Assembly (NCBI GenBank): GCA_944327365.1 | Contig: CALVHI010000001.1 | Coordinates: 300 to 64,299, forward strand | Source: an uncultured Bacilli bacterium | Lineage (GTDB): Bacteria; Bacillota_I; Bacilli_A; RF39; UBA660 | DNA: 64,000 nt | Direction of reading: 5' to 3' | In this document: piece by piece, positions 1 to 64,000 of the stretch | Layout: every line of letters starts with the position of its first letter | Numbering within the stretch: the first letter of the stretch is position 1 | Notes under the pieces: model-generated | The model's input: only the letters and a program-made list of their open reading frames with translations | Database searches by the model: none | Told to the model about the DNA's origin: nothing | Made by a program: the position numbers and the translations under genes

Positions 1-1
1 T

Positions 2-136
2 GCCATGGGAGAGCCAGTTGGTTTTTTAGCAGTTCAATTCGTTAAAAATAAGTACAACATTTTAACTGAGCACGACAAGGATATTGTACTAAATTTAAAA
101 GAATTGATTGAAGAACAATTAGAGAAGGTGAGGTGA
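2..136 (+). CDS. 3' end of an upstream gene (partial), probably prophage-encoded; unknown function
   Basis: Open frame running in from the window edge, ending in TGA at 134-136 (...QLEKVR*). It lies immediately upstream of the holin/endolysin pair. Confidence 0.3.
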   Translation, partial: AMGEPVGFLAVQFVKNKYNILTEHDKDIVLNLKELIEEQLEKVR

Positions 137-140
137 GAAT

Positions 141-389
141 ATGGAAATAACATATGTAATAGTAATAGCTATTATCGCTTATATAGCAGGTTCAATTACT
201 AAATTGTTTGTAGATAGCATACCAAATAAATTTATACCATTACAGAACGTTCTAATTGGTATAATTTCAGGTTTACTTTGCTATTTTACAAAAATAGAGC
301 CTAACTTATTACAATCACTAGTACTTTGTATTGTAGCAACTATGGGCGCTGGTGGTATTGCAGATTTAATCAATATAAAAAATAAATAA
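141..389 (+). CDS. Putative phage holin (small two-TM membrane protein)
   Basis: 82 aa with two hydrophobic segments and a charged C-terminus (KNK). RBS AGGTGAG upstream. Sits directly upstream of a peptidoglycan hydrolase gene, the classic lysis-cassette arrangement. Confidence 0.45.
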   Translation: MEITYVIVIAIIAYIAGSITKLFVDSIPNKFIPLQNVLIGIISGLLCYFTKIEPNLLQSLVLCIVATMGAGGIADLINIKNK

Positions 390-477
390 GGAGAGTGAAT
401 AACAATGGAAGAAAAAATTGAAGTAGAATACACAATACCAGAAAATTATGTGGAAGAATATGATGAGGTGGTAGAAG

Positions 478-1233
478 ATGAGTAGAATTCTGCAAAAATA
501 TAACAACAAAATAAGCCAAAAATATAAGGCTGGCAAACATAATGGAATCGATATTATAGGTGATAATGGGAAGTCTAACAATAGCGGTTATTTAGACTAT
601 ATCGTAGCTCATACGGAAGGTGAAGTAGTAGGAGTAGTATCCAATTATGAAAAGAACAATCCAGGCTCAAGAGACTATGGAAACTATGTAAAAATCAAAC
701 ATCCAAACGGATATTATACCTTATACGCTCACATGAAATATGGCTCTGTTGCTGTTAAAAAAGGGGATAAAGTAGAAAAGGGACAAGTTATCGGTTATAT
801 GGGTAATACTGGTAATTCATACGGAGCTCACTTGCATTTTGAAGTGAGGGATACATCTGATACCAAAATAGACCCAACAAACTACATAGATGCCGATTTA
901 CCAAGCGTAGATGCTTATACTACTTTTGTACGTGATTTACAAACAGCAATTGGAGCTAATGTAGATGGCATCGCTGGACCCGAAACCTTATCCAAAACGC
1001 CAACCATATCAACAAGTACAGGATGGAATCACAAAGCAGTAAGACCACTACAAGTCTATTTACAAAGTTTGGGCTATGATTTAGGAAGCTGTGGAGTGGA
1101 TGGCAAGTTTGGTAAAGACATGAAAGCTTGTATTAAAAAATACCAAAAAGATGTTGGCCTTGCCACTAAATATCAAGACGGAATTGTTACAGCGAAGATG
1201 TACACTTGGAAGAAATTATTGAAATTAGATTAA
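478..1233 (+). CDS. M23 family peptidase with two C-terminal peptidoglycan-binding domains (endolysin-like)
   Basis: HNGIDI (HxxxD) and GAHLHFEV (HxH) M23 motifs. Two PG_binding_1-like repeats (DGIAGPETL...; GVDGKFGKDMKACIKKYQKDVGL). Confidence 0.8.
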   Translation: MSRILQKYNNKISQKYKAGKHNGIDIIGDNGKSNNSGYLDYIVAHTEGEVVGVVSNYEKNNPGSRDYGNYVKIKHPNGYYTLYAHMKYGSVAVKKGDKVEKGQVIGYMGNTGNSYGAHLHFEVRDTSDTKIDPTNYIDADLPSVDAYTTFVRDLQTAIGANVDGIAGPETLSKTPTISTSTGWNHKAVRPLQVYLQSLGYDLGSCGVDGKFGKDMKACIKKYQKDVGLATKYQDGIVTAKMYTWKKLLKLD

Positions 1234-1282
1234 AATTAAGCTATAATGAATATGGCTTAGATGTATTTTCACATTTAAAAAG

Positions 1283-1318
1283 GTATGTTAGTGTAATGCT
1301 AGCATACCTCTTTTTTGT
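1283..1318 (+). terminator. Rho-independent terminator after the endolysin gene
   Basis: Hairpin ggtatgttagtg...catacc followed by a TTTTTT run. Confidence 0.5.
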
Positions 1319-1392
1319 TGCCTCAAATAATATTTAGAAATATTTAAACGAACTAAAACGTATTTAAAAAGATTCAAAAACACCAAAAAACA

Positions 1393-1460
1393 TTAAATTT
1401 ATTAAAAAATCAATAAAATTTATTAAAAATTCAATTTTTTTATTGAAAAATTCAAAAAAG
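1393..1460. repeat. AT-rich imperfect tandem repeats (~21-24 bp, about 3 units)
   Basis: aaatttattaaaaaatcaata / aaatttattaaaaattcaatt / tttttattgaaaaattcaaaa. Confidence 0.3.
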
Positions 1461-1518
1461 AATGCTATAGTAAGAATACAAAAAAGGAAGTGCTTTGATT
1501 TTACTCTCATTTTTTGTG

Positions 1519-1692
1519 TAATATTATGATTTTCTAACATAATATTAGTAAGAATAGGTTAGGGTGTAAATTTTCTTCTTGCACTAACGCCTCGAAAGGG
1601 GTTTGAGTAGGATTTATCCGAAAGAATACATGTAGGACTGGGAGACTACACCTATTCTAAAAGCCCATAACTTAATGTTGTGGGCTATTTTT
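1519..1692 (+). ncRNA. Candidate structured RNA or leader: promoter-proximal AT hairpin, 9-bp long-range inverted repeat, terminator-like hairpin
   Basis: Putative promoter TTGATT (1495-1500) / TAATAT (1519-1524). Inverted repeat taatattatg / cataatatta (1519-1528 / 1538-1547). AGAATAGGT (1551-1559) pairs with ACCTATTCT (1650-1658) around a GC-richer core. Hairpin AGCCCATAAC...GTTGTGGGCT followed by ATTTTT at 1662-1692. Confidence 0.25.
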
Positions 1693-2103
1693 ATGAAAGT
1701 AGTGTGGGTTAAATTGGCAAAAAGAAGAATTAATAAAATAGTAGGAAGAATATCTGATGAAGTAGTAGAACGGTATGAATTATATGATTATCGCGGTCAA
1801 GAGATAGTACAATCACTTGATTTGTATTTGCATATTGCAAAACATATCCCTGAATTTGAAAGTGTCGATAGTTATAATAATACTATTTCAAATATATCAA
1901 ATATAATTGCTAATCCCTATTTTGTCTATTATGACCCTCATAGAAATTCTTTGATGTATTTTAAAGAAATAGATGAAAATGTTTGTGTTGTTGTAAAATT
2001 GAATTTAAGAAAAAATAAAGATACTTATATTTCTACAATTTACCCAATTAGTAAAAATAAAATTGATAGATACATAGAAGCAAGTTATATTTTAAATAGG
2101 TAA
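1693..2103 (+). CDS. Hypothetical protein
   Basis: ORF. Start moved to ATG 1693 (MKVV...) because the tracked start at 1675 lies inside the terminator-like hairpin. Confidence 0.4.
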   Translation: MKVVWVKLAKRRINKIVGRISDEVVERYELYDYRGQEIVQSLDLYLHIAKHIPEFESVDSYNNTISNISNIIANPYFVYYDPHRNSLMYFKEIDENVCVVVKLNLRKNKDTYISTIYPISKNKIDRYIEASYILNR

Positions 2104-2111
2104 ATTAAAAA

Positions 2112-2570
2112 TTACAAATAATTAATCTTAAATATCTCAATAAACTCATCAATAGATTTATGGTAATACTCCATAAATCTTTTTTGTGCTATGACATGCC
2201 AATATTCTTGCCATTCCTTGTTTCTATGCATTTCAATATGGTGTGAAGAACAGAGTGGAATCACGCAACCATACTTAATAGAATTAAGTCTATTTCTTCC
2301 AAAAAACACTTCATGTAAATGATCTTTCTTAGATCCACATATAACGCAATGGTCTAAATCGTTAGTTAATATACTAAATCTATCTCTTTCTAATTTAGCT
2401 TGCTTGCTTGTTCTATTTTTCAATTTGGTAGAATTCGATCTAATTAAATATTCTTTATATTTACAATTACTGCATTCTGATATCTTGATATCTCTTTTTA
2501 ATTTTTTACAGTAAAGTTTTCTATTTAATTTTTGCTTTAAGTTTTTACAATTCATATATTTAAAACTCAA
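2112..2570 (-). CDS. Cys/His-rich zinc-finger (HNH-like) protein, probably phage-derived
   Basis: CxxC...HxxxxH...CxxC...HH pattern in a 152-aa basic protein (CSNCKYKEY; HCVICGSKKDHLHEVFF; CSSHHIEMH). Confidence 0.4.
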   Translation of the reverse strand: MSFKYMNCKNLKQKLNRKLYCKKLKRDIKISECSNCKYKEYLIRSNSTKLKNRTSKQAKLERDRFSILTNDLDHCVICGSKKDHLHEVFFGRNRLNSIKYGCVIPLCSSHHIEMHRNKEWQEYWHVIAQKRFMEYYHKSIDEFIEIFKINYL

Positions 2571-2636
2571 GTCGGAGTAATTTTGGGAGTAACAAAAGAA
2601 AAAAGCCCTTAAAATAAGAGCTTTTTAAACACTAAA

Positions 2637-2723
2637 TGGTGCCTGTGGTGGGACTCGAACCCACACGATATTGCTACCACTGGATTTTGAGTCCAGCGCG
2701 TCTACCAATTCCGCCACACAGGC
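2637..2723 (-). tRNA. tRNA-Leu (anticodon CAA), long variable arm
   Basis: Reverse complement folds as GCCTGTG acceptor stem, D-arm GCGGAATTGGTAGACGC, anticodon loop CTCAAAA, long variable arm, T-arm GGTTCGAGTCC, 3' ACCA. Confidence 0.9.
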
Positions 2724-2809
2724 AAATAACAAAATAATTATAACACAAAAAGGCAAAATGCACTAGATAAAATACCTAATTTTAGTATATAATAATAAAG
2801 TGATGATAT

Positions 2810-3400
2810 ATGATATTAATGTCTATTTTGTTATTAATCTTATTTTTAATATGGTCTATCCTAATGAAAAAAGGATATTTAATTAAATTAGATCAGAGCT
2901 TTTATAATATTATTCATATAGCCCAATATAAAACGATACTATTGATATGTATAACATTTCTAGCCAGTGCTAAATTTATCGCTTTCCTCTGCCTATGTTC
3001 TTTCATTTTTTTACAAAACAAAGCAATGTCTTTAATAATAATCATAAATATACTAATCATGTGGGGATTAATTGGAATATTAAAAAACATATTCAAAAGA
3101 GAAAGGCCAAACATAAATCGCCTAGTAAAAGAAAAAGGATATAGCTATCCATCAGGGCACACCATGACAGCTTTAATATTTTATGGATTACTAATCTTCT
3201 TTTTAATCTTAAGTAGTTTATTTCTACCAATTAAGATCTTTTTAATTCTTGTCTTATGCATTCTGATTTTATTTGTAGCTTATTCTCGTATTTATTTAGG
3301 TGTTCATTATTTAAGTGATGTAATAGGAGCACTATTTTTTGGCAGTGGCTACATTTTATTATACATTTACTTTACTTATTTTGTCTTAAATGTTTTATAA
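2810..3400 (+). CDS. PAP2 family phosphatase (undecaprenyl-diphosphatase-like)
   Basis: PAP2 motifs KRERPN...PSGHT...SRIYLGVHYLSDV in a polytopic membrane protein. Confidence 0.7.
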   Translation: MILMSILLLILFLIWSILMKKGYLIKLDQSFYNIIHIAQYKTILLICITFLASAKFIAFLCLCSFIFLQNKAMSLIIIINILIMWGLIGILKNIFKRERPNINRLVKEKGYSYPSGHTMTALIFYGLLIFFLILSSLFLPIKIFLILVLCILILFVAYSRIYLGVHYLSDVIGALFFGSGYILLYIYFTYFVLNVL

Positions 3401-3455
3401 ATTTTTCTTATTTTCAATAATATGATATAATAAAAGCAGATTAAGGAGAGGCAAT

Positions 3456-4880
3456 ATGACCAAAAGAAAAGAAAAAATAATTCCATTTTTTAAATTTTTA
3501 ACAATTGCTATGGCAATCATCACAATAATTACTTTAGGATTATTTAAATTTATTGATATTTTACCAGGAGAATATTTCTTAGTATTATGTATTTTATTAA
3601 TTTTATTTGCAGCAATTTTTTCTTCTCTAATATTAGCAAAAAGAGGAGTTAAGAAAAGAGCGATAGGCACAGTTCTTTCTATTTTATATATTATTTTATT
3701 AGTTTTAATTATTATCTATGAATTAAATACAATTGGTTTTTTGAAAAAATTAGGCTTTCCTAATTACAAAACAGAAAACTACAGTGTTTTAGTATTAGAA
3801 AATAGTAATATTGAAGAATTAAAAAATTTAGATAAAAAAACCATAGGAAGTTTAGAATTTAATTCAGAAGGACTTAAAAAGGCCAAAAAACACATTGAAA
3901 AAGATATTTCACCTGAATTTATCACGAATGATAATATAACAGAGTTAAAAGAAACATTTTTGGCAAATGAAGTAGAAGGAATGTTAATTGAAAATTCTAT
4001 ACTTACCTTAATCAATGAAAGTGATCCAAAATTTAATAAAGAATACAAAGTAATTGATGAATTTTCTATCGATATCCAAACTGAAGATACAGCTGAAGAA
4101 GTTGATATAACCCAACAAGCTTTTAATGTCTATATCTCAGGAATAGATACTTATGGTTTGGTAAGTAGTGTATCTCGTAGTGATGTAAACATGGTAATAA
4201 CAGTTAATCCCAAAACTCATAAAATTCTTATTACTTCAATTCCAAGAGATTACTACGTAACATTAGCAAGTAAAAATGCCAAAGATAAATTAACTCATGC
4301 TGGAATATATGGTATTGAAGAAAGTGTAGCGACCATAGAAAATTTATTAGACATTGAAATTAATTATAATGTAAAAGTAAATTTTAGCTCAGTTATAGAT
4401 ATTGTTGATGCATTAGGAGGTGTAAATGTTTATTCTAAATATAGTTTTACTTCTCAAGATGGCTATGCATTTACCAAAGGTTATAACTTTGTTGATGGAA
4501 AAAAAGCTTTATCGTTTGTAAGAGAGCGTAAAAGCTTTAATGGTGGTGATAGAGTAAGAGTAGAAAATCAAGCAGCAATGATTGAAGCGATAATTAATAA
4601 AGCGATAAGCCCATCAATTATTACCAAATACACAAGTTTATTAAATGCTTTATCAGGGTCATTCATGACAAACCTAGAAACTAATGATATAACAGAATTT
4701 ATTAAGATGCAAATAGATAAAATGCCTAGTTGGGAAATAGAAAATATTAGTTTAAATGGTACAGATGCTCTAGATTATACATATTCTTATGGTGGAACAA
4801 AACTATATGTTATGTACCCAGATAATGAAACAGTAATAAATGCAACTACAAAAATAAATGAAGTTTTAAATTCCAACTAA
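3456..4880 (+). CDS. LytR-CpsA-Psr (LCP) family cell-envelope phosphotransferase
   Basis: N-terminal TM segment. LCP core NMVITVNPKTHKILITSIPRDYYV...THAGIYG...FVRER. Confidence 0.85.
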   Translation: MTKRKEKIIPFFKFLTIAMAIITIITLGLFKFIDILPGEYFLVLCILLILFAAIFSSLILAKRGVKKRAIGTVLSILYIILLVLIIIYELNTIGFLKKLGFPNYKTENYSVLVLENSNIEELKNLDKKTIGSLEFNSEGLKKAKKHIEKDISPEFITNDNITELKETFLANEVEGMLIENSILTLINESDPKFNKEYKVIDEFSIDIQTEDTAEEVDITQQAFNVYISGIDTYGLVSSVSRSDVNMVITVNPKTHKILITSIPRDYYVTLASKNAKDKLTHAGIYGIEESVATIENLLDIEINYNVKVNFSSVIDIVDALGGVNVYSKYSFTSQDGYAFTKGYNFVDGKKALSFVRERKSFNGGDRVRVENQAAMIEAIINKAISPSIITKYTSLLNALSGSFMTNLETNDITEFIKMQIDKMPSWEIENISLNGTDALDYTYSYGGTKLYVMYPDNETVINATTKINEVLNSN

Positions 4881-4881
4881 A

Positions 4882-4914
4882 AAAGGATTACGAAAAGTAG
4901 TCCTTTATTTTTGC
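4882..4914 (+). terminator. Rho-independent terminator after the LCP gene
   Basis: AAGGATTAC gaaaa GTAGTCCTT followed by a T-rich tract. Confidence 0.4.
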
Positions 4915-4917
4915 TTT

Positions 4918-5181
4918 ATAGGAAAACACTTTCAATAGAATTTATGCGCATAAATACATATTCGTACATTCTACAGAAAATAAATACCGTTTGGCTATCC
5001 AGATTTTGCTTCATATAGAATACTTTGATATCTTTTGGCCAATTTATCAGGGATGATTATAATGAAAATGCATAGAGCTTATCAATTTCATTTATATTTA
5101 AATAAGGAAGTTAAGATAAAAGGATATTAAGGTCTGTGGTGTAAAAAATACAGCAAAACAACATAAGTTAATTCTTATGTT
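4918..5181 (+). mobile_element. Miniature IS200/IS605-derived element (TnpB remnant), copy 1
   Basis: Left end TATAGGAAAACAC. Decayed TnpB N-terminus MKMHRAYQFHLYLNKE. Right end ggtctgtggtgtaaaaaatacagcaaaacaacataagttaattcTTATGTT. Homologous to the copies at 25268 and 30246. Confidence 0.55.
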
Positions 5182-6003
5182 TTATAAGCGAAAAAAATTA
5201 ATAGATGGTTGATTAAAAAGTCTAAATCCAAAATTTTGAGTCCCAATTCCATTAGAAATATAAAGCTTTTTTCCCTCTACTTCATAATATTCATTAATGT
5301 AAGTATTCGCTCCATCACGCTTAATGATCCCTCCTAAAAAAGGTATTTTAATTTGTCCACCCAAAGAATGGCCTGCTAAAACAAGGTTACTGTTAGGAAT
5401 ATTTTTGATTAAATCAGGCTTATGCATAATTGTAATCGTATAATAATTGGGATTATATAAGTCATCAATATCTTTAGAATGACTCAAGCCAACAAATTGT
5501 ATAGGCTCACTACATTGATCATAAACTAGCTTTACTTCATTATCTAATAATATAAAATTACTATCTTCTAAAATAGTTTGATAAACGTCCAAATAGGCTT
5601 CATCATGATCACCAATAACAGCAAACTTAAATAGGCGAGCTTCTAACTGATCAAGATATTTTGTTAGTAAGCTCACATCCTCATCTGAAACATTTTTAGA
5701 TTCAAATAGATCTCCAGTAAAGACAATAATATCAGGATTTATCAAATTAATTTCTTGAACTAGTTTTTTAATATCATCTATAAAAGTTGTCATCCCGTAA
5801 TGTAAATCTGAAAAATGTACAATCTTAAGTCCTTGATAAGCTTGATTTAGCTCTTCATCATAAATGGCTATTTCATGAACTTTTAATCCATGAGTATTTA
5901 TATATTTAGCATAAACAAAAAGAAGGGCAAAGAAAATAATTACAAAAACCAAAACCTTAATAAATCTTCTTGGCTTTACTTTAACCTTAACACTCTTATT
6001 CAT
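5182..6003 (-). CDS. Membrane-anchored metallophosphoesterase (calcineurin-like)
   Basis: N-terminal TM segment. Motifs HFSDLHYG, GDLF, GDHD, GHSLGGQ. Confidence 0.75.
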   Translation of the reverse strand: MNKSVKVKVKPRRFIKVLVFVIIFFALLFVYAKYINTHGLKVHEIAIYDEELNQAYQGLKIVHFSDLHYGMTTFIDDIKKLVQEINLINPDIIVFTGDLFESKNVSDEDVSLLTKYLDQLEARLFKFAVIGDHDEAYLDVYQTILEDSNFILLDNEVKLVYDQCSEPIQFVGLSHSKDIDDLYNPNYYTITIMHKPDLIKNIPNSNLVLAGHSLGGQIKIPFLGGIIKRDGANTYINEYYEVEGKKLYISNGIGTQNFGFRLFNQPSINFFRL

Positions 6004-6007
6004 AATA

Positions 6008-6733
6008 TCACCCTAACGTATTCAAAATAAGAAGCAAGATAACACACACCCCATTATGAATCATGTGAACAAGATAAGAAGTATAAATGTTATCGGTTTC
6101 AAAAAAAGCCTTACCAAAGAAAAAACCTAAAGCACTATAAGGAAGCAGATAAAGAAGTTCTAAAAAATCACCGGTAGTAAAAAAAGACAAAATATGTGCA
6201 GAGCCAAAAATAAGTGCTGTTACAAGAGCAAATAAGTACCATTTATTAAATGCTTTCTTAAAACTAGCCCTAAAGGTGATCTCTTCTATTAATGGTCCTA
6301 AAAAAACCATAGTAATAAAACTACTAACTGGATAACTAGCTATTAGATTTCTATTAGCTTCTTCATTGCTAGCAATTCCTCCAACAACACTCGATATAAT
6401 AAGATTACATATAAACATAACACCTATACCAATAATCCAATTCTTAAGTGCCACCCCAACATAATCTCCTTTAAAGCTTTTAAAATCATGAATTAATCTT
6501 TTATGATAAATAATTCCCAGTACACAAAGCAATACAACATAAAGACAAATCTGTGCTAAACTAGCAACAACAATATTATCATGATAATAAAACTTCCCAA
6601 TAAGTCTACCCATAATAAGACTAATCACATAATAAAGAAGAACAGTTCCTAATCCCTTAAAAAATTCTAATATTTTTATTTCTTTACTATCCACCATCAT
6701 CAACTCTTTCTCTATAAATATAACATAAAACAA
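6008..6733 (-). CDS. CPBP family intramembrane glutamic endopeptidase (CAAX protease, Abi-like)
   Basis: Polytopic membrane protein with EEITFR and FGSAHI motifs. Confidence 0.75.
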   Translation of the reverse strand: MFYVIFIEKELMMVDSKEIKILEFFKGLGTVLLYYVISLIMGRLIGKFYYHDNIVVASLAQICLYVVLLCVLGIIYHKRLIHDFKSFKGDYVGVALKNWIIGIGVMFICNLIISSVVGGIASNEEANRNLIASYPVSSFITMVFLGPLIEEITFRASFKKAFNKWYLFALVTALIFGSAHILSFFTTGDFLELLYLLPYSALGFFFGKAFFETDNIYTSYLVHMIHNGVCVILLLILNTLG

Positions 6734-6871
6734 GATAAAAATACAACATTTTAAATCATAAATATCAATATTTAAAATGAATTTGACAAAAATGTAAATG
6801 TCGATATTGATATTTTACGAAAAATTAGTTATAATAAATAATAGAAAGAAAAATAAAGGAGGAAATAATAT

Positions 6872-7138
6872 ATGAAAGAAGCGACTGGAGAATTAAACAT
6901 GACAGTTGTTACAGTAGTAGCAATCGCAGCCGTAGCAGCATTCTTCTATGCGTTTGTATGGCCAGGCATTCAAAACTCTATTAAAGCTAGTACTTATTGT
7001 GCAATGGCAAATTGTGATGATGGACTAGATAAATGTACATACGTTGATGAAGAAGGAGATACTCAAACGGTAGATTGTACGAATTACTTTTCAGAGAATG
7101 GCGCTGGCGGAAGCGCTGGTGGAAACGCAGCTAGTTAA
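6872..7138 (+). CDS. Small pilin-like protein: MKEATGELN leader, one hydrophobic helix, four Cys
   Basis: Conserved N-terminus MKEATGELN shared with the next gene. TM helix. Cys-rich, Gly-rich C-terminus. Strong RBS AGGAGG. Confidence 0.4.
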   Translation: MKEATGELNMTVVTVVAIAAVAAFFYAFVWPGIQNSIKASTYCAMANCDDGLDKCTYVDEEGDTQTVDCTNYFSENGAGGSAGGNAAS

Positions 7139-7160
7139 TTAAAAACGGAGGATAAGTTAA

Positions 7161-7403
7161 ATGAAAGAGGCAACAGGAGAACTTAATTTAACTGTAATTG
7201 TTGTAACGATAGTGGCTTTGTTGTCCTTTTTTTTCTTTTCGGTAATTTGGCCTACAATCCGAAGTAATTTTTCACAAAATACGAGATGTGATGAGGCAGT
7301 TTGCCCCAAAGCAGGAACAACTCCTCGAAATGGTGAGGCAATCTGTACTTATCGCGATGAAGATGGAACACAGCATGATATTACATGCGCTTGGAAAGGT
7401 TAA
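7161..7403 (+). CDS. Small pilin-like protein, paralog of 6872..7138
   Basis: MKEATGELNLTVIVV... with four Cys. RBS GGAGGA. Confidence 0.4.
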   Translation: MKEATGELNLTVIVVTIVALLSFFFFSVIWPTIRSNFSQNTRCDEAVCPKAGTTPRNGEAICTYRDEDGTQHDITCAWKG

Positions 7404-7418
7404 TTAAAGGTGGTATAA

Positions 7419-7955
7419 ATGAAAGAGGCAATAGGTGGAATATCATTATTTAATATTGTTATTGTCTTTGTTTTACTTTTTGCCGGTTATATCAGCATGT
7501 CAATTAACTATTCTAAGGCATATAATGTTAAAAATGAAATCTTAAATATTATTCGGAATCAAGGAGGAGTATGTACAGCGTCTCAACCCAATAACACCAA
7601 TAATTGTTATAATTTTGCTTCTCAAATCACAGATTATTTTAGAGAAGCAAACTATCGGAGCACGGGTACATGTGACATAGATGAAGGATGGGTTGGATAC
7701 AATCGTGAAGGGCAAATTGATTATAATAATTCTGCTTTTTGTGTGAAAGCAATAAAAGTTAATACAAACTCAGAACTTCCCAATGCCCTATATTATCAAA
7801 TAAAAGTGTTTTATCAATTAGATCTCCCAATTATTAGAAGTGTCTTTGACTTAACCATATATGGAGAAACAGCGAGAATTTATGATCCGAATGAATGCAA
7901 AGACCAAATTGGAGACCCAAGTCGATACCCATGGTGTAGAGGAGTGAGATCATGA
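7419..7955 (+). CDS. TadE-like/pseudopilin-like protein (putative)
   Basis: N-terminus MKEAIGG + hydrophobic helix + FAGYISMSINYSKAYNVKNEI, resembling the TadE N-terminal region. Extracellular Cys-containing domain. Confidence 0.35.
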   Translation: MKEAIGGISLFNIVIVFVLLFAGYISMSINYSKAYNVKNEILNIIRNQGGVCTASQPNNTNNCYNFASQITDYFREANYRSTGTCDIDEGWVGYNREGQIDYNNSAFCVKAIKVNTNSELPNALYYQIKVFYQLDLPIIRSVFDLTIYGETARIYDPNECKDQIGDPSRYPWCRGVRS

Positions 7956-8440
7956 GGAATTCAATTGGAGGAACATGGATTATTCAGCTGATGATCTTAT
8001 TTATACTTTTGTTTGTAGGATTTATGATTTTAACTCTAAATTATTCCCGCTCAGTGAAAATTAAAAATGAAATGATTGATATGTTCGAAAAATACGAAGG
8101 GTTAAATGATACATCTATAGAATTAGTAAACAATTATTTAACTTATTCCACATATAGTACAACAGGAATATGCGTAGAGGAAGGGGAAGATGCAACAGGG
8201 ATCTACGGATCAAGAGATCTATCAAGCTTTTATTTGGAAGAAGCCAAGGAAGGATTAGATTATTATTATTGTGTTAAAAAATATGATGGAGCCAATACAA
8301 CAAATTACTATCAAATTACTATTTTTTATCGTTTTAACTTACCAATTCTCGGTAATATATCAAGTTTTTCAATAAAGGGAAGTACTAGTAACTTTCAATC
8401 AAAAGATAATGATAATTATAAAAAAGCTATAGGAGATTAG
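7952..8440 (+). CDS. TadE-like/pseudopilin-like protein (putative), paralog of 7419..7955
   Basis: MRNSIGG + helix + FVGFMILTLNYSRSVKIKNEM. Start overlaps the previous stop (ATGA). Confidence 0.35.
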   Translation: MRNSIGGTWIIQLMILFILLFVGFMILTLNYSRSVKIKNEMIDMFEKYEGLNDTSIELVNNYLTYSTYSTTGICVEEGEDATGIYGSRDLSSFYLEEAKEGLDYYYCVKKYDGANTTNYYQITIFYRFNLPILGNISSFSIKGSTSNFQSKDNDNYKKAIGD

Positions 8441-8455
8441 AAAGAAGGAATAAAT

Positions 8456-9448
8456 ATGAACGTTATTGTCTCAAATAAATACCAAAACATGTTAGCAACA
8501 CTAGATATAGATGTCATAAAAAGCATTAATGGCGAATTTGAAGCGGAAGAATTAGCAAGTATTTTTACTAACTTCTATTTTAATAAAATGATTATTGATA
8601 TTACGGCGATTAAAGGATATCAAAATATTAAAAACATTCAAAAACTATCAGTAAACTTTGATCCAAGTAAATTAATTCTATTATTAGACGATTCGGCTAT
8701 GGTAAACAGTGGTAGTTATTTATCCGGATTAGTATCAATGGGGATATATAATTTTACTAGAAATATTAACGCTGTAAAATTCTTAATAGATAATCCAAAC
8801 TCATATAAAGATGTAGCTCAATATCATAATCTAAACAATAGTGATGATAAAGTAATAGAATACGATTCATTTACAGGAACAGGAAGTGGAGGGCTTAGAA
8901 TTTTAGGTGTAAAAAATGTTACATCTCATGCAGGCTCAACTACTTTAGTATACATGTTAAAGCGCCATCTAGAAGTAGCATATAATGTTGTAGCCTTAGA
9001 AGTAGATAAAGAAGATTTTAAATATTTAAACGATAAAAGCTTAAAATCAACAACATCACTTGATTTATCTTTTAATATTGCCAATAATCCTGATGCTGAA
9101 GTAATTCTTATAGATTTAAATGATTCAAATCAAGAAAATTTATGCAATGATATTATTTATTTAATTGAACCAGGTTTAATTAAGTTAAACAAAATAATTC
9201 GTCAAGATCGAGATATTTTTGAAAAGCTAAAAGATAAAAAAGTAGTTTTAAACAAAAGTGTTTTAACAAACAAAGATATCAATGATTTTGAGCATGAAGC
9301 TAACACGAAAGTATTTTTTAATATTCCATATTTAGATGATAAAAAAGAGCACGAACAAATCTTAGATGATTTTTTAGTAGCGCTAGGTTTTTCAAGATTA
9401 AACAGCAGTAGTTCTGGAAAAGCTAAATTATTTAACATATTTAAGTAG
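8456..9448 (+). CDS. Degenerate ParA/MinD-like protein (TadZ/CpaE-like, deviant Walker A)
   Basis: ILGVKNVTSHAGSTTLVYMLKRHLEVAYNVVALEVD aligns to MinD VTSGKGGVGKTT...VVIDFD, with the lysine and glycines lost. AEVILIDLND is Walker-B-like. N-terminal ~130 aa are receiver-like. Confidence 0.4.
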   Translation: MNVIVSNKYQNMLATLDIDVIKSINGEFEAEELASIFTNFYFNKMIIDITAIKGYQNIKNIQKLSVNFDPSKLILLLDDSAMVNSGSYLSGLVSMGIYNFTRNINAVKFLIDNPNSYKDVAQYHNLNNSDDKVIEYDSFTGTGSGGLRILGVKNVTSHAGSTTLVYMLKRHLEVAYNVVALEVDKEDFKYLNDKSLKSTTSLDLSFNIANNPDAEVILIDLNDSNQENLCNDIIYLIEPGLIKLNKIIRQDRDIFEKLKDKKVVLNKSVLTNKDINDFEHEANTKVFFNIPYLDDKKEHEQILDDFLVALGFSRLNSSSSGKAKLFNIFK

Positions 9449-9520
9449 TTACTTAATAAAAGTAGCTATTTTTTGTTTTAAAAAGCCTTTGTAGCTGATA
9501 TAATAATATATAAGTGAGGA

Positions 9521-10234
9521 ATGCCTATGAAAATAATCAGTTCAATTCTATTAGTAATATCATCAATTGCTATCATCTTTATAACATCTTATACATTAAT
9601 GCATCAAAAAATAAAAGACACTCAAACAGTAATTAAAATAAAAAGTATTGAGAAAGCTACAAGTAATATGACTACAAATGAATTAAGTGAAACATTCAAT
9701 ATTAATTTAAATGGAAAAAGGCATAGGTTAAAAAATGTTTATAGTTATAATGAAAACACTTTAACACTAACTTTATATTTAGATGGCTTTAAAATATTAA
9801 ATAAAATATTAGAAGAAGAACTAAAGGAAAATAGTATAGAAGAAATATTTAATGAAAAAACATTAAGTTATCCAATAATTGATGAAGAAGATCTTGTTGT
9901 ATTAAAAACTGATAAAAATTATTTATTAGTTAAAATTAGTTCAAATATCCAGAACTTAAAAGAAGAATATTTTGTTTGGAATGATGAAAGAAAAAAAATA
10001 TTAGAAAATATATTAGTTTATGATCAAACTAAGCAATATAAAACAGAAGAAAACATCTTTTATGATAAAGAAAAACAAATATTATCTAAAGTAGAAGATA
10101 ATAAAATATATGTTTTAGAAGAACAAGAAGAAAATGTTTTAGAAGAATATGTATATGAAGTAAAAAAAGATAAAGCAACGAAAGAACTAATCAATACTTA
10201 TATTTTACAAGAAAAAAAGCCCCAAAAGGGCTAA
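9521..10234 (+). CDS. Membrane-anchored K/E-rich hypothetical protein
   Basis: N-terminal TM segment, then a charged low-complexity ectodomain. Last gene of the pilin-like cluster. Confidence 0.4.
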   Translation: MPMKIISSILLVISSIAIIFITSYTLMHQKIKDTQTVIKIKSIEKATSNMTTNELSETFNINLNGKRHRLKNVYSYNENTLTLTLYLDGFKILNKILEEELKENSIEEIFNEKTLSYPIIDEEDLVVLKTDKNYLLVKISSNIQNLKEEYFVWNDERKKILENILVYDQTKQYKTEENIFYDKEKQILSKVEDNKIYVLEEQEENVLEEYVYEVKKDKATKELINTYILQEKKPQKG

Positions 10235-10401
10235 ATAGCAAATAAAAAAACATTTATTGTTTGAATTAGTAGAATTTGATATTAGTTAAGTAAAGGAAGT
10301 ATATATCAAAGAATGGAAAAGAATATTCAAACAAATTAAATGTTCGAGAATGTATAGTACAATAAAAATAAGTATTTGTCAAGAAAAAAATTATGAAAAT
10401 C

Positions 10402-11499
10402 TTAGATTTTTTTTAAATTTATTAAAATTCCTAAAAACATAAAATAAACAATAATATTAGTTCCACCATAACTAACAAATGGAAGAGGAATTCCAATAAT
10501 TGGCAGAAGGCCTAAATTCATTCCAATATTCTCAATCTGAGCAAAAATAAACATCAAAAGAAAAGAGGCAATAAACATTCGATATTTTTTTGATTTAGTT
10601 TGAAATAATTTTACTAAAAAATAAAAATTTAACCAGAAGAAACTAATAAGAATAAAAATAAAACTAATAATTCCCAAATTACTAATAGATAGAGCAACAA
10701 TAAAATCAGTAGGAGCCTCTGGTATATATACTCCCGAACTACCCGTAAAAAAATGAGCTGTTCCAATTGATATTAAAGCTCGATCTAATTGAAAAGAATC
10801 TTGATAAACAAAAGTTAAAATACGATCTACTCGATAAAAAAAGCTTGTCCCAATTAAATCAACTAATAAGTCTTGCTTAAAATAATATAAATAGCAAAAA
10901 ACTCCCAAAAATAAAATTAATCCAATACCCAAAAATACATACCATCTAAAACGAATATGATAAACCAAAATAGTGCCAAGCATAATAAGAAAATAAATAA
11001 TAATAGCCCCTGTATCTGGCTCTAAAAAGACGAATAAAGAAGGAATAAAGGTAAGAATAAAAACTTTTATAATGCCCTTAAATTCTTGCTTCATATTTCC
11101 TCGCTTTTCTTTCGATAAAACTTCACTTAAGTAAAGTGCTAAACTAAATTTCATGAGTTCACTAGGCTGAAAAGAGAAAAAAGGGAAAGTAAACCAAGCC
11201 CTAGAGCCATTAATCGTAGTTCCCCAAAATAAAACCAAGATTAATAAAAGGACGTTAATAAAATAGATATATTTAGCATAACTAAAAAAGAATTTAGGTT
11301 TTAACAATCCAAAAACAAATATCACAAAAAAGCCCAAACTAAACCATATAGTTTGCTTTAAAAAATAACTTTCATAAGCATCACTATCTTTAATTAACAT
11401 CATATTAATTAAAGAAATACCAGCTAATAGGAAAATAGGAATAAATAATAATATTTTATCTTTAATTAATTTCTTTTTCATACTATTATTATGTTTCAA
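10402..11499 (-). CDS. ftsW: SEDS family peptidoglycan glycosyltransferase (FtsW/RodA)
   Basis: Polytopic membrane protein with SEDS C-terminal signature NLGLLPIIGIPLPFVSYGGT. Confidence 0.8.
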   Translation of the reverse strand: MKHNNSMKKKLIKDKILLFIPIFLLAGISLINMMLIKDSDAYESYFLKQTIWFSLGFFVIFVFGLLKPKFFFSYAKYIYFINVLLLILVLFWGTTINGSRAWFTFPFFSFQPSELMKFSLALYLSEVLSKEKRGNMKQEFKGIIKVFILTFIPSLFVFLEPDTGAIIIYFLIMLGTILVYHIRFRWYVFLGIGLILFLGVFCYLYYFKQDLLVDLIGTSFFYRVDRILTFVYQDSFQLDRALISIGTAHFFTGSSGVYIPEAPTDFIVALSISNLGIISFIFILISFFWLNFYFLVKLFQTKSKKYRMFIASFLLMFIFAQIENIGMNLGLLPIIGIPLPFVSYGGTNIIVYFMFLGILINLKKI

Positions 11500-11537
11500 A
11501 ATTTTTTCTTTATCATAAAATGTAATAGAGGTGTTCT

Positions 11538-11834
11538 ATGAAAAAAGATTTACCAAGCGTATATGCCAATCCAATTAATAAGGAGATTAAAAACAATTCT
11601 TCTGTCTATTATGGAAAAAATGAAGAAATACGAGGAATGAGCAAAGAAAATATTATGGAAAAAATCAATCATATTTTTGCATCAATCCATCACGTGTATA
11701 AAAGCAATGTTTTAATTTACACAAAAAGTGGCCAAATTAAAACAACAATAGTAGGAAAATCAGGAAATTATCTGCTAACTTTAAATGGAGATAAAATTAA
11801 TATATTAGACATCACAGATATTGAAAGAATTTAA
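11538..11834 (+). CDS. Hypothetical protein
   Basis: 98-aa ORF with RBS; no recognisable motif. Confidence 0.35.
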   Translation: MKKDLPSVYANPINKEIKNNSSVYYGKNEEIRGMSKENIMEKINHIFASIHHVYKSNVLIYTKSGQIKTTIVGKSGNYLLTLNGDKINILDITDIERI

Positions 11835-11910
11835 GCTTCCAAGAAAATTTGACAAGCATTTAAATCTATGGTAAAATACTAATTACTTTTAATTAGGAGG
11901 AAGTATTTAA

Positions 11911-12489
11911 ATGAAAAATATGTGGCTTAAAATGGCCCTAGTTACTTTAATAACAAGTAGTTTAATTATTACATACAAAGAAACAAATAAAGAAAAAATA
12001 TTAGTAGAGAATATTATTATTGATACTGCTTCATATTATAGTGATACGCCTATATCACAATATGATGTTCCAAAAGAAGAAAAAGTAATTTATAAAGGAT
12101 TAACTTTTAGTGAATTAGCAACCAAAATAGATGATGTGTTAAATTCTACATTGGAAGGATATGGCCAAAAAATCGTCTCACTTTCTTTAGAAAAAGAAGT
12201 TGACCCTGTTGTTGCCACTTCAATTATTTTAGTAGAAACTGGCTGTAAATGGACATGTAGTTCTTTGGTTAGAAATGCCAATAATGTTGGCGGAATGAAA
12301 TCTAGCAATGGAAGATATGCTACTTTTACTACACTTGAAGATGGGTTAGAAGCTTTTATTACTAATTTATCTAATAACTACTATAAAAAAGGCTTAACAA
12401 CACCAGAACAAATTAATACCAAATATGCGACTAATCCAAATTGGCACGATGATGTTTATTATTATATGGAAGCAATTATGTCTAGTTAA
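11911..12489 (+). CDS. Glucosaminidase-domain protein (mannosyl-glycoprotein endo-beta-N-acetylglucosaminidase family)
   Basis: N-terminal signal/TM segment. VETGCKW...GGMKSSNGRYATFTTLEDGLEAFITNLSNNYY...KYATNPNW matches the glucosaminidase (FlgJ-type) domain. Confidence 0.7.
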   Translation: MKNMWLKMALVTLITSSLIITYKETNKEKILVENIIIDTASYYSDTPISQYDVPKEEKVIYKGLTFSELATKIDDVLNSTLEGYGQKIVSLSLEKEVDPVVATSIILVETGCKWTCSSLVRNANNVGGMKSSNGRYATFTTLEDGLEAFITNLSNNYYKKGLTTPEQINTKYATNPNWHDDVYYYMEAIMSS

Positions 12490-12535
12490 TTGCTTTTTTC
12501 TTATTTTTATCATATAATTAAAACAGGTGATAAAT

Positions 12536-13858
12536 ATGATTAAAAATAAAAAAGTATTAATATTGGGGATGGCTAAAAGTGGTTATGAAGTAGCAAAATT
12601 AATAAGCAAAGGAAATAATGAAATTATAGTTGTAGATAGTAAAGAGCAAGAGCAAAGCAAAATAGAGGAGCTAATTAAATTAGGAATTGAATTTTTAAAG
12701 ACTGATAAACCGGAGACAATACTAGATAAAACTTATGATGTATTAATAAAAAATCCTGCCGTATTTCCTAATCATCCTTGTGTATTAAAAGCCAAAGAAT
12801 TAAATATACCTGTTGTAAATGAAATGGAAGTAGCATATCATTATATTAAATATCCTGTAAAAATAGTAGGAATAACGGGAAGTAATGGAAAAACAACAAC
12901 AACAACTTTGATTTATGAAGTTCTAAAAAAAGCAGGGATACCGGTAAAATTAGGAGGAAATATTGGAACTCCTCTATCAAAGATAGTTAATGAACTGGAA
13001 GAAAATGATATTTTACTATTAGAAATATCTGATCATCAATTAATAGACATGAAAAACTTTAAAACAAATATCAGCATTCTTACCAATCTCTGTCCAACCC
13101 ATTTAGATTATCACGGCACTTATGAATCTTATAAGAATGTTAAAAAGAAAATCTTTAATCATCATACCAACAAAGACATAGCAATCATCAATAAAGCAAA
13201 TGAAGACTCTGTAAAATTAACTAAAGACATTTTATCGACCAAAATCTATTTTAATGATGATGTAAACTATTATACGAAAGAAGAAATATATATAGATAAT
13301 ATACCTGTTATAAGCACTAAAGACATATTAATAAAGGGAAATCATAACTATGAAAACATACTCATCACATATTTAGTTGCCAAAATCTTAAAGATTGACT
13401 TTAAATATGTTAGTGAAGTCTTAAAAGAATTTAAAGGTGTTGAACATCGCATAGAATATGTAGGTACTATAAAGGAAGTTGCTTATTATAACGATTCTAA
13501 ATCAACCAATCCAACTGCAACAATAACAGCTCTAAAAAGTTTTGATGAAAATATTCATTTAATTTTAGGAGGAATGGATCGCAATCAAGATTTTCATGAT
13601 CTTTATCCATACTTATCAAAAATAAAATGCATTTATGCGATAGGAGACGTAAGAAATCGAATTATGGATTATGCAAAAGAAGAAAATATTAAGGCTTATG
13701 CTTTTCAAACCTTAAAAGAAGCTATGGAAAAAATAAAAGGAGAAGTAGTAAGTGGAGATATCGTTTTATTAAGTCCCGGATCAGCCTCATGGGATCAATA
13801 TCAAAAATTTGAAGATCGTGGTGATGAGTTTAAAAAGATAGTTAAAAGTTATGAGTAA
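12536..13858 (+). CDS. murD: UDP-N-acetylmuramoyl-L-alanine--D-glutamate ligase
   Basis: GITGSNGKTTTTTLI P-loop and Mur ligase architecture. Start set to ATG 12536, 5 nt after AGGTGA; the tracked GTG 12527 is less likely. Confidence 0.9.
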   Translation: MIKNKKVLILGMAKSGYEVAKLISKGNNEIIVVDSKEQEQSKIEELIKLGIEFLKTDKPETILDKTYDVLIKNPAVFPNHPCVLKAKELNIPVVNEMEVAYHYIKYPVKIVGITGSNGKTTTTTLIYEVLKKAGIPVKLGGNIGTPLSKIVNELEENDILLLEISDHQLIDMKNFKTNISILTNLCPTHLDYHGTYESYKNVKKKIFNHHTNKDIAIINKANEDSVKLTKDILSTKIYFNDDVNYYTKEEIYIDNIPVISTKDILIKGNHNYENILITYLVAKILKIDFKYVSEVLKEFKGVEHRIEYVGTIKEVAYYNDSKSTNPTATITALKSFDENIHLILGGMDRNQDFHDLYPYLSKIKCIYAIGDVRNRIMDYAKEENIKAYAFQTLKEAMEKIKGEVVSGDIVLLSPGSASWDQYQKFEDRGDEFKKIVKSYE

Positions 13859-13916
13859 AGTTGCAAAACCTTTACTTTTTCTTTGTTTTTTGTTATACTA
13901 ACCCATAGGTGATAGC

Positions 13917-14594
13917 ATGCTTGTTTGTGGTAAAAATGTTTTAAAAGAAATCCCTAACACGAAAATACATAAAGTTTACTTAAAAGAAGGGTTTAAAGAT
14001 CAAAATATTCTTACATATTTAAAAGAAAATAAAATAAAATACGAATTTACCCCTGAATTTCGATTAAACAAAATGGTCAAAGAACACCATCAAGGAATTG
14101 TCATTGATATGGATGAATATCACTATTATCAGCTAGAAGAAGTATTAGAAGAACCGTTTTTAGTATGTCTTGATCATTTAGAAGATCCCCATAATTTAGG
14201 AGCAATTATTCGTACTTGTGAATGTGCCGGAGTAAAAGGAATTATTATTCCCAAGGATAGAAGTGTAAGAGTAAATGATACAGTCATGAAAATTAGTGCT
14301 GGAGCAATAAACAATGTGAAAATTGTTGAAGTAAATAATTTAAGAGAAACGCTAAAAAAACTCCAAAAAAACCTCTTTTTTATTTATACAGCAGACATGG
14401 ATGGAAAAGATTATAGAAAGATTGATTATGCTCCAAAAAAAGTATTAGTAATTGGTGCCGAAGGAAAAGGTGTAAGTCAGATCGTAAGAAATATAAGTGA
14501 TGAAATAATTGGGATTCCTATGTATGGAAAAATTAACAGTTTAAATGCCAGTGTTTGTGCAGCAATATTAATCTATGGTATGTTAAAGGAGTAA
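13917..14594 (+). CDS. rlmB: TrmH/SpoU family rRNA 2'-O-methyltransferase (RlmB/YacO-like)
   Basis: SpoU methylase motifs LDHLEDPHNLGAIIRTCECAGV, VIGAEGKGVS, NSLNASVCAAILIY. Confidence 0.8.
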   Translation: MLVCGKNVLKEIPNTKIHKVYLKEGFKDQNILTYLKENKIKYEFTPEFRLNKMVKEHHQGIVIDMDEYHYYQLEEVLEEPFLVCLDHLEDPHNLGAIIRTCECAGVKGIIIPKDRSVRVNDTVMKISAGAINNVKIVEVNNLRETLKKLQKNLFFIYTADMDGKDYRKIDYAPKKVLVIGAEGKGVSQIVRNISDEIIGIPMYGKINSLNASVCAAILIYGMLKE

Positions 14595-14598
14595 TATA

Positions 14599-15189
14599 AT
14601 GGAAGAAGAAAAATTAATTCATCTTGCTCTTAAAAACAATGAAGAAGCCAAAAATGAACTAGTAGCAAAATATAAATATATTATTGATATTTTAATAAAG
14701 AAGTATCGAAATTTAATTAATCAATTAGGAATTGACAAGCATGAATTAGAACAAGAAGCATTATATGCCTTTAGTGATGCTCTTCATTCTTTTAACGAAG
14801 AAAAAAAAGTAAAATTGTCTACTTTTATTACAGTATGTGTTGATCGAAGAATAAAAAAAGTAATAAAAAAATACAGCACAGAAAAGGCCAAACTTCTAAA
14901 TTCATTTTATTCTTTAGATTATGACTATGAAGATGGAATGACTCTAAAAGACATAATTAGTGATGAAAAAACAGACCCTCTATATAGTTTAACTGCTAAA
15001 GAAGATTATGATGAACTAATAAAAAAGATAGAAGATAGTTTATCTAATAATGAACTAGAAATATTTAAATTATTAGAAAATGATTTTGATCGAAGTGCTA
15101 TCGCTCTTATTACCAGAAAAACTGATAAACAAGTCGACAATGCTATTCAAAGACTAAAAAATAAAATAAGAGATATTATCAAGGACTAA
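14599..15189 (+). CDS. sigH: Sigma-70 family sigma factor, SigH-like (by motif and rlmB-sigH synteny)
   Basis: Region-2-like EQEALYAFSDALHSFN...STFITVCVDRRI. Directly downstream of rlmB as in Bacillus/Clostridia. Confidence 0.55.
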   Translation: MEEEKLIHLALKNNEEAKNELVAKYKYIIDILIKKYRNLINQLGIDKHELEQEALYAFSDALHSFNEEKKVKLSTFITVCVDRRIKKVIKKYSTEKAKLLNSFYSLDYDYEDGMTLKDIISDEKTDPLYSLTAKEDYDELIKKIEDSLSNNELEIFKLLENDFDRSAIALITRKTDKQVDNAIQRLKNKIRDIIKD

Positions 15190-16090
15190 CTTTATCTCCC
15201 TGATAGATATCTCTTTTTTTCATTTCTTTATCAATATCATTTAAAACACAAAACTTTTTTAAAAGCCAAGTAGGGGCAATAACATCTTCTTTAATAGGAT
15301 CTCCAGTAATTCTCATAATAACAATTTTAGGATCTAAATATTCTAATTGTTCACATACAATATCAATATATTCTTGTTTAGTTAAAAGATGAAAAGGCTT
15401 ATCTTGATACATCTTTGCTAATTGAGTATTTTTATTAATATAAAGCATGTGAATTTTAATTCCCTGAATATCCAAGCGATTTAAGCACTTAACTGTATCA
15501 ATCATCATTTTTTTATTTTCTAAAGGAAGACCATTTATAATATGAACAACAACAAAAATATTTCTTTCTCTTAACTTTTTAACAGCTTCTAAAAAATTAT
15601 TAAAATCATGACCTCTTTTAATAAACCTAAGTGTTTCATCATGTATAGATTGCAATCCTAATTCTACCATCAAGAAAGTTCTTTTATTAAGCTCTTCTAA
15701 ATAATCTAAAACTTCGTCATTTAAAGCATCACTACGAGTAGCAATATCAAGGCCAATAACCCCAGGAATAGTCAATACTTGTTCATATTTTTCTCTTAGA
15801 ATATCTACAGGAGCATAAGTATTTGTATTAGCTTGAAAATAGGCAATATATTGAGAATTAGGCCATTTCTTTTCTACATGATTTTTAACTAAGTAAAATT
15901 GACTAATCAAATCCATATTTTCATAATGATTTCCACTTCCGTGATCACAATAAATACAGCCACCAATCTTATAATTAGGACAAGAAAACCCAGCATTCAA
16001 AGCAACTTTAAAAACCTTATGATGAAATTTATTTCTAAAAAAGTAATTAAGTGTATGATATCTTTTATTATCTAAAGTATAAGAAAACAT
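15179..16090 (-). CDS. Radical SAM protein, TIGR01212 (YtqA-like) family
   Basis: Cys cluster CPNYKIGGCIYCD and conserved C-terminal region of this family. Confidence 0.65.
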   Translation of the reverse strand: MFSYTLDNKRYHTLNYFFRNKFHHKVFKVALNAGFSCPNYKIGGCIYCDHGSGNHYENMDLISQFYLVKNHVEKKWPNSQYIAYFQANTNTYAPVDILREKYEQVLTIPGVIGLDIATRSDALNDEVLDYLEELNKRTFLMVELGLQSIHDETLRFIKRGHDFNNFLEAVKKLRERNIFVVVHIINGLPLENKKMMIDTVKCLNRLDIQGIKIHMLYINKNTQLAKMYQDKPFHLLTKQEYIDIVCEQLEYLDPKIVIMRITGDPIKEDVIAPTWLLKKFCVLNDIDKEMKKRDIYQGDKVSP

Positions 16091-16118
16091 AATATCACCA
16101 ACACTATTTTAAATAAAA

Positions 16119-17939
16119 TTAATTTCTTTGTAAAGCTTTAGTATCAAATAAAGTATTTTGGTAATAACATCTAGCCGCATAATTAACAATAGTATCTATA
16201 AATGGAATATGATATTGTTTAAAGAACTCAATAATTTGCATCATTTCTTCTTCTGTTAAAATTCGCCCAGTTCCCTTAATTGGAAATCCTTTTTCATCTT
16301 TTAAAGAATCAAACTCATATGTAGTATGAAGAACAACATTTTCTCCAATCGCATTACCTGCTTTAAAAGGAGCAAAAAACTTATTAAGTGTCTTTTTTTC
16401 TAAGCCATTTAATGCTGTTTTTTGTAAAGCTATTTCATGAACATGCAAATGAGCATAATCTTTAAAATAATCAACTAAAGTAAAATCGCGATGAATTCCA
16501 TTAATATGAACACCATTTTGAATACAAGCAAAGATTTCTTTACAAGCCCAAATTTGACCATCTTTTTTATGTATAATATCTTGATCTAACTTATCATTTA
16601 ATTGTCGAGCTAGAGGTTGTGTTTTAACTTGTCTAATTCTTTGCTTAAAACTATCAACATTTAATCCTCTTAAGGCACAAAATTTTTCATAGTGATCACT
16701 ACTTTGTAAATATTCATATAAAAGAGTAGGATCTCCTAAATTAAGAGGCAAGTTTTTTTCCACATTTTCTTTTTGTATTTTTCTTAAGCATATAAGAAAT
16801 TTTTTTTCAAGCCTTCTTTGCTCATCTTTTTCTAAATAACACAAGACTCCATAGCAATAATTATGAATATCATCTGTTTGAACATGATTATTTATTAAAA
16901 CCTGTCTAATTATCTCTTCATCTTCTTCATTTTTAATTTGATCTAGCACTAAATAAATTCTTTTTGTAAAAGCAGTTCTTCTCTTAATAAAACGAATATC
17001 TTCTTCAATATGATCATTATGTAATACTTCTTTAGCATAACCTTTAACCAAACTCATATAATTTTCATATCTGATATTTTCTTGTCTTGCTAATCTAGTT
17101 ATTTCGACTCTTTTAAACAAAACATCACTAGCTTGTTCATAATAGCTTTGAAAACGCTGTATAATATCAAGCTTAATCTGTTCATCTAAATCTGGCAAAA
17201 AGATGGTAAATAAATAAAGATCATAATTATTACACCCATAAATATTTAATACTTGTAAAGCACTATAATGATTTAAACAAACTTGCTCTAAAATGTTTTT
17301 TATGTGTAGACAAAATCTTTCTTTTTCATGAGGCAAAGCATAAGTTTGATAATAATAATAGGCTTCGTCTTTTACTTTTTTCGACACCTTTTCATTGTTA
17401 ATAAAAGATAGAAAATTTTTATATGAACTGCGATACTTTTTAAAGTCCTCAGGTAATATTCCTAATTTTTCTTGAGCATAAAATTCAATAAGCCTTTTAG
17501 CCTGATAAAAAGAAATGCGATACTTATGAGCTAAACCATTTATTTTATTACTATCCCATAATTCATTTTTAGCTTCCCAAAAAAGTTGAGAAACAACTTT
17601 AATCCCACCTTTATTTACAGTAGCTAAATACTGTTTAACTAGCAAATCATCAGAATGAGCAAACAAATACATAGATAATGCTTGTTCAAAATAAATATCA
17701 TAAATTCCATACTTTTGATAAATATCTCTAACATATCCAAAACTAACCTCATGACTTGAAATTAACTTTTCTAAACAAAGCGAAACAATAAAATTTAACT
17801 TTTTATAAAACTTTGTTTTATCTTCAAAATTAGCATCTTTAAAATATTTCACAGCAAGTAAAAAATCTCGACTGGAACAGCTATCTCCATAAATAAAAGA
17901 ATTAAAAGCTTTATCATTCATCCAAAATCCCCCTAACAA
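16119..17939 (-). CDS. Large hypothetical protein (606 aa)
   Basis: Long ORF co-directional with and just upstream of the radical SAM gene; no recognisable motif. Confidence 0.5.
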   Translation of the reverse strand: MLGGFWMNDKAFNSFIYGDSCSSRDFLLAVKYFKDANFEDKTKFYKKLNFIVSLCLEKLISSHEVSFGYVRDIYQKYGIYDIYFEQALSMYLFAHSDDLLVKQYLATVNKGGIKVVSQLFWEAKNELWDSNKINGLAHKYRISFYQAKRLIEFYAQEKLGILPEDFKKYRSSYKNFLSFINNEKVSKKVKDEAYYYYQTYALPHEKERFCLHIKNILEQVCLNHYSALQVLNIYGCNNYDLYLFTIFLPDLDEQIKLDIIQRFQSYYEQASDVLFKRVEITRLARQENIRYENYMSLVKGYAKEVLHNDHIEEDIRFIKRRTAFTKRIYLVLDQIKNEEDEEIIRQVLINNHVQTDDIHNYCYGVLCYLEKDEQRRLEKKFLICLRKIQKENVEKNLPLNLGDPTLLYEYLQSSDHYEKFCALRGLNVDSFKQRIRQVKTQPLARQLNDKLDQDIIHKKDGQIWACKEIFACIQNGVHINGIHRDFTLVDYFKDYAHLHVHEIALQKTALNGLEKKTLNKFFAPFKAGNAIGENVVLHTTYEFDSLKDEKGFPIKGTGRILTEEEMMQIIEFFKQYHIPFIDTIVNYAARCYYQNTLFDTKALQRN

Positions 17940-18020
17940 ACGAGGCTATTGTAACATAATTCTATAAATTAGTCAAAAAAAAGTGAAAAGTGCATATATT
18001 TAAACGAAGGAGGCTTATCT

Positions 18021-20621
18021 ATGTGGCATGGTTTAAGTAATGAAGAAGTAGAAGTAAACCGAAAGAAATATGGGACAAACAGTATTACAAAAGTTAAATC
18101 TAAAGGCTTTTTTAAATTACTATTAGAATCCTTAGGAGACCCTATTATAAAGATATTATTAGTCGCTTTAGCTATTAAAGTAGTCTTTTTATTTGAAGAT
18201 TCCAATTATTTTGAAACTCTAGGAATATTAATTGCAATATTTTTAGCATCATTTATATCAACAATATCAGAATATGGAAGCGAAACTGCTTTTCGTCGCC
18301 TTCAAGAAGAAAGTGCTAGAATTTTAGTAAAAGTACTAAGAAATAACCAAACACTTCAAATTCCTCTAGAAGAAATAGTAGTAAATGATATTGTAATTTT
18401 ACAAAGTGGAGATCGTATACCGGCAGATGGATATTTATTAAAAGGAACACTTCGAGTAGATGAATCAAGTCTAAATGGAGAAACAAAGGAAGCTAAAAAA
18501 TATCCTCCAATAAATCCTCATAATTTAGAAGATCAACACAAGTTATATCGTGGATCAGTAGTTTATAATGGAGATGCCTACATGCTTGTAACTAAAGTTG
18601 GGCAAAATACTCTATATGGAGCTTTAGCAAGTGAATTAGGAGAAAGTGCGCCAGTGTCTCCATTAAAATTAAGACTTCAAGGTTTAGCTAAATTGATTAG
18701 CCGTATTGGTTACTTTGGGGCAGCTTTAGTAACCATATCTTATTTATTTTCAGTAATTGTCATAGATAATAATTTTGAAAGTGAACTAATATGGAATACA
18801 CTAACAGATTTTCGAGTAATGGCCGATCATTTAATTTATGCTTTAACTTTAAGTGTAACTATTATTGTTGTAGCAGTCCCTGAAGGCCTACCAATGATGA
18901 TTACTCTTGTTTTATCTAGTAATATGAAGAGAATGCTTAAAAATAATGTACTAGTTCGCAAGCTAGTTGGAATTGAAACAGCAGGTAGCATTAATGTTTT
19001 ACTAACAGATAAAACCGGCACACTAACTAAGGGTAAACTAGAAGTAAGTGAAATTATTACCGCGGACAACATTCATTACAAAACCATCCAATCCCTAAAA
19101 GCAAATCCCCAATACTATGAACAGTTATATTTAAGTCTATACTATAATAATGAAAGTAAATTCGATGATAAAAATGAAGTAATTGGTGGAAATGCTACAG
19201 ATAAATCTTGTTTAAAATTTATAAAAGAAGATAAAAATATTAAACAAAAAGTATTAAATAAAACTCCATTCGATAGTAGTATAAAGTATAGTACAGCCAC
19301 ATTAGATAATAACTACACTTATATTAAAGGAGCTTTAGAAATATTACTTCCTAATATAACATATTATTTAAATAAACAAGGAGAAGAAAAAGTTTTATTA
19401 AATAAAAGAATGCTTACCAATATAAGAGATGATTTAACTAAAAAGAAAATACGAATAATTGCTTTGTGCAGAAATAAAACAAATTCATTAAATAATTTAA
19501 CATTTATTGGTTTTGTTGCTATTAAAGATGAATTAAGAAAAGAAGCAAAAGAAGGGGTTAGTTTAATTAGAAGCGCTGGCATCAATATGATTATGATAAC
19601 AGGAGACGCAAAGGATACGGCAACATCCATAGGAAAAGAAGTAGGCCTTTTAGATAAAGAAGACATAGTACTAACAAGTGAAGAACTATCCAAATTAAAT
19701 GATGATCAGATAAAAAAAATAGCAGGGAAACTAAAAGTGGTAGCAAGAGCTCTACCAACAGATAAATCAAGATTAGTTCGTATATTAGAAGAAATGGATT
19801 TAGTTGTAGGAATGACTGGGGATGGCGTAAATGATGCACCGGCCCTAAAGAAAGCAAATGTTGGATTTGCTATGGGAAGTGGAACAGAAGTAGCGAAAGA
19901 AGCTGCCGATATTGTAATTCTTGATGACAATATTTTGTCAATTAGTAAAGCAATTCTTTATGGAAGAACTATTTTTAAAAGTATTCGTAAGTTTATTATC
20001 TATCAATTAACGGTAAATATGTGTGCCTTAATCCTTTCTATTATTGGCCCATTTATAGGTATTAATACGCCAATTACTATCATTCAAATGTTATGGTTAA
20101 ACATGATTATGGATACTTTCTCTGGACTAGCTTTTTCTTTTGAACCAGCCCTAAAAAACTACATGCATGAACCACCAAAACCTAAAAGTGAACCCATAAT
20201 TAATTCTTATATGATTGGTGAAGTCTTATTTACAGGTCTATATTCTGCAATAATTTGCATTTTATTCTTAAAACTACCTGTTGTAACAGAATTTATACGG
20301 GTTGGTGAAGATAGTAAATATTTAATGACTGCTTATTTTGCATTATTTATCTTTATTGGTATATTTAATGCCTTTAATGCGCGAAGTGAGCGAATTAATA
20401 TTTTTGCTAACTTAAGAAAAAATAAAGTATTTATAGCAATCATAATCTTTATTATAAGTGTCCAAATTTATTTAATTTATCATGGCGGAGATTTATTTAG
20501 GACATATGGCTTGAAAGCAAGTGAATTCTTTATTGTTTTACTCTTAGCAGCAACAGTATTTCCAATTGATTTTCTAAGAAAATGTTTTTTGCGTAAACAT
20601 CACTTAAAAACAGGTGTTTAA
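18021..20621 (+). CDS. Calcium-translocating P-type ATPase (P2-type)
   Basis: DKTGTLT phosphorylation site, TGDGVNDAPALKKA hinge, 10-TM organisation, N-terminus M.HGLS.EEV. Confidence 0.9.
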   Translation: MWHGLSNEEVEVNRKKYGTNSITKVKSKGFFKLLLESLGDPIIKILLVALAIKVVFLFEDSNYFETLGILIAIFLASFISTISEYGSETAFRRLQEESARILVKVLRNNQTLQIPLEEIVVNDIVILQSGDRIPADGYLLKGTLRVDESSLNGETKEAKKYPPINPHNLEDQHKLYRGSVVYNGDAYMLVTKVGQNTLYGALASELGESAPVSPLKLRLQGLAKLISRIGYFGAALVTISYLFSVIVIDNNFESELIWNTLTDFRVMADHLIYALTLSVTIIVVAVPEGLPMMITLVLSSNMKRMLKNNVLVRKLVGIETAGSINVLLTDKTGTLTKGKLEVSEIITADNIHYKTIQSLKANPQYYEQLYLSLYYNNESKFDDKNEVIGGNATDKSCLKFIKEDKNIKQKVLNKTPFDSSIKYSTATLDNNYTYIKGALEILLPNITYYLNKQGEEKVLLNKRMLTNIRDDLTKKKIRIIALCRNKTNSLNNLTFIGFVAIKDELRKEAKEGVSLIRSAGINMIMITGDAKDTATSIGKEVGLLDKEDIVLTSEELSKLNDDQIKKIAGKLKVVARALPTDKSRLVRILEEMDLVVGMTGDGVNDAPALKKANVGFAMGSGTEVAKEAADIVILDDNILSISKAILYGRTIFKSIRKFIIYQLTVNMCALILSIIGPFIGINTPITIIQMLWLNMIMDTFSGLAFSFEPALKNYMHEPPKPKSEPIINSYMIGEVLFTGLYSAIICILFLKLPVVTEFIRVGEDSKYLMTAYFALFIFIGIFNAFNARSERINIFANLRKNKVFIAIIIFIISVQIYLIYHGGDLFRTYGLKASEFFIVLLLAATVFPIDFLRKCFLRKHHLKTGV

Positions 20622-20684
20622 AAAAATTTAAAATTTTCCACCGTTCGACAAATTTTGCACACGTATTATGCTAAGATATAAAAG

Positions 20685-21113
20685 GTGAGAAAAATGAGAA
20701 CATTTTACATATTTAATATTAATAAAAGTTTTTATAACTTAATGAAAAACAATCCATATCATTTATTTAAAACAATGGAAGACATTCATAATTTTAATAA
20801 AAATGATGTATCAGTAGCATATGATTTATTTATGCAAATTGTATCTCCATTTGATAAAGGGAAAATAAATAATTTAATTTTTAATGAATGTAAAGATAAT
20901 GACTTTTATACTAAATTTCATAATATACACAGAATTCAAAACAAATATATACCTGAAGATTCTTGCTTAATAGTAAGTAGCGCTTTTCTATTATTAGAAA
21001 GTAATGTTTTAAAACCAAGTTTTTTAACAGAGCTAAAAGAATTAAATAATTTATTTATTTGTGATTTTAAAAATAAAGATTATTTTTGGTTAAATGAACT
21101 TGTTCGCTTGTAA
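20685..21113 (+). CDS. Hypothetical protein
   Basis: 142-aa ORF; no motif. Confidence 0.35.
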   Translation: MRKMRTFYIFNINKSFYNLMKNNPYHLFKTMEDIHNFNKNDVSVAYDLFMQIVSPFDKGKINNLIFNECKDNDFYTKFHNIHRIQNKYIPEDSCLIVSSAFLLLESNVLKPSFLTELKELNNLFICDFKNKDYFWLNELVRL

Positions 21114-21155
21114 AAAAGGAATGTTTATAGTAAAATATGAGTGAGGTGAAAATTT

Positions 21156-21365
21156 ATGTGGGGACAAATATTATGGTGCGTTATAGGACTAATTGTAGGT
21201 CTTTTGATTGGCTTTTTTTTAGCTAGACATTTTATGCAAAAATATTTAAAGAAAAATCCACCAATTAATGAAAAAATGATTGAAGCAATGATGTCAAGTA
21301 TGGGAAGAAAGCCTAGTAAGAAACAAGTAAATCAAGTAATGCGCGAAATGAATAAATTTATGTAA
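21156..21365 (+). CDS. yneF: YneF family membrane protein (UPF0154)
   Basis: Single TM segment + [10 protein letters not shown]...M-rich tail, very similar to B. subtilis YneF. Confidence 0.75.
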
Positions 21366-21371
21366 TTAATA

Positions 21372-21398
21372 ACCCAAGTTATTCAAAATACTTGGGAT
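21372..21398. terminator. Bidirectional hairpin between convergent yneF and the XRE gene
   Basis: CCCAAGT tattcaaaat ACTTGGG. Confidence 0.35.
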
Positions 21399-21834
21399 TA
21401 TCTATTTTACCTAAAAGATAGTCAGCAGATATATGATATTTTTTACAAATAGTATAAAGAAAAGGGGTAGCAATAATGGCACGATTACTTTCATAATTGC
21501 CTATTGTTCCCTTAGAAACGTTTAATAATGTTGCTAATTTTTCCTGAGATAGTTTATTTTCTTTCCTAAATTCTTTTAATCTAGCTTTAACAATATTAAG
21601 ATCAATATCCTGATCTACATTTTGATATTGTTTCGTATCTGTTAAACCAAAAATATAATCAAGAGAAACATGAAAATAACTACATAAAAGATTTAAATGC
21701 TTGATAGGAATTATAGTATATTCTTTCTCAAAGTGATTAAAAGTTTGTTTGGTTACCCCAATAATTTGGCCTAACTGCTCCTGCGTTAAGCCATTTCTTT
21801 CTCTTAATGATCTAAGCTGTTTTCCATACATCAT
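21379..21834 (-). CDS. Double-HTH XRE family transcriptional regulator (module A)
   Basis: Two HTH_XRE domains (LTQEQLGQIIGVTKQTFNHFE; LSQEKLATLLNVSKGTIGNYE). Divergent from the downstream surface-protein gene. Confidence 0.8.
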   Translation of the reverse strand: MMYGKQLRSLRERNGLTQEQLGQIIGVTKQTFNHFEKEYTIIPIKHLNLLCSYFHVSLDYIFGLTDTKQYQNVDQDIDLNIVKARLKEFRKENKLSQEKLATLLNVSKGTIGNYESNRAIIATPFLYTICKKYHISADYLLGKIDNPKYFE

Positions 21835-21907
21835 TATATCACCTAAAACAATTTTCTCATACCCAATTTATTATTTTGCAATTAGTATCCTAATAATGAG
21901 AATTTTC

Positions 21908-21976
21908 TTGACTTTTTATCTAGCCCAATTTATAATTTAAATATAAGCTAGGAAACTCATCTATCATAGCTTATAT
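21908..21976 (+). promoter_or_regulatory. Consensus sigma-A promoter (TTGACT-17-TATAAT) plus a 10-bp perfect inverted repeat in the 5'UTR of paralog A
   Basis: TTGACT 21908-21913. TATAAT 21931-21936. ATATAAGCTA (21941-21950) / TAGCTTATAT (21967-21976). The same block recurs upstream of paralog C. Confidence 0.55.
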
Positions 21977-22023
21977 TTACACCTAAATGAATGAAGGTGT
22001 ACTTCACAGAAATGAGGTAAGTT

Positions 22024-23325
22024 ATGAAGTTCGAAGTATTAAAAAGAAGTCATTTAAAAAGAAATATTATCATAGGATTATTTGCAGTTGCTATCATATC
22101 AGCCACTGTTCTTAATTTTACTCAAGCTAAATACAGAGTAACAGAAAGTATACCCCTCATAAATGGAACTATCCATTATACCCCCTATGATTTAAACTTA
22201 GTAGCTATGTATCAACAAGATGAGACAGGTGAATATATAAGCATAGATACAGTACCAACAAGTGGATACACACTAAATGAGAGTGAAAGTTATTGTGAAA
22301 TAAATGATACAAAAGATAATACCATAACGATAGAATATCAAGATGGGAAAGTTAATTTTTTAGGTTTAATGAAAAAGGGAACGAAATGTTATTTATACTT
22401 TGATGAATATCAAGCTAAAGATATAATTCTAGCAGGAAAAGACATTAAAGAAAGAACTAGCTTTAATAGTGTACTTACAACCAATACAAATGGAATAATT
22501 TATCAAGAAGAAACAAGTGATGGAACAACTTATTACTTTGCCGGAGATACAGATGAAAACTGGGTATCTTTTGCTGGATATTATTGGCGAATCATAAGGG
22601 TAAATGAAGATGGATCAATAAGAATAATCTATAATGGAACAAGTACTAGTACAACCGGAAGTGGAACCCAACTACAGACAAGCGCATTCAATAGTTCGCG
22701 TGATAATAACGCCTATGTAGGATACATGTATACATTAAATAATGTCCATGGAACAGGAACAAGTAGTACAATCAAAGGAATACTAGATAATTTCTATAAA
22801 GATCATATCGCTGGAGAATATGAAGATTATATTAGTAAAGAAGCAGGATTCTGTGGAGATAGAACAAGAAGTACAAGTAGTAGTTCACTCAATAATTCAG
22901 GAGGAACGGGAACAACGGTAACCTATTATGGAGCATATATCAGATTAGCAAATAGTTCCAAAAATCCAACGTTTGAATGTAGTGATGAAGCATATGACTT
23001 GTATACCGTACAAGAAAGCAGTAAAGGGAATCATGCCTTAACGTATCCAATCGGCCTCATCACAGCCGATGAAGTAGCTTATGCCGGAGGAGTATGGGCC
23101 ACTAGCAATAGTAGTTATTACCTCTATAATGGAGAGTATTACTGGACCATGTCTCCGAATTACTTTGTTGACAATAGCGCTTGGATGTTGTCTGTGGATT
23201 CGGATGGCAATCTCCGCATCAACTACGCGGATCGCTCGAATGGCGTCCGCCCAGTATTAAATCTGGATGCTGGTGTAACAATAAAATCAGGAAATGGCAC
23301 AGCAGATTCTCCATTTGTAGTCTGA
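22024..23325 (+). CDS. Signal-anchored mosaic surface/secreted protein, paralog A (unknown family)
   Basis: N-terminus MKFEVLKRSHLKRNIIIGLFAVAIIS. Variable block about aa 55-135. Conserved blocks ILAGKDI.ERT.F...DGTTYYFAGDTDENWVSFAGYYW.IIR.NEDGS, GFCGDRT, TFEC, GLITADEV.YAGG, YWT.SP, GVRPVLNLDAGVT. Three paralogs in the window. Confidence 0.7.
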   Translation: MKFEVLKRSHLKRNIIIGLFAVAIISATVLNFTQAKYRVTESIPLINGTIHYTPYDLNLVAMYQQDETGEYISIDTVPTSGYTLNESESYCEINDTKDNTITIEYQDGKVNFLGLMKKGTKCYLYFDEYQAKDIILAGKDIKERTSFNSVLTTNTNGIIYQEETSDGTTYYFAGDTDENWVSFAGYYWRIIRVNEDGSIRIIYNGTSTSTTGSGTQLQTSAFNSSRDNNAYVGYMYTLNNVHGTGTSSTIKGILDNFYKDHIAGEYEDYISKEAGFCGDRTRSTSSSSLNNSGGTGTTVTYYGAYIRLANSSKNPTFECSDEAYDLYTVQESSKGNHALTYPIGLITADEVAYAGGVWATSNSSYYLYNGEYYWTMSPNYFVDNSAWMLSVDSDGNLRINYADRSNGVRPVLNLDAGVTIKSGNGTADSPFVV

Positions 23326-23498
23326 CTAACTGACAGTTTTGATAAATCTAGGTGAAACCTAGGTTAAATGCTATAAAAAGTGCAACCTAAAGTGTATAAT
23401 TTTAATTAAATGGTATAACAGTTGGTATAAATGTATATTATTGAAGAACTTATCTGCAAATTTATTCTAATATATAATATTTATTACACGTCAAAATG

Positions 23499-23523
23499 GC
23501 ACAGAGTATTCTGTGCTTTTTAG
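23499..23523 (+). terminator. Rho-independent terminator
   Basis: GCACAGA gtatt TCTGTGC TTTTT. Confidence 0.5.
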
Positions 23524-23908
23524 ATGAGTTAAATAATTATATGTCATAAAGAATAAAATTATAAGGTATTCTAATATATTTAGATGATTGATAAGCAAGA
23601 TGAAATAAAGTTAAACCAGTGTTGAATAAAGACATGAATCTGATCTTCTTGCCTTTATCTATTTTATGAGTTTTAATTTTAATATTTTTATATATTCTTG
23701 TATTTTTACTATAATCAGCACCTAGAATAGTCATATGTGCAAAACAATAGCCATATATCTAATTATTTAGAAACAAAGTTTTTATAACTAAATTCCCAGC
23801 ATATTTTAAACGGGAACTTAAATTTAAAATTAAAACTTTACATTTTTTTCTTGATTTTCACATATAGATATGTTAGACTTATAAATAGAATAAAAGGTGG
23901 TGTTAAGG

Positions 23909-24775
23909 ATGGATTTCCTTGATAAGTTATATAGTAGTAATTATTTTGGTATTGGTTTATTTGCAGTCATTGCATTTTTAGTAGTAACGTTTTTAATTGT
24001 TCTCTTTTTTGGTAAAAAAGATGAAAAGAAAAGAAAATTAGAAGTAACACAAAATCTAGAAGCTACCGACACATTTAAAGAAACGACCAAAGAAGTACCG
24101 GTTGAAATACCAACTAATCCAGAACCTGTAGCGCCTATTGATTTAGACCCAGTATCTCCACTCCCAGTGGAAGAAAAAACTGAACCAGTTATTTCAGAAA
24201 ATAAAGAGCCATTAGAAACGGTTATTCCAGTTGCTCCTGTTGCACCAATAAATGAAGAATACGTTGAAAATTTAACTGTAGAAGAGCCAGCAAAAGAAGA
24301 GGTAAAACCGGTAATTGATCCAATATCACCAATTATTAATGAAGAACCTGTAGCAGAACCAGTAAAATTAGAACCTACTAAAATAAATATTCCAATTGAA
24401 CCAGTTAATCCAGTAATAAACGAAGGAGTAACACCGGTAATAAAAGAAGAAGAACCAAAACTTCAAATTAACGAAGAACCTATATTAAATACATATTATA
24501 AACCAATCGAAAAAACAACTTCAGATCCAATTAAAGTACCAAACATTGATTTTGATTCATTAGCTAAGTCAATATCTAAAGAATTAGATGAATTAGAAAA
24601 TGATACTAAAAAATATGAAGAAATAAAAGTAACACCAATTTCCGAAGTAGCTAAAACAGAAACAAATACAGTAAAGCAACCAGAAACATTTAGTTCTGTT
24701 TATGTAAAAGAGGAACCAAAAACAGAAATTGAACTACCAAAAAGAATCGATTTACCTGTTAAAAAAAATGATTAA
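23909..24775 (+). CDS. Membrane-anchored Pro/Glu/Val-rich repeat protein
   Basis: N-terminal TM (FGIGLFAVIAFLVVTFLIVLFF), then degenerate EPV/PVxP repeats. Start ATG 23909 after AAGGTGG. Confidence 0.55.
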   Translation: MDFLDKLYSSNYFGIGLFAVIAFLVVTFLIVLFFGKKDEKKRKLEVTQNLEATDTFKETTKEVPVEIPTNPEPVAPIDLDPVSPLPVEEKTEPVISENKEPLETVIPVAPVAPINEEYVENLTVEEPAKEEVKPVIDPISPIINEEPVAEPVKLEPTKINIPIEPVNPVINEGVTPVIKEEEPKLQINEEPILNTYYKPIEKTTSDPIKVPNIDFDSLAKSISKELDELENDTKKYEEIKVTPISEVAKTETNTVKQPETFSSVYVKEEPKTEIELPKRIDLPVKKND

Positions 24776-24948
24776 GAGCCTAAAATTAAGCTCTTTTTTT
24801 GTAAAAGTGCCGTAAAATACAAATAAAACGCCTAATTTATGCTTAAAATTACAAAAAAGTTCTTGATTTTAAAGGAGTTTTCTGATAAATTTATTATGTA
24901 AGGTAAAGACCTTATAAATTTTAGTTTTTGAGTTGGGAGGTATATGAA

Positions 24949-25221
24949 ATGTCAAGAACTGAATTAGTAGAATTTGCTGCTGCTAAAACTGAAGTATCAA
25001 AAGCAGAGGTTGGACGTGTATTAGATGCACTATTAGAAGGAATCCAAACAGGACTAAAAAAAGAAGGAAAAGTAACTTTAGTTGGTTTTGGAACTTTTAG
25101 TGCTAAAAAACGTGCTGCTCGTGAAGGTATCAATCCTTTAACTAAAGAAGCTATTAAAATTCCTGCTAAAACAGTTGCTTCTTTCAAAGCTGGAAGCAAA
25201 CTAAAAGACGCTTTAAATTAA
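24949..25221 (+). CDS. hup: DNA-binding protein HU
   Basis: MSRTELVEFAA...GFGTFSAKKRAAREGINPLTKEAIKIPAKTVASFKAGSKLKDAL. Start ATG 24949 after GGGAGG. Confidence 0.9.
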   Translation: MSRTELVEFAAAKTEVSKAEVGRVLDALLEGIQTGLKKEGKVTLVGFGTFSAKKRAAREGINPLTKEAIKIPAKTVASFKAGSKLKDALN

Positions 25222-25231
25222 TTTAGCAGTT

Positions 25232-25262
25232 AAAAAATTCAGATTAATTTCTGAATTTTTTT
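25232..25262 (+). terminator. Rho-independent terminator after hup
   Basis: AATTCAGA ttaattt TCTGAATT TTTTT. Confidence 0.5.
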
Positions 25263-25267
25263 ATCTT

Positions 25268-25716
25268 ATAGGAAAGTACAGAAAAACGTGTATTTTAAAA
25301 TTTTACTCTTAAAGAACATATGTATTTATAGTATGATGCTATTATCAGGGGTGATAATGAATATGAAAATACATAAAGCTTATAAATTTCGTTTGTATCC
25401 AACAAAAGAACAAATAGTATTAATTCGTAAAACTTTTGGATTTGTAATAGATGTGGAAATAAAGATAAAGTTTTGAAAGATTTAAGAATAAGAGAATATC
25501 GCTGTAGCAAATGTGGTTTAGAAATAGAAAGAGATTATAATGCAAGTATCAATATATTAAATGAAGGATTAAGAGGTTACAATAATTAAATTAAAATAGA
25601 AAAAATAAAGAAGTACGGGAGCAACTCTCGGAAATGAGGTCTGTTATGTAAGAAATTACAGCAGAAAAAAACGAACCGTGAGGTTCGGCGGATTAACGTA
25701 AGTTAATTCTTATGTT
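25268..25716 (+). mobile_element. Miniature IS200/IS605-derived element with decayed TnpB (N- and C-terminal fragments) and a conserved RNA-like right end, copy 2
   Basis: Left end TATAGGAAAGTACAG. TnpB N-terminal fragment MKIHKAYKFRLYPTKEQ. C-terminal zinc-finger fragment REYRCSKCGLEIERDYNASINILNEG in another frame. Right end gaagtacgggagcaactctcggaaatgaggtctgttatgtaag...aaccgtgaggttcggcggattaacgtaagttaattcTTATGTT. Confidence 0.6.
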
Positions 25717-25752
25717 CTGTAATGAAAAGAGAATGTAAAGAAAATAATTCAT

Positions 25753-26076
25753 CTATTTTCTAACATCCCCATTTTTATTTTGATCATAAAGCTTATATAA
25801 ATATTTTATTCTAGCTTCAAGTTTAAAGTAGTAAATAATATAAGGAATTAAAAAACAAATCATGAATAAAGCAAAAATAAAATATATTACAGAATCTTTA
25901 ATATGACAAATAAATATAACAGTAAACGAAGCATAAAAAAGAGTAATAATTAAATGAATAAGCCTCTCTTTATTAAAAAAATCAATCTTAATAAGCATTT
26001 CCTTTTCTAAATTATTTTCTTTATTCTTAATTTTTTCTTCTACTTCCCTAATATAAAAATCGATATATTCTTTCAT
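25753..26076 (-). CDS. Small two-TM membrane protein, hypothetical
   Basis: 107-aa ORF with hydrophobic core. Confidence 0.35.
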   Translation of the reverse strand: MKEYIDFYIREVEEKIKNKENNLEKEMLIKIDFFNKERLIHLIITLFYASFTVIFICHIKDSVIYFIFALFMICFLIPYIIYYFKLEARIKYLYKLYDQNKNGDVRK

Positions 26077-26208
26077 CTATCTCACCAATTTTATTTTATC
26101 AAGAATAAAGAAGAAAGTCTACGATTTAGCTCAATTTTTTGTTAACAAAATAAAAAATTAATGTTATAATTAAACATAAAGCCAATAAAATAAATAGGAG
26201 GGATTTTT

Positions 26209-28413
26209 TTGAAAAAAAACAATATATTTTTAACATTTATTATTCCTATTATCACAGTTATAGCTCTTTTAGTTATTCAAGCTCTATGTGATTTAGAACT
26301 TCCTAGCTATACATCAGACATTATTAATAATGGGATTCAACAAGGAGGAATTGATGAAGCACTACCAGAAGTATTAACGGTAGATATGTATGATGCTATT
26401 GTGCGCATTAGTGATGAAAATTCAGCAATTATGGCAAGCTATGATCTATTTATTGCTGATGATCTAAGCACTAGTGAGCGAAATGATCTTACAGAAAAAT
26501 ATCCATTATTAAAAGAAGAAGATCTTTATTTATTAAAACATTTAACAGAAGAGGAAACTAAAATTGTTGAGGAACAAATTAAACTTCCTCTTATTATAAC
26601 AGCAATGCTTTATAGTAATAATGAATCAATAGTAAATTTTTTAAATATAAAAGTACCAGAGAATAGTACTTTATTAGATCTGGTTTTAGCAATGGATAAA
26701 GAAGCCTTTGATCGCATAACAAATACAATAGAAGATACATTAACAACGCTAGATACTTCCATCATTGATCAATATGCAGTATCTAGTGTAAATACGATTT
26801 ATAGCGGTATTGGTCTAAATATGGAAGATTATCAAATCAACTATATCATTACTAAAGGATTAATGATGCTTACAATTGCTGGAATAGGTATGATAGTGGC
26901 AATTGTTGTCGGTTTTTTAATTGCCAAATTAGCAGCAAAAATTGGCTATGTTTTAAGAAGTAAAGTAGTGAGAAAAATCATGAGCTTTTCATCTTCTGAA
27001 TTTAATGAATTTGGTGCATCTAGTCTTATTACAAGATCAACGAATGATATAGAGCAAATAAAAATGTTTTTCGTTATGTTGCTTCGAATCGTTGTATTTG
27101 CTCCCATCATGGGAATAGGAGCTTTTATCAAAGTTAGTGATAATCCTTTAAATTGGATTATTGGTCTAGCTTTAATTATCATTTTCGTTTTAATTGGTTT
27201 ACTTTTTGGCTTTGCTATGCCAAAATTTAAAAAAATGCAAAAATTAATTGATCGCATGAACTTAGTATCAAGAGAAATTATCAGTGGAATGCCAGTTATA
27301 AGGACATTTGGAACAGAAAAATATGAAGAAGAACGTTTTGATAACGCCAATTTAAAACTTACCAAAACTAACCTTTTTGTCAATCGTTTAATGGGTATCA
27401 TGATGCCAAGCATGATGTTAGTAATGAATATTATCAGTATTTTAATAGTATGGTATGGAGCCAAACAAATTGATTTTGGTACTCTACAAGTAGGAACGCT
27501 TCTAGCATTTATTTCTTATACAATGCAAATCATCTTGTCTTTCTTAATGATATCCTTAGTATCAGTAATGATGCCTAGAGCTTTAGTTTCTTTAAAGAGA
27601 GTAAAAGAAATTTTAAAGACAAAATCATCAATTACAGAACCAATTAATCCTGTATCATTCAAGAGCAAACAAAAAGGAGTAGTAGAGTTTAAAAATGTAA
27701 GTTTCCAATACCCTGATGCTGATGAAGCAATGCTTAAAAATATTAGTTTTAAAGCAACTCCAGGTACGACAACAGCCTTTATTGGCTCAACAGGATCAGG
27801 TAAATCAACATTAATTAATTTAATTCCTAGATTTTTTGATGCTACAAGTGGCGAAATCTATGTGGATGGTGTAAATATAAAAGAAGCATCACTAATTGAA
27901 TTAAGAAACAAAATTGGTTATGTTCCTCAAAAAGGAATGCTTTTTAGTGGCACCATTAAGTCAAATTTAATGCTTGGAAATGACAATTTATCAGAAAAAG
28001 AAATGATTGCCTCAGCCCGTGTAAGTCAATCTTTAGAATTTATAAAACAAAAAGAAAACCAATTTGACAGCAGTATTTCTCAAGGGGGATCTAATGTATC
28101 AGGAGGGCAAAAACAAAGATTGTCTATAGCCAGAGCTATTGCTAAAAATCCTGAAATTTACATATTTGATGATTCATTCAGTGCTCTTGATTTTAAAACA
28201 GATGCATCTTTAAGAAAAGCTTTATTTAAATATGCCAAAGATGCTACAATCTTAATTGTTGCTCAAAGAATTAGTACGATCATGAATGCTGATAATATAA
28301 TAGTCTTAAATGAAGGAGAAATAGTTGGCAGTGGTACACATAAACAATTGATGAAAAACTGTCAGATCTATAAAGAAATTGCTCTATCTCAATTAAAGGA
28401 GGAGGAACTATAA
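26209..28413 (+). CDS. ABC exporter, fused permease/ATP-binding subunit (heterodimer partner 1)
   Basis: TMD followed by NBD with Walker A GSTGSGKST, signature SGGQKQR, Walker B IYIFDDSFSALD. TTG start 6 nt after AGGAGGG. Confidence 0.85.
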   Translation: MKKNNIFLTFIIPIITVIALLVIQALCDLELPSYTSDIINNGIQQGGIDEALPEVLTVDMYDAIVRISDENSAIMASYDLFIADDLSTSERNDLTEKYPLLKEEDLYLLKHLTEEETKIVEEQIKLPLIITAMLYSNNESIVNFLNIKVPENSTLLDLVLAMDKEAFDRITNTIEDTLTTLDTSIIDQYAVSSVNTIYSGIGLNMEDYQINYIITKGLMMLTIAGIGMIVAIVVGFLIAKLAAKIGYVLRSKVVRKIMSFSSSEFNEFGASSLITRSTNDIEQIKMFFVMLLRIVVFAPIMGIGAFIKVSDNPLNWIIGLALIIIFVLIGLLFGFAMPKFKKMQKLIDRMNLVSREIISGMPVIRTFGTEKYEEERFDNANLKLTKTNLFVNRLMGIMMPSMMLVMNIISILIVWYGAKQIDFGTLQVGTLLAFISYTMQIILSFLMISLVSVMMPRALVSLKRVKEILKTKSSITEPINPVSFKSKQKGVVEFKNVSFQYPDADEAMLKNISFKATPGTTTAFIGSTGSGKSTLINLIPRFFDATSGEIYVDGVNIKEASLIELRNKIGYVPQKGMLFSGTIKSNLMLGNDNLSEKEMIASARVSQSLEFIKQKENQFDSSISQGGSNVSGGQKQRLSIARAIAKNPEIYIFDDSFSALDFKTDASLRKALFKYAKDATILIVAQRISTIMNADNIIVLNEGEIVGSGTHKQLMKNCQIYKEIALSQLKEEEL

Positions 28414-30215
28414 TGGCAAGACGTATGGGTGGTCCTGGGGCAGTTGAGAAAGCTCGCGATTTTAAAGGGACATTAAAAAAATTTTTAAAAGTAATCTCAG
28501 AATACAAAATCTTACTCATCATAGCTTTTCTATTCGCTATAGGTAGTACAATTTTTGCAATTGTTTCTCCTAAAATATTAGGAAATGCAACAACTGAAAT
28601 TTATAATGGTCTTATTGCTAAAATAAATGGTACAGGATCTATTGATTTTAATGCAATTAAAACAATTTTAATTTGTTTAGCAGTATTATATATTGTAAGT
28701 GCAATATTTAATTATATACAAAATTTAATTATGACCCATGTCTCACAAAGGGCTAGTTATAAATTAAGAAAAGAAATATCTCACAAACTACATCGTTTAC
28801 CAATGAGTTATTTTGATCATCAAAACACTGGAGATATCATGTCTGTAATTACGAATGATATTGATACTTTGCAATTAAACTTAAATCAATCAGCGACTCA
28901 ACTTGTATCATCCATTGTTACTTTAATAGGAATATTTATTATGATGTGTACGATTAGTGTACCCTTAGCAATAATAACAGCTTTAGTTTTACCAGTTGCT
29001 AGTTTGATTGTTATGTTGATTGTTAAAAAAAGTCAAAAGCACTTCTTTAATCAACAAAATTATTTAGGATATGTAGATGGCGAAGTAGAAGAAATGATTA
29101 GTGGGCATACAGTTATCAAAGCTTTTAATGCAGAAGAAAAATCAATGAAAAATTTTGATAGAGATAATGAATTATTATGCACAGCAAGCTATAAAGCTCA
29201 ATTCTTATCTGGATTAATGCATCCAATCATGAATTTTGTTGCTAATCTAAATTACACGATCATAGCTATCATTGGAGCAATTTTTGCCATAAATGGTAAA
29301 ATAACTATCGGTAACATTCAAAGTTTCATTCAATACTCTAGAAACTTCACTAATCCAATCGCTCAACTAGCCCAAATATCTAGTTTAATTCAAAGTATGA
29401 TGGCAGCTAGTGAAAGAGTGTTTAATTTCTTAAGTTTAGAAGAATATATAGATGAAGGAACAAAAGATTGCAACAATGTTAAAGGAAATATTGAATTTAA
29501 ACATGTAAGGTTTGGCTATAATAAAGATAAAATGATTATTAAGGATTTTAATGCTTCGATAAAAAGTGGACAAAAAATTGCTATTGTAGGTCCAACTGGA
29601 GCCGGAAAAACAACAATAGTTAAATTACTAATGCGCTTTTATGAATTAAATGGCGGAGAAATCTTATTAGATGGCTTAAATATTAAAGATTATAAACGGG
29701 AATATTATGAAACCGTATTTGCTATGGTTCTACAAGATACATGGCTATTTAATGGAACAATTTTAGATAATTTACGTTATGGTAATTTAAATGCTTCAGA
29801 TAAAGAAATAATAGATGCAGCGAAAACTGCTAATGCAGATTTCTTCATTAGAACTTTACCTGAAGGCTATAATTCACTGATTAATGAAGAGACAAATAAT
29901 ATTAGTGGTGGTCAAAAACAATTATTAACCATAGCCAGAGCTATTGTTAAAAACCCTAAAGTTTTAATTTTAGATGAAGCAACGAGCAATGTTGATACTC
30001 GTACAGAAGAATTAATTGGTAAAGCAATGGATAAAGTAATGGAAGGAAGAACATCGTTTATTATAGCGCATCGCTTATCAACAATAAAAAATGCTGATTT
30101 AATATTAGTAATGGATGAAGGCGATATTGTAGAAATAGGCCGTCATGAAGAATTATTAGAAAAAAATGGCTTCTATGCTAAAATATATAATTCTCAATTC
30201 GAAAAAGTTTCATAA
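28413..30215 (+). CDS. ABC exporter, fused permease/ATP-binding subunit (heterodimer partner 2)
   Basis: TMD + NBD with GPTGAGKTT, SGGQKQ, LILDEATSNVD. Start overlaps the previous stop (TAATG). Confidence 0.85.
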   Translation: MARRMGGPGAVEKARDFKGTLKKFLKVISEYKILLIIAFLFAIGSTIFAIVSPKILGNATTEIYNGLIAKINGTGSIDFNAIKTILICLAVLYIVSAIFNYIQNLIMTHVSQRASYKLRKEISHKLHRLPMSYFDHQNTGDIMSVITNDIDTLQLNLNQSATQLVSSIVTLIGIFIMMCTISVPLAIITALVLPVASLIVMLIVKKSQKHFFNQQNYLGYVDGEVEEMISGHTVIKAFNAEEKSMKNFDRDNELLCTASYKAQFLSGLMHPIMNFVANLNYTIIAIIGAIFAINGKITIGNIQSFIQYSRNFTNPIAQLAQISSLIQSMMAASERVFNFLSLEEYIDEGTKDCNNVKGNIEFKHVRFGYNKDKMIIKDFNASIKSGQKIAIVGPTGAGKTTIVKLLMRFYELNGGEILLDGLNIKDYKREYYETVFAMVLQDTWLFNGTILDNLRYGNLNASDKEIIDAAKTANADFFIRTLPEGYNSLINEETNNISGGQKQLLTIARAIVKNPKVLILDEATSNVDTRTEELIGKAMDKVMEGRTSFIIAHRLSTIKNADLILVMDEGDIVEIGRHEELLEKNGFYAKIYNSQFEKVS

Positions 30216-30216
30216 G

Positions 30217-30240
30217 ATACTAGAAATAGTATCTTTTTTA
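30217..30240 (+). terminator. Rho-independent terminator after the ABC operon
   Basis: GATACTA gaaa TAGTATC TTTTTT. Confidence 0.5.
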
Positions 30241-30245
30241 GTGTG

Positions 30246-30542
30246 ATAGGAAAGTACACGTTTTTGCGCGCCTGCATGTGTAGAAGAAGTATATCTCAAA
30301 CTAAAAAAATCTCGAAAAAAGGGCAGTGGAGGGAGTAGTAAAAGCAATCATATCATCACAAAAATGTAGCAAATGCGGGTTAGAAATAAAGAATGATTAT
30401 AAATGCAAATATAAATATATCAAAAGAGGGGTTGCAATATTTAAGTAATTAGATTAAAATAAAAATATAGAACAAAAAGAAGTACGAAAGCAAGACTTCA
30501 AAGAACCGTAAGATTCGGGGAATGTTCATTATATTTTATGTT
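30246..30542 (+). mobile_element. Miniature IS200/IS605-derived element, copy 3 (internally deleted)
   Basis: Left end ATAGGAAAGTACACG. Zinc-finger remnant SKCGLEIKNDYKCK. Right end gaagtacgaaagcaagacttcaaagaaccgtaagattcgggg...ATTTTATGTT. Confidence 0.5.
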
Positions 30543-30569
30543 ATAATGATAATTGAAAGAAGTGAGTAT

Positions 30570-31094
30570 ATGAAGAAAAAAGAAATAATTGACTTAATAG
30601 CAGGATTATCATTAATGTTACTAGCGGGAGTAATATTGCTTTTCCCATCATTTAAAGTAAATAATTTAAGCTTTATATTAAAAGTAGTATTTGGTTTTTA
30701 TACTCTAATAAAGCTAACACAGTTTCTATTTATTTTTAAAGAAAAAGATTATGAAAGTCTACTAACATGTCTTATTTCTGCTCTAGCCCTATTAAGTTTA
30801 TTTATAATTAATTTAACAATCCAAAATCTAGTGCTTATCTTAATGATTTGGATGGCGTTAATGTGTTTAATTAAGCTAAAAAAAGCAGACTTTTATCATG
30901 ATAGAAAAAATAAAATGTGGCTCTTGCGTTTATTTATATTATTTACTTTTCTAACAACAGGTTTACTAACCGGAATAAATTTATATTATGAAGTTGATGT
31001 TCAAACAATCATCATTGGTTTCTTCTTCTTAATTAATGGTATATTAGATACAATAGACCCTATAGTCCTATATCTAATGGAGAATAAACAATGA
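30570..31094 (+). CDS. Polytopic membrane protein, hypothetical
   Basis: Start set to ATG 30570 (MKKKEIIDL) after RBS GAAAGAAGTGAG. The tracked start 30522 lies inside the IS remnant. Confidence 0.45.
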   Translation: MKKKEIIDLIAGLSLMLLAGVILLFPSFKVNNLSFILKVVFGFYTLIKLTQFLFIFKEKDYESLLTCLISALALLSLFIINLTIQNLVLILMIWMALMCLIKLKKADFYHDRKNKMWLLRLFILFTFLTTGLLTGINLYYEVDVQTIIIGFFFLINGILDTIDPIVLYLMENKQ

Positions 31095-31954
31095 AATTAG
31101 TAACGGATTTTAAAGAATATCAAATATTAGATTTAAATAATGGTAAAAAGCTAGAATCATGGAATGGCATAATTTTAAATAGACCAGACCCACAAGTAAT
31201 ATGGAAAAAAGAAGAAAATAAAACAGTTAATGAAGCTCATGCTACCTACGAAAGAAGTAATACTGGAGGAGGAAGATGGCATATTCATAAAAATGTTCCG
31301 ACATCATGGACGATAAGTTATCGTGATTTAAAGTTTAACTTAAAACTAATGAGCTTCAAACACACAGGTCTATTCCCTGAACAAGCCTATAATTGGAACT
31401 TAATAAGAGAAAAGATCAAAAAGGCAAATAGACAAGTAAAAGTCTTAAATTTATTTGCTTACACTGGTGCAGCTACTATAGCAGCGTTAAAGGAAGAAGC
31501 TAGTGTTGTTCATGTTGATGCATCGCGGGGAATGATTGAATGGGCAAAAGAAAATGTAAAATTAAATAATTTGGAAAATGCTTCAGTGCGTTTTTTGGTT
31601 GATGATGTAAGAAAATTTGTCAAAAGAGAGATAAGAAGAAAAAATAAATATGATATTATTATCATGGATCCACCATCTTTTGGCAGAGGCTCAAAAAAAG
31701 AAGTGTGGAATATTGAAACAGATCTAGACGGTCTACTAAAGGATACAGCTGAACTGTTAAGCGATGATCCACTTCTTTTCATAATCAATTCTTATACGAC
31801 AGGCATATCAAAAACCATATTAGAAGATCTTCTTTATTTAAGAATTAATTCAAAATTCAAAGGAATAATTGCAAGTGATGAATTAGGAATAAAAACCAAT
31901 ATCTCTAATCTTATATTGCCATGTGGAATTACAGCAAGATGGGAAAAAGAATGA
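31091..31954 (+). CDS. Class I SAM-dependent methyltransferase (RlmI/YwbD-like)
   Basis: SAM-binding LNLFAYTGAATIAA, then DASRGMIEWAKENV, IIIMDPPSFGRG. Confidence 0.75.
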   Translation: MKLVTDFKEYQILDLNNGKKLESWNGIILNRPDPQVIWKKEENKTVNEAHATYERSNTGGGRWHIHKNVPTSWTISYRDLKFNLKLMSFKHTGLFPEQAYNWNLIREKIKKANRQVKVLNLFAYTGAATIAALKEEASVVHVDASRGMIEWAKENVKLNNLENASVRFLVDDVRKFVKREIRRKNKYDIIIMDPPSFGRGSKKEVWNIETDLDGLLKDTAELLSDDPLLFIINSYTTGISKTILEDLLYLRINSKFKGIIASDELGIKTNISNLILPCGITARWEKE

Positions 31955-32072
31955 AAAATTAATTTGTCTTAGTCTATACAGCTGTACTTCTAATAGGCAT
32001 ATGAAACTATTGATTTAAAAGAATAATCTTTAAAATTTTTCATATATTTAATTAGAAAGTTGAGGAAAATAT

Positions 32073-32333
32073 ATGGAAATATTAAAAGTATCTAGTAAAT
32101 CAAATCCAAGTAAAGTAGCAGGAGCAATTGCCAATATTTTTAGAGAAAAAGGCAGTGTAGAAATCCAAACGATTGGAGCCGGTTCTCTTAATCAAGCAAT
32201 AAAAGGAATAGCAATAGCCAGAGGCTTTGTAGCGCCCAGTGGTGATAATTTAGTTGTTATACCAGCCTTTAATGATGTTGTAATTAATGGTGAAGATAAA
32301 ACAGCCATGAAATTAATTGTAACAAAAAAGTAA
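32073..32333 (+). CDS. spoVS: Stage V sporulation protein S (SpoVS family)
   Basis: MEILKVSSKSNPSKVAGAIA...IQTIGAGSLNQAIKGIAIARGFVAPSG...IPAF closely matches SpoVS. Confidence 0.8.
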   Translation: MEILKVSSKSNPSKVAGAIANIFREKGSVEIQTIGAGSLNQAIKGIAIARGFVAPSGDNLVVIPAFNDVVINGEDKTAMKLIVTKK

Positions 32334-32378
32334 AGTCAACATAAAAGTTGGCTTTTTCCATATTTTTATCTAGCTTTA

Positions 32379-32657
32379 ATGGATAAAATAATTTATAATA
32401 ATAGTAGGGTGAAAATCATGAATGAAATTATCTTAGAAGATATTGCCGGAAATAAAATAAAAGCAACTTTTTTATTTACACATTTTGATTATAATTTTGG
32501 AAAAAATTATATTGTTTATTTAATAGAAAATGATTTATTAGCATCTTCCTATGAATTAGTAGATGATAAATATATTATTAATAATGATTTATCTACAGCA
32601 GAATATGATATGATTGATAAAATTATAGAAAGTAAAATGGGAGATAAAAATGAATAA
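32379..32657 (+). CDS. Hypothetical protein
   Basis: 92-aa ORF. Confidence 0.3.
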   Translation: MDKIIYNNSRVKIMNEIILEDIAGNKIKATFLFTHFDYNFGKNYIVYLIENDLLASSYELVDDKYIINNDLSTAEYDMIDKIIESKMGDKNE

Positions 32658-33861
32658 GTTTTTTATTGATTATCAAAATGGAAGAAAGTACTATGCTTAC
32701 CAATATCAAAACGGCCAAATTAAGTATATCGCATTAAACGAAGAACACATAGAAGCTTTATTATCTAAAATTTTATCAGAAAACATCAATAAATTAGTTG
32801 ATCATGATAATTATACTGAAATTTATTTTGATAATTTAAGTATTATCATAGACAATTTGAAAATATTTTATCCCGAACATAATTCAAATGACAAATATTT
32901 TCTAATTCTTTATGATAAAATAAAAGAAATAGAAGAAAAAGAAAGAATTAAAAAAGAGTTACAATCAAGAAAGATAATCCCAAGAGTAAACAGAACTCCA
33001 AAATTACCAACCAAACAAATTATTGCAGGCATCCTTTCTTTTAGTGTTGGCATATCTTTAATAGCGGGATCAATCAATCAAGAAACTAAAAAGAAAGAAA
33101 AAGAACCGGTAATAACTGCCATTACATACACCCCACCAGCAGAAGAAACAAAAAGTGTTATAAATAGTCCAAATTATACAATAAATTTATCTTTCCCTAA
33201 TCGAGTAGAAACCAATCGAGTTAGTGCGGAAGAAAGCAAATTAGAGGAAACAATCAATAATTTTTCTACCTATATTTCCCTATATTCAACAAATTATGGT
33301 CTTCCCTATGAACTTTGTTGTGCCTTAATCACTCAAGAACGTCCCAATTTTAAAGACGGAGTATGCCACAATCCATGTCAAATAACATATAAATATTTTG
33401 TTGGTCAAACTATTACGGCACCTCTATATGATGAATTGGGCTTTACTGGAAATTATGATACATTTTTAGTAACTGAAGATATGCTGAATTCTCCTGAAGG
33501 AAATATCAGGGTAGGTCTAGCCTATCTAAGAAATTGTATTGATCGCTTTGACAGTTTAGTCATGGGAACTTTTGCTTATAATCAAGGCATATCTGCTTTA
33601 AATCAAGCCTGTAACTATTTTGATTTAGATAAAGAAAATTATTTAGGTGAAGAAAATAGCATTAAAGCAAGAGACTTAATTAATCGTTATTATGAAACTT
33701 TAGGGAAATCACATGGAGATAAAAATTATTTAGAAAATGTTTTTAGTTATTTAGAATTAGAAAATCGAGGAAGTATTACTTTATCTTACTATTTAGGAAG
33801 CAATCAAAAAACAATAGAAATTAATAATACTTTAGTGTATAATAGTGAACTTAGTAGGTGA
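32650..33861 (+). CDS. Membrane-anchored lytic transglycosylase (SLT) domain protein
   Basis: TM near aa 120-140. C-terminal domain with ALITQERP (ES-motif region), CQITYKY, AYNQG, resembling SLT family goose-type lysozyme folds. Confidence 0.55.
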   Translation: MNKFFIDYQNGRKYYAYQYQNGQIKYIALNEEHIEALLSKILSENINKLVDHDNYTEIYFDNLSIIIDNLKIFYPEHNSNDKYFLILYDKIKEIEEKERIKKELQSRKIIPRVNRTPKLPTKQIIAGILSFSVGISLIAGSINQETKKKEKEPVITAITYTPPAEETKSVINSPNYTINLSFPNRVETNRVSAEESKLEETINNFSTYISLYSTNYGLPYELCCALITQERPNFKDGVCHNPCQITYKYFVGQTITAPLYDELGFTGNYDTFLVTEDMLNSPEGNIRVGLAYLRNCIDRFDSLVMGTFAYNQGISALNQACNYFDLDKENYLGEENSIKARDLINRYYETLGKSHGDKNYLENVFSYLELENRGSITLSYYLGSNQKTIEINNTLVYNSELSR

Positions 33862-33866
33862 AAAAA

Positions 33867-34577
33867 ATGAACAAAATTGTTTTAATAACTGGATCTTCCC
33901 GTGGTTTAGGAGCTTCCATTGCCAAGCTTTTTTTAGAAGATAAAGATATTGTATATGTGAATTTTAAATCAAGTAAAAAAGAAGCAGAGGCTTTATGTAG
34001 TAAATATAATTTAGCAAGACCTATCCAGTGTAATGTAGCAAATGAACAAGAAGTAAAAAACATGATAAATCAAATAAAAGAAGAACAAAATCATTTAGAT
34101 ATAATTATAAATAATGCTGCTATAGCAAAAGATTCATTAGTTGATGAGAAGACAAAAGAAACTTTTAATGAAGTACTAAACACCAATTTAATAGGCCCCT
34201 TTTTAGTTTCTAAATATGGTCACAAAATTATGGATAAAGGTAGTATTATAAATATATCATCTACAAATGCTTATGATACTTATTATCCATATAGTCTAGA
34301 TTATGATGCATCAAAAGCTGGATTAATTAGTTTAACTAAAAATCTAGCAGTTGAGTATGCCCCCAAAATCAGGGTAAATGCTGTAGCTCCTGGCTGGATA
34401 AACACCGAAATGAATAAAGAATTAGATAAAGATTTTAAAAAAGAAGAATGTAAAAAAATATTACTAGAAAGATTTGCCGAACCTAAAGAAATTGCCAAAG
34501 TTGTCTTTTTCTTAGCAAGTGATGATGCTAGTTATATTAATGGTAGTGTAATTAGAGTAGATGGAGGAGTAAAATGA
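33867..34577 (+). CDS. SDR family oxidoreductase (3-oxoacyl-ACP reductase FabG-like)
   Basis: TGSSRGLG, NNAA, catalytic Y...K (YDASKAG), PGWINTEM. ATG 33867, 6 nt after AGGTGA. Confidence 0.75.
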   Translation: MNKIVLITGSSRGLGASIAKLFLEDKDIVYVNFKSSKKEAEALCSKYNLARPIQCNVANEQEVKNMINQIKEEQNHLDIIINNAAIAKDSLVDEKTKETFNEVLNTNLIGPFLVSKYGHKIMDKGSIINISSTNAYDTYYPYSLDYDASKAGLISLTKNLAVEYAPKIRVNAVAPGWINTEMNKELDKDFKKEECKKILLERFAEPKEIAKVVFFLASDDASYINGSVIRVDGGVK

Positions 34578-35797
34578 TTGATAAATTAATAGATGAAGCG
34601 GAAGAAAAATGTAGAGATGTTTTTAAAAAAATTGATGAAAATGAAGCTTATTTTAGCGCTCTTGTTTTAGATGCTTTTAGATTAGAGCAAATAAGTGAAG
34701 CTCATTTTAATGCAACAACTGGATATGGTTATAATGATTTAGGAAGGGATGCAATTGAAAGAGTATTTGCTAGAGTTTTAAAAGGAGAAAAAGCACTAGT
34801 TAGGAACCAATTTATCAGTGGCTCTCATGCTTTATCAACAGCACTTTTTGCTCTTCTTCGTCCCGGGGATACGCTTTTATCTATAACTGGCATACCATAC
34901 GATACTTTGCATGAAGTAATAGGAATTAAAGACAATCCTAGCTCTTTAAAAAGTTTTAATATTCACTATAGACAAATAGATCTCATCAATAATCACTTTG
35001 ATGACGAAACAATACTAAAAACATTAAAAGAAAATAAAATAAAATTAATTGAAATTCAAAGAAGTAGGGGATATAGTACAAGAGAAAGTATTTTAATAGA
35101 AGATATCGAAAGTATTATAAAAAAGATTAGAGAAGTAGATCAAGAAGTTATTATCATGATAGACAATTGTTACTGTGAAATGGTTGAGAAAACTTCTCCC
35201 CTAGAAGTAGGAGCAAATATTATAGTAGGTTCTTTAATCAAAAATTTAGGTGGATCTTTAGCAAGCAATGGAGCTTATATTTGTGGCGATGAAAAACTAA
35301 TTAACCTTTGTGCCGAAAGATTAAATTTGCCTGGAGAAGGAATTGATGTAGGACCTAGTTTAGGAGCTAATAAAAGCATCTTACAAGGACTTTATTTTGC
35401 TCCCAGTGTTGTTGCATCAAGTCTAAAAACAGCAGTACTAACTTCCTATCTTCTAGAAAAACTAGGTTATCATGTTTCGCCTAAATATAATGAAAAAAGA
35501 GCAGATATTGTAGAAGCTATAACTTTTAGAAATAAAGATTTATTAATTAAATATGTTGAAGGAATTCAAAAATATTCGCCAATTGATTCAAATACACTTC
35601 CAATACCAGCTCCAATGCCCGGATATGATGATGACATTATTATGGCAAGTGGCTCATTTACTCAAGGATCAAGCATCGAGCTTTCTTGCGATGGACCTCT
35701 AAGAGCACCATATATTGCTTACCAACAAGGAGGAGTTACATATAACTATGGAAAGATTGCTATTATAAATGCAATTAAAAATATCATTAGTACTTGA
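34574..35797 (+). CDS. Methionine gamma-lyase family (YnbB/aluminium-resistance) PLP-dependent protein
   Basis: Conserved N-terminus FRLEQISEAHFNATTGYGYND.GRD and overall length typical of the YnbB family. Confidence 0.65.
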   Translation: MIDKLIDEAEEKCRDVFKKIDENEAYFSALVLDAFRLEQISEAHFNATTGYGYNDLGRDAIERVFARVLKGEKALVRNQFISGSHALSTALFALLRPGDTLLSITGIPYDTLHEVIGIKDNPSSLKSFNIHYRQIDLINNHFDDETILKTLKENKIKLIEIQRSRGYSTRESILIEDIESIIKKIREVDQEVIIMIDNCYCEMVEKTSPLEVGANIIVGSLIKNLGGSLASNGAYICGDEKLINLCAERLNLPGEGIDVGPSLGANKSILQGLYFAPSVVASSLKTAVLTSYLLEKLGYHVSPKYNEKRADIVEAITFRNKDLLIKYVEGIQKYSPIDSNTLPIPAPMPGYDDDIIMASGSFTQGSSIELSCDGPLRAPYIAYQQGGVTYNYGKIAIINAIKNIIST

Positions 35798-35848
35798 CGT
35801 TACAACTATAATGCTAACTAATTTATTTAAAAAGATGTTAAAAAGTTA

Positions 35849-35877
35849 TTGACATCCTTTTTATTTAATGATATATT
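35849..35877 (+). promoter_or_regulatory. Consensus promoter for the tRNA operon (TTGACA-17-TATATT)
   Basis: TTGACA 35849-35854, 17-nt spacer, TATATT 35872-35877, about 20 nt upstream of tRNA-Val. Confidence 0.5.
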
Positions 35878-35897
35878 AAATTACGTCAATGGCACAG

Positions 35898-35974
35898 GGG
35901 CGCTTAGCTCAGTTGGTTAGAGCACCTGCCTTACAAGCAGGGGGTCATAGGTTCGAGTCCTATAGCGCCCACCA
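35898..35974 (+). tRNA. tRNA-Val (anticodon TAC)
   Basis: GGGCGCT acceptor stem, D-arm GCTCAGTTGGTTAGAGC, anticodon loop CTTACAA, T-arm GGTTCGAGTCC, ACCA. Confidence 0.9.
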
Positions 35975-35985
35975 TTGTTTTTTTT

Positions 35986-36061
35986 GCCGACATAGCGTAA
36001 CTGGCAGCGCAACTGACTTGTAATCAGTAGGTTGGGGGTTCGACTCCCTCTGTCGGCACCA
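35986..36061 (+). tRNA. tRNA-Thr (anticodon TGT)
   Basis: GCCGACA acceptor stem, anticodon loop CTTGTAA, T-arm GGTTCGACTCC, CCA. Confidence 0.85.
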
Positions 36062-36070
36062 TTTAATTAT

Positions 36071-36154
36071 GGGGAGATAGCGAAGTGGCCAAACGCGGCA
36101 GACTGTAAATCTGTTCCTTCGGGTTCCATGGTTCGAATCCATGTCTCCCCACCA
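36071..36154 (+). tRNA. tRNA-Tyr (anticodon GTA), long variable arm
   Basis: GGGGAGA acceptor stem, anticodon loop CTGTAAA, long variable arm, T-arm GGTTCGAATCC, CCA. Confidence 0.85.
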
Positions 36155-36163
36155 CTTTAATAT

Positions 36164-36239
36164 TGCCTCGTAGCCAAGTGGTAAGGCATCAGACTTTGAC
36201 TCTGACATTCCGCTGGTTCGAACCCAGCCGAGGCAGCCA
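36164..36239 (+). tRNA. tRNA-Gln (anticodon TTG)
   Basis: TGCCTCG acceptor stem, anticodon loop CTTTGAC, T-arm GGTTCGAACCC, CCA. Confidence 0.85.
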
Positions 36240-36244
36240 TACTT

Positions 36245-36320
36245 GGTTCGCTAGCTCAGTAGGTAGAGCATTTGACTTTTAATCAAAGGGTCGAGGGTTC
36301 GAATCCCTCGCGAGCCACCA
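36245..36320 (+). tRNA. tRNA-Lys (anticodon TTT)
   Basis: GGTTCGC acceptor stem, D-arm GCTCAGTAGGTAGAGC, anticodon loop CTTTTAA, T-arm GGTTCGAATCC, CCA. Confidence 0.9.
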
Positions 36321-36424
36321 TCGAGTTTATAAGGGTTTATGAAGATTTCATAAACTTTTTTTATGTCTAATTTTTGAAAAAGCAGTATAGCTTTTAAATT
36401 TGATAATAAAAAGCAACTTGTAAA

Positions 36425-37447
36425 CTAATACATAGATGCTTTTTCTAAAATATAATCATCAAAAACAATAGGCATATTAGAACTAAACATAGAAAAATAA
36501 TTTAATGTTTGTGAACTTAAATAATTATCTATTGGATTATTAATAGAAGTAATTTCTACTTGCATATTCTTTTTAATAAGTGAATCAACTTCTACATAAA
36601 TAAATTCATTTAATATTTTTACTACAGGATATAATTTAGCATTGATATAAACATACTTTATTGCTACATTCATACCATGATTAATGCCAAAAGGAATAAT
36701 TGCCATGTATTTTATTTTTTTATTATGATTAACTTCTTTTATAGAAATAACTTTAGAATAAAGAGTAAATATTTGTTTAAAAGGATTTTCAAACTTTTGA
36801 AATAATTTCTTTTTGTTCTCTTTAATTCCATAAATAGATGAATCTAACAAGATAGCATTTGAACCTTGAATTTTCCTTTTATCCTCTTCATGATTTAATA
36901 TCATCAATTGCCCATTTTGAATAGGCCTTATAATATATTTAAAATCATCATAATTTTTCTCATCCAAATAAGCCATAATACCAAATAAATTTAAATATTT
37001 ATGATCCCAATTTAAATAATCTAAAATATCCTGTTTACTACTAATACCATAATAACCAGTAGGATCAACATAAAAAATAAAGTTTAAAGAATCTTTTATA
37101 TTTAAGCTATGAATCATTTTAAGAGTGTCAATATCATACACAACTATAATAGCATTATGAATAATTAAATCAAAAACATTATCTTCCGTTATCTCTCCGT
37201 TATAAATAACCGGAATATTAGGATCATATTTACGAATAAGTTGTAAATCTAAAAAAGTGTTCACATAAAGATAATCTATCAATTCATGAAGATACTTAAT
37301 AAGATACATCCCATGGCTAAAAGCATTATTACTAACATCTAAAATATAATAAGAATAATGATGATATGTTTTAATGTATTCTATATTAGCTAACATATTT
37401 TTTGTATTAATTTTTATATAATTTATTTTCTTCATTTTCTTCACCAT
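36425..37447 (-). CDS. Highly divergent alanine racemase-like protein (PLP-lysine position apparently substituted)
   Basis: By-eye alignment to Alr: INTKNMLANIEYIK ~ DLDAIYDNVENLR; YILDVSNNAFSHG ~ MAVVKANAYGHG, where K appears replaced by S; C-terminal beta-domain-like IIPFGINHG. Confidence 0.35.
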   Translation of the reverse strand: MVKKMKKINYIKINTKNMLANIEYIKTYHHYSYYILDVSNNAFSHGMYLIKYLHELIDYLYVNTFLDLQLIRKYDPNIPVIYNGEITEDNVFDLIIHNAIIVVYDIDTLKMIHSLNIKDSLNFIFYVDPTGYYGISSKQDILDYLNWDHKYLNLFGIMAYLDEKNYDDFKYIIRPIQNGQLMILNHEEDKRKIQGSNAILLDSSIYGIKENKKKLFQKFENPFKQIFTLYSKVISIKEVNHNKKIKYMAIIPFGINHGMNVAIKYVYINAKLYPVVKILNEFIYVEVDSLIKKNMQVEITSINNPIDNYLSSQTLNYFSMFSSNMPIVFDDYILEKASMY

Positions 37448-37561
37448 AATTAAATTGTAACAAAATAGTAAAGTTAAGTCAAAAAATAATAAATAAGAAT
37501 GTAAAAAGATTGCTAATAAACCATAAATTTTGGTATACTTAATTACAGGTAGGTGAAAGTA

Positions 37562-38797
37562 ATGGCAAAAATTATAGATTTAATAGGAAGAGAAATATTA
37601 GATAGTAGAGGACTGCCTACTGTAGAAGCTACAATTACTTTAGATAATGGTATAACTGCGGTAGCATCAGTTCCCTCAGGAGCATCAACAGGTTCAAAAG
37701 AAGCTTTAGAACTTAGAGATAATGATGTTAAGAGATATCATGGGAAAGGTGTCTTAAAAGCAGTAGAAAACATTAATACATTTATTAAAGATAATTTAGT
37801 AGGAAAAGAATTAGAGCAAGTAATGCTTGACAAATTATTAATTAGTTTAGATGGCACTGAAAATAAAAGTAAGTTAGGAGCCAATGCTACTTTAGCTGTT
37901 TCACTAGCAAGTATTAAAGCATCAGCTAAGCTAGAAAAAAAGGAATTATATGCATATTTATCAGGAGGGAGAGTAAGTATGCCTCTACCTATGGTAAACA
38001 TTATTAATGGTGGTGTACATGCAGATAATAATTTAGATATTCAAGAATTTATGATTGTTCCAACTCTTAAAGGCATGGATAATCGTATTCGTGTATCCAG
38101 TGAAATATTTCAATCTTTAAAAGAAATTTTAAAAAGTCAAGGTCTATCTACATCAGTAGGGGATGAAGGAGGATTTGCCCCTAATTTAGAATACAATAAC
38201 TTAGCCTTAGATCTAATCATGGAAGCAATAAAGAAAAGTGGTTATACTCCAGGAATAGATGTTTTTATAGCTTTAGATATTGCAGCATCTCAATTGTATG
38301 ATCCTAATACTAAAACATATAAAATTGATCAAAGAAACTTAACTAGTGATGAATTAATCAAATATTATATTGCTCTAGTAAATAAATATCCAATTATTAG
38401 TATAGAAGATCCCTTTGAAGAAAATGATTTTGAATCTCTAGCGGTTTTAACAAAATTAATTGGTGAAAAAATAATGTTAGTTGGTGATGATTACTTTGTT
38501 ACTAACACAAAATACTTAGAAAAAGGAATTAGAATGAAAGCCGGTAATGCTATATTACTTAAAGCCAACCAAATTGGTACTGTAACAGAGATGATTAAAA
38601 CGATACTTTTGGCACGAAAAAATGGGTTTAAAATGATCATATCCCATAGAAGTGGTGAAACTCTAGACACTTTTATCGCTGATTTTGCAGTAGGTCTATC
38701 GATTCCTTTTATTAAAACTGGTTCTATACAAAGAGGAGAACGCATAGCAAAGTATAATCGCTTAATGGAGATTGAACAAAAATTATTGCATAAATAA
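37562..38797 (+). CDS. eno: Enolase (phosphopyruvate hydratase)
   Basis: MAKIIDLIGREILDSRG...SHRSGETLD..., full-length enolase. ATG 37562 after AGGTGA. Confidence 0.9.
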   Translation: MAKIIDLIGREILDSRGLPTVEATITLDNGITAVASVPSGASTGSKEALELRDNDVKRYHGKGVLKAVENINTFIKDNLVGKELEQVMLDKLLISLDGTENKSKLGANATLAVSLASIKASAKLEKKELYAYLSGGRVSMPLPMVNIINGGVHADNNLDIQEFMIVPTLKGMDNRIRVSSEIFQSLKEILKSQGLSTSVGDEGGFAPNLEYNNLALDLIMEAIKKSGYTPGIDVFIALDIAASQLYDPNTKTYKIDQRNLTSDELIKYYIALVNKYPIISIEDPFEENDFESLAVLTKLIGEKIMLVGDDYFVTNTKYLEKGIRMKAGNAILLKANQIGTVTEMIKTILLARKNGFKMIISHRSGETLDTFIADFAVGLSIPFIKTGSIQRGERIAKYNRLMEIEQKLLHK

Positions 38798-38838
38798 CTT
38801 CCTAAATCATATATTTCTTCTATAAGAAAGGTGACTTT

Positions 38839-39360
38839 ATGCAAGAAAAAAATATTATAACAGCCAATATACCAAATAATGCAATTACACTAAAGCGTTT
38901 TATTGAACAAAAGCGTCTATTAAAAACCAAACTAAAACTAATTCATATTCAATTACTTGATGAAGATATTAAGCAATTAGAACAAGAAAACTTAACTTTA
39001 TTATCTTTAAATTTAGAAGATTTATATTTAACAAGAAACATGCATCTAATCGCTCCTATCGAGAACAAAATTGTCCCCGCAACAGACAATAATCTAAAAC
39101 TTCAAACTTACTTAATCTATCTAAGCTATTTATATAATTTAAATTTAATTAAACTATATCAAAGTGATCCTCATCTATTATGGAATCTAATTCAAAGCTT
39201 ACAAATATCAATGCATATTAAACAAAGCTTCTATACTTTACTAAAAGAAAATAAAGGAGACTATTTTAGTACTTATTTAGAAGAATTAAATAGTCCTTTA
39301 TATCGAATAAAGCAACAAGAAGACATCCTAACTCTAAAAAAGTGTCAACCAAACATTTAG
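38839..39360 (+). CDS. Hypothetical protein
   Basis: 173-aa ORF, no motif. Confidence 0.35.
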   Translation: MQEKNIITANIPNNAITLKRFIEQKRLLKTKLKLIHIQLLDEDIKQLEQENLTLLSLNLEDLYLTRNMHLIAPIENKIVPATDNNLKLQTYLIYLSYLYNLNLIKLYQSDPHLLWNLIQSLQISMHIKQSFYTLLKENKGDYFSTYLEELNSPLYRIKQQEDILTLKKCQPNI

Positions 39361-39409
39361 ATCTTAATAGTTTTAAAAAATTGTGGTATTATTATAATAG
39401 GTGGTAATT

Positions 39410-40135
39410 ATGTTTATTGGTGAAAATCCCATTCATATTGAAGCAAGTGCTGATATAGCGCCAGTTGTATTAATGCCAGGAGATCCTCTAAGAGCCAAAT
39501 ATATAGCAGATACTTTCTTAAAAGATGCAAAATTAGTTACTAATATCCGAAATATGTCAGGATATACTGGTGAATATAAGGGGAATAAAGTAACTGTAAT
39601 GGCCCATGGCATGGGTATGCCTAGTGCTAGTATCTATGTTTTTGAACTAATTCATTTCTTTCATGTAAAAAAAATTATTAGAATTGGGACATGTGGTGCG
39701 GTTAGTGACAAGTGCAAAGTAGGGGATGTTATTTTAACGCAAAATATTTATTCTGAATCTAATTTTGCCTATACTTATAATAATTATGTTGGCAATGTAG
39801 TTGATGCAAGTGCTTCTTTAAATAAAACTATTTTAGATACTGCAAGAGAATTAAATGTTGATGTACACTATGGTATGACAACTACTATGGATGTATATGG
39901 CCCATATATTGATTATGAAAGAGTCCTAAATCGCATTCCAAGTGACTATGAGATTCTAGGGGAAGAAATGGAAGGATTTGGTGTATGTCATGTTGCAAAT
40001 ACTATGAATATAGAAGCAACGACTCTAATGACTGTAGCAGACTCTAAATTCTCTAAAATAGTTTTAACTCCAGAAGAAAGACAAACAAAATTAAATGATA
40101 TGATTAAATTAGGTTTAGAAGCTATTATCAAATAA
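39410..40135 (+). CDS. deoD: Purine nucleoside phosphorylase DeoD-type
   Basis: VVLMPGDPLRAKYIA.TFL...KKIIRIGTCGA closely matches DeoD. ATG 39410 after AGGTGG. Confidence 0.85.
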   Translation: MFIGENPIHIEASADIAPVVLMPGDPLRAKYIADTFLKDAKLVTNIRNMSGYTGEYKGNKVTVMAHGMGMPSASIYVFELIHFFHVKKIIRIGTCGAVSDKCKVGDVILTQNIYSESNFAYTYNNYVGNVVDASASLNKTILDTARELNVDVHYGMTTTMDVYGPYIDYERVLNRIPSDYEILGEEMEGFGVCHVANTMNIEATTLMTVADSKFSKIVLTPEERQTKLNDMIKLGLEAIIK

Positions 40136-40214
40136 TAGCAAATGAAATCTAATTCAAATAGACTAATAAATAAAGATTTAACAACTTAAAAGAAGAAAGT
40201 CAATTTTCTTCTTT

Positions 40215-40739
40215 TTATATATTCATTTTTTCTTTAATTTCTTGTACTTTCATTTTAATCTTTTTATCTCTCTTAATATTAGTATCAATATTACCAACAA
40301 TATAATCAGCACTAACACCAAAAGTTTCACATATCTGTTTTAAATCAGCAGTACTAATCATCATTTTCCCAATCTCATAATAACTAATACTACTTCTTTT
40401 TGTATCAATCTTAGAAGCAAACATTTCTTGAGTTAAACCTGCCTTTTTTCTAATCTCTTTTAATCTAAGCCCAATCTTTTTTAAATCCATATTTTCAATA
40501 TAATGATATGAATACTGATCAATAAAATCAATAATTCCTAACAAATAATCAATAGGAACCTGATATAAATAAGCAAGCTTAATAATCTGCCTTAAAGATA
40601 CATTAGTAATTCCATTCTCCCAGTTATTGATTAAACTACGTGATACATGTAGCATTGATGCTAATTCTTGTTGAGTATAACCAAACTTATCTCTTAAATG
40701 ATAAATCCTTTGTTCAATAATTGTTATATTTTTGTCCAT
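40215..40739 (-). CDS. Double-HTH XRE family transcriptional regulator (module B)
   Basis: Two HTH_XRE domains (YTQQELASMLHVSRSLINNWE; LTQEMFASKIDTKRSSISYYE). Divergent from paralog B. Confidence 0.8.
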   Translation of the reverse strand: MDKNITIIEQRIYHLRDKFGYTQQELASMLHVSRSLINNWENGITNVSLRQIIKLAYLYQVPIDYLLGIIDFIDQYSYHYIENMDLKKIGLRLKEIRKKAGLTQEMFASKIDTKRSSISYYEIGKMMISTADLKQICETFGVSADYIVGNIDTNIKRDKKIKMKVQEIKEKMNI

Positions 40740-40997
40740 ACCAACAGCTCACTTTATAAATAAAATCAATAACATTGTTTCATACTATTATAAATCGTAC
40801 TAATAATTGACACTAATACTCACTTAATGACACTAAAAATCACAAAATAGTTGAATTTTATTCAACAATACTGTATACTAGAAATATATCATAGACAAAT
40901 ATATGAGAAATAAAACAAGAAGTTTTGATAAGTTTTGTCGAATCACATGTATTATAAATAAATATATGCTATGATACTCAAGGGAAGAGGGAAGTCT

Positions 40998-42269
40998 ATG
41001 GAATTTGAAGTATTAAAAAGAAGTCATCTAAAAAGAAATATTATCATAGGATTATTTGCAGTTGCTATCATATCAGCCGCTGTTCTTAATTTTACCCAAG
41101 CTAAATACCGAGTAACACAAAGTATACCACTTGTAAACGGAAAAATAAACTATAATCCGGGAGATATTATTATATCTGCTTATTATAATGATGAACTATT
41201 AGCAACATTCCCAACCAAAGATAGTGAATATGCTGTAGAAAACATAACTTGTGATAATAACACAACAGCAACATTTGATAAAGATAAATGGCAAATAAAT
41301 ATAACAAACTTAGTAACAAAAGGAACAAAATGTGATGTGACATTTGTAGAAAAAGAATTAGCAAGTGAATCAATATTAGCCGGAAAAGACATTCAAGAAA
41401 GAACAGATTTTAGTACAACACTTACAACCAATACAAATGGAATAATTTATCAAGAAGATACAAGTGATGGAACAACTTATTACTTTGCCGGAGATACAGA
41501 TGAAAACTGGGTATCCTTTGCTGGATATTACTGGCGAATTATCAGGATTAATGAAGATGGATCAATAAGAATGATCTATAATGGAACAAGTACTAGTGCT
41601 ACCGGAGGTGAAACCCGACTACAGACAAGCTCATTCAATTATTCGAATGGCAATAATGCCTATGCAGGATACATGTGTACTTTAAATAGTGTCCATGGAA
41701 CAGGAACAAGTAGTACAATCAAAGGAATAGTAGATAATTTCTATCGAGATCAAATCGCTGGAGAATATGAAGATTATATTAGTAAAGAAGCAGGATTCTG
41801 TGGAGATAGGACCTCAACAACAACAAATGGTGGGGCACCAAATGATACAGGAGGGATAGGAACAACAACAACTTATTATGGAGCAAGATATCGGTTAGAC
41901 ACAAATAAAACACCAACGTTTGAATGTAGTGATGAAGCAAATGATTTGTATACCGCACAAGAAAGCAGTAAAGGTAATCATGCTTTAACGTATCCAATTG
42001 GACTCATCACAGCCGATGAAGTAGCCTATGCCGGAGGAGTATGGGATACTTATAATAGTAGTTATTACCTATATACCAGACAAAGCTACTGGACTATGTC
42101 TCCGTATAATTATAGCGGTGGTGCTAACGTGTTTCTTGTGTCTCACAATGGCGACCTCGGTAACTGGGGCGTGAGTAACACGGTTGGTGTGCGCCCAGTA
42201 TTAAATCTGGATGCTGGTGTAACACTAACCGGAAGTGGAACAACATCTGACCCTTATAGAGTAAATTAG
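40998..42269 (+). CDS. Signal-anchored mosaic surface/secreted protein, paralog B
   Basis: MEFEVLKRSHLKRNIIIGLFAVAIIS... Same conserved blocks as A and C with a distinct variable block. ATG 40998 after GGGAAGAGGGAAG. Confidence 0.7.
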   Translation: MEFEVLKRSHLKRNIIIGLFAVAIISAAVLNFTQAKYRVTQSIPLVNGKINYNPGDIIISAYYNDELLATFPTKDSEYAVENITCDNNTTATFDKDKWQINITNLVTKGTKCDVTFVEKELASESILAGKDIQERTDFSTTLTTNTNGIIYQEDTSDGTTYYFAGDTDENWVSFAGYYWRIIRINEDGSIRMIYNGTSTSATGGETRLQTSSFNYSNGNNAYAGYMCTLNSVHGTGTSSTIKGIVDNFYRDQIAGEYEDYISKEAGFCGDRTSTTTNGGAPNDTGGIGTTTTYYGARYRLDTNKTPTFECSDEANDLYTAQESSKGNHALTYPIGLITADEVAYAGGVWDTYNSSYYLYTRQSYWTMSPYNYSGGANVFLVSHNGDLGNWGVSNTVGVRPVLNLDAGVTLTGSGTTSDPYRVN

Positions 42270-42307
42270 CACTTATGCTTGACAAGTGCTAATTTTTATT
42301 ATATAAT
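42266..42307 (+). promoter_or_regulatory. CIRCE-like HrcA operator (TTAGCACTT-N9-AAGTGCTAA) overlapping a TTGACA-17-TATAAT promoter upstream of clpB
   Basis: TTAGCACTT 42266-42274, N9, AAGTGCTAA 42284-42292. TTGACA 42279-42284. TATAAT 42302-42307. The palindrome plus T-run could also terminate paralog B. Confidence 0.55.
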
Positions 42308-42336
42308 TATATTCGTAATAGAAAGAAGGTGTTAAT

Positions 42337-44445
42337 ATGTATCCAAATATGGGGGAAGAAAACGAAAATGTTTTGGAAAAATATGGACGCGATATTACTG
42401 AAGCAGTAAGACTTAATAAGGTTGATCCAGTTATTGGTAGAGATGATGAAATACGTAGCATTATTCGTATATTATCAAGAAAAACAAAGAATAATCCCGT
42501 ATTAATTGGTGAACCTGGAGTTGGTAAAACAGCAATTGTTGAAGGACTTGCCATTCGTATTACGAAAGGTGATGTACCAAGTACTTTAAAAGGAAAGAAA
42601 ATATGGTCTCTTGATTTAGGTGCTTTAATTGCAGGTGCTAAATACCGTGGTGAATTTGAAGAGCGTCTAAAAAAAGTTCTAAAAGAAATTAGTGATTCAA
42701 ACGGGGATATCATATTATTTATAGATGAAATACACATGATTGTTGGAGCTGGTGCCGAAGGAGCTATGGATGCTGGTAACATGTTAAAACCAATGCTAGC
42801 CAGAGGAGAAATTAGACTAATTGGTGCTACTACTCTAAACGAATATCGTAAGTATATAGAAACTGATGGAGCTTTAGAGCGTCGTTTACAAAAAATAATG
42901 GTCAAAGAACCAAATGTTGAGGATACTATTACGATATTGCGTGGCTTAAAAGAAAAGTTTGAATTATTTCATAGTGTCAACATCAAAGATAGTGCTTTAA
43001 TTAGTGCAGCAACACTTAGTGATCGGTATATAACGGATCGATACCTACCAGATAAAGCAATTGATTTAGTAGATGAAGCATGTGCTACGATAAAAATGCA
43101 AATGGCATCTGTTCCTACGGAACTAGACACATTAACTCGTAAAATTATGAGTCTAGAAATTGAGCGTGAAGCTATTAAGAAAGAAAAAGATGAACTATCG
43201 AAAGCTCGTAAAGCAGAACTTGACAATGAAATAACAAGTCTAAAAGAGGAAGAAGCCAAAATGCGTTCTAAGTGGGAAGAGGAAAAGAATTTAAATGATG
43301 ATATTAACAAGAAAAAAGAAGAATTAGATAATGCTAAATTTAAACTAGAAACTGCAGAAAATAACTATGATTTAGAAACTGCTGCTCGTCTTCGCCATGG
43401 GGAAATCCCTAAGTTAGAGACTGAACTTGAAGCGCTCCGAAGTAAAATAGATTCACAAATGTTAAGTGATACAGTTACCGAGGAAGATATAGCCAAAATT
43501 GTTGCTAAATGGACGAATATTCCTATTCAAAAATTAGTAAGTGGGGAAAAAGAAAAACTTCTCAGTCTAGAAGCTAACTTAAAAAAGAAAGTAATTGGCC
43601 AAGATGAAGCAGTTAAAGTCGTAAGTGATGCCATTATTAGAGCTAGAAGTGGAATCAAAGACCCGAATAGACCAATCGGATCATTTATATTCATGGGTCC
43701 AACTGGTGTTGGTAAAACCGAACTAGCAAAAGCTTTAGCTTATGAATTATTTGATGATGAACGTCACATGGTAAGAATAGACTGTTCTGAATACATGGAA
43801 GCATTCAATGTATCTAGACTTCTAGGAGCCCCTCCAGGATATGTAGGATATAACGAAGGTGGCGAACTTACAGAAGCCGTAAGAAGAAACCCCTATAGTA
43901 TTGTTTTGTTTGATGAAATCGAAAAAGCTCATCCCGATGTATTTAACATATTACTTCAAATCCTAGATGATGGACGTATTACAGATAGTACAGGAAAACT
44001 AGTAGACTTTAAAAATACAATTATTATAATGACATCAAATTTAGGAAGTGAATATATTCTTGATAATGAAGAAAATAATGAATCTAAAGTAATGAACGCT
44101 TTAAAAGAACATTTCCGTCCAGAATTTATTAATCGTATTGATGAAATAGTAATCTTTAAATCTTTAGGAAAAGAAGTTATTTATAATATTCTTGATAAGA
44201 TTATTCATGAAACGGAATCAAGACTTAAAAATATTAATTTACACTTAGAATTAACTGAAAAAGCAAAAGATTACATCATTGCTCACTCATATGATGAAGC
44301 CTATGGAGCAAGACCAATAAAACGTTATGTAACGCATCATATTGAAACACTTTTAGCAGATAAGATTATTAAAGATGAAATAAAATATAATGACACGCTA
44401 ATTGTTGATGTAAATAATGACCAACTAGAAATAAGTCAGGAATAA
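42337..44445 (+). CDS. clpB: ATP-dependent chaperone ClpB lacking the N-terminal domain (starts at AAA-1)
   Basis: Both AAA modules (GEPGVGKT; GPTGVGKTE), coiled-coil middle domain, C-terminal domain. 702 aa beginning LEKYGRDIT..., so the ~150-aa Clp_N domain is absent. Confidence 0.9.
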
Positions 44446-44605
44446 CCTGGCTTTTTTCATATAAAGCATAAAAAAGTGCTATAATAAATCTTATTTTTAT
44501 TTGCCCTAAATTCAATTATCATAAAAAATTAAACATTTAACCTTTACAAAAAGAGTATAATTTACTATAATGTTATTATCGCAAATAAAAATAGGAGTTG
44601 AAAAA

Positions 44606-45151
44606 ATGACAAAACATTTAAAATGCGAGTTTGATGAATACGTGTGTGATATATTAGAAAATGAATATTTTAAAAGAACAAAAAAAGATTTACATCACGG
44701 AACAAGTAAATACGAGCATTCTTTAAGAGTAGCAAAATTAAGCTATCGTTTAGGGAAAATTTTTAAAGCCGATTTAAGAAGCGTATCAAGGGCAGGCCTT
44801 CTTCATGATTTTTTCTTTGGAACCCGCAAAGATAGTCCTGAAAACTCTTATTTACGTCATCCTGTTACAGCATCTAATAATGCTAAAAAATATTTTCATG
44901 TGACAGATCTAGAAAAAGAAGCTATAAAAACGCATATGTTCCATCATGTCTTAGTAAAAAAGATTTTCCCATTTATTAATCGTAAAGAAAAAGCTAGTAT
45001 TAAAGAATTTAAGCCTAAAAGTAAAGAAGGATGGATTATTTGTTTATCTGATCTATTAGTTTCCTTAGTAGAATGTGAAAGATTCCAATTTACTTATGCT
45101 TTTAATGTAGCAGTCTTATTGGTATTTAATATAATCTTATTTAAAAACTAA
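44606..45151 (+). CDS. HD-domain phosphohydrolase
   Basis: H...HD motif (YEHSLRV...GLLHDFFFG). ATG 44606 after GGAG. Confidence 0.6.
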   Translation: MTKHLKCEFDEYVCDILENEYFKRTKKDLHHGTSKYEHSLRVAKLSYRLGKIFKADLRSVSRAGLLHDFFFGTRKDSPENSYLRHPVTASNNAKKYFHVTDLEKEAIKTHMFHHVLVKKIFPFINRKEKASIKEFKPKSKEGWIICLSDLLVSLVECERFQFTYAFNVAVLLVFNIILFKN

Positions 45152-45193
45152 TTCCGAAAGGAATTTTTTTTTACCAAAAAACTCTCAAGAGAC

Positions 45194-46006
45194 TTATCTA
45201 AAATAAATAAAGATGAATATAGCTAAGAATACACAATAAATACTAAACTTCCATAAATTACCTTTTCGAACAATTTCACTTAACCATTGATAAGAGAAAT
45301 ATGTTACAATACCTGCCACAACCATACCTAAAAGATAAGGCATAAATACAGTACTTAAATTACCTGTTACAACAATATCTTTAACTCCAAGTATCATTGT
45401 TCCAACACTAATAGGAAAGTATAAAATAAATGTATATTTTAAAGCTGTACTTCTACTCATACCTACAAGCAAACATAAAACTAATGTTGTACCACTTCGA
45501 CTAATCCCTGGGAACAATGCAATAATTTGAAATAACCCTACAAAAAAAGCATCTTTTAAAGTAATATCATAATCATTTTTCTTTCCATTCTTATTTTTAA
45601 CAAGTAAAAGCATAAAAGCAGTAAGTAAAAAAGCAAATCCAAGAAGAGTAATATTTTGTAATTTATCTTCAATAATATCTTTAAGAAGCAATCCAGCAAT
45701 CCCGATTGGAATCGTTGAAACAAGAATAAACAAACAATATCGAAACTTCTTCTTATTTTCTTCTCTTGTCTCTTTCTTAAAAAGATAAGTAAAAAAAGCT
45801 TTTAATAAATCCCAAATATCTTTTCTAAAAATAAATAAAATAGCCAAGAAAGATCCAAAATTAGCAACAATCTCAAAATTAAGATCATTAAACATTTCGG
45901 AATTAAAAATGTTTTTAAATAAAAATATATGTCCACTCGATGAGACTGGTATCGGTTCAGTAAACCCTTGAATAATACCTAAAATAATATAAACCAAATA
46001 ATCCAA
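45194..46006 (-). CDS. uppP: Undecaprenyl-diphosphate phosphatase
   Basis: BacA/UppP motifs GISRSGTTLV and SSSGH in an 8-TM protein. Confidence 0.85.
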   Translation of the reverse strand: MDYLVYIILGIIQGFTEPIPVSSSGHIFLFKNIFNSEMFNDLNFEIVANFGSFLAILFIFRKDIWDLLKAFFTYLFKKETREENKKKFRYCLFILVSTIPIGIAGLLLKDIIEDKLQNITLLGFAFLLTAFMLLLVKNKNGKKNDYDITLKDAFFVGLFQIIALFPGISRSGTTLVLCLLVGMSRSTALKYTFILYFPISVGTMILGVKDIVVTGNLSTVFMPYLLGMVVAGIVTYFSYQWLSEIVRKGNLWKFSIYCVFLAIFIFIYFR

Positions 46007-46062
46007 TTTAAATCACCTATTTAATTATATAATATTTTTGGAAATTATGAAATAAAATAATA

Positions 46063-46317
46063 ATGGTGATTATGATGTTTCGCATATTACTTTACATAAT
46101 TGGTGTCATATTAACCAGTTTAGGGCTCTTTTTTATTATAATTTATTTAAATTTATTAACAATGGGGTATAGTTTCTCCTTTTTTGTTAAATTTATAAGT
46201 AGAAGATTAGAAACATGGCTTATATTAATAGGTATACTATGTATTGCTATATCGCTAGAAAGGTGGATAAAAAATGAATTATTATTACGATATAATTCTA
46301 AATTGGAACGAAGATAG
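46063..46317 (+). CDS. Small membrane protein, hypothetical
   Basis: 84-aa ORF with two hydrophobic helices. Confidence 0.3.
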   Translation: MVIMMFRILLYIIGVILTSLGLFFIIIYLNLLTMGYSFSFFVKFISRRLETWLILIGILCIAISLERWIKNELLLRYNSKLERR

Positions 46318-46918
46318 AGCTTATGATTTTTTTGAATGGAATGATACAGATAGTTTAGAACTAATAAAAAAAATCCCTCTAATTAAAGTAAAACATAAAG
46401 TTTTTTTAGATTTAATGACAAATAATATTAAAATAGATCAAGAATTTCTAAAAGAATTAGAAGGAAAAACTTTAATAAGTGCCAAAAAAGATTTACAAAA
46501 GATAGATTATGTGGCTCTATTTACAGACACAAAAAATGTTATAGCAATCGAATTTAATCAAGAAGGAATATCTATAAGTAGAAGTAAACTTTTAATAGAG
46601 GATGAATTAAATGTCTTAGAAGTGTTATATGGCATGAAAGAGCATTTATTTAATTATGAATTGTTAGACTCTATTAAAGAAGATAAAACATTAAGACAAA
46701 TTAAAGATGCCAAGAAGTTAATTACCATTGAAATTAATAATTTATACCAAGAAAAAGAAATAGATAAACTAAAATATTTATACTATGAATATAAAAAAGA
46801 ATATATAGATAATATAGAATATATATATGAAAATATTATGAATGATTTAAATAATGAATTTAATGATAATATTTTAAAACTTTACTATATTATTAAATTA
46901 TCGTATCATAAAGTCTAA
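46274..46918 (+). CDS. Hypothetical protein
   Basis: 214-aa ORF. Confidence 0.4.
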   Translation: MNYYYDIILNWNEDRAYDFFEWNDTDSLELIKKIPLIKVKHKVFLDLMTNNIKIDQEFLKELEGKTLISAKKDLQKIDYVALFTDTKNVIAIEFNQEGISISRSKLLIEDELNVLEVLYGMKEHLFNYELLDSIKEDKTLRQIKDAKKLITIEINNLYQEKEIDKLKYLYYEYKKEYIDNIEYIYENIMNDLNNEFNDNILKLYYIIKLSYHKV

Positions 46919-46953
46919 AAATTTGTTATAATATTCCCTAAAGGGATGATTTT

Positions 46954-48369
46954 ATGAATTTACCAGATTTAAACCAAGCTAAAATAAGAACAAAACAAAA
47001 AATAGAAGTTAGGAATGCTACAAATATTAAAAGTGATTTATTTGTCGGTAAGAAATATTTTATTAGAACTTATGGGTGCCAAATGAATGTTCATGATTCC
47101 GAAGAAATAAAAAGAATTTTAGAAAACTTAGGTTTTAGAGAAACACTTGAATTAGAAAATACTGATTTAGTTGTCTTAAATACTTGTGCTATCCGTGAAA
47201 ATGCTCATGATAAAGTATTTGGCTTTTTAGGCAGACTGAAACACTTAAAAAAAGAGAAAAAAGAATTAATTATCTGCATTGGCGGATGTATGCCTCAGGA
47301 AGAAAATGTAGCCAATATATTAAAAGATAAGTATCCATTTGTAGATATAGTATTTGGAACACATAACATTGATGATTTAGGGAAAATGATTTTAAATTTA
47401 AATCACCAACAACAAATAGAAGTTTACTCGATAGAGGGTAGAGTTTATGAAAATATGGACTATATTAGAGATTCTAAATATACAGCATGGGTAAATATTA
47501 TGTATGGGTGTGATAAATTTTGTACATACTGTATTGTTCCCTATACCAGAGGACGTCAAAGAAGCAGAAAAATAGAGAACATTTTAAAAGAAGTTAATAC
47601 TTTAAAAGAACAAGGATATAAAGAAATCACTTTACTTGGGCAAAATGTCAATGCTTATGGTAAAGATTTAGAAGAAAACTATGATTTTGCTACTCTCTTA
47701 GAAACAGTTGCTAAAACAAAAATAGATAGAATTCGTTTTGTAACAAGTCATCCATGGGACTTTACAGATGAAATGATAAATGTTATAGAAAAATACCAAA
47801 ATATTATGCCATACATTCATTTACCACTTCAAAGTGGCAGTACAAGAATTTTAAAACTTATGGGAAGACGCTACACAAAAGAAGAATATATCCAATTATA
47901 TTATAAAATTAAAGCTAAAATACCAGGCGTAAGTATAACGACCGATATTATTGTTGGCTTCCCAAATGAAACAGAAGAAGATTTTAAAGAGACCTTAGAA
48001 GTAGTAAATGAATGTAAATTTGACGGTGCCTTTACATTTATTTACTCACCAAGAGAAGGGACACCAGCATCAAAAATAAAAGACACAATTCCCATAGAAG
48101 TAAAAGAAAATAGATTGCATAAATTAAATGAAATAATTAATTCTTATAGTTTAGCTCATAATCAAGAATATATTGGAAAAACAGAAGATGTTTTAGTATT
48201 AGGGCAAAGTGAAAAAGGAAAAGATAAAGTATATGGATATACCAAAACAATGAAATTAGTGAATATAGATGGAGCAGTAAAAGATATTGGGAAAATAATA
48301 CTAGTACGAATTACTGATGCTAAAAGCTTTAGTCTTGATGGGCAAAAAGAAATTTTTGTTCAAAATTAA
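46954..48369 (+). CDS. miaB: tRNA-2-methylthio-N6-dimethylallyladenosine synthase
   Basis: MTTase N-domain YGCQMN, radical SAM CTYCIVPYTRG, TRAM domain. Confidence 0.85.
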   Translation: MNLPDLNQAKIRTKQKIEVRNATNIKSDLFVGKKYFIRTYGCQMNVHDSEEIKRILENLGFRETLELENTDLVVLNTCAIRENAHDKVFGFLGRLKHLKKEKKELIICIGGCMPQEENVANILKDKYPFVDIVFGTHNIDDLGKMILNLNHQQQIEVYSIEGRVYENMDYIRDSKYTAWVNIMYGCDKFCTYCIVPYTRGRQRSRKIENILKEVNTLKEQGYKEITLLGQNVNAYGKDLEENYDFATLLETVAKTKIDRIRFVTSHPWDFTDEMINVIEKYQNIMPYIHLPLQSGSTRILKLMGRRYTKEEYIQLYYKIKAKIPGVSITTDIIVGFPNETEEDFKETLEVVNECKFDGAFTFIYSPREGTPASKIKDTIPIEVKENRLHKLNEIINSYSLAHNQEYIGKTEDVLVLGQSEKGKDKVYGYTKTMKLVNIDGAVKDIGKIILVRITDAKSFSLDGQKEIFVQN

Positions 48370-48434
48370 ACAATTAGGTCTTGAGATAATCTCAAAAATA
48401 GCTTATAATTATAAATAGTAAAATAGGTGATGAT

Positions 48435-49037
48435 ATGAGAAGTGGTTATAAAATTGCTTTAGGGATTCTTACGATAATGATTTTAGTGACAATTACGATT
48501 GGAACAAGCTATTCTTATTATTCGATAGCAAGTACTCAGGAAAATCCCAATATATTAAATGCAACGTGCTTTGATATAAGCTTTAACGAAGGAAGTAGTT
48601 CTATTAATTTGGGAGCTACTTATCCTATGAGTGATGATAGGGCAAATAGTCTAAGTCCATATACATTTACGCTTACAAATACATGTACAACTGAAAATGC
48701 TACAGATCCTGTTAATTATGTAGTAACTTTAAATACTTTAACAGCGAATATGCCAACGCTTCCATTAAATGTTTTAAAGTATCGTTTAGATACTACCAGC
48801 CCTACATCAACTATGGGAACTAGTACATTATTAAGCAATGCAACAGTATATAATGATTTAAGTGAGACCATAAAAACAAGAGAAGGAATTAATACAAGTT
48901 ACCAATTAATAACTGGCACACTAAATCCAGGAGATTCCGTTACATATAATTTACGTTTATGGATTGATGAAACGGCTACAACTGATATTGAAAACACAAC
49001 ATTTACTGGTCGAGTATTAGTTTATAGCTATATGTAA
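48435..49037 (+). CDS. Signal-anchored secreted protein, family X paralog 1
   Basis: N-terminal TM, then ATYPMSDD, PYTFTLTNTC, LWIDE, FTGRVLVY motifs shared with 51028..52140. Consensus-like promoter TTGAGA-17-TATAAT upstream. Confidence 0.5.
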   Translation: MRSGYKIALGILTIMILVTITIGTSYSYYSIASTQENPNILNATCFDISFNEGSSSINLGATYPMSDDRANSLSPYTFTLTNTCTTENATDPVNYVVTLNTLTANMPTLPLNVLKYRLDTTSPTSTMGTSTLLSNATVYNDLSETIKTREGINTSYQLITGTLNPGDSVTYNLRLWIDETATTDIENTTFTGRVLVYSYM

Positions 49038-49039
49038 GC

Positions 49040-49065
49040 TTCCAATTTTGGAAGTTTTTTCAAAG
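49040..49065 (+). terminator. Rho-independent terminator
   Basis: CTTCCAA tttt GGAAG TTTTTT. Confidence 0.5.
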
Positions 49066-49228
49066 GTGACTTCTCAAAGTAAATGCAACAAGCAAAGTCA
49101 GTAATTATAAGTCGCAAAGTAAAAGCACATAAAAACATTATAAGTAAAAATATATCTAAAATTAAAAACAAGTGGCAATTCTCAAAGTAAAAGCCCACTT
49201 GTTTTTAATTTAAACTGTATATTAATTT

Positions 49229-50566
49229 TTAAAGATTTTCATTAATAAATCTTATATTTGCTTTTCTTATATCAATAGGTGTTAAATATTTTTTAATATT
49301 TAGGATATTCTTTTCACCTAATAATTCTGGTATAAGTTTTATTTCTTTGGGATTAATTTGATAATATCCTAATTTATTTAGTGTTTTATCTGTTAAATAA
49401 CTGTTAATTAAGTCAAAAGGACATTTCCCTTTTAATTCTTCTCTAAATAAACTATTAATATGTGAACATATCGCTTGAAGATCTTCTTCATTATAAATAC
49501 TTAAAGAAACTCCTTGGGGTATAATTCTTCTTAATAATTCATGGTTATTTTCAATGCTACCTTTTTCAAAAGAACTATAAGGATGACAATAATAAATATG
49601 ATCAGTACCTATTCCTTCTATTAATTTTTCTAAATTAATAAATTCTGAGCCATTATCGGTAAGTAATAATTCAATCAATTTATTAAGTTTATCACTTTTT
49701 AATATTTCGTTAAAAGTTTTAAGCTTTTTAACTACTTCATCATTGGTTTGACGATTTATTTTAAAAACGAACAAGAATTTTATTTTAACAATTTGCAAAG
49801 TCAAAAACACAGGTTCATTTGTCCCTTGTATTCCTTGAACACAATCCATTTGCCATTCAATAATATCAGGATTGTTTTTGATTATAACTAAATAATCTTT
49901 GTATGTATGACCTTCTATGTTCCTTTTATAATCTTTATCAATCTCTTGATGTTTTACCTTTCTTCTTGTTCTAGGTAAATCCGAAGATTTAAGTCTTAAT
50001 CTATTATTTTTAATCTGTCTATAAATTGTTTTAATATTAAAATTATAGCCCATAGAATTAATTACACATAACGAATGATAGATAGATTTAGTATTAATAA
50101 CTAAACAATAAAAATCATTGTTTAATATATTCAGTTCCATCTTAGTATAATGAAGATTCGTTCTATTTTTAGACCAATTACTCAGATATTGTGCATTTGC
50201 TTCTTTTGCTCTATAATAATATTTAGCTTTCCTACATTTCTTATTCGGGCAAGAATTACAAACATGTGGGGAAGCTTTTAAATTATCACAAATTTCTAGC
50301 TCAAATCTTTGACAAGTTTTATCACAATCTATGTGTCTATTTCGACATACATCTTTGTGAATACAACATGAAGTTTTACCATAAGAGGAAGGCATTAAAA
50401 TAGTTCTATTTCTTGTTATTTCTCTAGCAATGTTAGAGCGATCTCTATTTAATGCTTTTGCTATATCAGTAATACTAGATCTGTTATTTAGTTCTTCTTC
50501 AATAAAAATTCTTGTTTCTAAAGTGAAATGAGTATTAATTTTTGTTCTTTTCAATTCGATCACCAC
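49229..50566 (-). CDS. IS30 family transposase with Cys-rich insertion
   Basis: N-terminal HTH HFTLETRIFIEEELNNRSSITDIAKALNRDRSNIAREITRN typical of IS30. DDE-type C-terminal region. Extra Cys cluster (CCIHKDVCRNRHIDCDKTCQ...CNSCPNKKC). Confidence 0.8.
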   Translation of the reverse strand: MVIELKRTKINTHFTLETRIFIEEELNNRSSITDIAKALNRDRSNIAREITRNRTILMPSSYGKTSCCIHKDVCRNRHIDCDKTCQRFELEICDNLKASPHVCNSCPNKKCRKAKYYYRAKEANAQYLSNWSKNRTNLHYTKMELNILNNDFYCLVINTKSIYHSLCVINSMGYNFNIKTIYRQIKNNRLRLKSSDLPRTRRKVKHQEIDKDYKRNIEGHTYKDYLVIIKNNPDIIEWQMDCVQGIQGTNEPVFLTLQIVKIKFLFVFKINRQTNDEVVKKLKTFNEILKSDKLNKLIELLLTDNGSEFINLEKLIEGIGTDHIYYCHPYSSFEKGSIENNHELLRRIIPQGVSLSIYNEEDLQAICSHINSLFREELKGKCPFDLINSYLTDKTLNKLGYYQINPKEIKLIPELLGEKNILNIKKYLTPIDIRKANIRFINENL

Positions 50567-50582
50567 TTTCTTTAAAGATTAA

Positions 50583-50789
50583 TTATTCCTCTTTAGAATC
50601 ATATAAACTATAAATATAATCTTTTATATCTTGAATTATTTCTGAAGTACTAGATAAGTACATTAATATTTCTTTCAAATCTAATTTTTTTTGAATCTTA
50701 TGAGAACAAGAATGATAAAAAAGAATAGAATTAACATATGAATTAATATCATCAAGATACATTATTATATCTTCTAAATTATGTTTCAT
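50583..50789 (-). CDS. Small hypothetical ORF inside the IS30-like element
   Basis: 68-aa ORF co-directional with the transposase gene. Confidence 0.3.
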   Translation of the reverse strand: MKHNLEDIIMYLDDINSYVNSILFYHSCSHKIQKKLDLKEILMYLSSTSEIIQDIKDYIYSLYDSKEE

Positions 50790-51027
50790 AAAAAAACACC
50801 TCCTTCCGAAGTGTTACTTTATACAATTCTCAAACTAAATGCAACAATTATGATAATATTAGCATTTTAATAATTTAATTTTGTCTCAAACTAAATACCC
50901 ATACTAATTCTCAAACTAAAAACCCCTAAATTTAAAAAAGGGCTTTTACTTTGAGAATTAAAAAAGTTTTTTCAAATACCTCTTTTCAAATAAAAAAAAA
51001 TACTATATAATGTATTATAGATAGATA

Positions 51028-52140
51028 GTGGTGATAAAATTGAACAACAAAATATATATATCATTATTAATTTCATCAATCATAATTGTAATAATAACAA
51101 CAATTACAATAACATATGCTTATTTATCATATAATGATGCCCAAGAAGGAACAAATACGCTAACAACAAGTTGTTATAATATTATATTTGAAGATGAAGA
51201 ATCAATTAATATAACAAGTTATCCAATGAGTAACGAAACAGCTTTTGAAACTATAACTCCTTATACATTTACAATCAAAAATGATGGATGTAACATAGGA
51301 AGTGGCTATCAAGTAATATTGAATATAGATGAATCAACTTCTGATATTTTATTACCTTATATCAATTTTTCTTTAGATGGAGAAACATCGACCAAACTAA
51401 CCAGTCTTACATCGACAACTTTACCGGTTGGACTAACAGCAACCAACGCCAAAGCTTCTTATGTAATTGAAACAGGAATACTACCTAACATCAATTCCTC
51501 TAAAACTTATAACTTGCATTTATGGATTGATGAGGCAGCTGGAATAGAAGTAATGAATCAAACCTTTAAAGCAGAACTAATCGTCTACAATAAAGCAATA
51601 GAGCCACAGATAGAATTAGTAAACTTAGCAAGTGATCCAAGCTTTACAAGTAGCGGTATTTGGAGTGGTGGTGCAATTGACAATACGCATGTAAAATACG
51701 GAAATACTTCTCTAAAGATGACAGGTGCAAGTGGCCAACCCGAGACTCTAGCAAATAATAGTACTCCGATTAATTTAACGAAAGGTCATATTTATTATTA
51801 TCGTTACGAAGTTTATCATGAAGGAGCCAGTGGTACTGCAGGGTTATATTGGCCTATTGCCGAACCTAGTTTTAGTGATGGTCAATCTATAGGTAATGCT
51901 GGAAGTTGGAATATCATTTCAGCAAGAGATGATCGTTCTGCTTCTAATTTTACTGATGGGCCAAATAATTTTCGCCTAGATTATAACAATAATAATGTAG
52001 CTTCAAGTGTATGGTTTGATGGCTTAGTCTTTCTAGATTTAACCCAAAGTTTTGGCGCTGGAAGTGAACCTTCTAAAGAATGGTGTAATGAAAACATCCT
52101 TTTCTTTGAAGGAACGACTTATATTCCAGTTCCAGACTAA
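51028..52140 (+). CDS. Signal-anchored secreted protein, family X paralog 2 (with C-terminal extension)
   Basis: N-terminal TM. ITSYPMSNE, PYTFTIKNDGC, LWIDE, FKAELIVY shared with 48435..49037. An extra ~170-aa C-terminal domain. Confidence 0.5.
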   Translation: MVIKLNNKIYISLLISSIIIVIITTITITYAYLSYNDAQEGTNTLTTSCYNIIFEDEESINITSYPMSNETAFETITPYTFTIKNDGCNIGSGYQVILNIDESTSDILLPYINFSLDGETSTKLTSLTSTTLPVGLTATNAKASYVIETGILPNINSSKTYNLHLWIDEAAGIEVMNQTFKAELIVYNKAIEPQIELVNLASDPSFTSSGIWSGGAIDNTHVKYGNTSLKMTGASGQPETLANNSTPINLTKGHIYYYRYEVYHEGASGTAGLYWPIAEPSFSDGQSIGNAGSWNIISARDDRSASNFTDGPNNFRLDYNNNNVASSVWFDGLVFLDLTQSFGAGSEPSKEWCNENILFFEGTTYIPVPD

Positions 52141-52216
52141 AATACCCATAATTTTCTAAATAAATATAGTAATTTAAACTTGGGATATGTTAAAATAAGA
52201 TTAGGGGGAAAAGCAA

Positions 52217-53098
52217 ATGAAAAAAAGAAAGACAGATAATATTATTCTTGCTATTGTAGGGCCAACTGGTGTTGGGAAAACTAAATTAAGTATTGAGCTA
52301 GCTAAAAGATATCAGGCAATTATTATTAATTGTGATGCAATGCAAGTATATAAAAGAATGAATATTGGTACAGCAAAAATAAAAGAAGAAGAAAAAGAAC
52401 AAATACCCCATTATTTATTTGATATCAAAGAAATAACGGAAAATTATACTGTCTATGATTATCAAAAAGACGCAAGAAAAATAATAGAGGAAAATAAAGA
52501 TAAAAATATTATCTTTGTAGGAGGATCAGGACTTTATTTAAAGGCGGCATTATATACTTATCAATTTAAAGAAGAACAGACCAATAAAAATAACTATGAT
52601 GGATATTCAAACGATGATCTTTATCAATTAGCCCTAAAAAAAGATGCCAGCATGACGATTCATCCCCATAATCGTCAAAGGCTTATTCGCTTTTTAAACA
52701 AAGAAAAAATCGCCCCACCAAAATCAAAGCCTCTTTATAAAGCAATATACATCGGTCTTACTTGTGATCGAAAAATATTATATGAACGAATCAACCAAAG
52801 AGTGGAGCAAATGTTTAAAGATGGTTTGCTAGAAGAAGTTAAGTCTTTATATCAGGAAAATATTCATTCTAAAGCAATAGAAACAGCAATTGGATACAAA
52901 GAGTTATATGCATATTTTGATGGCTTAATATCACTAGAAGAAGCTAAAGATTTAATTAAGAAAAACTCAAGACACTATGCAAAAAGACAATACACATGGT
53001 TTAATAATCAAATGGATATAACTTGGTTTAATGTGAATTTTAATAATTTTAATGAAACGATAGAAAAAGTAATAGAAAAAATTGAAAAATATAGGTGA
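52217..53098 (+). CDS. miaA: tRNA dimethylallyltransferase
   Basis: GPTGVGKT P-loop and MiaA architecture. Confidence 0.85.
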   Translation: MKKRKTDNIILAIVGPTGVGKTKLSIELAKRYQAIIINCDAMQVYKRMNIGTAKIKEEEKEQIPHYLFDIKEITENYTVYDYQKDARKIIEENKDKNIIFVGGSGLYLKAALYTYQFKEEQTNKNNYDGYSNDDLYQLALKKDASMTIHPHNRQRLIRFLNKEKIAPPKSKPLYKAIYIGLTCDRKILYERINQRVEQMFKDGLLEEVKSLYQENIHSKAIETAIGYKELYAYFDGLISLEEAKDLIKKNSRHYAKRQYTWFNNQMDITWFNVNFNNFNETIEKVIEKIEKYR

Positions 53099-54198
53099 AA
53101 ATCATGGATAAGATAATAAAAAGTGTATTAATAAATTTAGAAAAAGAAGGATATGAAGCTTATATTGTAGGTGGATATGTAAGAGATTTATTAGTAGGCC
53201 TATCTTCATATGATATTGATATATGTACAAATGCAACTCCCAAAGATTTAATGCACATTTTTCCGTCATCTTCATCTAAAAATATAGGAGGAATTTCTTT
53301 TAAGATAAAGGAGTATCACTTTGAAATTACAACATATCGTGAAGAAATAAAATACAAAGAAAGAAGACCAGTAGAATTTAATTATGTTAATAATTTAATA
53401 GTAGATTTACAAAGAAGAGATTTTACCATTAATGCAATCTGTATGAATAGCAAAGGGGAAACAATAGACTTAGTTGGGGGCTCAAAAGACTTAATGGCTT
53501 CAAAAGTAAAGATGATTGGTGATACTAGAAAAAAAATTAAAGAAGATCCTCTAAGAATATTAAGGGCAATACGTATAGCAACCATTCTAAACTTCAATTT
53601 AGATGCAACTCTTTACAAAGAAATCAAATCGAATAAAGGCTTGATATTAACGCTTTCAAGCACCAGAATAAAAGAAGAATTAGATAAAATATTATTATCT
53701 AAAAATGTAAAAAAAGGTCTTAATTTATTAAAAGATTTAGGTATATTAAACTTATTAAAAATATCAAATTGGGAAAAAATAACTCCAGTAAAAAGCTTAG
53801 AAGGAATGTATGCCCAGTTAACAATAGGCTATCCTATTCCCTTTAGTAAAGTAGAAAAAAATAATTTGTCTGCTTTAAAAGAAATTTTAAAAAAGGGATA
53901 TGTAGATAAATTAGTTATGTATGAATACGGATTATATTTATCACAAATAGCAGGAGAAATTCTAAAAATGAATTCTAAAGAAATAAGTAAAATATATCGT
54001 GATTTACCCATTCATAACCAAAAAGAAATAAATATAAAGGCTCCTGATATTGTAAGCCTATTAAATATAGACTATTCTAAAAAAGTAAGAGAAATTATAA
54101 AAGAACTTGAAATATTAATTATAAATGGTAAAATAAGAAATAAAAAAAATGATCTGAAAAAATATATTATAGATTATCAAAGAAAGTGGTTAAAATGA
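53095..54198 (+). CDS. cca: CCA-adding tRNA nucleotidyltransferase
   Basis: GGYVRDLLVG...DIDI polymerase beta-like head. Overlaps the miaA stop (ATGA). Confidence 0.8.
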   Translation: MKIMDKIIKSVLINLEKEGYEAYIVGGYVRDLLVGLSSYDIDICTNATPKDLMHIFPSSSSKNIGGISFKIKEYHFEITTYREEIKYKERRPVEFNYVNNLIVDLQRRDFTINAICMNSKGETIDLVGGSKDLMASKVKMIGDTRKKIKEDPLRILRAIRIATILNFNLDATLYKEIKSNKGLILTLSSTRIKEELDKILLSKNVKKGLNLLKDLGILNLLKISNWEKITPVKSLEGMYAQLTIGYPIPFSKVEKNNLSALKEILKKGYVDKLVMYEYGLYLSQIAGEILKMNSKEISKIYRDLPIHNQKEINIKAPDIVSLLNIDYSKKVREIIKELEILIINGKIRNKKNDLKKYIIDYQRKWLK

Positions 54199-54827
54199 AT
54201 TTAGAAATATTAAAGTGTCAAAAATATATAACAAATAGTTTATTCATCAAAAAAGTTTTATCTTTAAATTTAACTTTAGAAGAATTTTTAATGTTAACAT
54301 ATTTTGATAATGATAATAATGGGTATTTAAATATTGATGAAGTAAGTAAAAATTTAGGAATTCAACCAGAAAAAGCTTATAGCATTTTTACAAGTTTATT
54401 ATCTAAAAAAATAATAGAAATAAAAACAGAAAAAGATATAGAAGGTAGATTAATTGAACGAATTAATTTAGATAATTTTTATTTAATGATAATCTCTGAT
54501 CAAAAAGAGGAAAGTAAAAAAGAAAAGATGACAGATATATATGCTGAATTTGAACGTGAATTTGGCCGTCCAATCAGCAGTATGGAATATGAAATTATTA
54601 ATGCTTGGTTAAGTCATGATTATAGTGAAGAGCTCATTTTAGGAGCATTAAAAGAAGCTGTATATAATGGGGTAAGAAATTTTAGGTATATTGATAAAAT
54701 ATTATATGAATGGCATAAAAAAGGATTTAAAACGTTAAATGATGTAAATAAACATTTAGAAAGAAAAGATGAGAAAAAGGAGGATAGTGAGTTATTTGAT
54801 TATAACTGGTTAGATGATGAAGAGTGA
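54195..54827 (+). CDS. dnaD: DnaD-domain replication initiation/membrane-attachment protein
   Basis: DnaD C-terminal domain YAEFEREFGRPISSMEYEIINAWL...YIDKILYEWHKKG. ATG overlaps the cca stop. Confidence 0.7.
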   Translation: MNLEILKCQKYITNSLFIKKVLSLNLTLEEFLMLTYFDNDNNGYLNIDEVSKNLGIQPEKAYSIFTSLLSKKIIEIKTEKDIEGRLIERINLDNFYLMIISDQKEESKKEKMTDIYAEFEREFGRPISSMEYEIINAWLSHDYSEELILGALKEAVYNGVRNFRYIDKILYEWHKKGFKTLNDVNKHLERKDEKKEDSELFDYNWLDDEE

Positions 54828-55449
54828 AATGATAATCAATATATTAGATAAATATTATCCTGAAGCTAGATGTGAATTAAATTATACCAAAGATTATGAG
54901 CTTTTAATAGCTACTGTACTTAGTGCACAATGTACAGATAAAAGAGTAAATACAGTAACAAGTATTTTGTTTAATAAATATGATTTAAAGGGCTTAAAAG
55001 ATGCTGATGTTCATGATATTGAAAATATTATTAGACCATGTGGCTCGCATACTAAAAAAGCAACTTATATTAAAACGATCGCTAAAAAACTAATAAATGA
55101 TTATAATGGCATAGTCCCTAATAATAGGGAGTATTTAGAAAATTTGCCTGGAGTAGGGAGAAAAACATGTAATGTAGTATTATCGAACATTTACGATATA
55201 CCAGCGATTGCGGTTGATACTCATGTTTCTCGAGTATCAAAGCGTTTAGGACTAGCCAAAGAAGATGATGATGTATCTATAATTGAACAAAAATTAATGA
55301 AGAAATTTCCTAAAGATAAATGGAGCAAGTTACATCATCAATTAGTATTATTTGGTAGATATAACTGTACGGCGAGAAATCCTAAATGTGAGGATTGTTT
55401 ATTTAAAGATAAATGCAAGTATTATAAAAAATTACTCAGTAACGAGTAA
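54814..55449 (+). CDS. nth: Endonuclease III
   Basis: HhH-GPD core (LPGVGRKTCNVVL...DTHVSRV) and [4Fe-4S] cluster loop C-x6-C-x2-C-x5-C. Confidence 0.85.
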   Translation: MMKSEMIINILDKYYPEARCELNYTKDYELLIATVLSAQCTDKRVNTVTSILFNKYDLKGLKDADVHDIENIIRPCGSHTKKATYIKTIAKKLINDYNGIVPNNREYLENLPGVGRKTCNVVLSNIYDIPAIAVDTHVSRVSKRLGLAKEDDDVSIIEQKLMKKFPKDKWSKLHHQLVLFGRYNCTARNPKCEDCLFKDKCKYYKKLLSNE

Positions 55450-55452
55450 TTT

Positions 55453-55986
55453 TTATTGTGACTTAATATCTTGAATTTCAAGAATATCTTTAAAATCTTG
55501 TGCATTAAATATTCCTTGTGTCGTAGCAAGACTACCATCTTTAAAATAAAGAATAATAGGCACTTTAGAAATAATATCGCTATCAATATTTAAAGCATGA
55601 GCAATATCCTCTTTGTAATTCTTATTCGCATCTTTAAATTGAGTAACATTCAAGAAATAGAAATTATTTTGTAGTTGATATTCATTAATTAAAGGTTTTA
55701 AATCTTCTTCTAACTGATAAACATCTTCATCCCCGGTATAACTAATATATAAGAAATAATAACTAGGTGTTTCGGATAAAACAGATCTTATTTCATTAAT
55801 ATCAGTCATTTCTAAACTAATGGTATTCGTACTAATTAAATAGCTTTGATAATATTTTTCTTGTTCTCTAACTGTACTCCATCGATGAAAATATAAAGCA
55901 AGAAAAATTATGGCTAAAATAATACAAAGTCCCAAAAAGTACTTTTTTGCAGTTTGATTTCGATACTTTATTTTTGTACTTGCCAT
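55453..55986 (-). CDS. Membrane-anchored hypothetical protein (possibly thioredoxin-like fold)
   Basis: N-terminal TM segment; no CxxC, so assignment is weak. Confidence 0.3.
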   Translation of the reverse strand: MASTKIKYRNQTAKKYFLGLCIILAIIFLALYFHRWSTVREQEKYYQSYLISTNTISLEMTDINEIRSVLSETPSYYFLYISYTGDEDVYQLEEDLKPLINEYQLQNNFYFLNVTQFKDANKNYKEDIAHALNIDSDIISKVPIILYFKDGSLATTQGIFNAQDFKDILEIQDIKSQ

Positions 55987-56041
55987 AACATCCCTCCATT
56001 AATATTTTATCATATAATAATCTTATTTGTAAATGCTAATT

Positions 56042-58267
56042 TTATTCAGATTTATCTTCTAATTTCACTAACACTTCTCTTGGCTTAGAACCATTAGGAG
56101 GCCCTACAATTCCTCGCTCTTCAAGTAAATCAACGACTCTAGCAGCTCTATTGTATCCAAGTCTAAATCTTCTTTGTAAGAGACTTGTACTAACCTTACC
56201 AGTCTGAATGGCAAATTCTACAATTTCATTATACAAAGGGTCATCATATTCTTCTGCTTCTTTTGGAGAACCATGGATACCACTACCTGTAGCATCTAAA
56301 TTTTGCATCTCCTCACTATAATGAGCAACTTGTTCTTTACACACATAATCTATAATTCTCTTAATCTCATCATCAGTGATAAAACATCCTTGAATACGAA
56401 TTGGAACATTTTCTCCCATAGGCAAATAAAGCATATCACCTTTACCAAGTAATTTTTCAGCTCCACTCATATCTAGTATGGTTCTAGAATCAATGTTAGA
56501 TGCCACTGCAAAAGCAATACGAGACGGTATATTTGCTTTAACAACACCAGTGATTACATCTGTTGATGGCCTTTGAGTAGCTACAATTAAATGTATTCCC
56601 GCTGCTCTAGCCATTTGCGTAATTCTCATAATAGAATCTTCAACCTCTTTACTTGCAACAAGCATTAAATCTGCAAGTTCATCAATAATAGCAACAATAT
56701 AAGGTATCTTAGGCATATTGGTATTTTTAGCTTTATTTTCTTTTATTACCCAATCGTTATAACCAGCAATATTCTTAACATTTGCCTCACTAAACATATC
56801 ATATCTTTTATCCATTTCTGCAACTAACTTTTGAAGAGCAATACTTGCTTTTTTAGGATCACTAACTACAGGACATAAAAGATGAGGAACACCATTATAA
56901 TTAGAAAGTTCTACTTTTTTAGGATCAACTAACACTAATTTTACTTCATCAGGTTTATAGCGCATCAAAATAGAACAAATCATTGTATTCGTACAAACAG
57001 ATTTACCCGAACCTGTAGAACCAGCAATTAAAAGATGGGGCATTTTAGATATATCCGCAAGCTGTGGTCGTCCCATAATATCTTTACCTAAAGCAACAAC
57101 AATTTTAGCATCACTCATCGCTTTTGATTCATGAGCAAGTACTTCTTTAAATTTAACAGCACTAATACTCGGATTGGGAATTTCTACACCAATAGTACTT
57201 TTACCAGGAATAGGGGCTTGTATTCTTACATCTTTAGCAGCCAGTGCCAAAGCAATCTCTTTATTAATACCAACGATTCTTGATACTTTTGTCCCACTAG
57301 GCACCCTTACTTCATACTGAGTAACGGCAGGCCCAATATGAATTTCCACTACTTGGCCATTAATTTGAAAGTCTTTTAGAACTCTTTCTAAGTTTTCTTG
57401 ATTACTACGAATATAATTATTAGAAGCAGACGTTTTCTTTAACGGTTTTACATCATCTAACAAAGATAAAGGAGGAAGAGTATAATTACTACTAACTTCA
57501 TAAATACTATCTTTATTTGTCTCTAAATTTTCTTTTTGAGGTTCTTTTAATGTCTTTAATTCATCCATACTAGTAATAACAATTTTATCATTCTTCTTCT
57601 CTTCAAATTCTTGATCTTCTTCATAAGCATATTCTTCTTGAACCACTTTTTCTTTAGGAACTGTATTTTTAAGAGTAGAGAAGAAAGATTTAATTTTTTG
57701 AACAATATCTGCCATAGTAATATTAAAGAATAAAATAAGCCCAAATAAGCTTAAAATAATACATACGATTTTTGTCCCTGTAAGCCCAAACAAACTAGAA
57801 AACATAACAGCAAAAATAGCTCCAATAACACCTCCGCCAATTTCAATAGAAGTATCCCCACTAGTAAATAAAGCAGTATTAGATCCAATAGTAGAAATTC
57901 TTTCCATATACTGATCAATAGTAGATTGAAAAATATCAGAAGCACCATTACATTGTTCAATAAATCCAAAATGACTAGCAACAAGCAAAACAATAATAAT
58001 AACATAAAAGCCTACTAATCTTTGACTAAAAAATTTAGGCAAACATCTTTTAATTAACATATAAATTCCTAAAACAAGCATAAAGATAAGCAGAAATATC
58101 CAAGCCCATCCGCCCACTAAAAACATTGTAAATTTCTTAATAATAGACCCAACTGGCCCAAATCCAAAACCGATAATACCAATAAGAATTAAAATAAGCC
58201 CTGTAAGCTCAGCACTAAATATTACTTTTGTTTCTTCATCTTTTTTTGCCTTTTTCTTCTTTGCCAT
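56042..58267 (-). CDS. ftsK: DNA translocase FtsK/SpoIIIE
   Basis: N-terminal 4-TM domain, linker, motor domain with GSTGSGKS Walker A, C-terminal winged-helix gamma domain. Confidence 0.9.
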   Translation of the reverse strand: MAKKKKAKKDEETKVIFSAELTGLILILIGIIGFGFGPVGSIIKKFTMFLVGGWAWIFLLIFMLVLGIYMLIKRCLPKFFSQRLVGFYVIIIVLLVASHFGFIEQCNGASDIFQSTIDQYMERISTIGSNTALFTSGDTSIEIGGGVIGAIFAVMFSSLFGLTGTKIVCIILSLFGLILFFNITMADIVQKIKSFFSTLKNTVPKEKVVQEEYAYEEDQEFEEKKNDKIVITSMDELKTLKEPQKENLETNKDSIYEVSSNYTLPPLSLLDDVKPLKKTSASNNYIRSNQENLERVLKDFQINGQVVEIHIGPAVTQYEVRVPSGTKVSRIVGINKEIALALAAKDVRIQAPIPGKSTIGVEIPNPSISAVKFKEVLAHESKAMSDAKIVVALGKDIMGRPQLADISKMPHLLIAGSTGSGKSVCTNTMICSILMRYKPDEVKLVLVDPKKVELSNYNGVPHLLCPVVSDPKKASIALQKLVAEMDKRYDMFSEANVKNIAGYNDWVIKENKAKNTNMPKIPYIVAIIDELADLMLVASKEVEDSIMRITQMARAAGIHLIVATQRPSTDVITGVVKANIPSRIAFAVASNIDSRTILDMSGAEKLLGKGDMLYLPMGENVPIRIQGCFITDDEIKRIIDYVCKEQVAHYSEEMQNLDATGSGIHGSPKEAEEYDDPLYNEIVEFAIQTGKVSTSLLQRRFRLGYNRAARVVDLLEERGIVGPPNGSKPREVLVKLEDKSE

Positions 58268-58412
58268 CTTACTTCACCATAATAATTATAACGTAAAGAA
58301 GAGTTTAATGCAAATAAATATTCGCCAAAATGCCAAGATAAACTGTAAAACGGGTATTTTATGATTGAATTAATCATTTAGATTCTTATATAATAATTTT
58401 AAGAGGTGGAAT

Positions 58413-58682
58413 ATGATTAAAGTAGAAAGAAATAAAGCTGTCTATAAAATTGATGGAAAAATAAAGGGAGAAGTAACTTATCCAAGCATAAATAGTAATA
58501 CTGTAAATATTAATCACACTTTTATTGATCCCTCATTAAGAGGAGAGGGTATTGCAGACAAAATGATGAAGGAAGTTTTTAAATATCTAAAAGATCAAAA
58601 TTTAAAAGTAATTTGCACTTGTTCTTATGCCTCCTCTTGGTTAGAAAAACATCCTGAATATCATGAATTAAAAGTTGATTAA
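58413..58682 (+). CDS. Small GNAT-family N-acetyltransferase (YjdJ-like)
   Basis: 89 aa; HTFIDPSLRGEGIADKMM...CSYAS matches the minimal GNAT family. Confidence 0.6.
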   Translation: MIKVERNKAVYKIDGKIKGEVTYPSINSNTVNINHTFIDPSLRGEGIADKMMKEVFKYLKDQNLKVICTCSYASSWLEKHPEYHELKVD

Positions 58683-58735
58683 CAAGGTATTTTATGCTAT
58701 AATCTATATGCATATTGAAGTATGTGCATAAATAT

Positions 58736-58842
58736 AAAAAAGCGGTGAATCCAGCCGTATAAATTGGAACTTAAAAAAGCGGTGAATCCAGCCATAAATT
58801 GGAACTTAAAAAAGCGGTGAATCCAGCCATAAATTGGAACTT
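58736..58842 (+). ncRNA. toxI: ToxI/AntiQ-like antitoxin RNA: three tandem 35-37-nt repeats plus a partial fourth
   Basis: AAAAAAGCGGTGAATCCAGCC(GT)ATAAATTGGAACTT x3, at 58736-58772, 58773-58807, 58808-58842. Promoter TTGATT-17-TATAAT at 58675-58703. Terminator and ToxN-family gene immediately downstream. Confidence 0.6.
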
Positions 58843-58853
58843 AAAAAAGTAGG

Positions 58854-58882
58854 TTAGAGACTCAACTCTAATCTTTTCTTTT
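58854..58882 (+). terminator. Rho-independent terminator between antitoxin repeats and toxin gene
   Basis: TTAGAG actcaa CTCTAA followed by TCTTTTCTTTT, as in toxIN loci. Confidence 0.5.
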
Positions 58883-58928
58883 AAGCGCTTTTATTGTATA
58901 ATTATATTAGTTACAAGGGGGAATAGAA

Positions 58929-59438
58929 ATGAGAAATTTTAAAATTGTACGTGTTGATTCAGATTATTGTGATTATTTAAGAAATTTTGATTCAAAAGTA
59001 ATTTATAACAGAGGAGTTAAAATTTTAAGACCATTTATAGGAGTTTTATTTAAAATTGATAAATGGGAATATTTTGCTCCTTTGTCAAGTCCTAAGCCAA
59101 AACATAAATCAATGAGAAACACTATAGACTTTTTTAAAATAAAAAATGGCGAATTAGGAGCAATTAATTTTAATAACATGATTCCTGTTACTAAGGATAA
59201 TTATATTGAAATTGATTTATACACAGAAGCAATAGATTTTAAAGAAAGAAAGTATCAAAAAATGTTAAAGGAACAGTTAGCATGGTTAAATGCTAATAAG
59301 CATCAAATTAAAGATCATTCTTATAAATTATATACAAAATATAAAAATAATAAATTATCATCAAGTATTAGACTTAGATGTTGCAATTATCCACTGTTAG
59401 AAAGTAAAAGCATAGAATTTAATAAAATTCACAATTAG
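58929..59438 (+). CDS. toxN: Type III toxin-antitoxin system toxin, ToxN/AbiQ family endoribonuclease
   Basis: 169 aa; FIGVLFKIDKWEYFAPLSSPKPKH...GAINFNNMIPV...RLRCCNYPLLE matches the ToxN/AbiQ fold family. Preceded by tandem repeats and a terminator. Confidence 0.8.
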   Translation: MRNFKIVRVDSDYCDYLRNFDSKVIYNRGVKILRPFIGVLFKIDKWEYFAPLSSPKPKHKSMRNTIDFFKIKNGELGAINFNNMIPVTKDNYIEIDLYTEAIDFKERKYQKMLKEQLAWLNANKHQIKDHSYKLYTKYKNNKLSSSIRLRCCNYPLLESKSIEFNKIHN

Positions 59439-59564
59439 GAAAGAAGGGATACTATAAAAGAAATATTCATTAACGATATTGATGATTTAAACTCGTTTTT
59501 TCATTTTACTAATAAAGACAATCTAAAAGATATAAATTTATATGGTTTAATTCCTAAAATAGGA

Positions 59565-60197
59565 ATGAATGCTAATAATATAGAAGAAACCAAAAAAGTA
59601 TTTTTTTCTGAGGGGAAAAAAGCCGTTTTAGAACTATGTGATGTGTGGCTTAAATGGATGATGAATAATGCTTTTGGACCAAAAGATTTGTATGGCTATT
59701 ATAAAGATATGTCTTTTGATAAAACAAGAAAATTAATGCTTTTTTGGAATGATGAATTTTTAAGTAAAGAATATTTAAAAGATGAAGAAAAATTAAATTT
59801 TGTTTTTGAAATAGTATATAATAAAATGAAAAATGCTGTTTATCTTTTACTCGATATAGATGATAGTATCTATTCTGTATCGGATATAGATGAAGCTAAA
59901 GATAAAATGTTAAAAAATAAAAATAAAATAGATTATTACTATATGAAAGAAATGTATGGATCATTTAGTAATATTGATAATAATAAAATGGAAAGATGGA
60001 ATATGCACACTTTATCTAATATGGGCATACTACCTGATAAAATAAGTTTAATTAAAGCTAGTAATGGTAATGTTGATATGTTATCAGTGATTATGGAAAT
60101 ATATGAAGAAAAAGGGAAAGAATATAATTGGGACATATTAAGTAAATATATTAATTATGTAAAAAGAAGGGAGATAAATAATGGGATTATTCGATAA
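59565..60197 (+). CDS. Hypothetical protein (true start may lie upstream, around 59454)
   Basis: 210-aa ORF. The frame stays open for 42 codons back to the toxN stop, with a strong SD (AGGAAAGAAGGG) 5 nt before an in-frame ATA. Confidence 0.4.
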   Translation: MNANNIEETKKVFFSEGKKAVLELCDVWLKWMMNNAFGPKDLYGYYKDMSFDKTRKLMLFWNDEFLSKEYLKDEEKLNFVFEIVYNKMKNAVYLLLDIDDSIYSVSDIDEAKDKMLKNKNKIDYYYMKEMYGSFSNIDNNKMERWNMHTLSNMGILPDKISLIKASNGNVDMLSVIMEIYEEKGKEYNWDILSKYINYVKRREINNGIIR

Positions 60198-61170
60198 ATT
60201 TAAAAGTGTATTTAAAAAGAAAGAAGAACATAAAGAAGATATTGAAAGTTATGAAAAAGGACTTGAAAAAACAAGAAAAGAGTTTGTTAATGAATTAAGC
60301 ATATTAGGACATAAATATACCAAAGTAAGTGATGAATATTTTGATGAATTAGAAAGTATTTTAATTATGGCGGATATTGGTGTAAATACGGTAATGGACT
60401 TTATTGATCGATTAAAAGCAAGAGTAAAAAAAGAAAATATTACAGACACTAAATATTTACAAGAAGTAATTGTTGATGAGTTATTTATTATTTATGTTAG
60501 TGGTGAATCTTTAAGCGATAAGATTAATATGAATCCAAATGGACCAACCGTTATATTAATGGTTGGTGTAAATGGAGTAGGAAAGACGACAACAATTGCC
60601 AAACTTGCTTATAAATATAAGAATGAAGGTAAAAGTGTTATGATGATAGCGGGCGATACATTCCGAGCAGGAGCTGTTCCTCAATTAAAAGAGTGGGCTA
60701 AAAAAACTGGTTCGATGTTTTATGGCAAAGAAAACACTGATCCAGCTGGAGTAATCTATGATGGCTTAGTAAAAGCTAAGGAAGAAAATGTTGATATTGT
60801 TTTAGTAGATACAGCAGGTAGACTTCAAAACAAAGTAAACTTAATGAAAGAGTTAGAAAAAATAAATAAAGTAATTGGCACTCATGTAGAAGGCTCTCCC
60901 CAAGAAACACTTCTTGTAATTGATGCATCTACCGGCCAAAACGGTATTTTACAAGCGGAAAGCTTCAAAGAAATTACGAACATCACTGGTATAGTCTTAA
61001 CGAAACTAGATGGTACAGCAAAAGGGGGAATAGTTCTTGCTATAAAAGAAAGTGTAGGTATTCCTGTTAAATTCATAGGGTTAGGTGAAGGTATGGAAGA
61101 TTTAAAGCCTTTTGATATTGAAAATTATATTTATGGTTTATTTAAGGATATGATGGATGATGGAAAGTAG
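60181..61170 (+). CDS. ftsY: Signal recognition particle receptor FtsY
   Basis: NG domain with GVNGVGKTTT, DTAGR, TKLDGTAKGG. Confidence 0.9.
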   Translation: MGLFDKFKSVFKKKEEHKEDIESYEKGLEKTRKEFVNELSILGHKYTKVSDEYFDELESILIMADIGVNTVMDFIDRLKARVKKENITDTKYLQEVIVDELFIIYVSGESLSDKINMNPNGPTVILMVGVNGVGKTTTIAKLAYKYKNEGKSVMMIAGDTFRAGAVPQLKEWAKKTGSMFYGKENTDPAGVIYDGLVKAKEENVDIVLVDTAGRLQNKVNLMKELEKINKVIGTHVEGSPQETLLVIDASTGQNGILQAESFKEITNITGIVLTKLDGTAKGGIVLAIKESVGIPVKFIGLGEGMEDLKPFDIENYIYGLFKDMMDDGK

Positions 61171-61444
61171 AGATTATTTAAATTCTTTATTTGATATTTA
61201 TAAAGATTTATTAACCAAAAAAGAACAAAATGCTTTTATAGAGCATTATATGGAAGATTTATCTATGCAAGAGATCGCAGATAATCAAAATGTATCAAAA
61301 AGTAGTGTTGGCATGACTGTAAAAAGAGCCCAGCAAAAATTAATTGATCTAGAATCAAAATTGCACATATATTATAAGAACAAGAAAATAAAAGAAGCAC
61401 TTATAAATAAAGATTATGCTTTAATAGAAAAGATCGTAAATTAA
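61157..61444 (+). CDS. ylxM: YlxM/UPF0122 putative DNA-binding protein of the SRP operon
   Basis: Conserved LFDIYKDLLTKKEQNAFIEHYMEDLSMQEIADNQNVSKS...; lies downstream of ftsY as in Bacillus. Confidence 0.75.
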   Translation: MMESRDYLNSLFDIYKDLLTKKEQNAFIEHYMEDLSMQEIADNQNVSKSSVGMTVKRAQQKLIDLESKLHIYYKNKKIKEALINKDYALIEKIVN

Positions 61445-61514
61445 AAAAAGCAAAAGGCATACAATCAAATTCACTACAACAAGCCCAATTTTCACATGAA
61501 CCAAGCTAATTGAA

Positions 61515-61988
61515 CTATAAATACTTAGGACAATCAATTTTTCCTAAAAGATAATCAGCGCTAACATGATATTTACTACAAATCATATAAAGAAAAGGAG
61601 TACCAATTAAACTTTTACCATTTTCATATATACTCCATGTTGGTTGATCAATATGTAAGAACATAGAAATTTGCTGTTGAGTAAGTTTTTTTTCTTTTCT
61701 AAATTCTTTTAATCTTTTTGAACATAATTCCAAATCAAAGCCTGATTTTACTTGATAAGATTGATTCACAGAGCCAAAAAGGTAATCTATACTTAATTTA
61801 AAATAATCTGCAAATGAAATTAATCTTTTAAGAGGAATAATATTATTATTTGATTCCCACATAGCATAACTACTTCTAGTAACTCCCAATATTTTAGCTA
61901 TATCGTTTTGACTCATACTATTTTGTAATCTTACTTCTTTAATTCTTTTTGTGCTAAACATAATTTTCACCTTTTTAAATTGTCTCAT
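61515..61988 (-). CDS. Double-HTH XRE family transcriptional regulator (module C)
   Basis: Two HTH_XRE domains; C-terminal half closely related to the module A regulator (TPFLYMICSKYHVSADYLLGKID). Confidence 0.8.
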   Translation of the reverse strand: MRQFKKVKIMFSTKRIKEVRLQNSMSQNDIAKILGVTRSSYAMWESNNNIIPLKRLISFADYFKLSIDYLFGSVNQSYQVKSGFDLELCSKRLKEFRKEKKLTQQQISMFLHIDQPTWSIYENGKSLIGTPFLYMICSKYHVSADYLLGKIDCPKYL

Positions 61989-62035
61989 TTATTAAAGAAA
62001 ATAAAAATTATATGTCAGAAATATCTATATTTTTC

Positions 62036-62104
62036 TTGACTTTTTATCTAGCCCAATTTATAATTTAAATATAAGCTAGGAAACTCATCTATCATAGCTT
62101 ATAT
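62036..62104 (+). promoter_or_regulatory. Consensus promoter TTGACT-17-TATAAT plus 10-bp inverted repeat, duplicate of the module A control region
   Basis: TTGACT 62036-62041. TATAAT 62059-62064. ATATAAGCTA 62069-62078 / TAGCTTATAT 62095-62104. About 125 bp nearly identical to 21901-22023. Confidence 0.55.
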
Positions 62105-62151
62105 TTACACCTAAATAAATGAAGGTGTACTTCACAGAAAAGAGGTAAGTT

Positions 62152-63465
62152 ATGAAATTTGAAGTATTAAAAAGAAGTCATTTAAAAAGAAATATTATTA
62201 TAGGAGTATTTGCAGTATTCATAATAAGTGCATGTATATTAAACTTTACTCAAGCTAAATATAGAGTAACAGAAAGTATACCCCTCATAAATGGAACCAT
62301 CCATTATACCCCCTATGATTTAAACTTAGTAGCTATGTATCAGCAAGATGAGGCAGGTGAATATGTTGAGATAGAACAAATGCCTAGTAGTGGTTATACT
62401 ATCAATACAGAAGAAAGTTATTGTACTGTAGATGGCAATAAAGATAATACAATAAGCTTATATACAAACGAAAACGGAGAACATGTTATAGCCAAATTAA
62501 AGAAGGGAAGTAAGTGCTATTTATATTTTGATAAATGTCAAGCTAAAGATGTAATCCTAGCAGGAAAAGACATTCAAAAAAGGACAGATTTTAGTACGGT
62601 ATTAACAACAAATACTGATGGAATAATTTATCAAGAAGAAACAAGTGATGGAACAACTTATTACTTTGCCGGAGATACAGATGAAAATTGGGTATCCTTT
62701 GCCGGCTATTATTGGCAAATCATCAGAATTAATGAAGATGAAAGCGTTCGTTTAATTTATGCAGGCACAAGCCCTTCAATGGGCAATACAGATGACCAAA
62801 TAAGTGCAAGTGCATTCAATAATACAGTTAGCGACAATGCACATATAGGATATATGTTTGGAAGTTTGAATGCGTCAAACTATAATTTGACGCATTCAAA
62901 CATAAATAGTAGTACTATAAAAGCCGTTATAGATAATTGGTATCAAAAAAATATATTAAATGCAAACTATGATCGGTATATTAATACCGAAGCAGGATTC
63001 TGTGGGGATAGAACTCCATACGTTTATAGGTCTGGGCTTTATATATCAGGAGGAGGTACTGGAACAATAGCGACCTATTATGGAGCCTTTGTAAGATTAA
63101 ATATAAATAAAATCCCAACGTTTGAATGTAACAGTAGCAATGACTTGTATACAGTAGATGAAAGTAGTAAAGGATTAACCTATCCAGTCGGACTCATCAC
63201 AGCAGACGAGGTGGTTTATGCGGGGGGAACGTACAAACAAACTAATAATAGTTTTTATCTTAACACAGATAGTACATATTGGACTTTATCACCGTTTGAA
63301 TACGATGGAGACAGTTCCAGAATATTTTATGTGTCAGAAGGATACTTAAACGATTGGCATGGCTCTTATGATGCTTTTGGCGTCCGTCCGGTTATAAACC
63401 TGGATGCTGGTGTAACAATAAAATCTGGAAATGGCACAGCAAATTCACCTTATAAAATATCTTGA
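62152..63465 (+). CDS. Signal-anchored mosaic surface/secreted protein, paralog C
   Basis: First ~65 codons almost identical at DNA level to paralog A. Distinct variable block. Conserved C-terminal blocks through GVRPVINLDAGVTIKSGNGTA. Confidence 0.7.
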   Translation: MKFEVLKRSHLKRNIIIGVFAVFIISACILNFTQAKYRVTESIPLINGTIHYTPYDLNLVAMYQQDEAGEYVEIEQMPSSGYTINTEESYCTVDGNKDNTISLYTNENGEHVIAKLKKGSKCYLYFDKCQAKDVILAGKDIQKRTDFSTVLTTNTDGIIYQEETSDGTTYYFAGDTDENWVSFAGYYWQIIRINEDESVRLIYAGTSPSMGNTDDQISASAFNNTVSDNAHIGYMFGSLNASNYNLTHSNINSSTIKAVIDNWYQKNILNANYDRYINTEAGFCGDRTPYVYRSGLYISGGGTGTIATYYGAFVRLNINKIPTFECNSSNDLYTVDESSKGLTYPVGLITADEVVYAGGTYKQTNNSFYLNTDSTYWTLSPFEYDGDSSRIFYVSEGYLNDWHGSYDAFGVRPVINLDAGVTIKSGNGTANSPYKIS

Positions 63466-63590
63466 TATGAATAATATTGAAAAAATAAAATATAGTATTT
63501 AACTCAATTTTCTTAACAAAAATTAGATCAAAATGAATAAATTTGGTCTTTTTTTTACATATTTAGAATAGAATTAATAGGAGGTCCATT

Positions 63591-64000
63591 ATGTTTAATA
63601 ATTTTGGATTTATTGGTAGTAAATTATTAAAAGAAGCAGAAGAAGAAAGAAAAAATCTACATCACCCCTATGTTGGAAGTGAACATTTACTTTTAGCAAT
63701 ATTAAAAACAGAAGGCATGACTAAAGAAATCCTAGAAGAAGTGGGTTTAACATACCAAAAATTTAGATCAGAACTAATTAATGTTGTTGGTATTCCTAAA
63801 AAGAATATAGACGTTAATCTATACACTCCTTTATTAAAAAGAATCTTATCTAATGCCTTAAGTGATGCCAAAGAAAATAATAAAGGGATCATTACCGAAG
63901 CTCATCTATTAATTGCTCTCTTAGACGAAGGAGAAGGTATAGCTATCCGTATTATGATTGGAATGAATATTAATTTAGATGATTTATATGATGAATTAAA
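63591..64000 (+). CDS. Clp ATPase (ClpC/ClpE-like), N-terminal Clp_N repeat region, partial at the window edge
   Basis: MFNNFGFIGSKLLKEAEEERKNLHHPYVGSEHLLLAILK...AHLLIALL: two Clp_N repeats. RBS AGGAGG. Continues past the window end. Confidence 0.7.
   Translation, partial: MFNNFGFIGSKLLKEAEEERKNLHHPYVGSEHLLLAILKTEGMTKEILEEVGLTYQKFRSELINVVGIPKKNIDVNLYTPLLKRILSNALSDAKENNKGIITEAHLLIALLDEGEGIAIRIMIGMNINLDDLYDEL

Follow-up and report, generated by a model that had tools for sequence, protein, structure and literature searches.

Three dispersed modules pairing an XRE-family regulator with a mosaic C-type-lectin-like protein in an uncultured human-gut Bacilli bacterium

The window, the whole stretch of 64,000 nucleotides analysed here, comes from an uncultured human-gut bacterium and contains three modules of the same architecture, at positions 21379–23325, 40215–42269 and 61515–63465. 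In each of them, a minus-strand gene encoding a double-HTH XRE regulator is followed by a divergent plus-strand gene encoding a protein of about 430 amino acids. The earlier note had described this arrangement, and the ORFs are indeed present at all three sites. The large genes, CTLD genes 1, 2 and 3, are located at 22024–23325, 40998–42269 and 62152–63465 on the plus strand and encode products of 433, 423 and 437 aa, respectively. For copy 2, the alignment with homologues and the ribosome-binding site place the true start at 40998, and not at 40971, where the mechanically called ORF begins. The large proteins share 64–69% pairwise identity, and the three XREs are far more diverged (31–44%). 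The modules are dispersed, about 20 kb apart, and their neighbours are housekeeping genes: UPF0154 and a gene of unknown function; deoD and clpB; and ylxM, followed by the end of the window.

XRE1 (21379–21834, minus strand) has 151 aa and two tandem HTH_3 domains (Pfam HTH_3, E = 2e-25, 2 stretches). XRE2 (40215–40739, minus strand; 174 aa; E = 9.6e-33, 2 stretches) and XRE3 (61515–61988, minus strand; 157 aa) are also double-HTH proteins, and the scores of the three range from 77 to 112 bits, above the gathering threshold, with two domains each. These regulators match the phage repressor families phrog_8, phrog_3 and RstR, in addition to generic HTH models in PADLOC. Of 40 related loci from the human gut, 32 have a divergent XRE gene upstream of the large gene; a regulator gene does lie beside each copy, as proposed, and the pairing is kept well beyond this genome.

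The region between the two genes of module 1 carries a predicted sigma-70-like promoter of CTLD gene 1 (21908–21936, plus strand), with the boxes TTGACT and TATAAT separated by a 17-nt spacer. The prediction comes from the consensus match and from conservation: module 3 has an identical promoter, and about 15 related loci conserve it. Just past the −10 box lies an inverted repeat (TAAATATAAGCTAGGA / TCATAGCTTATATTTA; 21938–21979, plus strand), which may act as a 5′-terminal mRNA hairpin or as an operator. This pattern occurs twice in the window, with 0 occurrences expected, and is found at the equivalent position in eight other loci. Its arms are invariant and its spacer has 12–16 nt; since all pairs are invariant, covariation is absent, and folding of the single sequence gave a z-score of only −2.5. 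The Rfam search gave no family for the leader and detected tRNAs alone in the window. A small palindrome, TGAAG-N5-CTTCA (21992–22006, plus strand), placed at a fixed spacing just 5′ of the ribosome-binding site, is another candidate operator or hairpin. Its arms are invariant and its centre variable in 11 close leaders, and one arm base is altered in the divergent leader of locus L083.

The promoter and leader of module 3 (62036–62134, plus strand; inverted repeat at 62066–62107) present three differences from those of module 1 in ~130 aligned positions, none of them in the promoter or in the large inverted repeat. Module 2 has its own promoter/leader type, which lacks the inverted repeat. 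Among loci whose proteins share only ~50% identity, the column identity of the promoter/leader region is 82%. The recognition helices of the XREs are not conserved among the loci with the common invariant leader, and for this reason the binding of the XREs to the conserved inverted repeat is doubtful.

Each large protein begins with a signal peptide or anchor, continues with a small beta domain (residues 50–130) and ends in an enlarged DUF6273-type C-type-lectin-like domain. The N-terminus is positively charged and precedes a hydrophobic helix (aa 11–34; 22054–22128, plus strand) that ends in T33-Q-A35, a T-x-A sequence at −3/−1 that may be a signal-peptidase site. A35 is invariant, and K36 and Y37 nearly so, across the family. 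These features support the export of the large protein. The term signal-anchored, used for it before, holds with respect to export and is uncertain with respect to anchoring, because a cleavable signal peptide fits just as well. The short N-terminus before the helix (MEFEVLKRSHLKRN) and the segment behind it are 84–92% identical between paralogs. Residues 35–49 (KYRVTESIPLINGTIHY) are among the best conserved of the family (entropy 0.6–0.7), and they are predicted to be disordered in both structure models (pLDDT 41–46).

The N-terminus resembles the SipW-type signals at the motif level, and we treat this likeness as a lead. The window proteins gave no match to TIGR04088 (threshold of at least 19 bits) or to the Peptidase_M73 N-terminus at E-values up to 1 in NCBIfam and 0.1 in Pfam. 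A distant relative, P0161, passes TIGR04088 (19.2 bits) and matches the camelysin N-terminus (Peptidase_M73, E = 4.5e-7). Another relative, P0034, is 68% identical to copy 1 and yet has a SipW-type N-terminus. Homology between the two types of N-terminus is not statistically supported, as the hhalign comparison was not significant and aligned only part of the beta domain, with 65% probability.

The AF2 model of the large protein has a pLDDT of 88 overall and above 90 across residues 131–433. By this model and by its motifs, the head is assigned, at the level of fold and motif, to the DUF6273 / C-type-lectin-like fold. The modelled domain shows the core CTLD topology, and the protein contains the DUF6273 motif series (hydrophobic)LxxxE(E/V) ... 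(W/Y)W(L/T)xSP ... GVRP(A/V). The conserved blocks listed in the earlier note, DGTTYYFAGDTDENW..., GFCGDRT, GLITADEV, YWTxSP and GVRPV, are all present; they had been left without a characterised family, and the structure model and motifs now provide that placement. The predicted fold, a ligand-binding one, agrees with the surface-protein reading proposed at the outset. Against PF19789, the scores of the three large proteins were 21.1, 23.1 and 19.4 bits, just below the gathering threshold of 23.5 (E from 7.5e-5 to 1e-3), and the match is limited to profile positions ~116–171, about the last 50 residues. Precomputed PF19789.7 annotation exists for copy 2 (as the identical protein P0014) and for many close homologues, and the BFVD matches are phage DUF6273 proteins. 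On the other hand, the profile search against the PDB gave no matches at E up to 10, NCBIfam and PADLOC gave no family for any of the three large proteins, and PHROGs gave a single weak match, of copy 3 to phrog_9958 (unknown function; E = 7e-4).

Clustered at 50% identity, this CTLD family exceeds 6,000 clusters; most genomes probably carry several copies, and none of the databases searched here gives the family a name. The proteins of relatives reach 4,905 aa and contain 1–12 copies of the 290-aa head, which they join to DUF285, ALK/LTK glycine-rich and camelysin-type N-terminal regions, a context like that of adhesins. One distant relative, L004, has a two-component system upstream in place of the XRE.

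Two segments of the large proteins are variable. The first is the small beta domain (aa 50–130; 22171–22413 in copy 1, plus strand), of which one type occurs in copies 1 and 3 and another in copy 2: copies 1 and 3 are 59% identical there, and copy 2 shares 31% and 19% with the others. The variability attributed to this block of ~80 aa is therefore real, but the block is not specific to each paralog, because copies 1 and 3 are related in it. The second segment, here called VR, is a beta-hairpin located between YWTMSP and GVRPV, at the lectin-like domain's C-terminal end, with 28 aa in copy 1 (23158–23241, plus strand) and equivalents at 42105–42185 in copy 2 and 63295–63378 in copy 3. It was missed in the first reading of the sequence and is more extreme than the N-terminal block. 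Between copies, VR (27–28 aa in the three) has 17–24% amino acid identity and 38–52% DNA identity. Its length ranges from 26 to 36 aa across the family, and it has the highest entropy of the 89-sequence family alignment. Divergence is thus strongly non-uniform, with hypervariable segments between conserved flanks, as the single hypervariable cassette first proposed would predict; there are, though, two such segments, and the more variable one lies in the C-terminal lectin head.

Within one 90% cluster, alleles are identical over ~380 aa and then differ, with indels, only in VR. In 239 relatives, VR identity was ~0.35 at core identities of 60–90% and ~1.0 above 97%, with exceptions at 0.33. VR variation therefore behaves like a switch, all-or-none between lineages and with indels included. 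Orthologues from different samples keep VR 100% identical while their core has drifted to 78–92%, and for this reason VR looks like a stable determinant of the specificity of each paralog, and not a continuously mutating epitope.

Nucleotide comparisons showed recombinant mosaicism in all three copies. Identity is 96–100% between copies 1 and 3 across 21901–22200 and 90–97% between copies 1 and 2 across 22437–22836, and a permutation run test was significant for both pairs (p < 2e-4). Heterogeneous selective constraint could add to this patchy identity; constraint alone is insufficient, since the closest pair of copies changes between the 5′ and 3′ halves. Known machinery for programmed variation was then sought. 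The 64-kb window contains no ORF for a YxDD reverse transcriptase, no template repeat or fourth copy of VR, and no silent partial copies of the large gene. Homopolymer or dinucleotide tracts are absent from modules 1 and 2, and module 3 has only T8, A7 and G6; relevant tandem repeats were not found at the modules, nor was an invertible promoter, and no recombinase gene adjoins them. Programmed ON/OFF or antigenic variation is consequently not supported. Evidence for a role as phage-receptor decoy was not found either. What stands of the regulated, diversifying surface-protein system of the earlier note is export, fold, regulator pairing and mosaicism; the programmed switching does not.

Then, we propose that the modules represent a recombination-diversified family of lectin-like binding proteins, each member with its own regulator and with a role in adhesion or recognition, an explanation that we consider somewhat more probable than not. 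Each module would supply a binding protein for export, together with a local transcription factor of its own. The binding protein would leave the cytoplasm by its N-terminal signal sequence, and would then either remain as an N-in/C-out anchor or be cleaved after the invariant T-x-A35. It would display a small beta "stalk" domain and a double-size DUF6273-type C-type-lectin-like head. The stalk domain and the C-terminal beta-hairpin of 26–36 aa may set the specificity for an extracellular ligand, possibly a glycan or a protein present on host mucus, on food particles or on other microbes. From the common intergenic region, the divergent XRE would most likely repress its neighbour or gate it, which would give each copy independent control. 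The whole 2-kb module would have been duplicated to new chromosomal sites, after which segmental recombination (gene conversion) among paralogs would diversify the copies, with no retroelement involved; the highly conserved 5′ end, made up of the promoter, the leader and the first 50 codons, could serve as a homology tract, as could the conserved lectin core. The outcome would be a repertoire of fixed, paralog-specific specificities, here and in thousands of relatives among uncultured human-gut Bacilli. A bolder version, which we hold to be unlikely in its entirety, is a retroelement-free diversification of the lectin-fold site targeted by DGRs, in which hairpin and stalk cassettes are exchanged by gene conversion under private XRE gating, possibly in TasA-like donor-strand fibres decorated with lectin. 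Several points count against the binding-protein reading: the C-type-lectin-like fold also includes enzymes, such as the FGE-sulfatase; the PF19789 match of the three proteins is below threshold and short; the XRE recognition helices vary among loci with an invariant leader; and the nearest solved relative of the head, the Thomasclavelia ramosa IgAse N-terminal domain, is not needed for catalysis and has not been given a function.

Other explanations share part of this evidence. The DGR-mutated region of phage DUF6273 proteins maps to the DUF6273 C-terminus, the same site as VR, and TvpA, Mtd and the gut-phage DUF6273 targets all vary at this end of the fold; VR might then be the variable region of a DGR encoded elsewhere in the genome. 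The range of VR lengths and the allele indels are not produced by A-directed mutagenesis, however, and the low DNA identity of VR between copies, its full conservation in orthologues with drifted cores and the lack of a YxDD reverse transcriptase or an extra VR copy in the window also argue against it. The GVRP codons show only a slight rise in GC3, and an IMH-like signal is thus absent. A DGR origin was rejected on the VR indels, the stability of VR in orthologues and the missing reverse transcriptase and template repeat in the window, and we regard it as very improbable. The same very low probability is given to prophage or defence remnants, composed of a CI-like repressor and a membrane protein for superinfection exclusion or receptor masking. 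The phage-repressor and PADLOC matches of the XREs, the frequency of DUF6273 in phage receptor-binding proteins and two relatives on IMG/VR contigs would fit such an origin. Nevertheless, those two viral loci stand against more than 560 in gut metagenome contigs, PADLOC-DB 2.0 has zero families for the large proteins and PHROGs only the one weak match, and every module stands alone amid housekeeping genes, with a GC content that is only mildly raised and no integrase or phage structural gene recognised among the adjoining ORFs.

The conserved XRE adjacency, the unusual conservation of the cytoplasmic N-terminus and post-helix segment (84–92%) and the two-component system in front of L004 could also point to signal transduction, with a membrane-anchored lectin-like sensor signalling to its partner XRE, as in RsgI anti-sigma factors with carbohydrate-binding ectodomains. 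We find this decidedly unlikely: the cytoplasmic portion has merely ~13 residues, the XREs are made up of two HTH domains and lack any domain for sensing or for binding a partner, and the T-x-A site suggests that the N-terminus is removed by cleavage, while relatives with the same head have cleavable SipW-type signals or are giant multi-repeat proteins, which fits a secreted or adhesive protein better than a receptor. A polymerising, fibre- or pilus-like subunit is quite unlikely too, if slightly less so. Once the signal is cleaved, the disordered N-terminal segment would act as donor strand, as in TasA and BsaA, the lectin heads would be displayed on the fibre and the XRE would be a repressor like SinR. 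Such a subunit would account for the high conservation of the predicted disordered residues 35–49 and for the SipW-type signals of P0161 and P0034, and it has precedent in TasA, whose residues 28–38 form the donor strand and whose operon is under the XRE-type SinR, and in the donor-strand model of BsaA. The spacing of T-x-A followed by x-[FY] presumably resembles the TasA site as well. Against it, the profile-profile alignment of the two N-terminal types was not significant in the signal region, the window proteins do not match TIGR04088 or Peptidase_M73, and no SipW-like peptidase motif was found within the 64-kb window.

The hosts of the preferred system, the recombination-diversified binding proteins, are small-genome uncultured Bacilli widespread in the human gut, with relatives deposited as "Mycoplasma sp. 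CAG:776" and Candidatus Caccenecus. The size of the CTLD family, its probable several copies per genome and its lack of a name make it a leading candidate for the machinery by which these bacteria adhere to or recognise hosts or other microbes. The analysis contributes the fold placement, the two exchangeable segments that may set specificity and the conserved unit of regulator, promoter and leader.

Among known systems, the closest solved relative is the N-terminal domain found in T. ramosa IgA metallopeptidase (IgAse/ThomasA; PDB 9qa6, annotated DUF6273), at 18% identity only. That domain is N-terminal in a sortase-anchored seven-domain protease, whereas the window proteins, of about 430 aa, bear it as their C-terminal head and lack a protease domain. 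The IgAse domain carries a D/H/C zinc site and lacks the Ca2+/carbohydrate-binding long loop. The Legionella Lcl C-terminal domain (Pfam Lcl_C, formerly DUF1566) has ~120 aa, in comparison with ~300 aa here, forms a trimer on a collagen-like stalk and binds glycosaminoglycans.

In tapA-sipW-tasA with SinR of Bacillus and in sipW-bsaA of Clostridium perfringens, the gene beside an XRE-family regulator likewise encodes a secreted protein of the matrix or the surface, and distant relatives of the CTLD family have true SipW-type signal peptides, as in those systems. Unlike them, the window proteins have no TIGR04088/camelysin match and no TasA-like jellyroll, and there is no sipW nearby. The vsp, vsa and vlp multigene families of Mycoplasma, also from small low-GC genomes, combine a conserved 5′ untranslated region and signal sequence with divergent mature parts, and conservation is similarly high here, at 84–100%, over the promoter, the leader and the first 49 codons. 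Those families encode tandem-repeat lipoproteins in one clustered locus, switched by site-specific inversion or promoter homopolymer slippage; the genes described here are dispersed, do not encode lipoproteins and have each their own promoter and XRE, with no switch element found. The DGR variable proteins, such as Treponema TvpA, Bordetella phage Mtd and the gut-phage DUF6273 "tentaclins", likewise have the C-type-lectin fold. In the window, by contrast, neither a reverse transcriptase nor a template repeat was found. Variation here is all-or-none between lineages and changes length, and the diversity seems to stem from recombination between paralogs and not from mutagenic retrohoming. The CTLD family is thus a natural comparison with DGR-driven diversification at an equivalent structural site.

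The ORF listing of the window showed that the same two-gene architecture, as the earlier note had described, occurs three times in 64 kb, with all modules co-oriented. The genes XRE1 (21379–21834), XRE2 (40215–40739) and XRE3 (61515–61988), on the minus strand, encode regulators of 151, 174 and 157 aa, respectively, each with two Pfam HTH_3 domains (77–112 bits). Copies 1, 2 and 3 of the large gene, on the plus strand (22024–23325, 40998–42269 and 62152–63465), encode proteins of 423–437 aa, in which all the conserved motifs quoted earlier are present. The mechanical ORF start of copy 2, 40971, was corrected to 40998 by paralog and homologue alignment and the ribosome-binding site. The gap between the XRE and the large gene is ~160–260 bp. 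Pairwise identity is 64–69% for the large proteins and only 31–44% for the XREs. DNA similarity between modules runs from the 3′ end of the XRE gene up to the stop codon of the large gene, so that the duplicated unit is the 2-kb gene pair. Every module is solitary, and the housekeeping genes around it are unrelated: module 1 lies between a UPF0154 gene and an unknown gene, module 2 between deoD and clpB, and module 3 between ylxM and the window end. No additional copy, full or partial, was found in the window by tblastn. The GC content of the three large genes is 0.34–0.36, against a window average of 0.284, and their GC3 is 0.21–0.24, against 0.16–0.19 in neighbouring housekeeping genes.

The conserved blocks of the large proteins had previously been left without a characterised family, and the sequence libraries are indeed nearly silent. 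NCBIfam and PADLOC gave no families for these proteins, the family profile matched no PDB chain even at E=10, and PHROGs gave a single weak match (copy 3 to phrog_9958, of unknown function, E 7e-4). The sole Pfam signal is DUF6273 (PF19789), over the last ~50 residues, with 19–23 bits (threshold 23.5); precomputed database annotation places PF19789 on copy 2 and many close homologues. An AlphaFold2 model built from 89 homologues (mean pLDDT 88, pTM 0.75) presents, in copy 1 numbering, a helix (residues 11–34), a disordered stretch (35–49), a small beta domain (~55–128) and a large globular domain (131–433, pLDDT >90), and its Foldseek matches among viral models are phage "DUF6273 domain-containing" proteins. 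We take GLITADEV, YWTxSP and GVRPV to be counterparts of the DUF6273-typical series LLSxEE, WWLRSP and GVRPA. Based on the model, the viral matches and the Pfam signal, the previously unplaced blocks make up the motif core of a DUF6273-type lectin-like domain that is divergent and enlarged.

Comparison of the three copies by region revealed that divergence is strongly localised rather than uniform, as the earlier note had anticipated. Identity is 84–92% over the N-terminus (residues 1–49), far exceeding the adjoining domain; 31% (1 vs 2), 59% (1 vs 3) and 19% (2 vs 3) in the small beta domain; 81%, 59% and 58% for the same pairs in the lectin core; 17–24% in the 27–28 aa between YWTxSP and GVRPV, here called VR; and 61–79% in the C-terminal tail. 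The single paralog-specific block of ~80 aa proposed for each copy thus exists and is variable, but its type is common to copies 1 and 3, and VR is a second variable segment. VR is the most variable stretch of the family alignment (89 sequences) and is well modelled by AlphaFold2 as beta-hairpins at the C-terminal end of the lectin fold. Across 239 relatives its identity behaves like a switch: it is ~0.35 at an adjacent-core identity of 60% or 90% alike, and ~1.0 once the core is >97% identical. There are clear exceptions with a core of 97%, a VR of 33% and differing VR length, and orthologues whose VR is 100% identical despite core drift to 78–92%. Such a pattern characterises a segment that is replaced whole on occasion and conserved thereafter, not one under continuous hypermutation. 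Natural alleles with cores 97–100% identical and a wholly different variable hairpin, length included, are found in homologues P0027 versus P0140, P0137 and P0145 (one 90% cluster) and in the related locus L013; they are ready-made material for specificity-swap experiments.

The DNA of copies 1 and 3 is 96–100% identical from the promoter to ~codon 60 (21901–22200), and that of copies 1 and 2 is 90–97% identical over 22437–22836 and 22980–23070, so that the closest partner of copy 1 switches around the interdomain linker. For pairs 1–3 and 1–2, a Sawyer-type permutation test of the polymorphic sites gave p<2e-4; the three genes are recombinant mosaics. Mutagenesis by a diversity-generating retroelement (DGR) could be considered as the source of VR diversity, since phage DUF6273 proteins have their DGR variable region in the same position as VR (PMC10743442, PMC11792537, bioRxiv 2024.10.15.618418). 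It is nevertheless unlikely, because the window contains neither a reverse-transcriptase-like ORF nor a template-like extra copy of VR, VR length varies between 26 and 36 aa among 64 relatives, and alleles within one 90%-identity cluster share ~380 identical residues before diverging by many substitutions and indels across VR. The programmed antigenic or phase variation and the decoy function suggested before were not supported.

At the N-terminus, Lys and Arg residues ahead of the helix indicate an N-in/C-out topology. The last residues of the helix are T33-x-A35, with A35 invariant and T33, K36 and Y37 nearly invariant among the 89 homologues. This pattern would suit signal peptidase, so both a cleaved signal peptide and a signal anchor are possible. 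Few segments of the family are as conserved as the one that directly follows the putative cleavage site, yet both models predict it to be disordered. Distant relatives with the same lectin head carry a classical SipW/TasA-type signal at the equivalent position (for example GGTYAWF or GITFAYF). Of these, P0161 passes TIGR04088 of NCBIfam and also has a match to the N-terminal part of camelysin. P0034 has an N-terminus of the SipW/TasA type and an extra domain, although 87% of its length aligns to copy 1 at 68% identity; N-terminal modules have therefore been swapped in the course of family evolution. A minority hypothesis is that the mature N-terminus acts as a TasA-like donor strand; against it, the profile-profile alignment of the two N-terminal types was not significant, and the window proteins themselves fall short of the SipW and camelysin models.

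The regulator beside each copy recurs beyond the window: in 32 of 40 related human-gut metagenome loci that are full-length and include upstream sequence, a divergent XRE-type HTH gene lies 50–470 bp upstream, with one HTH domain in some and two in others, which makes the pairing a conserved functional unit. In locus L004 (3476–6974), one of the exceptions, tandem paralogs lie behind a two-component system; in L025 (1969–3988) the modules are back to back, with the second XRE and leader directly 3′ of the first gene. The control regions of modules 1 and 3 are essentially identical, and that of module 2 differs. In module 1, a promoter (TTGACT, 17-nt spacer, TATAAT; 21908–21936) is followed directly after the −10 box by an inverted repeat with 16-nt arms (21938–21979; 62066–62107 in module 3) and, ahead of the ribosome-binding site, by a small palindrome, TGAAG-N5-CTTCA (21992–22006). 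About 15 other loci have the arrangement too; column identity is 82%, even though copy 1 and the proteins of these loci are just ~50% identical. The promoter-leader unit is better conserved than the genes it precedes. In L009, L010, L016, L023, L036, L049, L064 and L079 the leader repeat lies ~50–80 nt upstream of the start codon. The large repeat may act as DNA or as RNA; its invariant arms and spacer of 12–16 nt are more readily reconciled with a 5′-terminal mRNA hairpin than with a rigid operator for a dimer. The arms show no variation and hence no covariation for an RNA structure; the single-sequence fold is only modestly better than shuffles (z −2.5), and no Rfam family matches the leader. 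XREs adjoining the conserved leader have in common a second HTH domain that is conserved, along with a ADYLLGKIDNPKYL tail at the C-terminus; no operator is assignable, as they differ in their recognition helices. Judging by the gene arrangement and general XRE behaviour, the XRE would repress the adjacent gene.

Elsewhere in the window, four consecutive small ORFs (6872–8440; 88, 80, 178 and 162 aa) start alike, with MKEA(T/I)G... and then a hydrophobic helix, and look prepilin- or pseudopilin-like. Pfam gave nothing for them or for the adjoining downstream ORFs 8456–9448 and 9521–10234; together they may form an unannotated pilus or secretion-like cluster. A 142-aa ORF (20685–21113) matches Pfam SirA, sporulation inhibitor of replication (28.5 bits, threshold 26); such a gene is notable in a gut bacterium whose genome seems to be small. 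Directly 3′ of module 1, a 292-aa ORF (23897–24775) with no Pfam match has a transmembrane helix at its N-terminus and a long low-complexity region rich in Pro, Glu and Val. A five-tRNA cluster is located at 35898–36317, and one more tRNA at 2640–2723 on the minus strand.

A full HMMER scan (E <=1e-3) placed 6,201 clusters at 50% identity in the family. The 290-aa head occurs 1–12 times per protein, in proteins as long as 4,905 aa, sometimes joined to DUF285, ALK/LTK glycine-rich or camelysin-type regions; adhesins typically have such architectures. The few organism-labelled relatives belong to uncultured gut Bacilli of humans or animals ("Mycoplasma sp. CAG:776", Candidatus Caccenecus, "uncultured Bacilli bacterium"); none of the 120 close homologues listed carries a source name, and one cluster member is labelled "unknown". 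The best 80 metagenome loci come from human-gut assemblies, often several on one contig, and only two loci were found in IMG/VR. The papers found to mention DUF6273 contain no description of this family.

The finding is real and more structured than the earlier note could show. Its best-supported reading is a multigene family, diversified by recombination, of exported binding proteins with a lectin-like character, each with two exchangeable specificity segments and a dedicated XRE per copy. On this reading the family is a variant of the bacterial DUF6273/C-type-lectin-like surface proteins; its interest comes from its size, its confinement to gut Bacilli that are little understood and its parallel with DGR-targeted binding sites.

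Follow-up and report, generated by a model that had tools for sequence, protein, structure and literature searches.

ISDra2 has TTGAT as its target and TAM. Palindrome-associated transposable elements (PATEs) occur as families of similar copies that have spread in miniature form. The guide RNA of TnpB (reRNA or omega RNA) lies on the tnpB strand, overlaps the 3' end of tnpB and ends where the transposon does (PMC8612924). PATEs are protein-less IS200/IS605 derivatives described in Geobacillus stearothermophilus and haloarchaea, and use in trans of the omega RNAs of such PATE-like derivatives was proposed (PMC10055086).

Three segments (A, B and C) of the 64,000-nt stretch of DNA analysed here (the window) had been put forward in a preliminary description as decayed miniature IS200/IS605 elements with conserved ends. 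The segments and every string quoted from them were present in the window where they had been placed. Profile matches, Pfam matches and the collinear order of the segments agreed with it that the three copies were remnants of a TnpB-bearing IS200/IS605-type element (Table 1). A profile built from the DNA of nine full-length relatives matched B with E=2.7e-74 and 3.8e-43 and C with E=2.3e-18 and 1e-5; A was found by this profile with filters off only (E=1.6e-7 and 3.6e-5, 351-nt target) and by blastn with 82% identity over 66 nt (E=1.6e-11). Relic peptides of B matched Pfam HTH_OrfB_IS605 (2.8e-10) and the TnpB/Cas12f zinc-ribbon domain (1.7e-10), and the tnpB domain fragments of the window copies came from the first and third domains only. 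Resemblance by chance among AT-rich intergenic stretches might be suspected, as the window has a G+C content of 28% and many weak AT-rich blast matches appeared, but its probability is negligible given profile E-values to 1e-74, relic peptides that match Pfam domains and segments collinear with the full-length element.

Pairwise local alignment gave significant matches between A and B in two places, the ribosome-binding site with the first codons of tnpB (69 nt, 78%) and the right tip (35 nt, 86%), and between B and C in one, the 3' end of tnpB with the beginning of the right end (129 nt, 74%); a global MAFFT alignment of the three was uninformative on account of their large deletions. The right terminus was conserved as described and longer by one base, ending in TTATGTTC at 25717. 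Only in B was this GC-richer, conserved right end complete; A was without helices 1, 3 and 4, and C was without helices 1 and 2, with helix 4 ruined. Neither the DNA profile nor the right-end covariance model revealed a fourth copy in the window, the latter giving nothing above noise besides B, A and C. A weak model match at 44426-44498, 3' of a ClpB-like gene, was a terminator only.

Table 1. Positions of copies A, B and C, their parts and their flanks in the window, with the corresponding parts of the full-length parent element
Feature	Position	Strand	Description
Terminator-like hairpin of LytR-family gene	4882-4906	+	Gene upstream; hairpin directly left of A
Copy A	4920-5182	+	Most eroded; variant, longer left end with palindrome ATTTATGCGCATAAAT
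A, ribosome-binding site and ~17 tnpB codons	5044-5109	+	blastn/profile; profile positions 86-150
A, right-end stub	5128-5182	+	Helix 2 and terminal TTAATTCTTATGTT only; 27 nt missing; covariance score 19.4 bits
HU gene host terminator	25232-25264	+	12-bp stem and T-tract ending TTTAT; directly left of B
Copy B	25270-25717	+	447-448 bp; profile positions 2-185 joined to 1094-1379 (nhmmer; blastn against L012)
B, left-end subterminal hairpin	25273-25296	+	Degenerate form of ATACACG-loop-CGTGTAT of full-length copies
B, putative tnpB promoter remnant	25309-25337	+	Weakened; TTAAAG-17 nt-TATGAT, read against L012
B, tnpB start remnant	25357-25476	+	MNMKIHKAYKFRLYPTKEQIVLIRKTFG, then out-of-frame junk to a stop codon
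B, tnpB C-terminus remnant	25441-25589	+	Other frame; zinc ribbon ending CSKCGLEIERDYNASINILNEGLRGYNN and stop
B, right end	25604-25717	+	Complete, four helices, omega-RNA-like; includes subterminal hairpin GGATTAAC-GTAA-GTTAATTC
Segment beyond B right end	25718-25778	+	~61 nt, ends TTTAT; similarity to empty site resumes after it
Terminator-like hairpin and T-tract of ABC-transporter gene	30214-30239	+	Gene upstream; directly left of C
Copy C	30248-30543	+	~13 nt of left end kept; covariance score 13.8 bits
C, internal tnpB fragment	30281-30341	+	Profile 831-890; absent from the preliminary description
C, tnpB 3' end and start of right end	30361-30496	+	Profile 1153-1289
C, right-end stub	30503-30543	+	Covariance/profile comparison
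Parent element, left end			Full-length copies; starts AGGAAARTACACG, with subterminal hairpin
Parent element, predicted promoter			Full-length copies; TTGACG-17 nt-TATAAT, strong, before tnpB
Parent element, right end			Full-length copies; ~115 nt, structured, after tnpB; last bases TTAATTCTTATGTTC

The parent of the three copies was a TnpB-only IS200/IS605-family element of ~1.37 kb that was common and often intact in related uncultured gut Bacilli; the reference element, in contig L012, consisted of 1368 bp and encoded a TnpB of 380 aa. When the relic peptides were used as the sole protein query, the closest database proteins were all short, truncated fragments with varied breakpoints, which suggests that decay of the parent element is widespread. 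A composite query made from two fragments reached more than 100 full-length TnpBs of 378-380 aa with 75-88% identity; intact relatives were thus present in the same lineage. A full-length relative, P0021, had all three TnpB Pfam domains (HTH_OrfB_IS605, OrfB_IS605 (RuvC) and zinc-ribbon). The 380-aa TnpB aligned end to end with the ISDra2 TnpB structures 8H1J and 8EXA (E=6e-60, ~40% identity), and all three residues matching the catalytic D191, E278 and D361 of ISDra2 TnpB were kept.

Unlike ISDra2, the element was TnpB-only, with no tnpA adjacent to any copy seen, and a rough motif search over 373 kb of related sequence detected no Y1 (HUH) TnpA. Its single tnpB between IS605-type ends is like that of IS1341-type (TnpB-only) elements, and it is presumably moved by a TnpA encoded elsewhere; unlike known IS1341-type elements, it had a nearest annotated TnpB of only ~40% identity in the plasmid collection searched. 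The 2.6-kb element of L045 was considered as a tnpA carrier and rejected: at L045:1321-2334 an unrelated IS with a 337-aa integrase-type transposase was nested in the TnpB element, close to the 3' end of tnpB. Subterminal hairpins were present in the full-length copies and in B (left, ATACACG-loop-CGTGTAT; right, GAATTAAC-GTAA-GTTAATTC, 8 nt from the tip), were degraded in A and C, and were accompanied by no terminal inverted repeats. Contigs frequently broke within the element, indicating that it is repetitive in these genomes. A scan with the right-end pattern returned uncultured human-gut Bacilli MAGs as hosts, and by these comparisons the parent element is an undescribed TnpB-only lineage from uncultured gut Bacilli, a finding of little import beyond annotation. 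At L012:3271-5495 a full-length element was seated within the toxin gene (AbiEii) of an abortive-infection pair of the AbiE type and split that gene into fragments.

Comparison with the full-length element showed that B equalled the parent minus one internal deletion of ~910 bp, with both ends intact; the junction, at 25440/25441, had a microhomology of 3 nt (GAT). An identical HU protein was encoded in many contigs, and in 9 of the 10 listed the convergent gene came directly after the same HU terminator, the element being absent. Since the hairpin was present at these empty sites, it belongs to the host sequence, and B is an insertion polymorphism. The B locus occurred in three forms (empty, 447-bp and 368-bp), the shortest filled form, in L036 and L052, being B with a further 79-bp deletion that removed the tnpB tail and helix 1. 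In L061, at least 560 bp of tnpB 3' coding sequence was joined to the right flank of B; its tnpB residues DLRIREYRC matched the B relic and its right end differed from that of B in helix 2, which suggests a long allele at the B locus, although this 1-kb metagenome contig may be a chimera assembled over a repeat. Among the B-bearing contigs compared, the junction of B was found at the HU locus alone. The empty HU sites, which belong to a somewhat diverged lineage, were ~61 nt shorter than the filled site after the element itself had been accounted for. Relative to the empty HU loci, this extra segment altered the C-terminus of the neighbouring 107-aa ORF.

Seven near-identical contigs were found for the A locus, and all carried copy A with the same spacing; the left-end variant of A was also present in remnants of L017 and L027. 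The spacer of C had a counterpart in contig L025 of a sister species, which was syntenic on both sides (78-85% identity); there the spacer contained a 1365-bp element whose 378-aa TnpB was intact. The left-flank hairpins at the C locus differed between the window and L025, so C and the L025 copy may be separate insertions and not one ancestral event. The hairpin left of the L025 copy (L025:6573-6646, minus strand; TTCAGA-loop-TCTGAA with A and T runs) was nearly identical to the HU terminator. The 280-nt right flank in L025 included a piece similar to the 3' end of a gene for a large surface protein.

A, B and C are very probably three independent insertions of one ~1.37-kb lineage, each eroded by internal deletions where it was seated. 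Each insertion would have landed just 3' of an intrinsic-terminator-like hairpin and T-tract. B would be young, its single deletion probably made across the microhomology, with ends intact and presence still variable among strains; C and A would be older, having undergone several deletions and many substitutions and lost most of their end structures. The ends may outlast the gene passively, because deletions running past them would damage packed neighbour genes or terminators, and a remnant would be recognisable only if an end survived. Mapped against the L012 reference and the nine-copy profile, the deletion junctions of A, B and C were all different and none was common. Preservation of the ends had been read in the preliminary description as a sign of non-autonomous mobilisation or of retention as RNA; the lack of a common junction speaks against this, as do the decay alleles of B at its own locus, the full-length element of L025 in the spacer of C and the largely destroyed right ends of A and C. 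The three copies fit a decay series at different stages, and miniature spread is unsupported for them.

Such a spread would make A, B and C PATE- or MITE-like elements moved in trans by a Y1 TnpA acting at the end hairpins. The two subterminal hairpins retained in B, the repeat nature of the element and the PATE-like IS605 relatives described before (PMC10055086) are consistent with it, and so are two miniatures, L024:6214-6400 and L027:6337-6619 (both minus strand; MAG BRZ_EP bin3), which had one internal junction in common although they lay at two loci whose flanks were unrelated. This pair runs counter to decay as the only process and indicates that miniature mobilisation does occur in the element family, in which it was the only sign of a miniature mobilised as such. 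For the window copies the explanation is improbable, since each had a unique junction, that of B occurred at the HU locus alone, A and C were without the end hairpins that TnpA would need, and the rough screen of 373 kb for Y1 TnpA was negative. A 58-aa fusion miniature (P0005) also argues against it, lying beside the same VanZ gene in 24 of 24 contigs examined. Like PATEs, the copies were short and non-coding with IS605-type ends, and B kept an omega-RNA-like right end that could be used in trans (PMC10055086); unlike PATEs, A, B and C had private deletion patterns, and A and C had lost their end structures. The same internal structure at several loci, a PATE/MITE feature, was seen in L024 and L027 only and not in A, B or C, and both ends were intact, as a PATE or MITE needs, in B only and not in A or C.

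The P0005 miniature itself (L001-L010, ~2912-3324) was 412 bp long, with an in-frame fusion of the TnpB N-terminus and C-terminus, and was always upstream of the VanZ gene. To its left the DNA varied between contigs (GmrSD/AAA_15 defence genes, PIN-TPR/TnpV or RecG-like), so the miniature marks the edge of a variable island.

The right end was placed and folded as a TnpB guide-RNA (omega/reRNA) scaffold would be, in keeping with the earlier proposal: it lay on the tnpB strand, at the boundary position, and had four helices. In 22 copies a conserved structured block on the tnpB strand overlapped the tnpB 3' end and ended at the element boundary, like the ISDra2 reRNA (PMC8612924). The 22 distinct right ends aligned into four helices with 98.4% of cells paired, compared with 32-47% in slid controls. 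Compensatory changes occurred in 4 of 28 pairs, and the copies were only 10-20% diverged, so support from covariation was modest; a metagenome scan with P0021 gave 10 loci, whose diversity was too small for strong covariation. The fold of the B right end had a z-score of -3.66. A covariance model for the right end detected B strongly (139 bits, E=1e-34) and gave only the low scores of Table 1 for A and C, while Rfam scans at gathering and permissive thresholds detected no RNA family over the copies. Only B keeps a plausible guide-RNA scaffold, and B alone could provide guide RNA for a TnpB encoded at another site; were this RNA transcribed, the first 16-20 nt of the segment beyond the right end of B would serve as its guide (PMC8612924). 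As an orphan guide gene, B would be an already-known kind of thing (PMC10055086). Unlike ISDra2, the window copies had no functional tnpB, and their right-end RNA is a predicted one.

The right ends might also have been kept because they were useful, either as orphan omega-RNA guide genes for a TnpB in trans or as terminators and promoters borrowed by neighbouring genes. The complete scaffold and fold score of B accord with this, together with a promoter-like TTAAGA-17 nt-TAAAAT just upstream of its right end and the proposed trans use of omega RNAs by PATE-like elements (PMC10055086). On the minus strand, helix 3 of B (25672-25687) formed a terminator-like hairpin followed by seven T, facing the convergent 107-aa gene, and the right-end stub of A formed a perfect 8-bp hairpin with a U-rich tail directly after the stop codon of a 273-aa gene; in C a TTGCAA-17 nt-TAAAAT motif faced the downstream gene. 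This usefulness is unlikely, however, because promoter and terminator scans gave results at or near shuffle expectation, A and C were without two or three of the four helices, and most strains were without B (9 of the 10 listed HU contigs). The natural allele without helix 1 argues against strong selection on B, and no evidence of selection for function was found in A, B or C.

Every copy lay directly 3' of a T-tract with a hairpin like that of a terminator, and all had the same orientation (window 4882-4919, 25232-25269 and 30214-30247), and the same arrangement was found in L001, L012, L017, L023, L025, L029 and L046. Of 14 distinct sites, 9 had a perfectly paired stem, 6 bp or longer, that ended within 18 nt of the element, compared with 8.3% of the TTAT sites that served as background in the window (binomial p=3e-7); this enrichment may partly reflect survivorship, as the intergenic DNA of a compact genome is mostly terminators. 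The left junction was TTTTTAT CTTAT/AGGAAA in most copies, and a T-rich flank ending in TTTAT at most of the 14 sites suggests a TTTAT-like target, which resembles the TTGAT of ISDra2. Unlike ISDra2, the insertion sites of the element were tied to terminator-like hairpins. The sole empty-site comparison for a target duplication, at the HU locus, showed the ~61 extra nt on the right side.

A tentative and rather doubtful further reading is that the lineage aims at intrinsic terminators and sometimes moves with flank DNA and, separately, that B is an orphan guide-RNA gene for a TnpB in trans. Flank carry-over is hinted at by the ~61 nt of B ending in TTTAT and by the HU-like hairpin left of the L025 copy, either of which could be adjacent flank DNA carried along, a lineage difference or a coincidence. 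If this reading were true, the T-tract after a hairpin would be a harmless, transcriptionally insulated landing site, and the B guide would let a TnpB made elsewhere cut chromosomes without B. A literature search on terminator-targeted IS200/IS605 insertion found nothing specific. The terminator link and the complete guide-RNA region of B are modest leads on target choice by TnpB and on trans-acting omega RNAs.

The copies and their relatives document, in uncultured low-GC gut Bacilli, a natural decay series of TnpB elements, from intact through one deletion and further deletions to stubs. They also call for caution, as conserved ends with the gene gone do not by themselves show function or MITE-like spread. 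Genetic code 4 had been raised by one database ORF with TGA as Trp and was rejected, the ORF statistics of the window fitting the standard bacterial code. Five clustered tRNA genes (Val, Thr, Tyr, Gln and Lys) were located at 35898-36320 of the window, and a separate tRNA-Leu at 2637-2723 (minus strand).

Follow-up and report, generated by a model that had tools for sequence, protein, structure and literature searches.

A CIRCE-type inverted repeat overlapping the -35 box in front of clpB: a candidate HrcA-controlled promoter in an uncultured gut Bacilli bacterium

In a 64-kb stretch of DNA from an uncultured Bacilli bacterium, which was analysed as a whole and is called the window in the following, an inverted repeat resembling the HrcA operator CIRCE is found in front of clpB. 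This raises the question whether the repeat places the chaperone gene under HrcA control and, if so, how operator and promoter are fitted together. For Mollicutes, the literature already describes a CIRCE consensus with a T/A innermost pair as well as control of clpB through a CIRCE (PMC12597100, PMC4245973). In M. feriruminatoris, TTAGCACTT-N9-AAGTGCTAA stands before clpB and lon, upstream of the Pribnow box, and serves as a heat switch (PMC12597100). A CIRCE likewise precedes the promoters of clpB, dnaK, lon and dnaJ in M. gallisepticum (PMC4245973) and is found at dnaK, clpB and lon of S. melliferum, and the HrcA promoters of A. laidlawii are heat-induced about 100-fold (both PMC5138195). 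Judged from its sequence, we propose that the site in the window combines an HrcA CIRCE operator with a strong promoter of the sigma-A type, which would drive a monocistronic clpB, a reading to which we assign a probability of roughly 0.85.

Architecture of the clpB promoter region and its host

The features of the locus are summarized in Table 1. The palindrome occupies positions 42266-42292, and both the coordinates and the sequence given for it in the initial annotation were confirmed. It is the single CIRCE-like match in the window at up to two mismatches (expected 0.02) and again the sole match when up to three mismatches are allowed with the inner positions set to Y/R (expected 0.12). 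A second CIRCE was found neither in the window nor in about 20 kb of flanking sequence. The two arms, which form a perfect dyad around a 9-nt spacer, share 16 of 18 positions with the classical CIRCE consensus (TTAGCACTC/GAGTGCTAA) and all 18 with the consensus published for Mollicutes (PMC12597100).

The palindrome overlaps the -35 box of the sole strong promoter before clpB, a heat-shock chaperone gene. A TTGACA composed of spacer and right arm, placed 17 nt from a TATAAT, had already been pointed out in the initial annotation, and this holds at 12 of 12 hexamer positions; no other such match occurs in a scan of positions 40000-46500, in which TTGACA-N17-TATAAT also ranks first among the promoter-like sites. 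A search of the same interval for structured RNA gave no match to an Rfam family. Transcription is predicted to start near 42314-42315, giving a leader of about 22 nt, and because the start is placed there, the clpB leader would be free of the CIRCE.

Table 1. Features of the clpB locus; positions are counted from the first nucleotide of the window.
Feature	Position	Strand	Remarks
PNP-family gene	39401-40135		lies before the double-HTH gene
Double-HTH regulator gene, XRE-type	40215-40739		1.5 kb upstream of clpB
Upstream ORF ("paralog B")	40971-42269	+	weak DUF6273 C-terminal match; co-directional with clpB
CIRCE left arm TTAGCACTT	42266-42274		read from sequence; kept in orthologous clpB promoters, one species with TTAGCACTC
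CIRCE N9 spacer ATGCTTGAC	42275-42283		first 4 nt free; last 5 nt (TTGAC) begin the -35 hexamer
-35 hexamer TTGACA of the clpB promoter	42279-42284	+	inside the operator; last 5 spacer bases plus right-arm A
CIRCE right arm AAGTGCTAA	42284-42292		its A at the first position completes the -35 hexamer
TTTTT run	42293-42297	+	directly 3' of the hairpin; part of the -35/-10 spacer, putative U-tract for the upstream gene
-10 hexamer TATAAT	42302-42307	+	17-nt spacer from TTGACA; ends 29 nt before ATG
RBS GAAAGAAGGTG, purine-rich	42321-42331	+	about 7 nt before ATG; identical in all orthologues
clpB, 702 aa	42337-44445	+	AAA, AAA_lid_9, AAA_2, ClpB_D2-small (Pfam); two AAA+ modules, without N-terminal domain
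Hairpin with T-run, terminator-like	44433-44463	+	end of clpB (terminator scan)

The best match of the clpB product is the ClpB equivalog TIGR03346, which is covered from profile position 149 to 852 of 853 with a score of 1112 bits. This score falls below the cut-off of 1232 bits, likely because the N-domain (profile positions 1-148) is missing. A coiled-coil middle domain of about 125 aa (residues ~255-380) can be read from the translation. In view of the terminator-like hairpin at its end, clpB is taken to be monocistronic. On the other side, the TAG stop of the upstream ORF, at 42267-42269, lies within the left arm of the CIRCE.

The window has a G+C content of 28%, and TGA serves as stop in 10 of its 37 long ORFs, which therefore are read with genetic code 11. 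FtsW/RodA, LytR-Cps2A-Psr and BacA/UppP proteins are encoded according to Pfam, along with a MurD-like ligase recognized by reading of the translation, and these genes point to a cell wall. Many gut-metagenome proteins share 92-94% identity with the ClpB protein; one of them is named Candidatus Caccenecus avistercoris, an organism placed by NCBI in Bacilli incertae sedis. We therefore place the host close to Candidatus Caccenecus, as a walled gut Bacilli MAG that uses code 11; it is a relative of uncultured "Tenericutes-like" gut Bacilli and no mycoplasma. A lineage hint towards Mollicutes, drawn initially from the operator, thus does not stand, as the MurD, FtsW and UppP genes and the TGA stops are those of a host that is not a wall-less code-4 organism.

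Conservation in clpB orthologues and recurrence before heat-shock genes

For the comparison of clpB orthologues, the set was chosen by protein and not by motif. It comprises the contigs of three ClpB homologues with seven loci (L131-L137), whose upstream regions were compared; locus L010, found by pattern and not by protein, was added. The window operator reads TTAGCACTT-ATGC-TTGAC-AAGTGCTAA. The same arms are present in L131 with ATAC as the four free spacer bases (N4), in L132-134 (C. avistercoris, GCA_018716965.1) with ACAC and in L010 with GCAC, and L135-137, which represent one sister species, carry TTAGCACTC-AATA-TTGAC-AAGCGCTAA. Across all these loci TTGAC is invariant while N4 varies. 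The TTTTT run is identical in all compared loci, and the TATAAT -10 region, the RBS and the start codon are kept as well. Within the arms, the right-arm A is fixed, as the -35 box needs, and the left inner base is either T or C. The site of the sister species is asymmetric and slightly degraded, as its right arm has a mismatch and its inner pair is unequal; selection on the element is therefore not absolute.

The gene preceding clpB differs between these loci. In L131-134 it is a PNP-family gene, whereas the window shares the paralog gene in this place with L010 and L135-137; in the C. avistercoris-type relatives the double-HTH and paralog genes are missing, and the PNP-family gene precedes the same CIRCE. 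As the PNP-family gene lies directly before clpB in L131-134, the segment 40215-42269 (double-HTH plus paralog gene) is best explained as an insertion in some species. Operator and promoter have stayed intact across this rearrangement and thus show a clean phylogenetic footprint.

The composite site also recurs far beyond these orthologues. A GTDB scan with one genome per species and the exact arms of the T/A variant listed at least 120 loci. Among the matches listed, 85 of 122 T/A sites, the window included, have a spacer that ends in TTGAC on one strand, as compared to about 0.22 expected at such base composition. In every one of these 85 listed composite sites a -10-like hexamer follows 16-18 nt downstream, in 36 cases as perfect TATAAT. 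Among the matches listed, Pfam assigns the 80 callable downstream ORFs to HSP20 (45), ClpB-type (about 18), HrcA (7), HSP90 (HtpG; 3) and Cpn10 (GroES; 3). In about 80 further genomes, the identical composite site is thus found, nearly always before hsp20, clpB, hrcA, htpG or groES. The source genomes of the listed matches are mostly gut MAGs labelled Bacilli, Tenericutes, Mycoplasma, Erysipelotrichaceae or Clostridia, with a few Arcobacteraceae. The MAG CANQYU01, whose ClpB is 83% identical to that of the window, has the site on both clpB (L053) and hsp20 (L081). Moreover, the hrcA operons of related MAGs are preceded by such a site, often with a second CIRCE between the -10 box and the RBS (L030, L099, L127-130); a CIRCE in this place fits the autoregulation to be expected of hrcA.

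A scan of metagenomes, in which both inner positions were left free and the embedded TTGAC was required, returned 115 distinct sites. The inner pair is C/G in 74 sites, mostly on contigs with about 32-62% G+C, where the -35 box is TTGACG. It is T/A in 19 sites (contigs with 21-34% G+C), C/A in 16 (mostly 21-34% G+C, with a few contigs at 39-50%), A/A in 5 (24-30% G+C) and G/G in 1. The genes downstream encode HSP20 (51) and Clp ATPases (about 20, 17 of them with N-domain) as well as Cpn10, HrcA, ClpP and HSP90. Placement of the -35 box inside the CIRCE is hence a widespread Firmicute design, and hundreds of gut Firmicute genomes have this layout. The canonical-arm version found on mid-GC Firmicute contigs, TTAGCACTC-N4-TTGAC-GAGTGCTAA, resembles the window in the register of the -35 box, in the 16-18 nt to the -10 box and, as for the T/A sites, in its gene set (hsp20, clpB, groES, hrcA, clpP, htpG), but differs in the inner C/G pair, the TTGACG box (5/6), the presence of an N-domain in ClpB and longer leaders. 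In the initial annotation, CIRCE control of clpB had been regarded as characteristic of Mollicutes and some streptococci. Given that the same design stands before full-length clpB or hsp20 in many mid-GC Firmicute contigs, and that a CIRCE before these genes is common in Firmicutes, it is unfit as a lineage marker.

The innermost base pair and the hairpin as a possible terminator

The window differs from the classical operator in its innermost pair, T/A in place of C/G. The right-arm A raises the -35 box from 5/6 to 6/6 in AT-rich lineages. Among the metagenome sites, the left-arm T occurs only alongside the right-arm A (19/40 vs 0/75, p = 5e-11, with kinship ignored). A strictly compensatory exchange, in which the palindrome must be kept, does not hold as a rule; it is contradicted by the sister species with left C and right A, and likewise by the right-arm-A metagenome sites, whose left base is T in 19, C in 16 and A in 5 cases. 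Neither can the embedded -35 box be the sole cause, because the second CIRCE of the hrcA operons has T/A without a -35 box and, among the matches listed, 37 of 122 T/A sites lack the TTGAC. From T/A in CIRCEs without a -35 box, taken together with the M. feriruminatoris consensus (PMC12597100), it follows that a tolerance or preference of HrcA at the level of the lineage contributes too. According to the survey, the T/A variant of the CIRCE is largely a by-product of an operator that overlaps a -35 box.

These observations may be cast into a design rule, which we put forward tentatively and with more doubt than conviction. In many Firmicutes, the -35 box would sit in a fixed register within the CIRCE, formed by N4-TTGAC and the first right-arm base; low-GC lineages would have re-tuned the innermost pair (A in place of G, frequently with T in place of C opposite) to obtain a perfect TTGACA; and a T-run would add a terminator where the upstream gene is co-directional, resulting in a three-in-one cassette. 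If true, the rule would account for the existence of the T/A variant. A limited search of the literature found no explicit description of a -35 box embedded in the CIRCE in a fixed register, and only this register rule and the economy of operator, promoter and terminator might be new.

With regard to the terminator function, the RNA of positions 42245-42305 is predicted to fold into a 12-bp stem (-13.6 kcal/mol, z = -3.15) that is followed by UUUUU. The stem has 9-12 bp with only 3 G-C pairs, and the 9-nt loop is large for an intrinsic terminator. Among the matches listed, at least four T directly follow the right arm in 20 of the 85 composite sites, and 18 of these 20 have a co-directional ORF ending at most 120 nt upstream. 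Hereby, the listed sites show a T-run in 18/53 co-directional cases compared to 2/32 others (p = 0.0035) and in 0/21 cases with a divergent neighbour. The metagenome set gives a borderline result (10/67 co-directional vs 1/40, p = 0.05), and the pooled counts amount to 28/120 co-directional vs 3/72 (p = 4e-4), all based on heuristic ORF calls and non-independent sequences. The proposal of the initial annotation that the upstream gene is terminated here is thus backed by the association of T-run and co-directional genes but not by a simple terminator scan, which did not call the hairpin because its loop of 9 nt exceeds the scan maximum of 8. As the upstream gene is co-directional and ends within the left arm, the palindrome, as RNA and together with the UUUUU, probably also terminates the gene at 40971-42269.

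Proposed HrcA control, competing explanations and known systems

We infer the following course of HrcA binding, heat induction, transcription start and termination at this locus. At normal temperature, an HrcA dimer on the 27-bp inverted repeat would keep RNA polymerase off the -35 box, and clpB would be silent. Since the -35 box lies within the operator, bound HrcA should block the polymerase. In line with this proposal, HrcA footprints of 30-40 bp have been described, from which the authors infer steric interference with RNA polymerase binding (PMC7464140); a footprint of this size would span the whole -35 box and most of the spacer. Upon protein unfolding, HrcA would be inactivated, either by intrinsic heat lability or by titration of a chaperone helper, and the freed consensus promoter would allow strong transcription of clpB from about 42314 with a short leader lacking the CIRCE. 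In this scheme, the inner G-to-A exchange of the right arm would provide the perfect TTGACA, and the C-to-T exchange of the left arm would keep the dyad without being obligatory. The upstream transcript would end in the CIRCE hairpin and UUUUU, and any role of the CIRCE at the RNA level would be limited to the 3' end of this transcript.

The assignment to HrcA, already made in the initial annotation, gains support from the protein-selected orthologues, from the recurrence elsewhere, from the lack of a CtsR box and from the M. feriruminatoris precedent (PMC12597100). The repressor gene itself was sought as well. Among all ORFs of at least 140 aa in the 64-kb window there is no hrcA, dnaK or groEL, and exact-protein look-ups in about 10 kb beyond each window end gave no hrcA; one flank holds prophage genes and the other an unannotated ORF. 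In low-GC Bacilli, HrcA forms at least four clades with 50-60% identity between them. The best 120 matches to the HrcA of L099 (73-99% identical) belong to another clade and include none labelled Caccenecus, ten large HrcA clusters that were opened likewise contained no Caccenecus label, and P0232 was rejected as HrcA of the Caccenecus lineage as it came from other samples.

As the hrcA of the host genome was not located, a small probability remains that the operator is a relic, i.e. that hrcA was lost in the lineage and that the element now does no more than supply a constitutive promoter with its -35 region and perhaps act as a terminator. The missing hrcA in window, flanks and labelled relatives, the right-arm mismatch and asymmetric inner pair of one sister species, and the loss of CIRCE sites reported for S. 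melliferum (PMC5138195) would all agree with such a relic. However, the window and four further species-level variants have kept both 9-bp arms intact next to free bases that vary, the left arm is conserved although it has no promoter role, and every related low-GC Bacilli clade sampled has an hrcA with its own CIRCE. We thus consider the relic improbable. It is more improbable still that the palindrome is merely the intrinsic terminator of the upstream gene with an incidental likeness to the CIRCE. A stable hairpin followed by TTTTT does start where the upstream ORF stops, and T-runs are associated with co-directional upstream genes, but the arms match the CIRCE consensus at 16/18 and the published Mollicute consensus at 18/18 positions, and 65 of the 85 listed sites have no T-run, including those of heat-shock genes with divergent or no upstream neighbours. 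Moreover, a stem would allow compensatory change, yet the arm sequence is fixed across phyla.

An operator of another repressor, be it CtsR, HspR or the adjacent XRE-type double-HTH protein, is an equally faint prospect. clpB-type genes belong to the CtsR regulon in many Firmicutes, and the double-HTH gene (40215-40739) lies 1.5 kb upstream. No CtsR repeat was found near clpB, however, the motif corresponds to the HrcA operator rather than to HAIR, and the clpB site is unchanged in relatives in which the HTH gene and the adjoining paralog gene are missing. Chance formation of the palindrome in AT-rich DNA between genes, for which nothing but the low G+C content of 28% could be adduced, is practically negligible at an expectation of 0.02 per window and is refuted by the conservation and by the recurrence before heat-shock genes. 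HrcA control of clpB hence remains the preferred reading.

With respect to known systems, the Mollicute HrcA/CIRCE pairs (PMC12597100, PMC4245973, PMC5138195) share with the window the operator consensus, a clpB target without N-domain and an operator that precedes the -10 box instead of lying in the leader. There, heat-inducibility was shown by experiment, whereas the window is known from sequence; its host, in contrast to Mollicutes, is walled and uses code 11, and hrcA is not located beside clpB. Most mycoplasma promoters lack a -35 box, whereas the window has a full consensus -35 box within the operator.

In B. subtilis, the CIRCE has an inner C/G pair and lies downstream of the -10 box, around the transcription start and leader, so that it is part of the mRNA; the HrcA regulon classically comprises only the dnaK and groE operons and not clpB. 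Unlike this arrangement, the CIRCE of the window is placed over the -35 box and would be absent from the clpB mRNA. As far as the B. subtilis dnaK/groESL CIRCE of Zuber and Schumann (1994) is related in PMC4245973 and PMC7464140, both have in common the 9-bp repeat and the 9-nt spacer, and the repression of a sigma-A chaperone promoter by an HrcA dimer described there is the same kind of control as proposed here for clpB. For C. jejuni, an HrcA footprint of 30-40 bp over the core promoter, from which steric exclusion was inferred, resembles the situation proposed for the window (PMC7464140, PMC6032397). The CIRCE-like repeats of C. jejuni and Helicobacter pylori are, in contrast to the window, degenerate and centred on the transcription start; HrcA acts there together with HspR, and clpB is under the control of HspR and not of HrcA (PMC7464140, PMC6032397).

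In conclusion, the current understanding of HrcA is left unchanged by this locus, whose architecture is tidy but common. The uncultured Caccenecus-like gut Bacilli lineage would gain a piece of regulatory wiring, in which clpB belongs to the HrcA regulon and is kept off by occlusion of its -35 box. Furthermore, the 70-bp segment represents a compact candidate for a heat-inducible promoter in low-GC Firmicutes, a use that is already known in Mycoplasma (PMC12597100).

Gene pairs and possible mobile elements in the window

Three paralogous genes in the window encode membrane-anchored proteins of ~432-437 amino acids, and each of them is partnered by a divergently transcribed regulator gene with a product of ~150-175 amino acids. 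None of the three membrane-anchored proteins has a match in NCBIfam; a Pfam scan of the middle paralog alone gave a weak DUF6273 match at its C-terminus. Two XRE-type HTH domains are found in the regulators of the middle and third pairs (Pfam). Because relatives of the Candidatus Caccenecus avistercoris type are without the pair before clpB, a PNP-family gene adjoining the CIRCE there, this pair behaves like an inserted module.

The left end of the window (1-2600) and the 10 kb beyond it (L122, a flank extension, 1-10000) resemble a prophage or mobile element, encoding a 2077-aa MuF_C/LPD38 protein, a PBECR-type gene and an M23 peptidase. A 445-aa ORF, possibly a transposase, is flanked by the genes of two secreted or anchored proteins (48435-49037 and 51028-52140), the N-terminal segments of which are alike. 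Ahead of a ToxN-family toxin gene lies a tandem repeat of 35 nt in 3.2 copies (58735-58849, 97% matches); the two (58735-59438) are arranged as in a type III toxin-antitoxin (ToxIN/AbiQ-like) system, in which the antitoxin is an RNA.

Features in the window and in comparison loci (L numbers)
Feature	Location	Strand	Remark
Paralog and regulator, pair 1	window 21379-23325
Paralog and regulator, pair 2	window 40215-42269		middle copy, in front of clpB
Paralog and regulator, pair 3	window 61515-63465
M23 peptidase	window 478-1233		PG_binding_1 domain; prophage-like region
445-aa ORF	window 49229-50566	minus	weak HTH_38 match
ToxN-family toxin gene	window 58929-59438		PF13958 on identical gene in L126 (flank extension)
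hrcA promoter regions	L030 7570-7660; L099 900-980; L127 5905-6000		related MAGs
hsp20 composite sites	L006, L077, L121		Arcobacteraceae genomes
hsp20 composite sites	L144, L164		metagenome contigs, similar Hsp20 N-terminus
CIRCE before clpP	L168, L171, L183, L223		metagenome contigs

CIRCE and embedded -35 elements at other heat-shock genes

The hrcA-grpE-dnaK-dnaJ operons of related MAGs carry two CIRCEs. The first is partly degenerate with an embedded -35, as in TTAGCACTT-AACTA-TTGACT-TTGCTAA, and the second, located 3' of TATAAT and immediately ahead of the RBS, is of the perfect T/A form (innermost bases of left/right arm). In Arcobacteraceae, which belong to the Campylobacterota, hsp20 is preceded by the same composite site as clpB in the window, its arms being of the T/A or A/A form and enclosing TTGACA, so that the design extends beyond the Firmicutes. 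Certain mid-GC Firmicute contigs have a CIRCE with embedded -35 and canonical C/G arms before clpP, an arrangement that would place ClpP under HrcA control in those contigs.

Follow-up and report, generated by a model that had tools for sequence, protein, structure and literature searches.

The ToxIN family of type III toxin-antitoxin systems, with its RNA-pseudoknot antitoxin and its role in abortive infection, has been known since 2009-2013, and hundreds of examples are found in Firmicutes. The founding type III system, ToxIN of Pectobacterium atrosepticum plasmid pECA1039 (2XDB/2XDD), has 5.5 antitoxin units of 36 nt, cleaved at AA/AU and processed into H-type pseudoknot units; the active-site residues of its toxin are Tyr29, Lys33, Thr52, Ser53 and Lys55, and Ser51 has been assigned to the active site of the related AbiQ (PMC5086642). 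AbiQ and its antitoxin antiQ are encoded on Lactococcus lactis plasmid pSRQ900 (PDB 4GLK), with a toxin of ~170 aa and 2.8-2.9 copies of a 35-nt unit, whereas ToxIN of B. thuringiensis pAW63 (4ATO; RF02519) has 2.9-3.1 copies of a 34-nt unit and a toxin, ToxN_Bt, that cleaves A/AAAA (PMC5086642). Across the ToxIN family repeats span 31-62 nt in 1.9-5.6 copies and toxins have a mean length of 168 aa (PMC3401426 Table 2). Type III loci are called on structural features (PMC3401426; PMC8860590), namely a promoter, which is preferred rather than strictly demanded, a tandem array after its -10 box, a hairpin terminator ahead of the toxin, and the ORF of the toxin itself.

We analysed a window of 64,000 nt from an uncultured Bacilli bacterium. 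[quoted passage not shown] Its elements are the following:

58675-58703, forward strand: promoter P1, with -35 box TTGATT (58675-58680), a 17-nt spacer, TG (58695-58696) and -10 box TATAAT (58698-58703)
58704-58735, forward strand: leader from P1 to the first complete unit, with a small hairpin and a degenerate 3' unit fragment, GCATAAATAT
58736-58772, forward strand: toxI unit 1, 37 nt with an extra GT, AAAAAAGCGGTGAATCCAGCCGTATAAATTGGAACTT
58773-58807, forward strand: toxI unit 2, 35 nt, AAAAAAGCGGTGAATCCAGCCATAAATTGGAACTT
58808-58842, forward strand: toxI unit 3, 35 nt, same sequence as unit 2
58843-58849, forward strand: partial fourth unit, 7 nt, AAAAAAG
58851-58882, forward strand: intrinsic terminator, stem-loop 58851-58874 (AGGTTAGAG-ACTCAA-CTCTAATCT) followed by a T-tract
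58897-58902, forward strand: candidate promoter P2, an exact -10 TATAAT between terminator and toxN
58917-58921, forward strand: ribosome-binding site GGGGG, 7 nt from the start codon of toxN
58929-59438 (including the TAG stop), forward strand: toxN, 169 aa, ATG start, predicted ToxN/AbiQ-family endoribonuclease toxin

The order is thus a sigma-70-like promoter, three units plus a 7-nt partial one, the intrinsic terminator and the toxN ORF, so that all four structural features of type III loci are found here, and the locus lies inside every range tabulated for the ToxIN family. An earlier note on this DNA had described a TTGATT-17-TATAAT promoter, three tandem repeats of about 36 nt with a GT variant plus a partial fourth, a hairpin terminator and a 169-aa ToxN/AbiQ-family protein; each element was recovered, the repeats resolving into 37, 35 and 35 nt plus 7 nt, and the canonical type III organisation that it proposed is borne out, the departure being the TATAAT between terminator and toxN. 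The arrangement of P1, array, hairpin and toxin is far beyond chance. Of the 80 most similar loci from other genomes, which belong to uncultured gut Bacilli and Clostridia, 75 keep the same order, with a homologous array of 34-38-nt units in about 3.2 copies lying no more than 350 nt upstream of the toxin.

Compared with AbiQ/antiQ, the layout is the same, the array being only slightly longer here (3.2 copies). The antiQ unit, AAAATTGGAGTATCCAAGCCATAGTTGGAATTGAT, aligns by eye to the window unit at roughly 70%, both sharing a TCCA(A)GCCATA..TTGGAA core and an A-rich boundary, but the two toxins are only about 31-33% identical and AbiQ is plasmid-borne whereas the locus in the window is chromosomal. 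The pAW63 toxin is the best sequence match among solved structures (4ATO, E 2.9e-19) and shares the fold (TM 0.76) at 28-32% identity; its units follow the same plan as those of the window, i.e. an A-run, GGUG, the 5' arm of stem B, ACC, a loop and the 3' arm of stem B, and the A/AAAA specificity of ToxN_Bt fits the AAAAAA boundaries between our units. The pECA1039 system has the same toxin fold (TM 0.77-0.80) and apparently the same operon logic, but its units (AGGTGATTTGCTACCTTTAAGTGCAGCTAGAAATTC) are unrelated in sequence. The nearest annotated relatives in plasmid and phage collections, at 39-42% identity, are toxIN loci on plasmids and phages of Fusobacterium polymorphum and Clostridium botulinum, whose units (AAAAAGTCGGTGTACTCTACCGTATAAGTGAGAACTA and AAAAAGTCAGTGAGCCTCCACTGTATAAGCGAGGAGCTA) share the two-stem architecture of the window units, with compensatory stem sequences; these loci reside on mobile replicons and, unlike the window protein, the Fusobacterium toxin carries a C-terminal extension of ~120 aa. 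Membership in the CptIN or TenpIN families was rejected both on the protein, ToxN_toxin being its sole Pfam match and CptN (4RMO) giving a TM of just 0.46 with E 1.7e-2, and on the repeat, whose 35-37 nt fall outside the cptIN and tenpIN ranges (typically 40-57 nt).

P1 is a putative extended -10 promoter (TGcTATAAT) that matches 10 of the 12 consensus positions in a consensus scan, its -35 box overlapping the stop codon (58680-58682) of an upstream GNAT gene. Because promoter-like sites are not enriched in this region (11 found vs 15.6 expected), a single match of this kind is weak evidence when taken alone; a TTGAnT-17-TG-TATAwT site recurs 5' of the array in most related loci. The hairpin of the ensuing leader appears in the minimum-free-energy fold, and a copy in repeat register at 58722-58756 retains 74% identity to the reference unit.

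Tandem Repeats Finder delimited the array at 58735-58849 (period 35, 3.2 copies, 97% matches, score 212), and unit boundaries were then set in register with the A-runs. Outside the array, the window has no copy of a 27-nt core of the unit, and none turned up in 100 shuffles. In the fold, the extra GT of unit 1 adds two pairs to stem A, which thereby reaches five, and the partial fourth unit probably provides the 3' cut that releases unit 3, a partial '.2' copy being retained in nearly all related arrays (about 3.2 copies). Comparison of units predicts that each of them is an H-type pseudoknot with single-stranded tails, the 5' one A-rich, in which unit positions 9-11 pair with 19-21 and, interleaved with these, 15-18 with 28-31, both stems being preserved through substitutions. 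In an alignment of 133 distinct units, 88.6% of the cells were paired, against 61.7% and 45.5% when the partners were slid by -1 and +1, respectively, and two-sided changes were found in 32 cells vs 3.6 +/- 1.8 in shuffles, counts that do not represent independent events because units were taken from loci that are related and, within these, from the same arrays. Pair 12-24 of this set is GC in 122 units and AU in 11, none being unpaired; pair 14-22 is UG in 116, CG in 8 and UA in 8; and pair 18-37 is UA in 111, CG in 14 and GC in 6, with one unpaired. Plain MAFFT misaligned the 3' arm because the loop varies in length; the 3' halves were re-aligned by sequence alone, and the register was fixed with N padding before pairs were counted, a few rows still out of register being left in. 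Nested minimum-free-energy folding of single units was no better than for shuffles (z 0.26), which is uninformative, as expected for a pseudoknot, and it is therefore covariation that carries the whole case for this structure.

The Rfam ToxI model RF02519 (gathering score 50 bits) had no match in 58300-59500 even at E <= 10, a scan that returned chance matches only (mir-1502, plastid 5'UTR), and gave 59.4 bits on a B. thuringiensis-type unit used as positive control. The RNA of the window is thus of the same design as ToxI but lies outside the curated RF02519 model; a search of full-text literature with the repeat sequence likewise returned no match. Downstream of the array, the terminator has a stem of 9 pairs and a 6-nt loop followed by TTTCTTTT, with a fold energy of -11.8 kcal/mol (z = -3.1), and is extendable by pairing between A-tract and U-tract (58840-58885). 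Related loci share a hairpin with the core GATTAGAG...CTCTAATC and also keep GGAGG or GGGGG at the place equivalent to the ribosome-binding site.

The Pfam search that had been proposed for the toxN product matched ToxN_toxin (PF13958) with 155.6 bits over a cut-off of 25 (E 1.5e-45, profile positions 2-156 of 159), and the protein also matches the PADLOC AbiQ model (125.5 bits) and PHROG 9764 (137 bits). Besides the B. thuringiensis toxin, sequence matches in the PDB include ToxN of P. atrosepticum (2XD0, E 6.8e-15), ToxN of E. coli (7D8O, E 2.5e-14) and AbiQ (4GLK, E 6.4e-11). The same four entries, 4ATO, 7D8O, 2XD0 and 4GLK, are the top Foldseek matches (TM 0.75-0.81) of an AlphaFold (AF2) model predicted with a pLDDT of 90.6 and a pTM of 0.85. 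The motif S53-S54-P55-K56 is conserved among relatives, S54 being invariant and K56 nearly so, and S53 is the counterpart of AbiQ Ser51 and ToxN Thr52; the predicted catalytic Ser-Ser-Pro-Lys motif is intact. Of the remaining residues known from P. atrosepticum, Lys33 is replaced by Arg34, and Tyr29 is not conserved but aligns with V30, an invariant Y26 lying nearby in a loop. The dN/dS values of 0.11-0.19 (dS 0.6-1.9) indicate that toxN is under purifying selection.

Homologues of this toxin are numerous: 1689 were retrieved at E <= 1e-5, and there are at least 584 loci among the 599 pattern matches listed in one-genome-per-species contigs. The earlier note had called such systems rare and often unannotated. 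That description is half right: the family is abundant and toxins of this type are already named by the NCBI pipeline, whereas the RNA antitoxin has no Rfam match. Relatives are also found on phages and plasmids. In the window, the locus sits between ftsK and ftsY, flanked by ftsK, the GNAT gene, ftsY and a UPF0122 gene, and both this chromosomal position and the gene order are conserved in related genomes. We saw no obvious defence island or mobile element around it, and a mobile-element or prophage context was rejected on account of the conserved flanks and a GC content (0.22-0.29) like that of the neighbours; the ftsK/ftsY setting neither supports nor excludes a role in defence. The gene immediately downstream (59454/59565-60197), whose product matched nothing in Pfam, NCBIfam, PHROG or PADLOC, was also rejected as a third component of the module, as its pairing with toxN is confined to the two closest genomes and its more distant homologues adjoin genes for aspartyl-tRNA synthetase or NUDIX genes, with no ToxN present.

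If the locus works like ToxIN_Pa, ToxIN_Bt and AbiQ, the array would be transcribed from P1, most transcripts ending at the hairpin, and ToxN would cut the precursor inside each AAAAAA run leaving 2',3'-cyclic phosphate ends, so that the four A-runs would release three units of 35-37 nt. Each processed pseudoknot would bind two ToxN monomers head-to-tail, blocking their active sites within a closed 3:3 toxin-RNA complex that is probably triangular. A drop in the supply of this labile RNA, or a disturbance of the complex, for instance upon phage infection or shut-off of host transcription, would set ToxN free to cut A-rich cellular and phage RNAs, with growth arrest and abortion of the infection as the predicted outcome. 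A local variation on this scheme is that transcription of toxN may start in addition at a separate promoter, with its -10 box at 58897-58902, the toxin to antitoxin ratio then depending on two promoters and not on read-through alone.

The intactness and the biological role of the module both admit other explanations. A toxin gene and its repeats could persist merely by descent as a decaying or domesticated remnant that no longer works as a toxin-antitoxin pair, as might be suspected from the fixed position between ftsK and ftsY, free of mobile-element hallmarks, and from one relative (Ca. Caccenecus avistercoris) that has lost the array and whose toxN 3' end has diverged or is frameshifted, which tells that decay does occur in the lineage. 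We consider this very improbable in the present case, where the ORF is full-length and bears all the residues invariant in the subfamily along with the S-S-P-K motif, dN/dS is low, promoter, terminator and ribosome-binding site are intact, and units 2 and 3 are identical, unit 1 departing from them only in a stem-lengthening GT insertion. A functional module could still serve mainly to stabilise its chromosomal region or to respond to stress, through addiction or persistence, rather than to abort phage infection. In favour of this idea, ToxIN_Bt is reported to promote plasmid retention (PMC4615649), toxIN loci at large are mostly chromosomal (57 of 67; PMC3401426), and in the window the module adjoins the essential genes ftsK and ftsY and not recognisable defence genes. 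Such a main role nevertheless seems rather unlikely, given that the characterised relatives ToxIN_Pa and AbiQ are abortive-infection systems (PMC5086642), that the protein matches a defence model and that its relatives travel on phages and plasmids, although the two roles are not mutually exclusive.

Transcription of the toxin gene is the point at which the locus may differ from the described ones. In all published descriptions one promoter serves the whole operon (PMC5086642; PMC8860590; PMC3401426), and toxN could likewise be expressed here solely through terminator read-through from a single-promoter bicistronic transcript, the TATAAT at 58897-58902 being an inherited or AT-rich incidental motif, or else an RNA element of the 5'-UTR. 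The -35 box of P2 in the window is indeed poor (TTTTCT, 58874-58879; 9 of 12 consensus positions overall), and because related loci share ancestry the conservation of the TATAAT could partly reflect descent. This explanation has a real though minority claim on our belief, for it has to contend with an exact TATAAT in the terminator-to-start interval of 61 out of 81 loci (the window and its 80 relatives). Dinucleotide shuffles give 13.1 +/- 3.0, and of the 50-nt windows in these loci that are just as AT-rich 14.5% contain the box. Around the box the intergenic sequence has otherwise diverged. Moreover, 13 loci have at least 10 of the 12 consensus positions with a spacing of 17-18 nt in this interval, when 2.8 +/- 1.7 are expected, two of these 13, L042 and L052, showing a perfect TTGACA-17-TATAAT before toxN. 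None of the five plasmid loci used for comparison, among them the original ToxIN and AbiQ, has such a box between terminator and toxin, the terminator being directly followed by the ribosome-binding site; pSRQ900 and pAW63 differ from the window in this respect, as do the Fusobacterium and C. botulinum loci. We therefore propose tentatively, at close to even odds, that in this gut-Firmicute subfamily of ToxIN the toxN gene may be served by a separate sigma-70 promoter, inserted between it and the toxI terminator, so that antitoxin and toxin would be separate transcription units whose ratio is set by two promoters and not by leaky termination. The P2 spacer of several relatives holds a palindrome (ACAAATGT or ACATATGT), which could be an operator allowing the toxin to be regulated independently.

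As a ToxIN locus, 58675-59438 adds little beyond the known family. Nonetheless, the branch to which it belongs is very frequent among uncultured Bacilli and Clostridia of the gut, and its antitoxin RNAs, being invisible to Rfam, therefore go unannotated. The 133 aligned units with their covariation could seed a new RNA family, and this natural covariation set is also a ready map of the ToxI positions that pair as opposed to those that contact the toxin. Should the P2-like box be functional, it would change, for this branch, how type III systems are understood to be regulated.

[quoted passage not shown] The promoter claimed ahead of the repeats (P1) consists of a TTGATT -35 hexamer (58675-58680), a 17-nt spacer and TGcTATAAT with its -10 at 58698-58703, thereby matching 10 of 12 consensus positions plus the extended -10 TG in a promoter consensus scan. 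Since the region shows no excess of promoter-like sites (11 versus 15.6 expected), this match by itself is weak evidence; the significance rests in the whole arrangement, not in a single promoter match. The three tandem repeats and partial fourth that had been proposed were read directly as units of 37, 35 and 35 nt followed by a 7-nt stub, and the hairpin terminator was confirmed as a 9-pair stem-loop between the array and toxN:

32 nt between P1 and the first unit: leader
58736-58772, + strand: toxI unit 1 (putative RNA antitoxin), 37 nt, starting with a six-A run
58773-58807, + strand: toxI unit 2, 35 nt, starting with a six-A run
58808-58842, + strand: toxI unit 3, 35 nt, starting with a six-A run, same sequence as unit 2
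58843-58849, + strand: partial fourth unit AAAAAAG, 7-nt stub
58851-58874, + strand: terminator, 9-pair hairpin, then TTTCTTTT
58929-59438, + strand: toxN, 169-aa toxin ORF, with a GGGGG ribosome-binding site 7 nt before its ATG

Tandem Repeats Finder described the array as 3.2 copies of period 35 with 97% matches (score 212), and the repeat core had no further copy in the 64-kb window and none in shuffled sequences. The terminator hairpin folds with -11.8 kcal/mol (z = -3.1 versus shuffles). Its stem sequence (GATTAGAG ... CTCTAATC) is conserved at the equivalent sites of related loci (the best 80, L001-L080), even where the toxins are only 58-68% identical; this exceeds the needs of a generic terminator, and the stem may therefore have an added role, e.g. 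in toxin binding or as a processing boundary. Just 3' of the terminator, TTAAGCGCTTTT (58881-58892) shows 83% complementarity to AAAAGCGGTGAA in the first part of each unit (58738-58749, 58775-58786 and 58810-58821), and the minimum-free-energy fold of the whole transcript pairs it with unit 3; this may reflect an alternative structure or be coincidental.

The assignment of the ORF to the ToxN/AbiQ family was borne out by a Pfam ToxN_toxin search, the check proposed with it (155.6 bits, cut-off 25), whose match spans nearly the entire ORF; the PADLOC AbiQ model (125.5 bits) and PHROG 9764 matched the product as well. Solved toxins were retrieved by sequence (4ATO, E = 2.9e-19; 2XD0, 6.8e-15; 7D8O, 2.5e-14; 4GLK, 6.4e-11), and the same four structures were the best PDB fold matches (TM 0.75-0.81) of a confident AlphaFold2 model built from 31 homologues (pLDDT 90.6, pTM 0.85), whereas CptN, a sister-family toxin, reached a TM of only 0.46. 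With residue roles taken from PMC5086642, P-L-S53-S54-P-K56 aligns with T52-S53-P-K55 of ToxN_Pa (P. atrosepticum) and with S51 of AbiQ, the only position in AbiQ at which mutation eliminated the RNase activity (PMC5086642). S54 is invariant both in 31 subfamily sequences and after adding the characterised toxins; K56 is invariant in the former and nearly so in the latter. The alignment also places Arg34 at Lys33 and V30 at the Tyr29 position of ToxN_Pa, with an invariant Tyr26 in the same loop, so that the active-site correspondence is partial. toxN is under purifying selection (dN/dS 0.11-0.19 against orthologues at dS 0.6-1.9), and no second ToxN homologue was found elsewhere in the 64-kb window. 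Longer homologues, possibly fusions or gene-calling artefacts, include a 237-aa cluster with 4Fe-4S ferredoxin Pfam hits besides ToxN_toxin (P0076) and a 290-aa Fusobacterium polymorphum plasmid toxin (L092:445-1317) with a C-terminal extension of ~120 aa.

A one-genome-per-species search returned at least 584 related loci, the best 80 of which all come from MAGs of uncultured gut Bacilli and Clostridia. Within 350 nt upstream, 75 of these 80 carry tandem units of 34-38 nt, most often in 3.2 copies; of the five that do not, three lie so close to a contig end that <210 nt of upstream sequence is available. From 133 distinct units of related arrays, whose 5' and 3' halves were aligned by sequence similarity only and whose pairs were counted afterwards, we derived a two-stem pseudoknot: stem A joins unit positions 9-11 and 19-21 (GGU/GCC), and stem B joins 15-18 and 28-31 (UCCA/UGGA), its 5' arm sitting within the stem A loop, an H-type topology. 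The GT insertion of unit 1 lengthens stem A by two pairs. Paired cells amounted to 88.6%, versus 61.7% and 45.5% with partners slid one column, in a model derived from the very variants counted; both-sided changes numbered 32 versus 3.6 +/- 1.8 in column shuffles, a statistic limited by the non-independence of units that share an array or come from related genomes. These caveats notwithstanding, compensatory exchange is clear-cut at three positions, where hardly any pair is broken (alignment pair 12-24: GC 122, AU 11, unpaired 0; 14-22: UG 116, CG 8, UA 8; 18-37: UA 111, CG 14, GC 6, unpaired 1).

Five arrays were compared with the window's, those of pECA1039, pSRQ900, a B. thuringiensis plasmid and the nearest Fusobacterium and C. 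botulinum plasmid hits. The window unit (AAAAAAGCGGTGAATCCAGCCATAAATTGGAACTT) shares its plan with antiQ (AAAATTGGAGTATCCAAGCCATAGTTGGAATTGAT) and the Bt-type ToxI (AAAATTGGTGTAGCCTTACCGTAGTAGGCACAAA), and with antiQ also the core TCCA(A)GCCATA..TTGGAA. The P. atrosepticum unit has an unrelated sequence. The Rfam ToxI model RF02519 scored 59.4 bits on the Bt-type unit but did not match the window's units even at E <= 10; thus, the design is known, yet lies outside every curated RNA family.

Beyond the anatomy, homology, covariation and purifying selection demonstrated here, we infer the mechanism from ToxIN_Pa, ToxIN_Bt and AbiQ (PMC5086642; PMC8860590). The array would be transcribed from P1, the hairpin stopping most transcripts, and ToxN would cut each A-run internally, as at A/AAAA by ToxN_Bt and A/AAA by AbiQ (PMC5086642; PMC8860590), four A-runs releasing three units. 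The stub, the ".2" of the copy number, would supply the last 3' cleavage site, hence its retention in nearly every relative. The RNase would be freed on RNA loss or when phage infection disturbs the complex; judged from the sequence, the biological role of the locus may be either phage defence or stabilisation. The GNAT gene upstream (58413-58682, +; 89 aa, Acetyltransf_CG 88 bits) ends inside the P1 -35 and is preceded by a promoter-like TTGAAT-18-TATAAT (58365-58394); read-through from it could augment toxI transcription.

Published ToxIN descriptions hold to one operonic promoter (PMC5086642; PMC8860590; PMC3401426), and in all five plasmid loci compared, among them the original ToxIN and AbiQ, the ribosome-binding site directly follows the terminator. 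In the window, unlike these, the interval between terminator stem and toxN ATG is 54 nt long and contains an exact TATAAT (58897-58902), the -10 of a candidate second promoter (P2) with a weak -35 and 9/12 consensus overall. A 50-nt interval whose 3' end lies 10 nt short of the toxN start was scored in the window and 80 relatives: exact TATAAT was present in 61 of 81 loci, versus 13.1 +/- 3.0 (maximum 21) in dinucleotide shuffles, and 14.5% of windows with matching AT-richness from these loci carry it. Promoters of at least 10/12 consensus occur there in 13 loci (2.8 +/- 1.7 expected), L042 and L052 having a perfect TTGACA-17-TATAAT. Weighing the TATAAT excess, the full promoters, the plasmid contrast and the single-promoter literature, we regard a separate promoter for toxN in this branch as about as likely as not. 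Such a two-promoter layout would be a variant in regulation within a known kind of system. Six relatives with strong P2 (L041, L044, L052, L060, L077 and L078) bear a palindrome-like motif (AACAAATGTTT, ACATATGT) in the -35/-10 spacer, ~30-60 nt before the toxN start; absent from the window, it might act as the operator bound by a toxN regulator.

The locus is flanked by ftsK and the GNAT gene on one side and by an uncharacterised gene and ftsY on the other, in an order shared by the two closest genomes, and its GC content resembles the surroundings. Three metagenome contigs (L081-L083) have the same order and an exact downstream protein, L081 being 100% identical over the locus span. The orthologous locus of Ca. 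Caccenecus avistercoris (L003, 1-711), in the same position beside ftsY, has lost the array and the downstream gene, and its toxN diverges at the 3' end with an early stop; it is either an example of decay, as the module can undergo, or an assembly error.

The uncharacterised gene 3' of toxN (59439-60197, +) was called as 210 aa from an ATG at 59565; its frame, the same as that of toxN, is open from 59439. L001 and L002 conserve the 37 codons 5' of that ATG, itself an Ile codon in L001, and all three sequences share a strong ribosome-binding site (GGAAAGAAGGGA), 5 nt and then ATA AAA GAA, with no ATG, GTG or TTG in the conserved stretch. A non-canonical ATA (or ATT) start at 59454, giving a protein of ~247 aa, is therefore probable. 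Its homologues measure 237-319 aa and extend over the N-terminal part; they form a small family of 17 clusters, with no match in Pfam, NCBIfam, PHROG or PADLOC.

The locus is thus an intact new member of the ToxIN family, in a branch that is large in gut Firmicutes and poorly annotated at the RNA level. Its novelty is low, and its value lies mainly in the possible two-promoter architecture and in an antitoxin RNA family not yet modelled.
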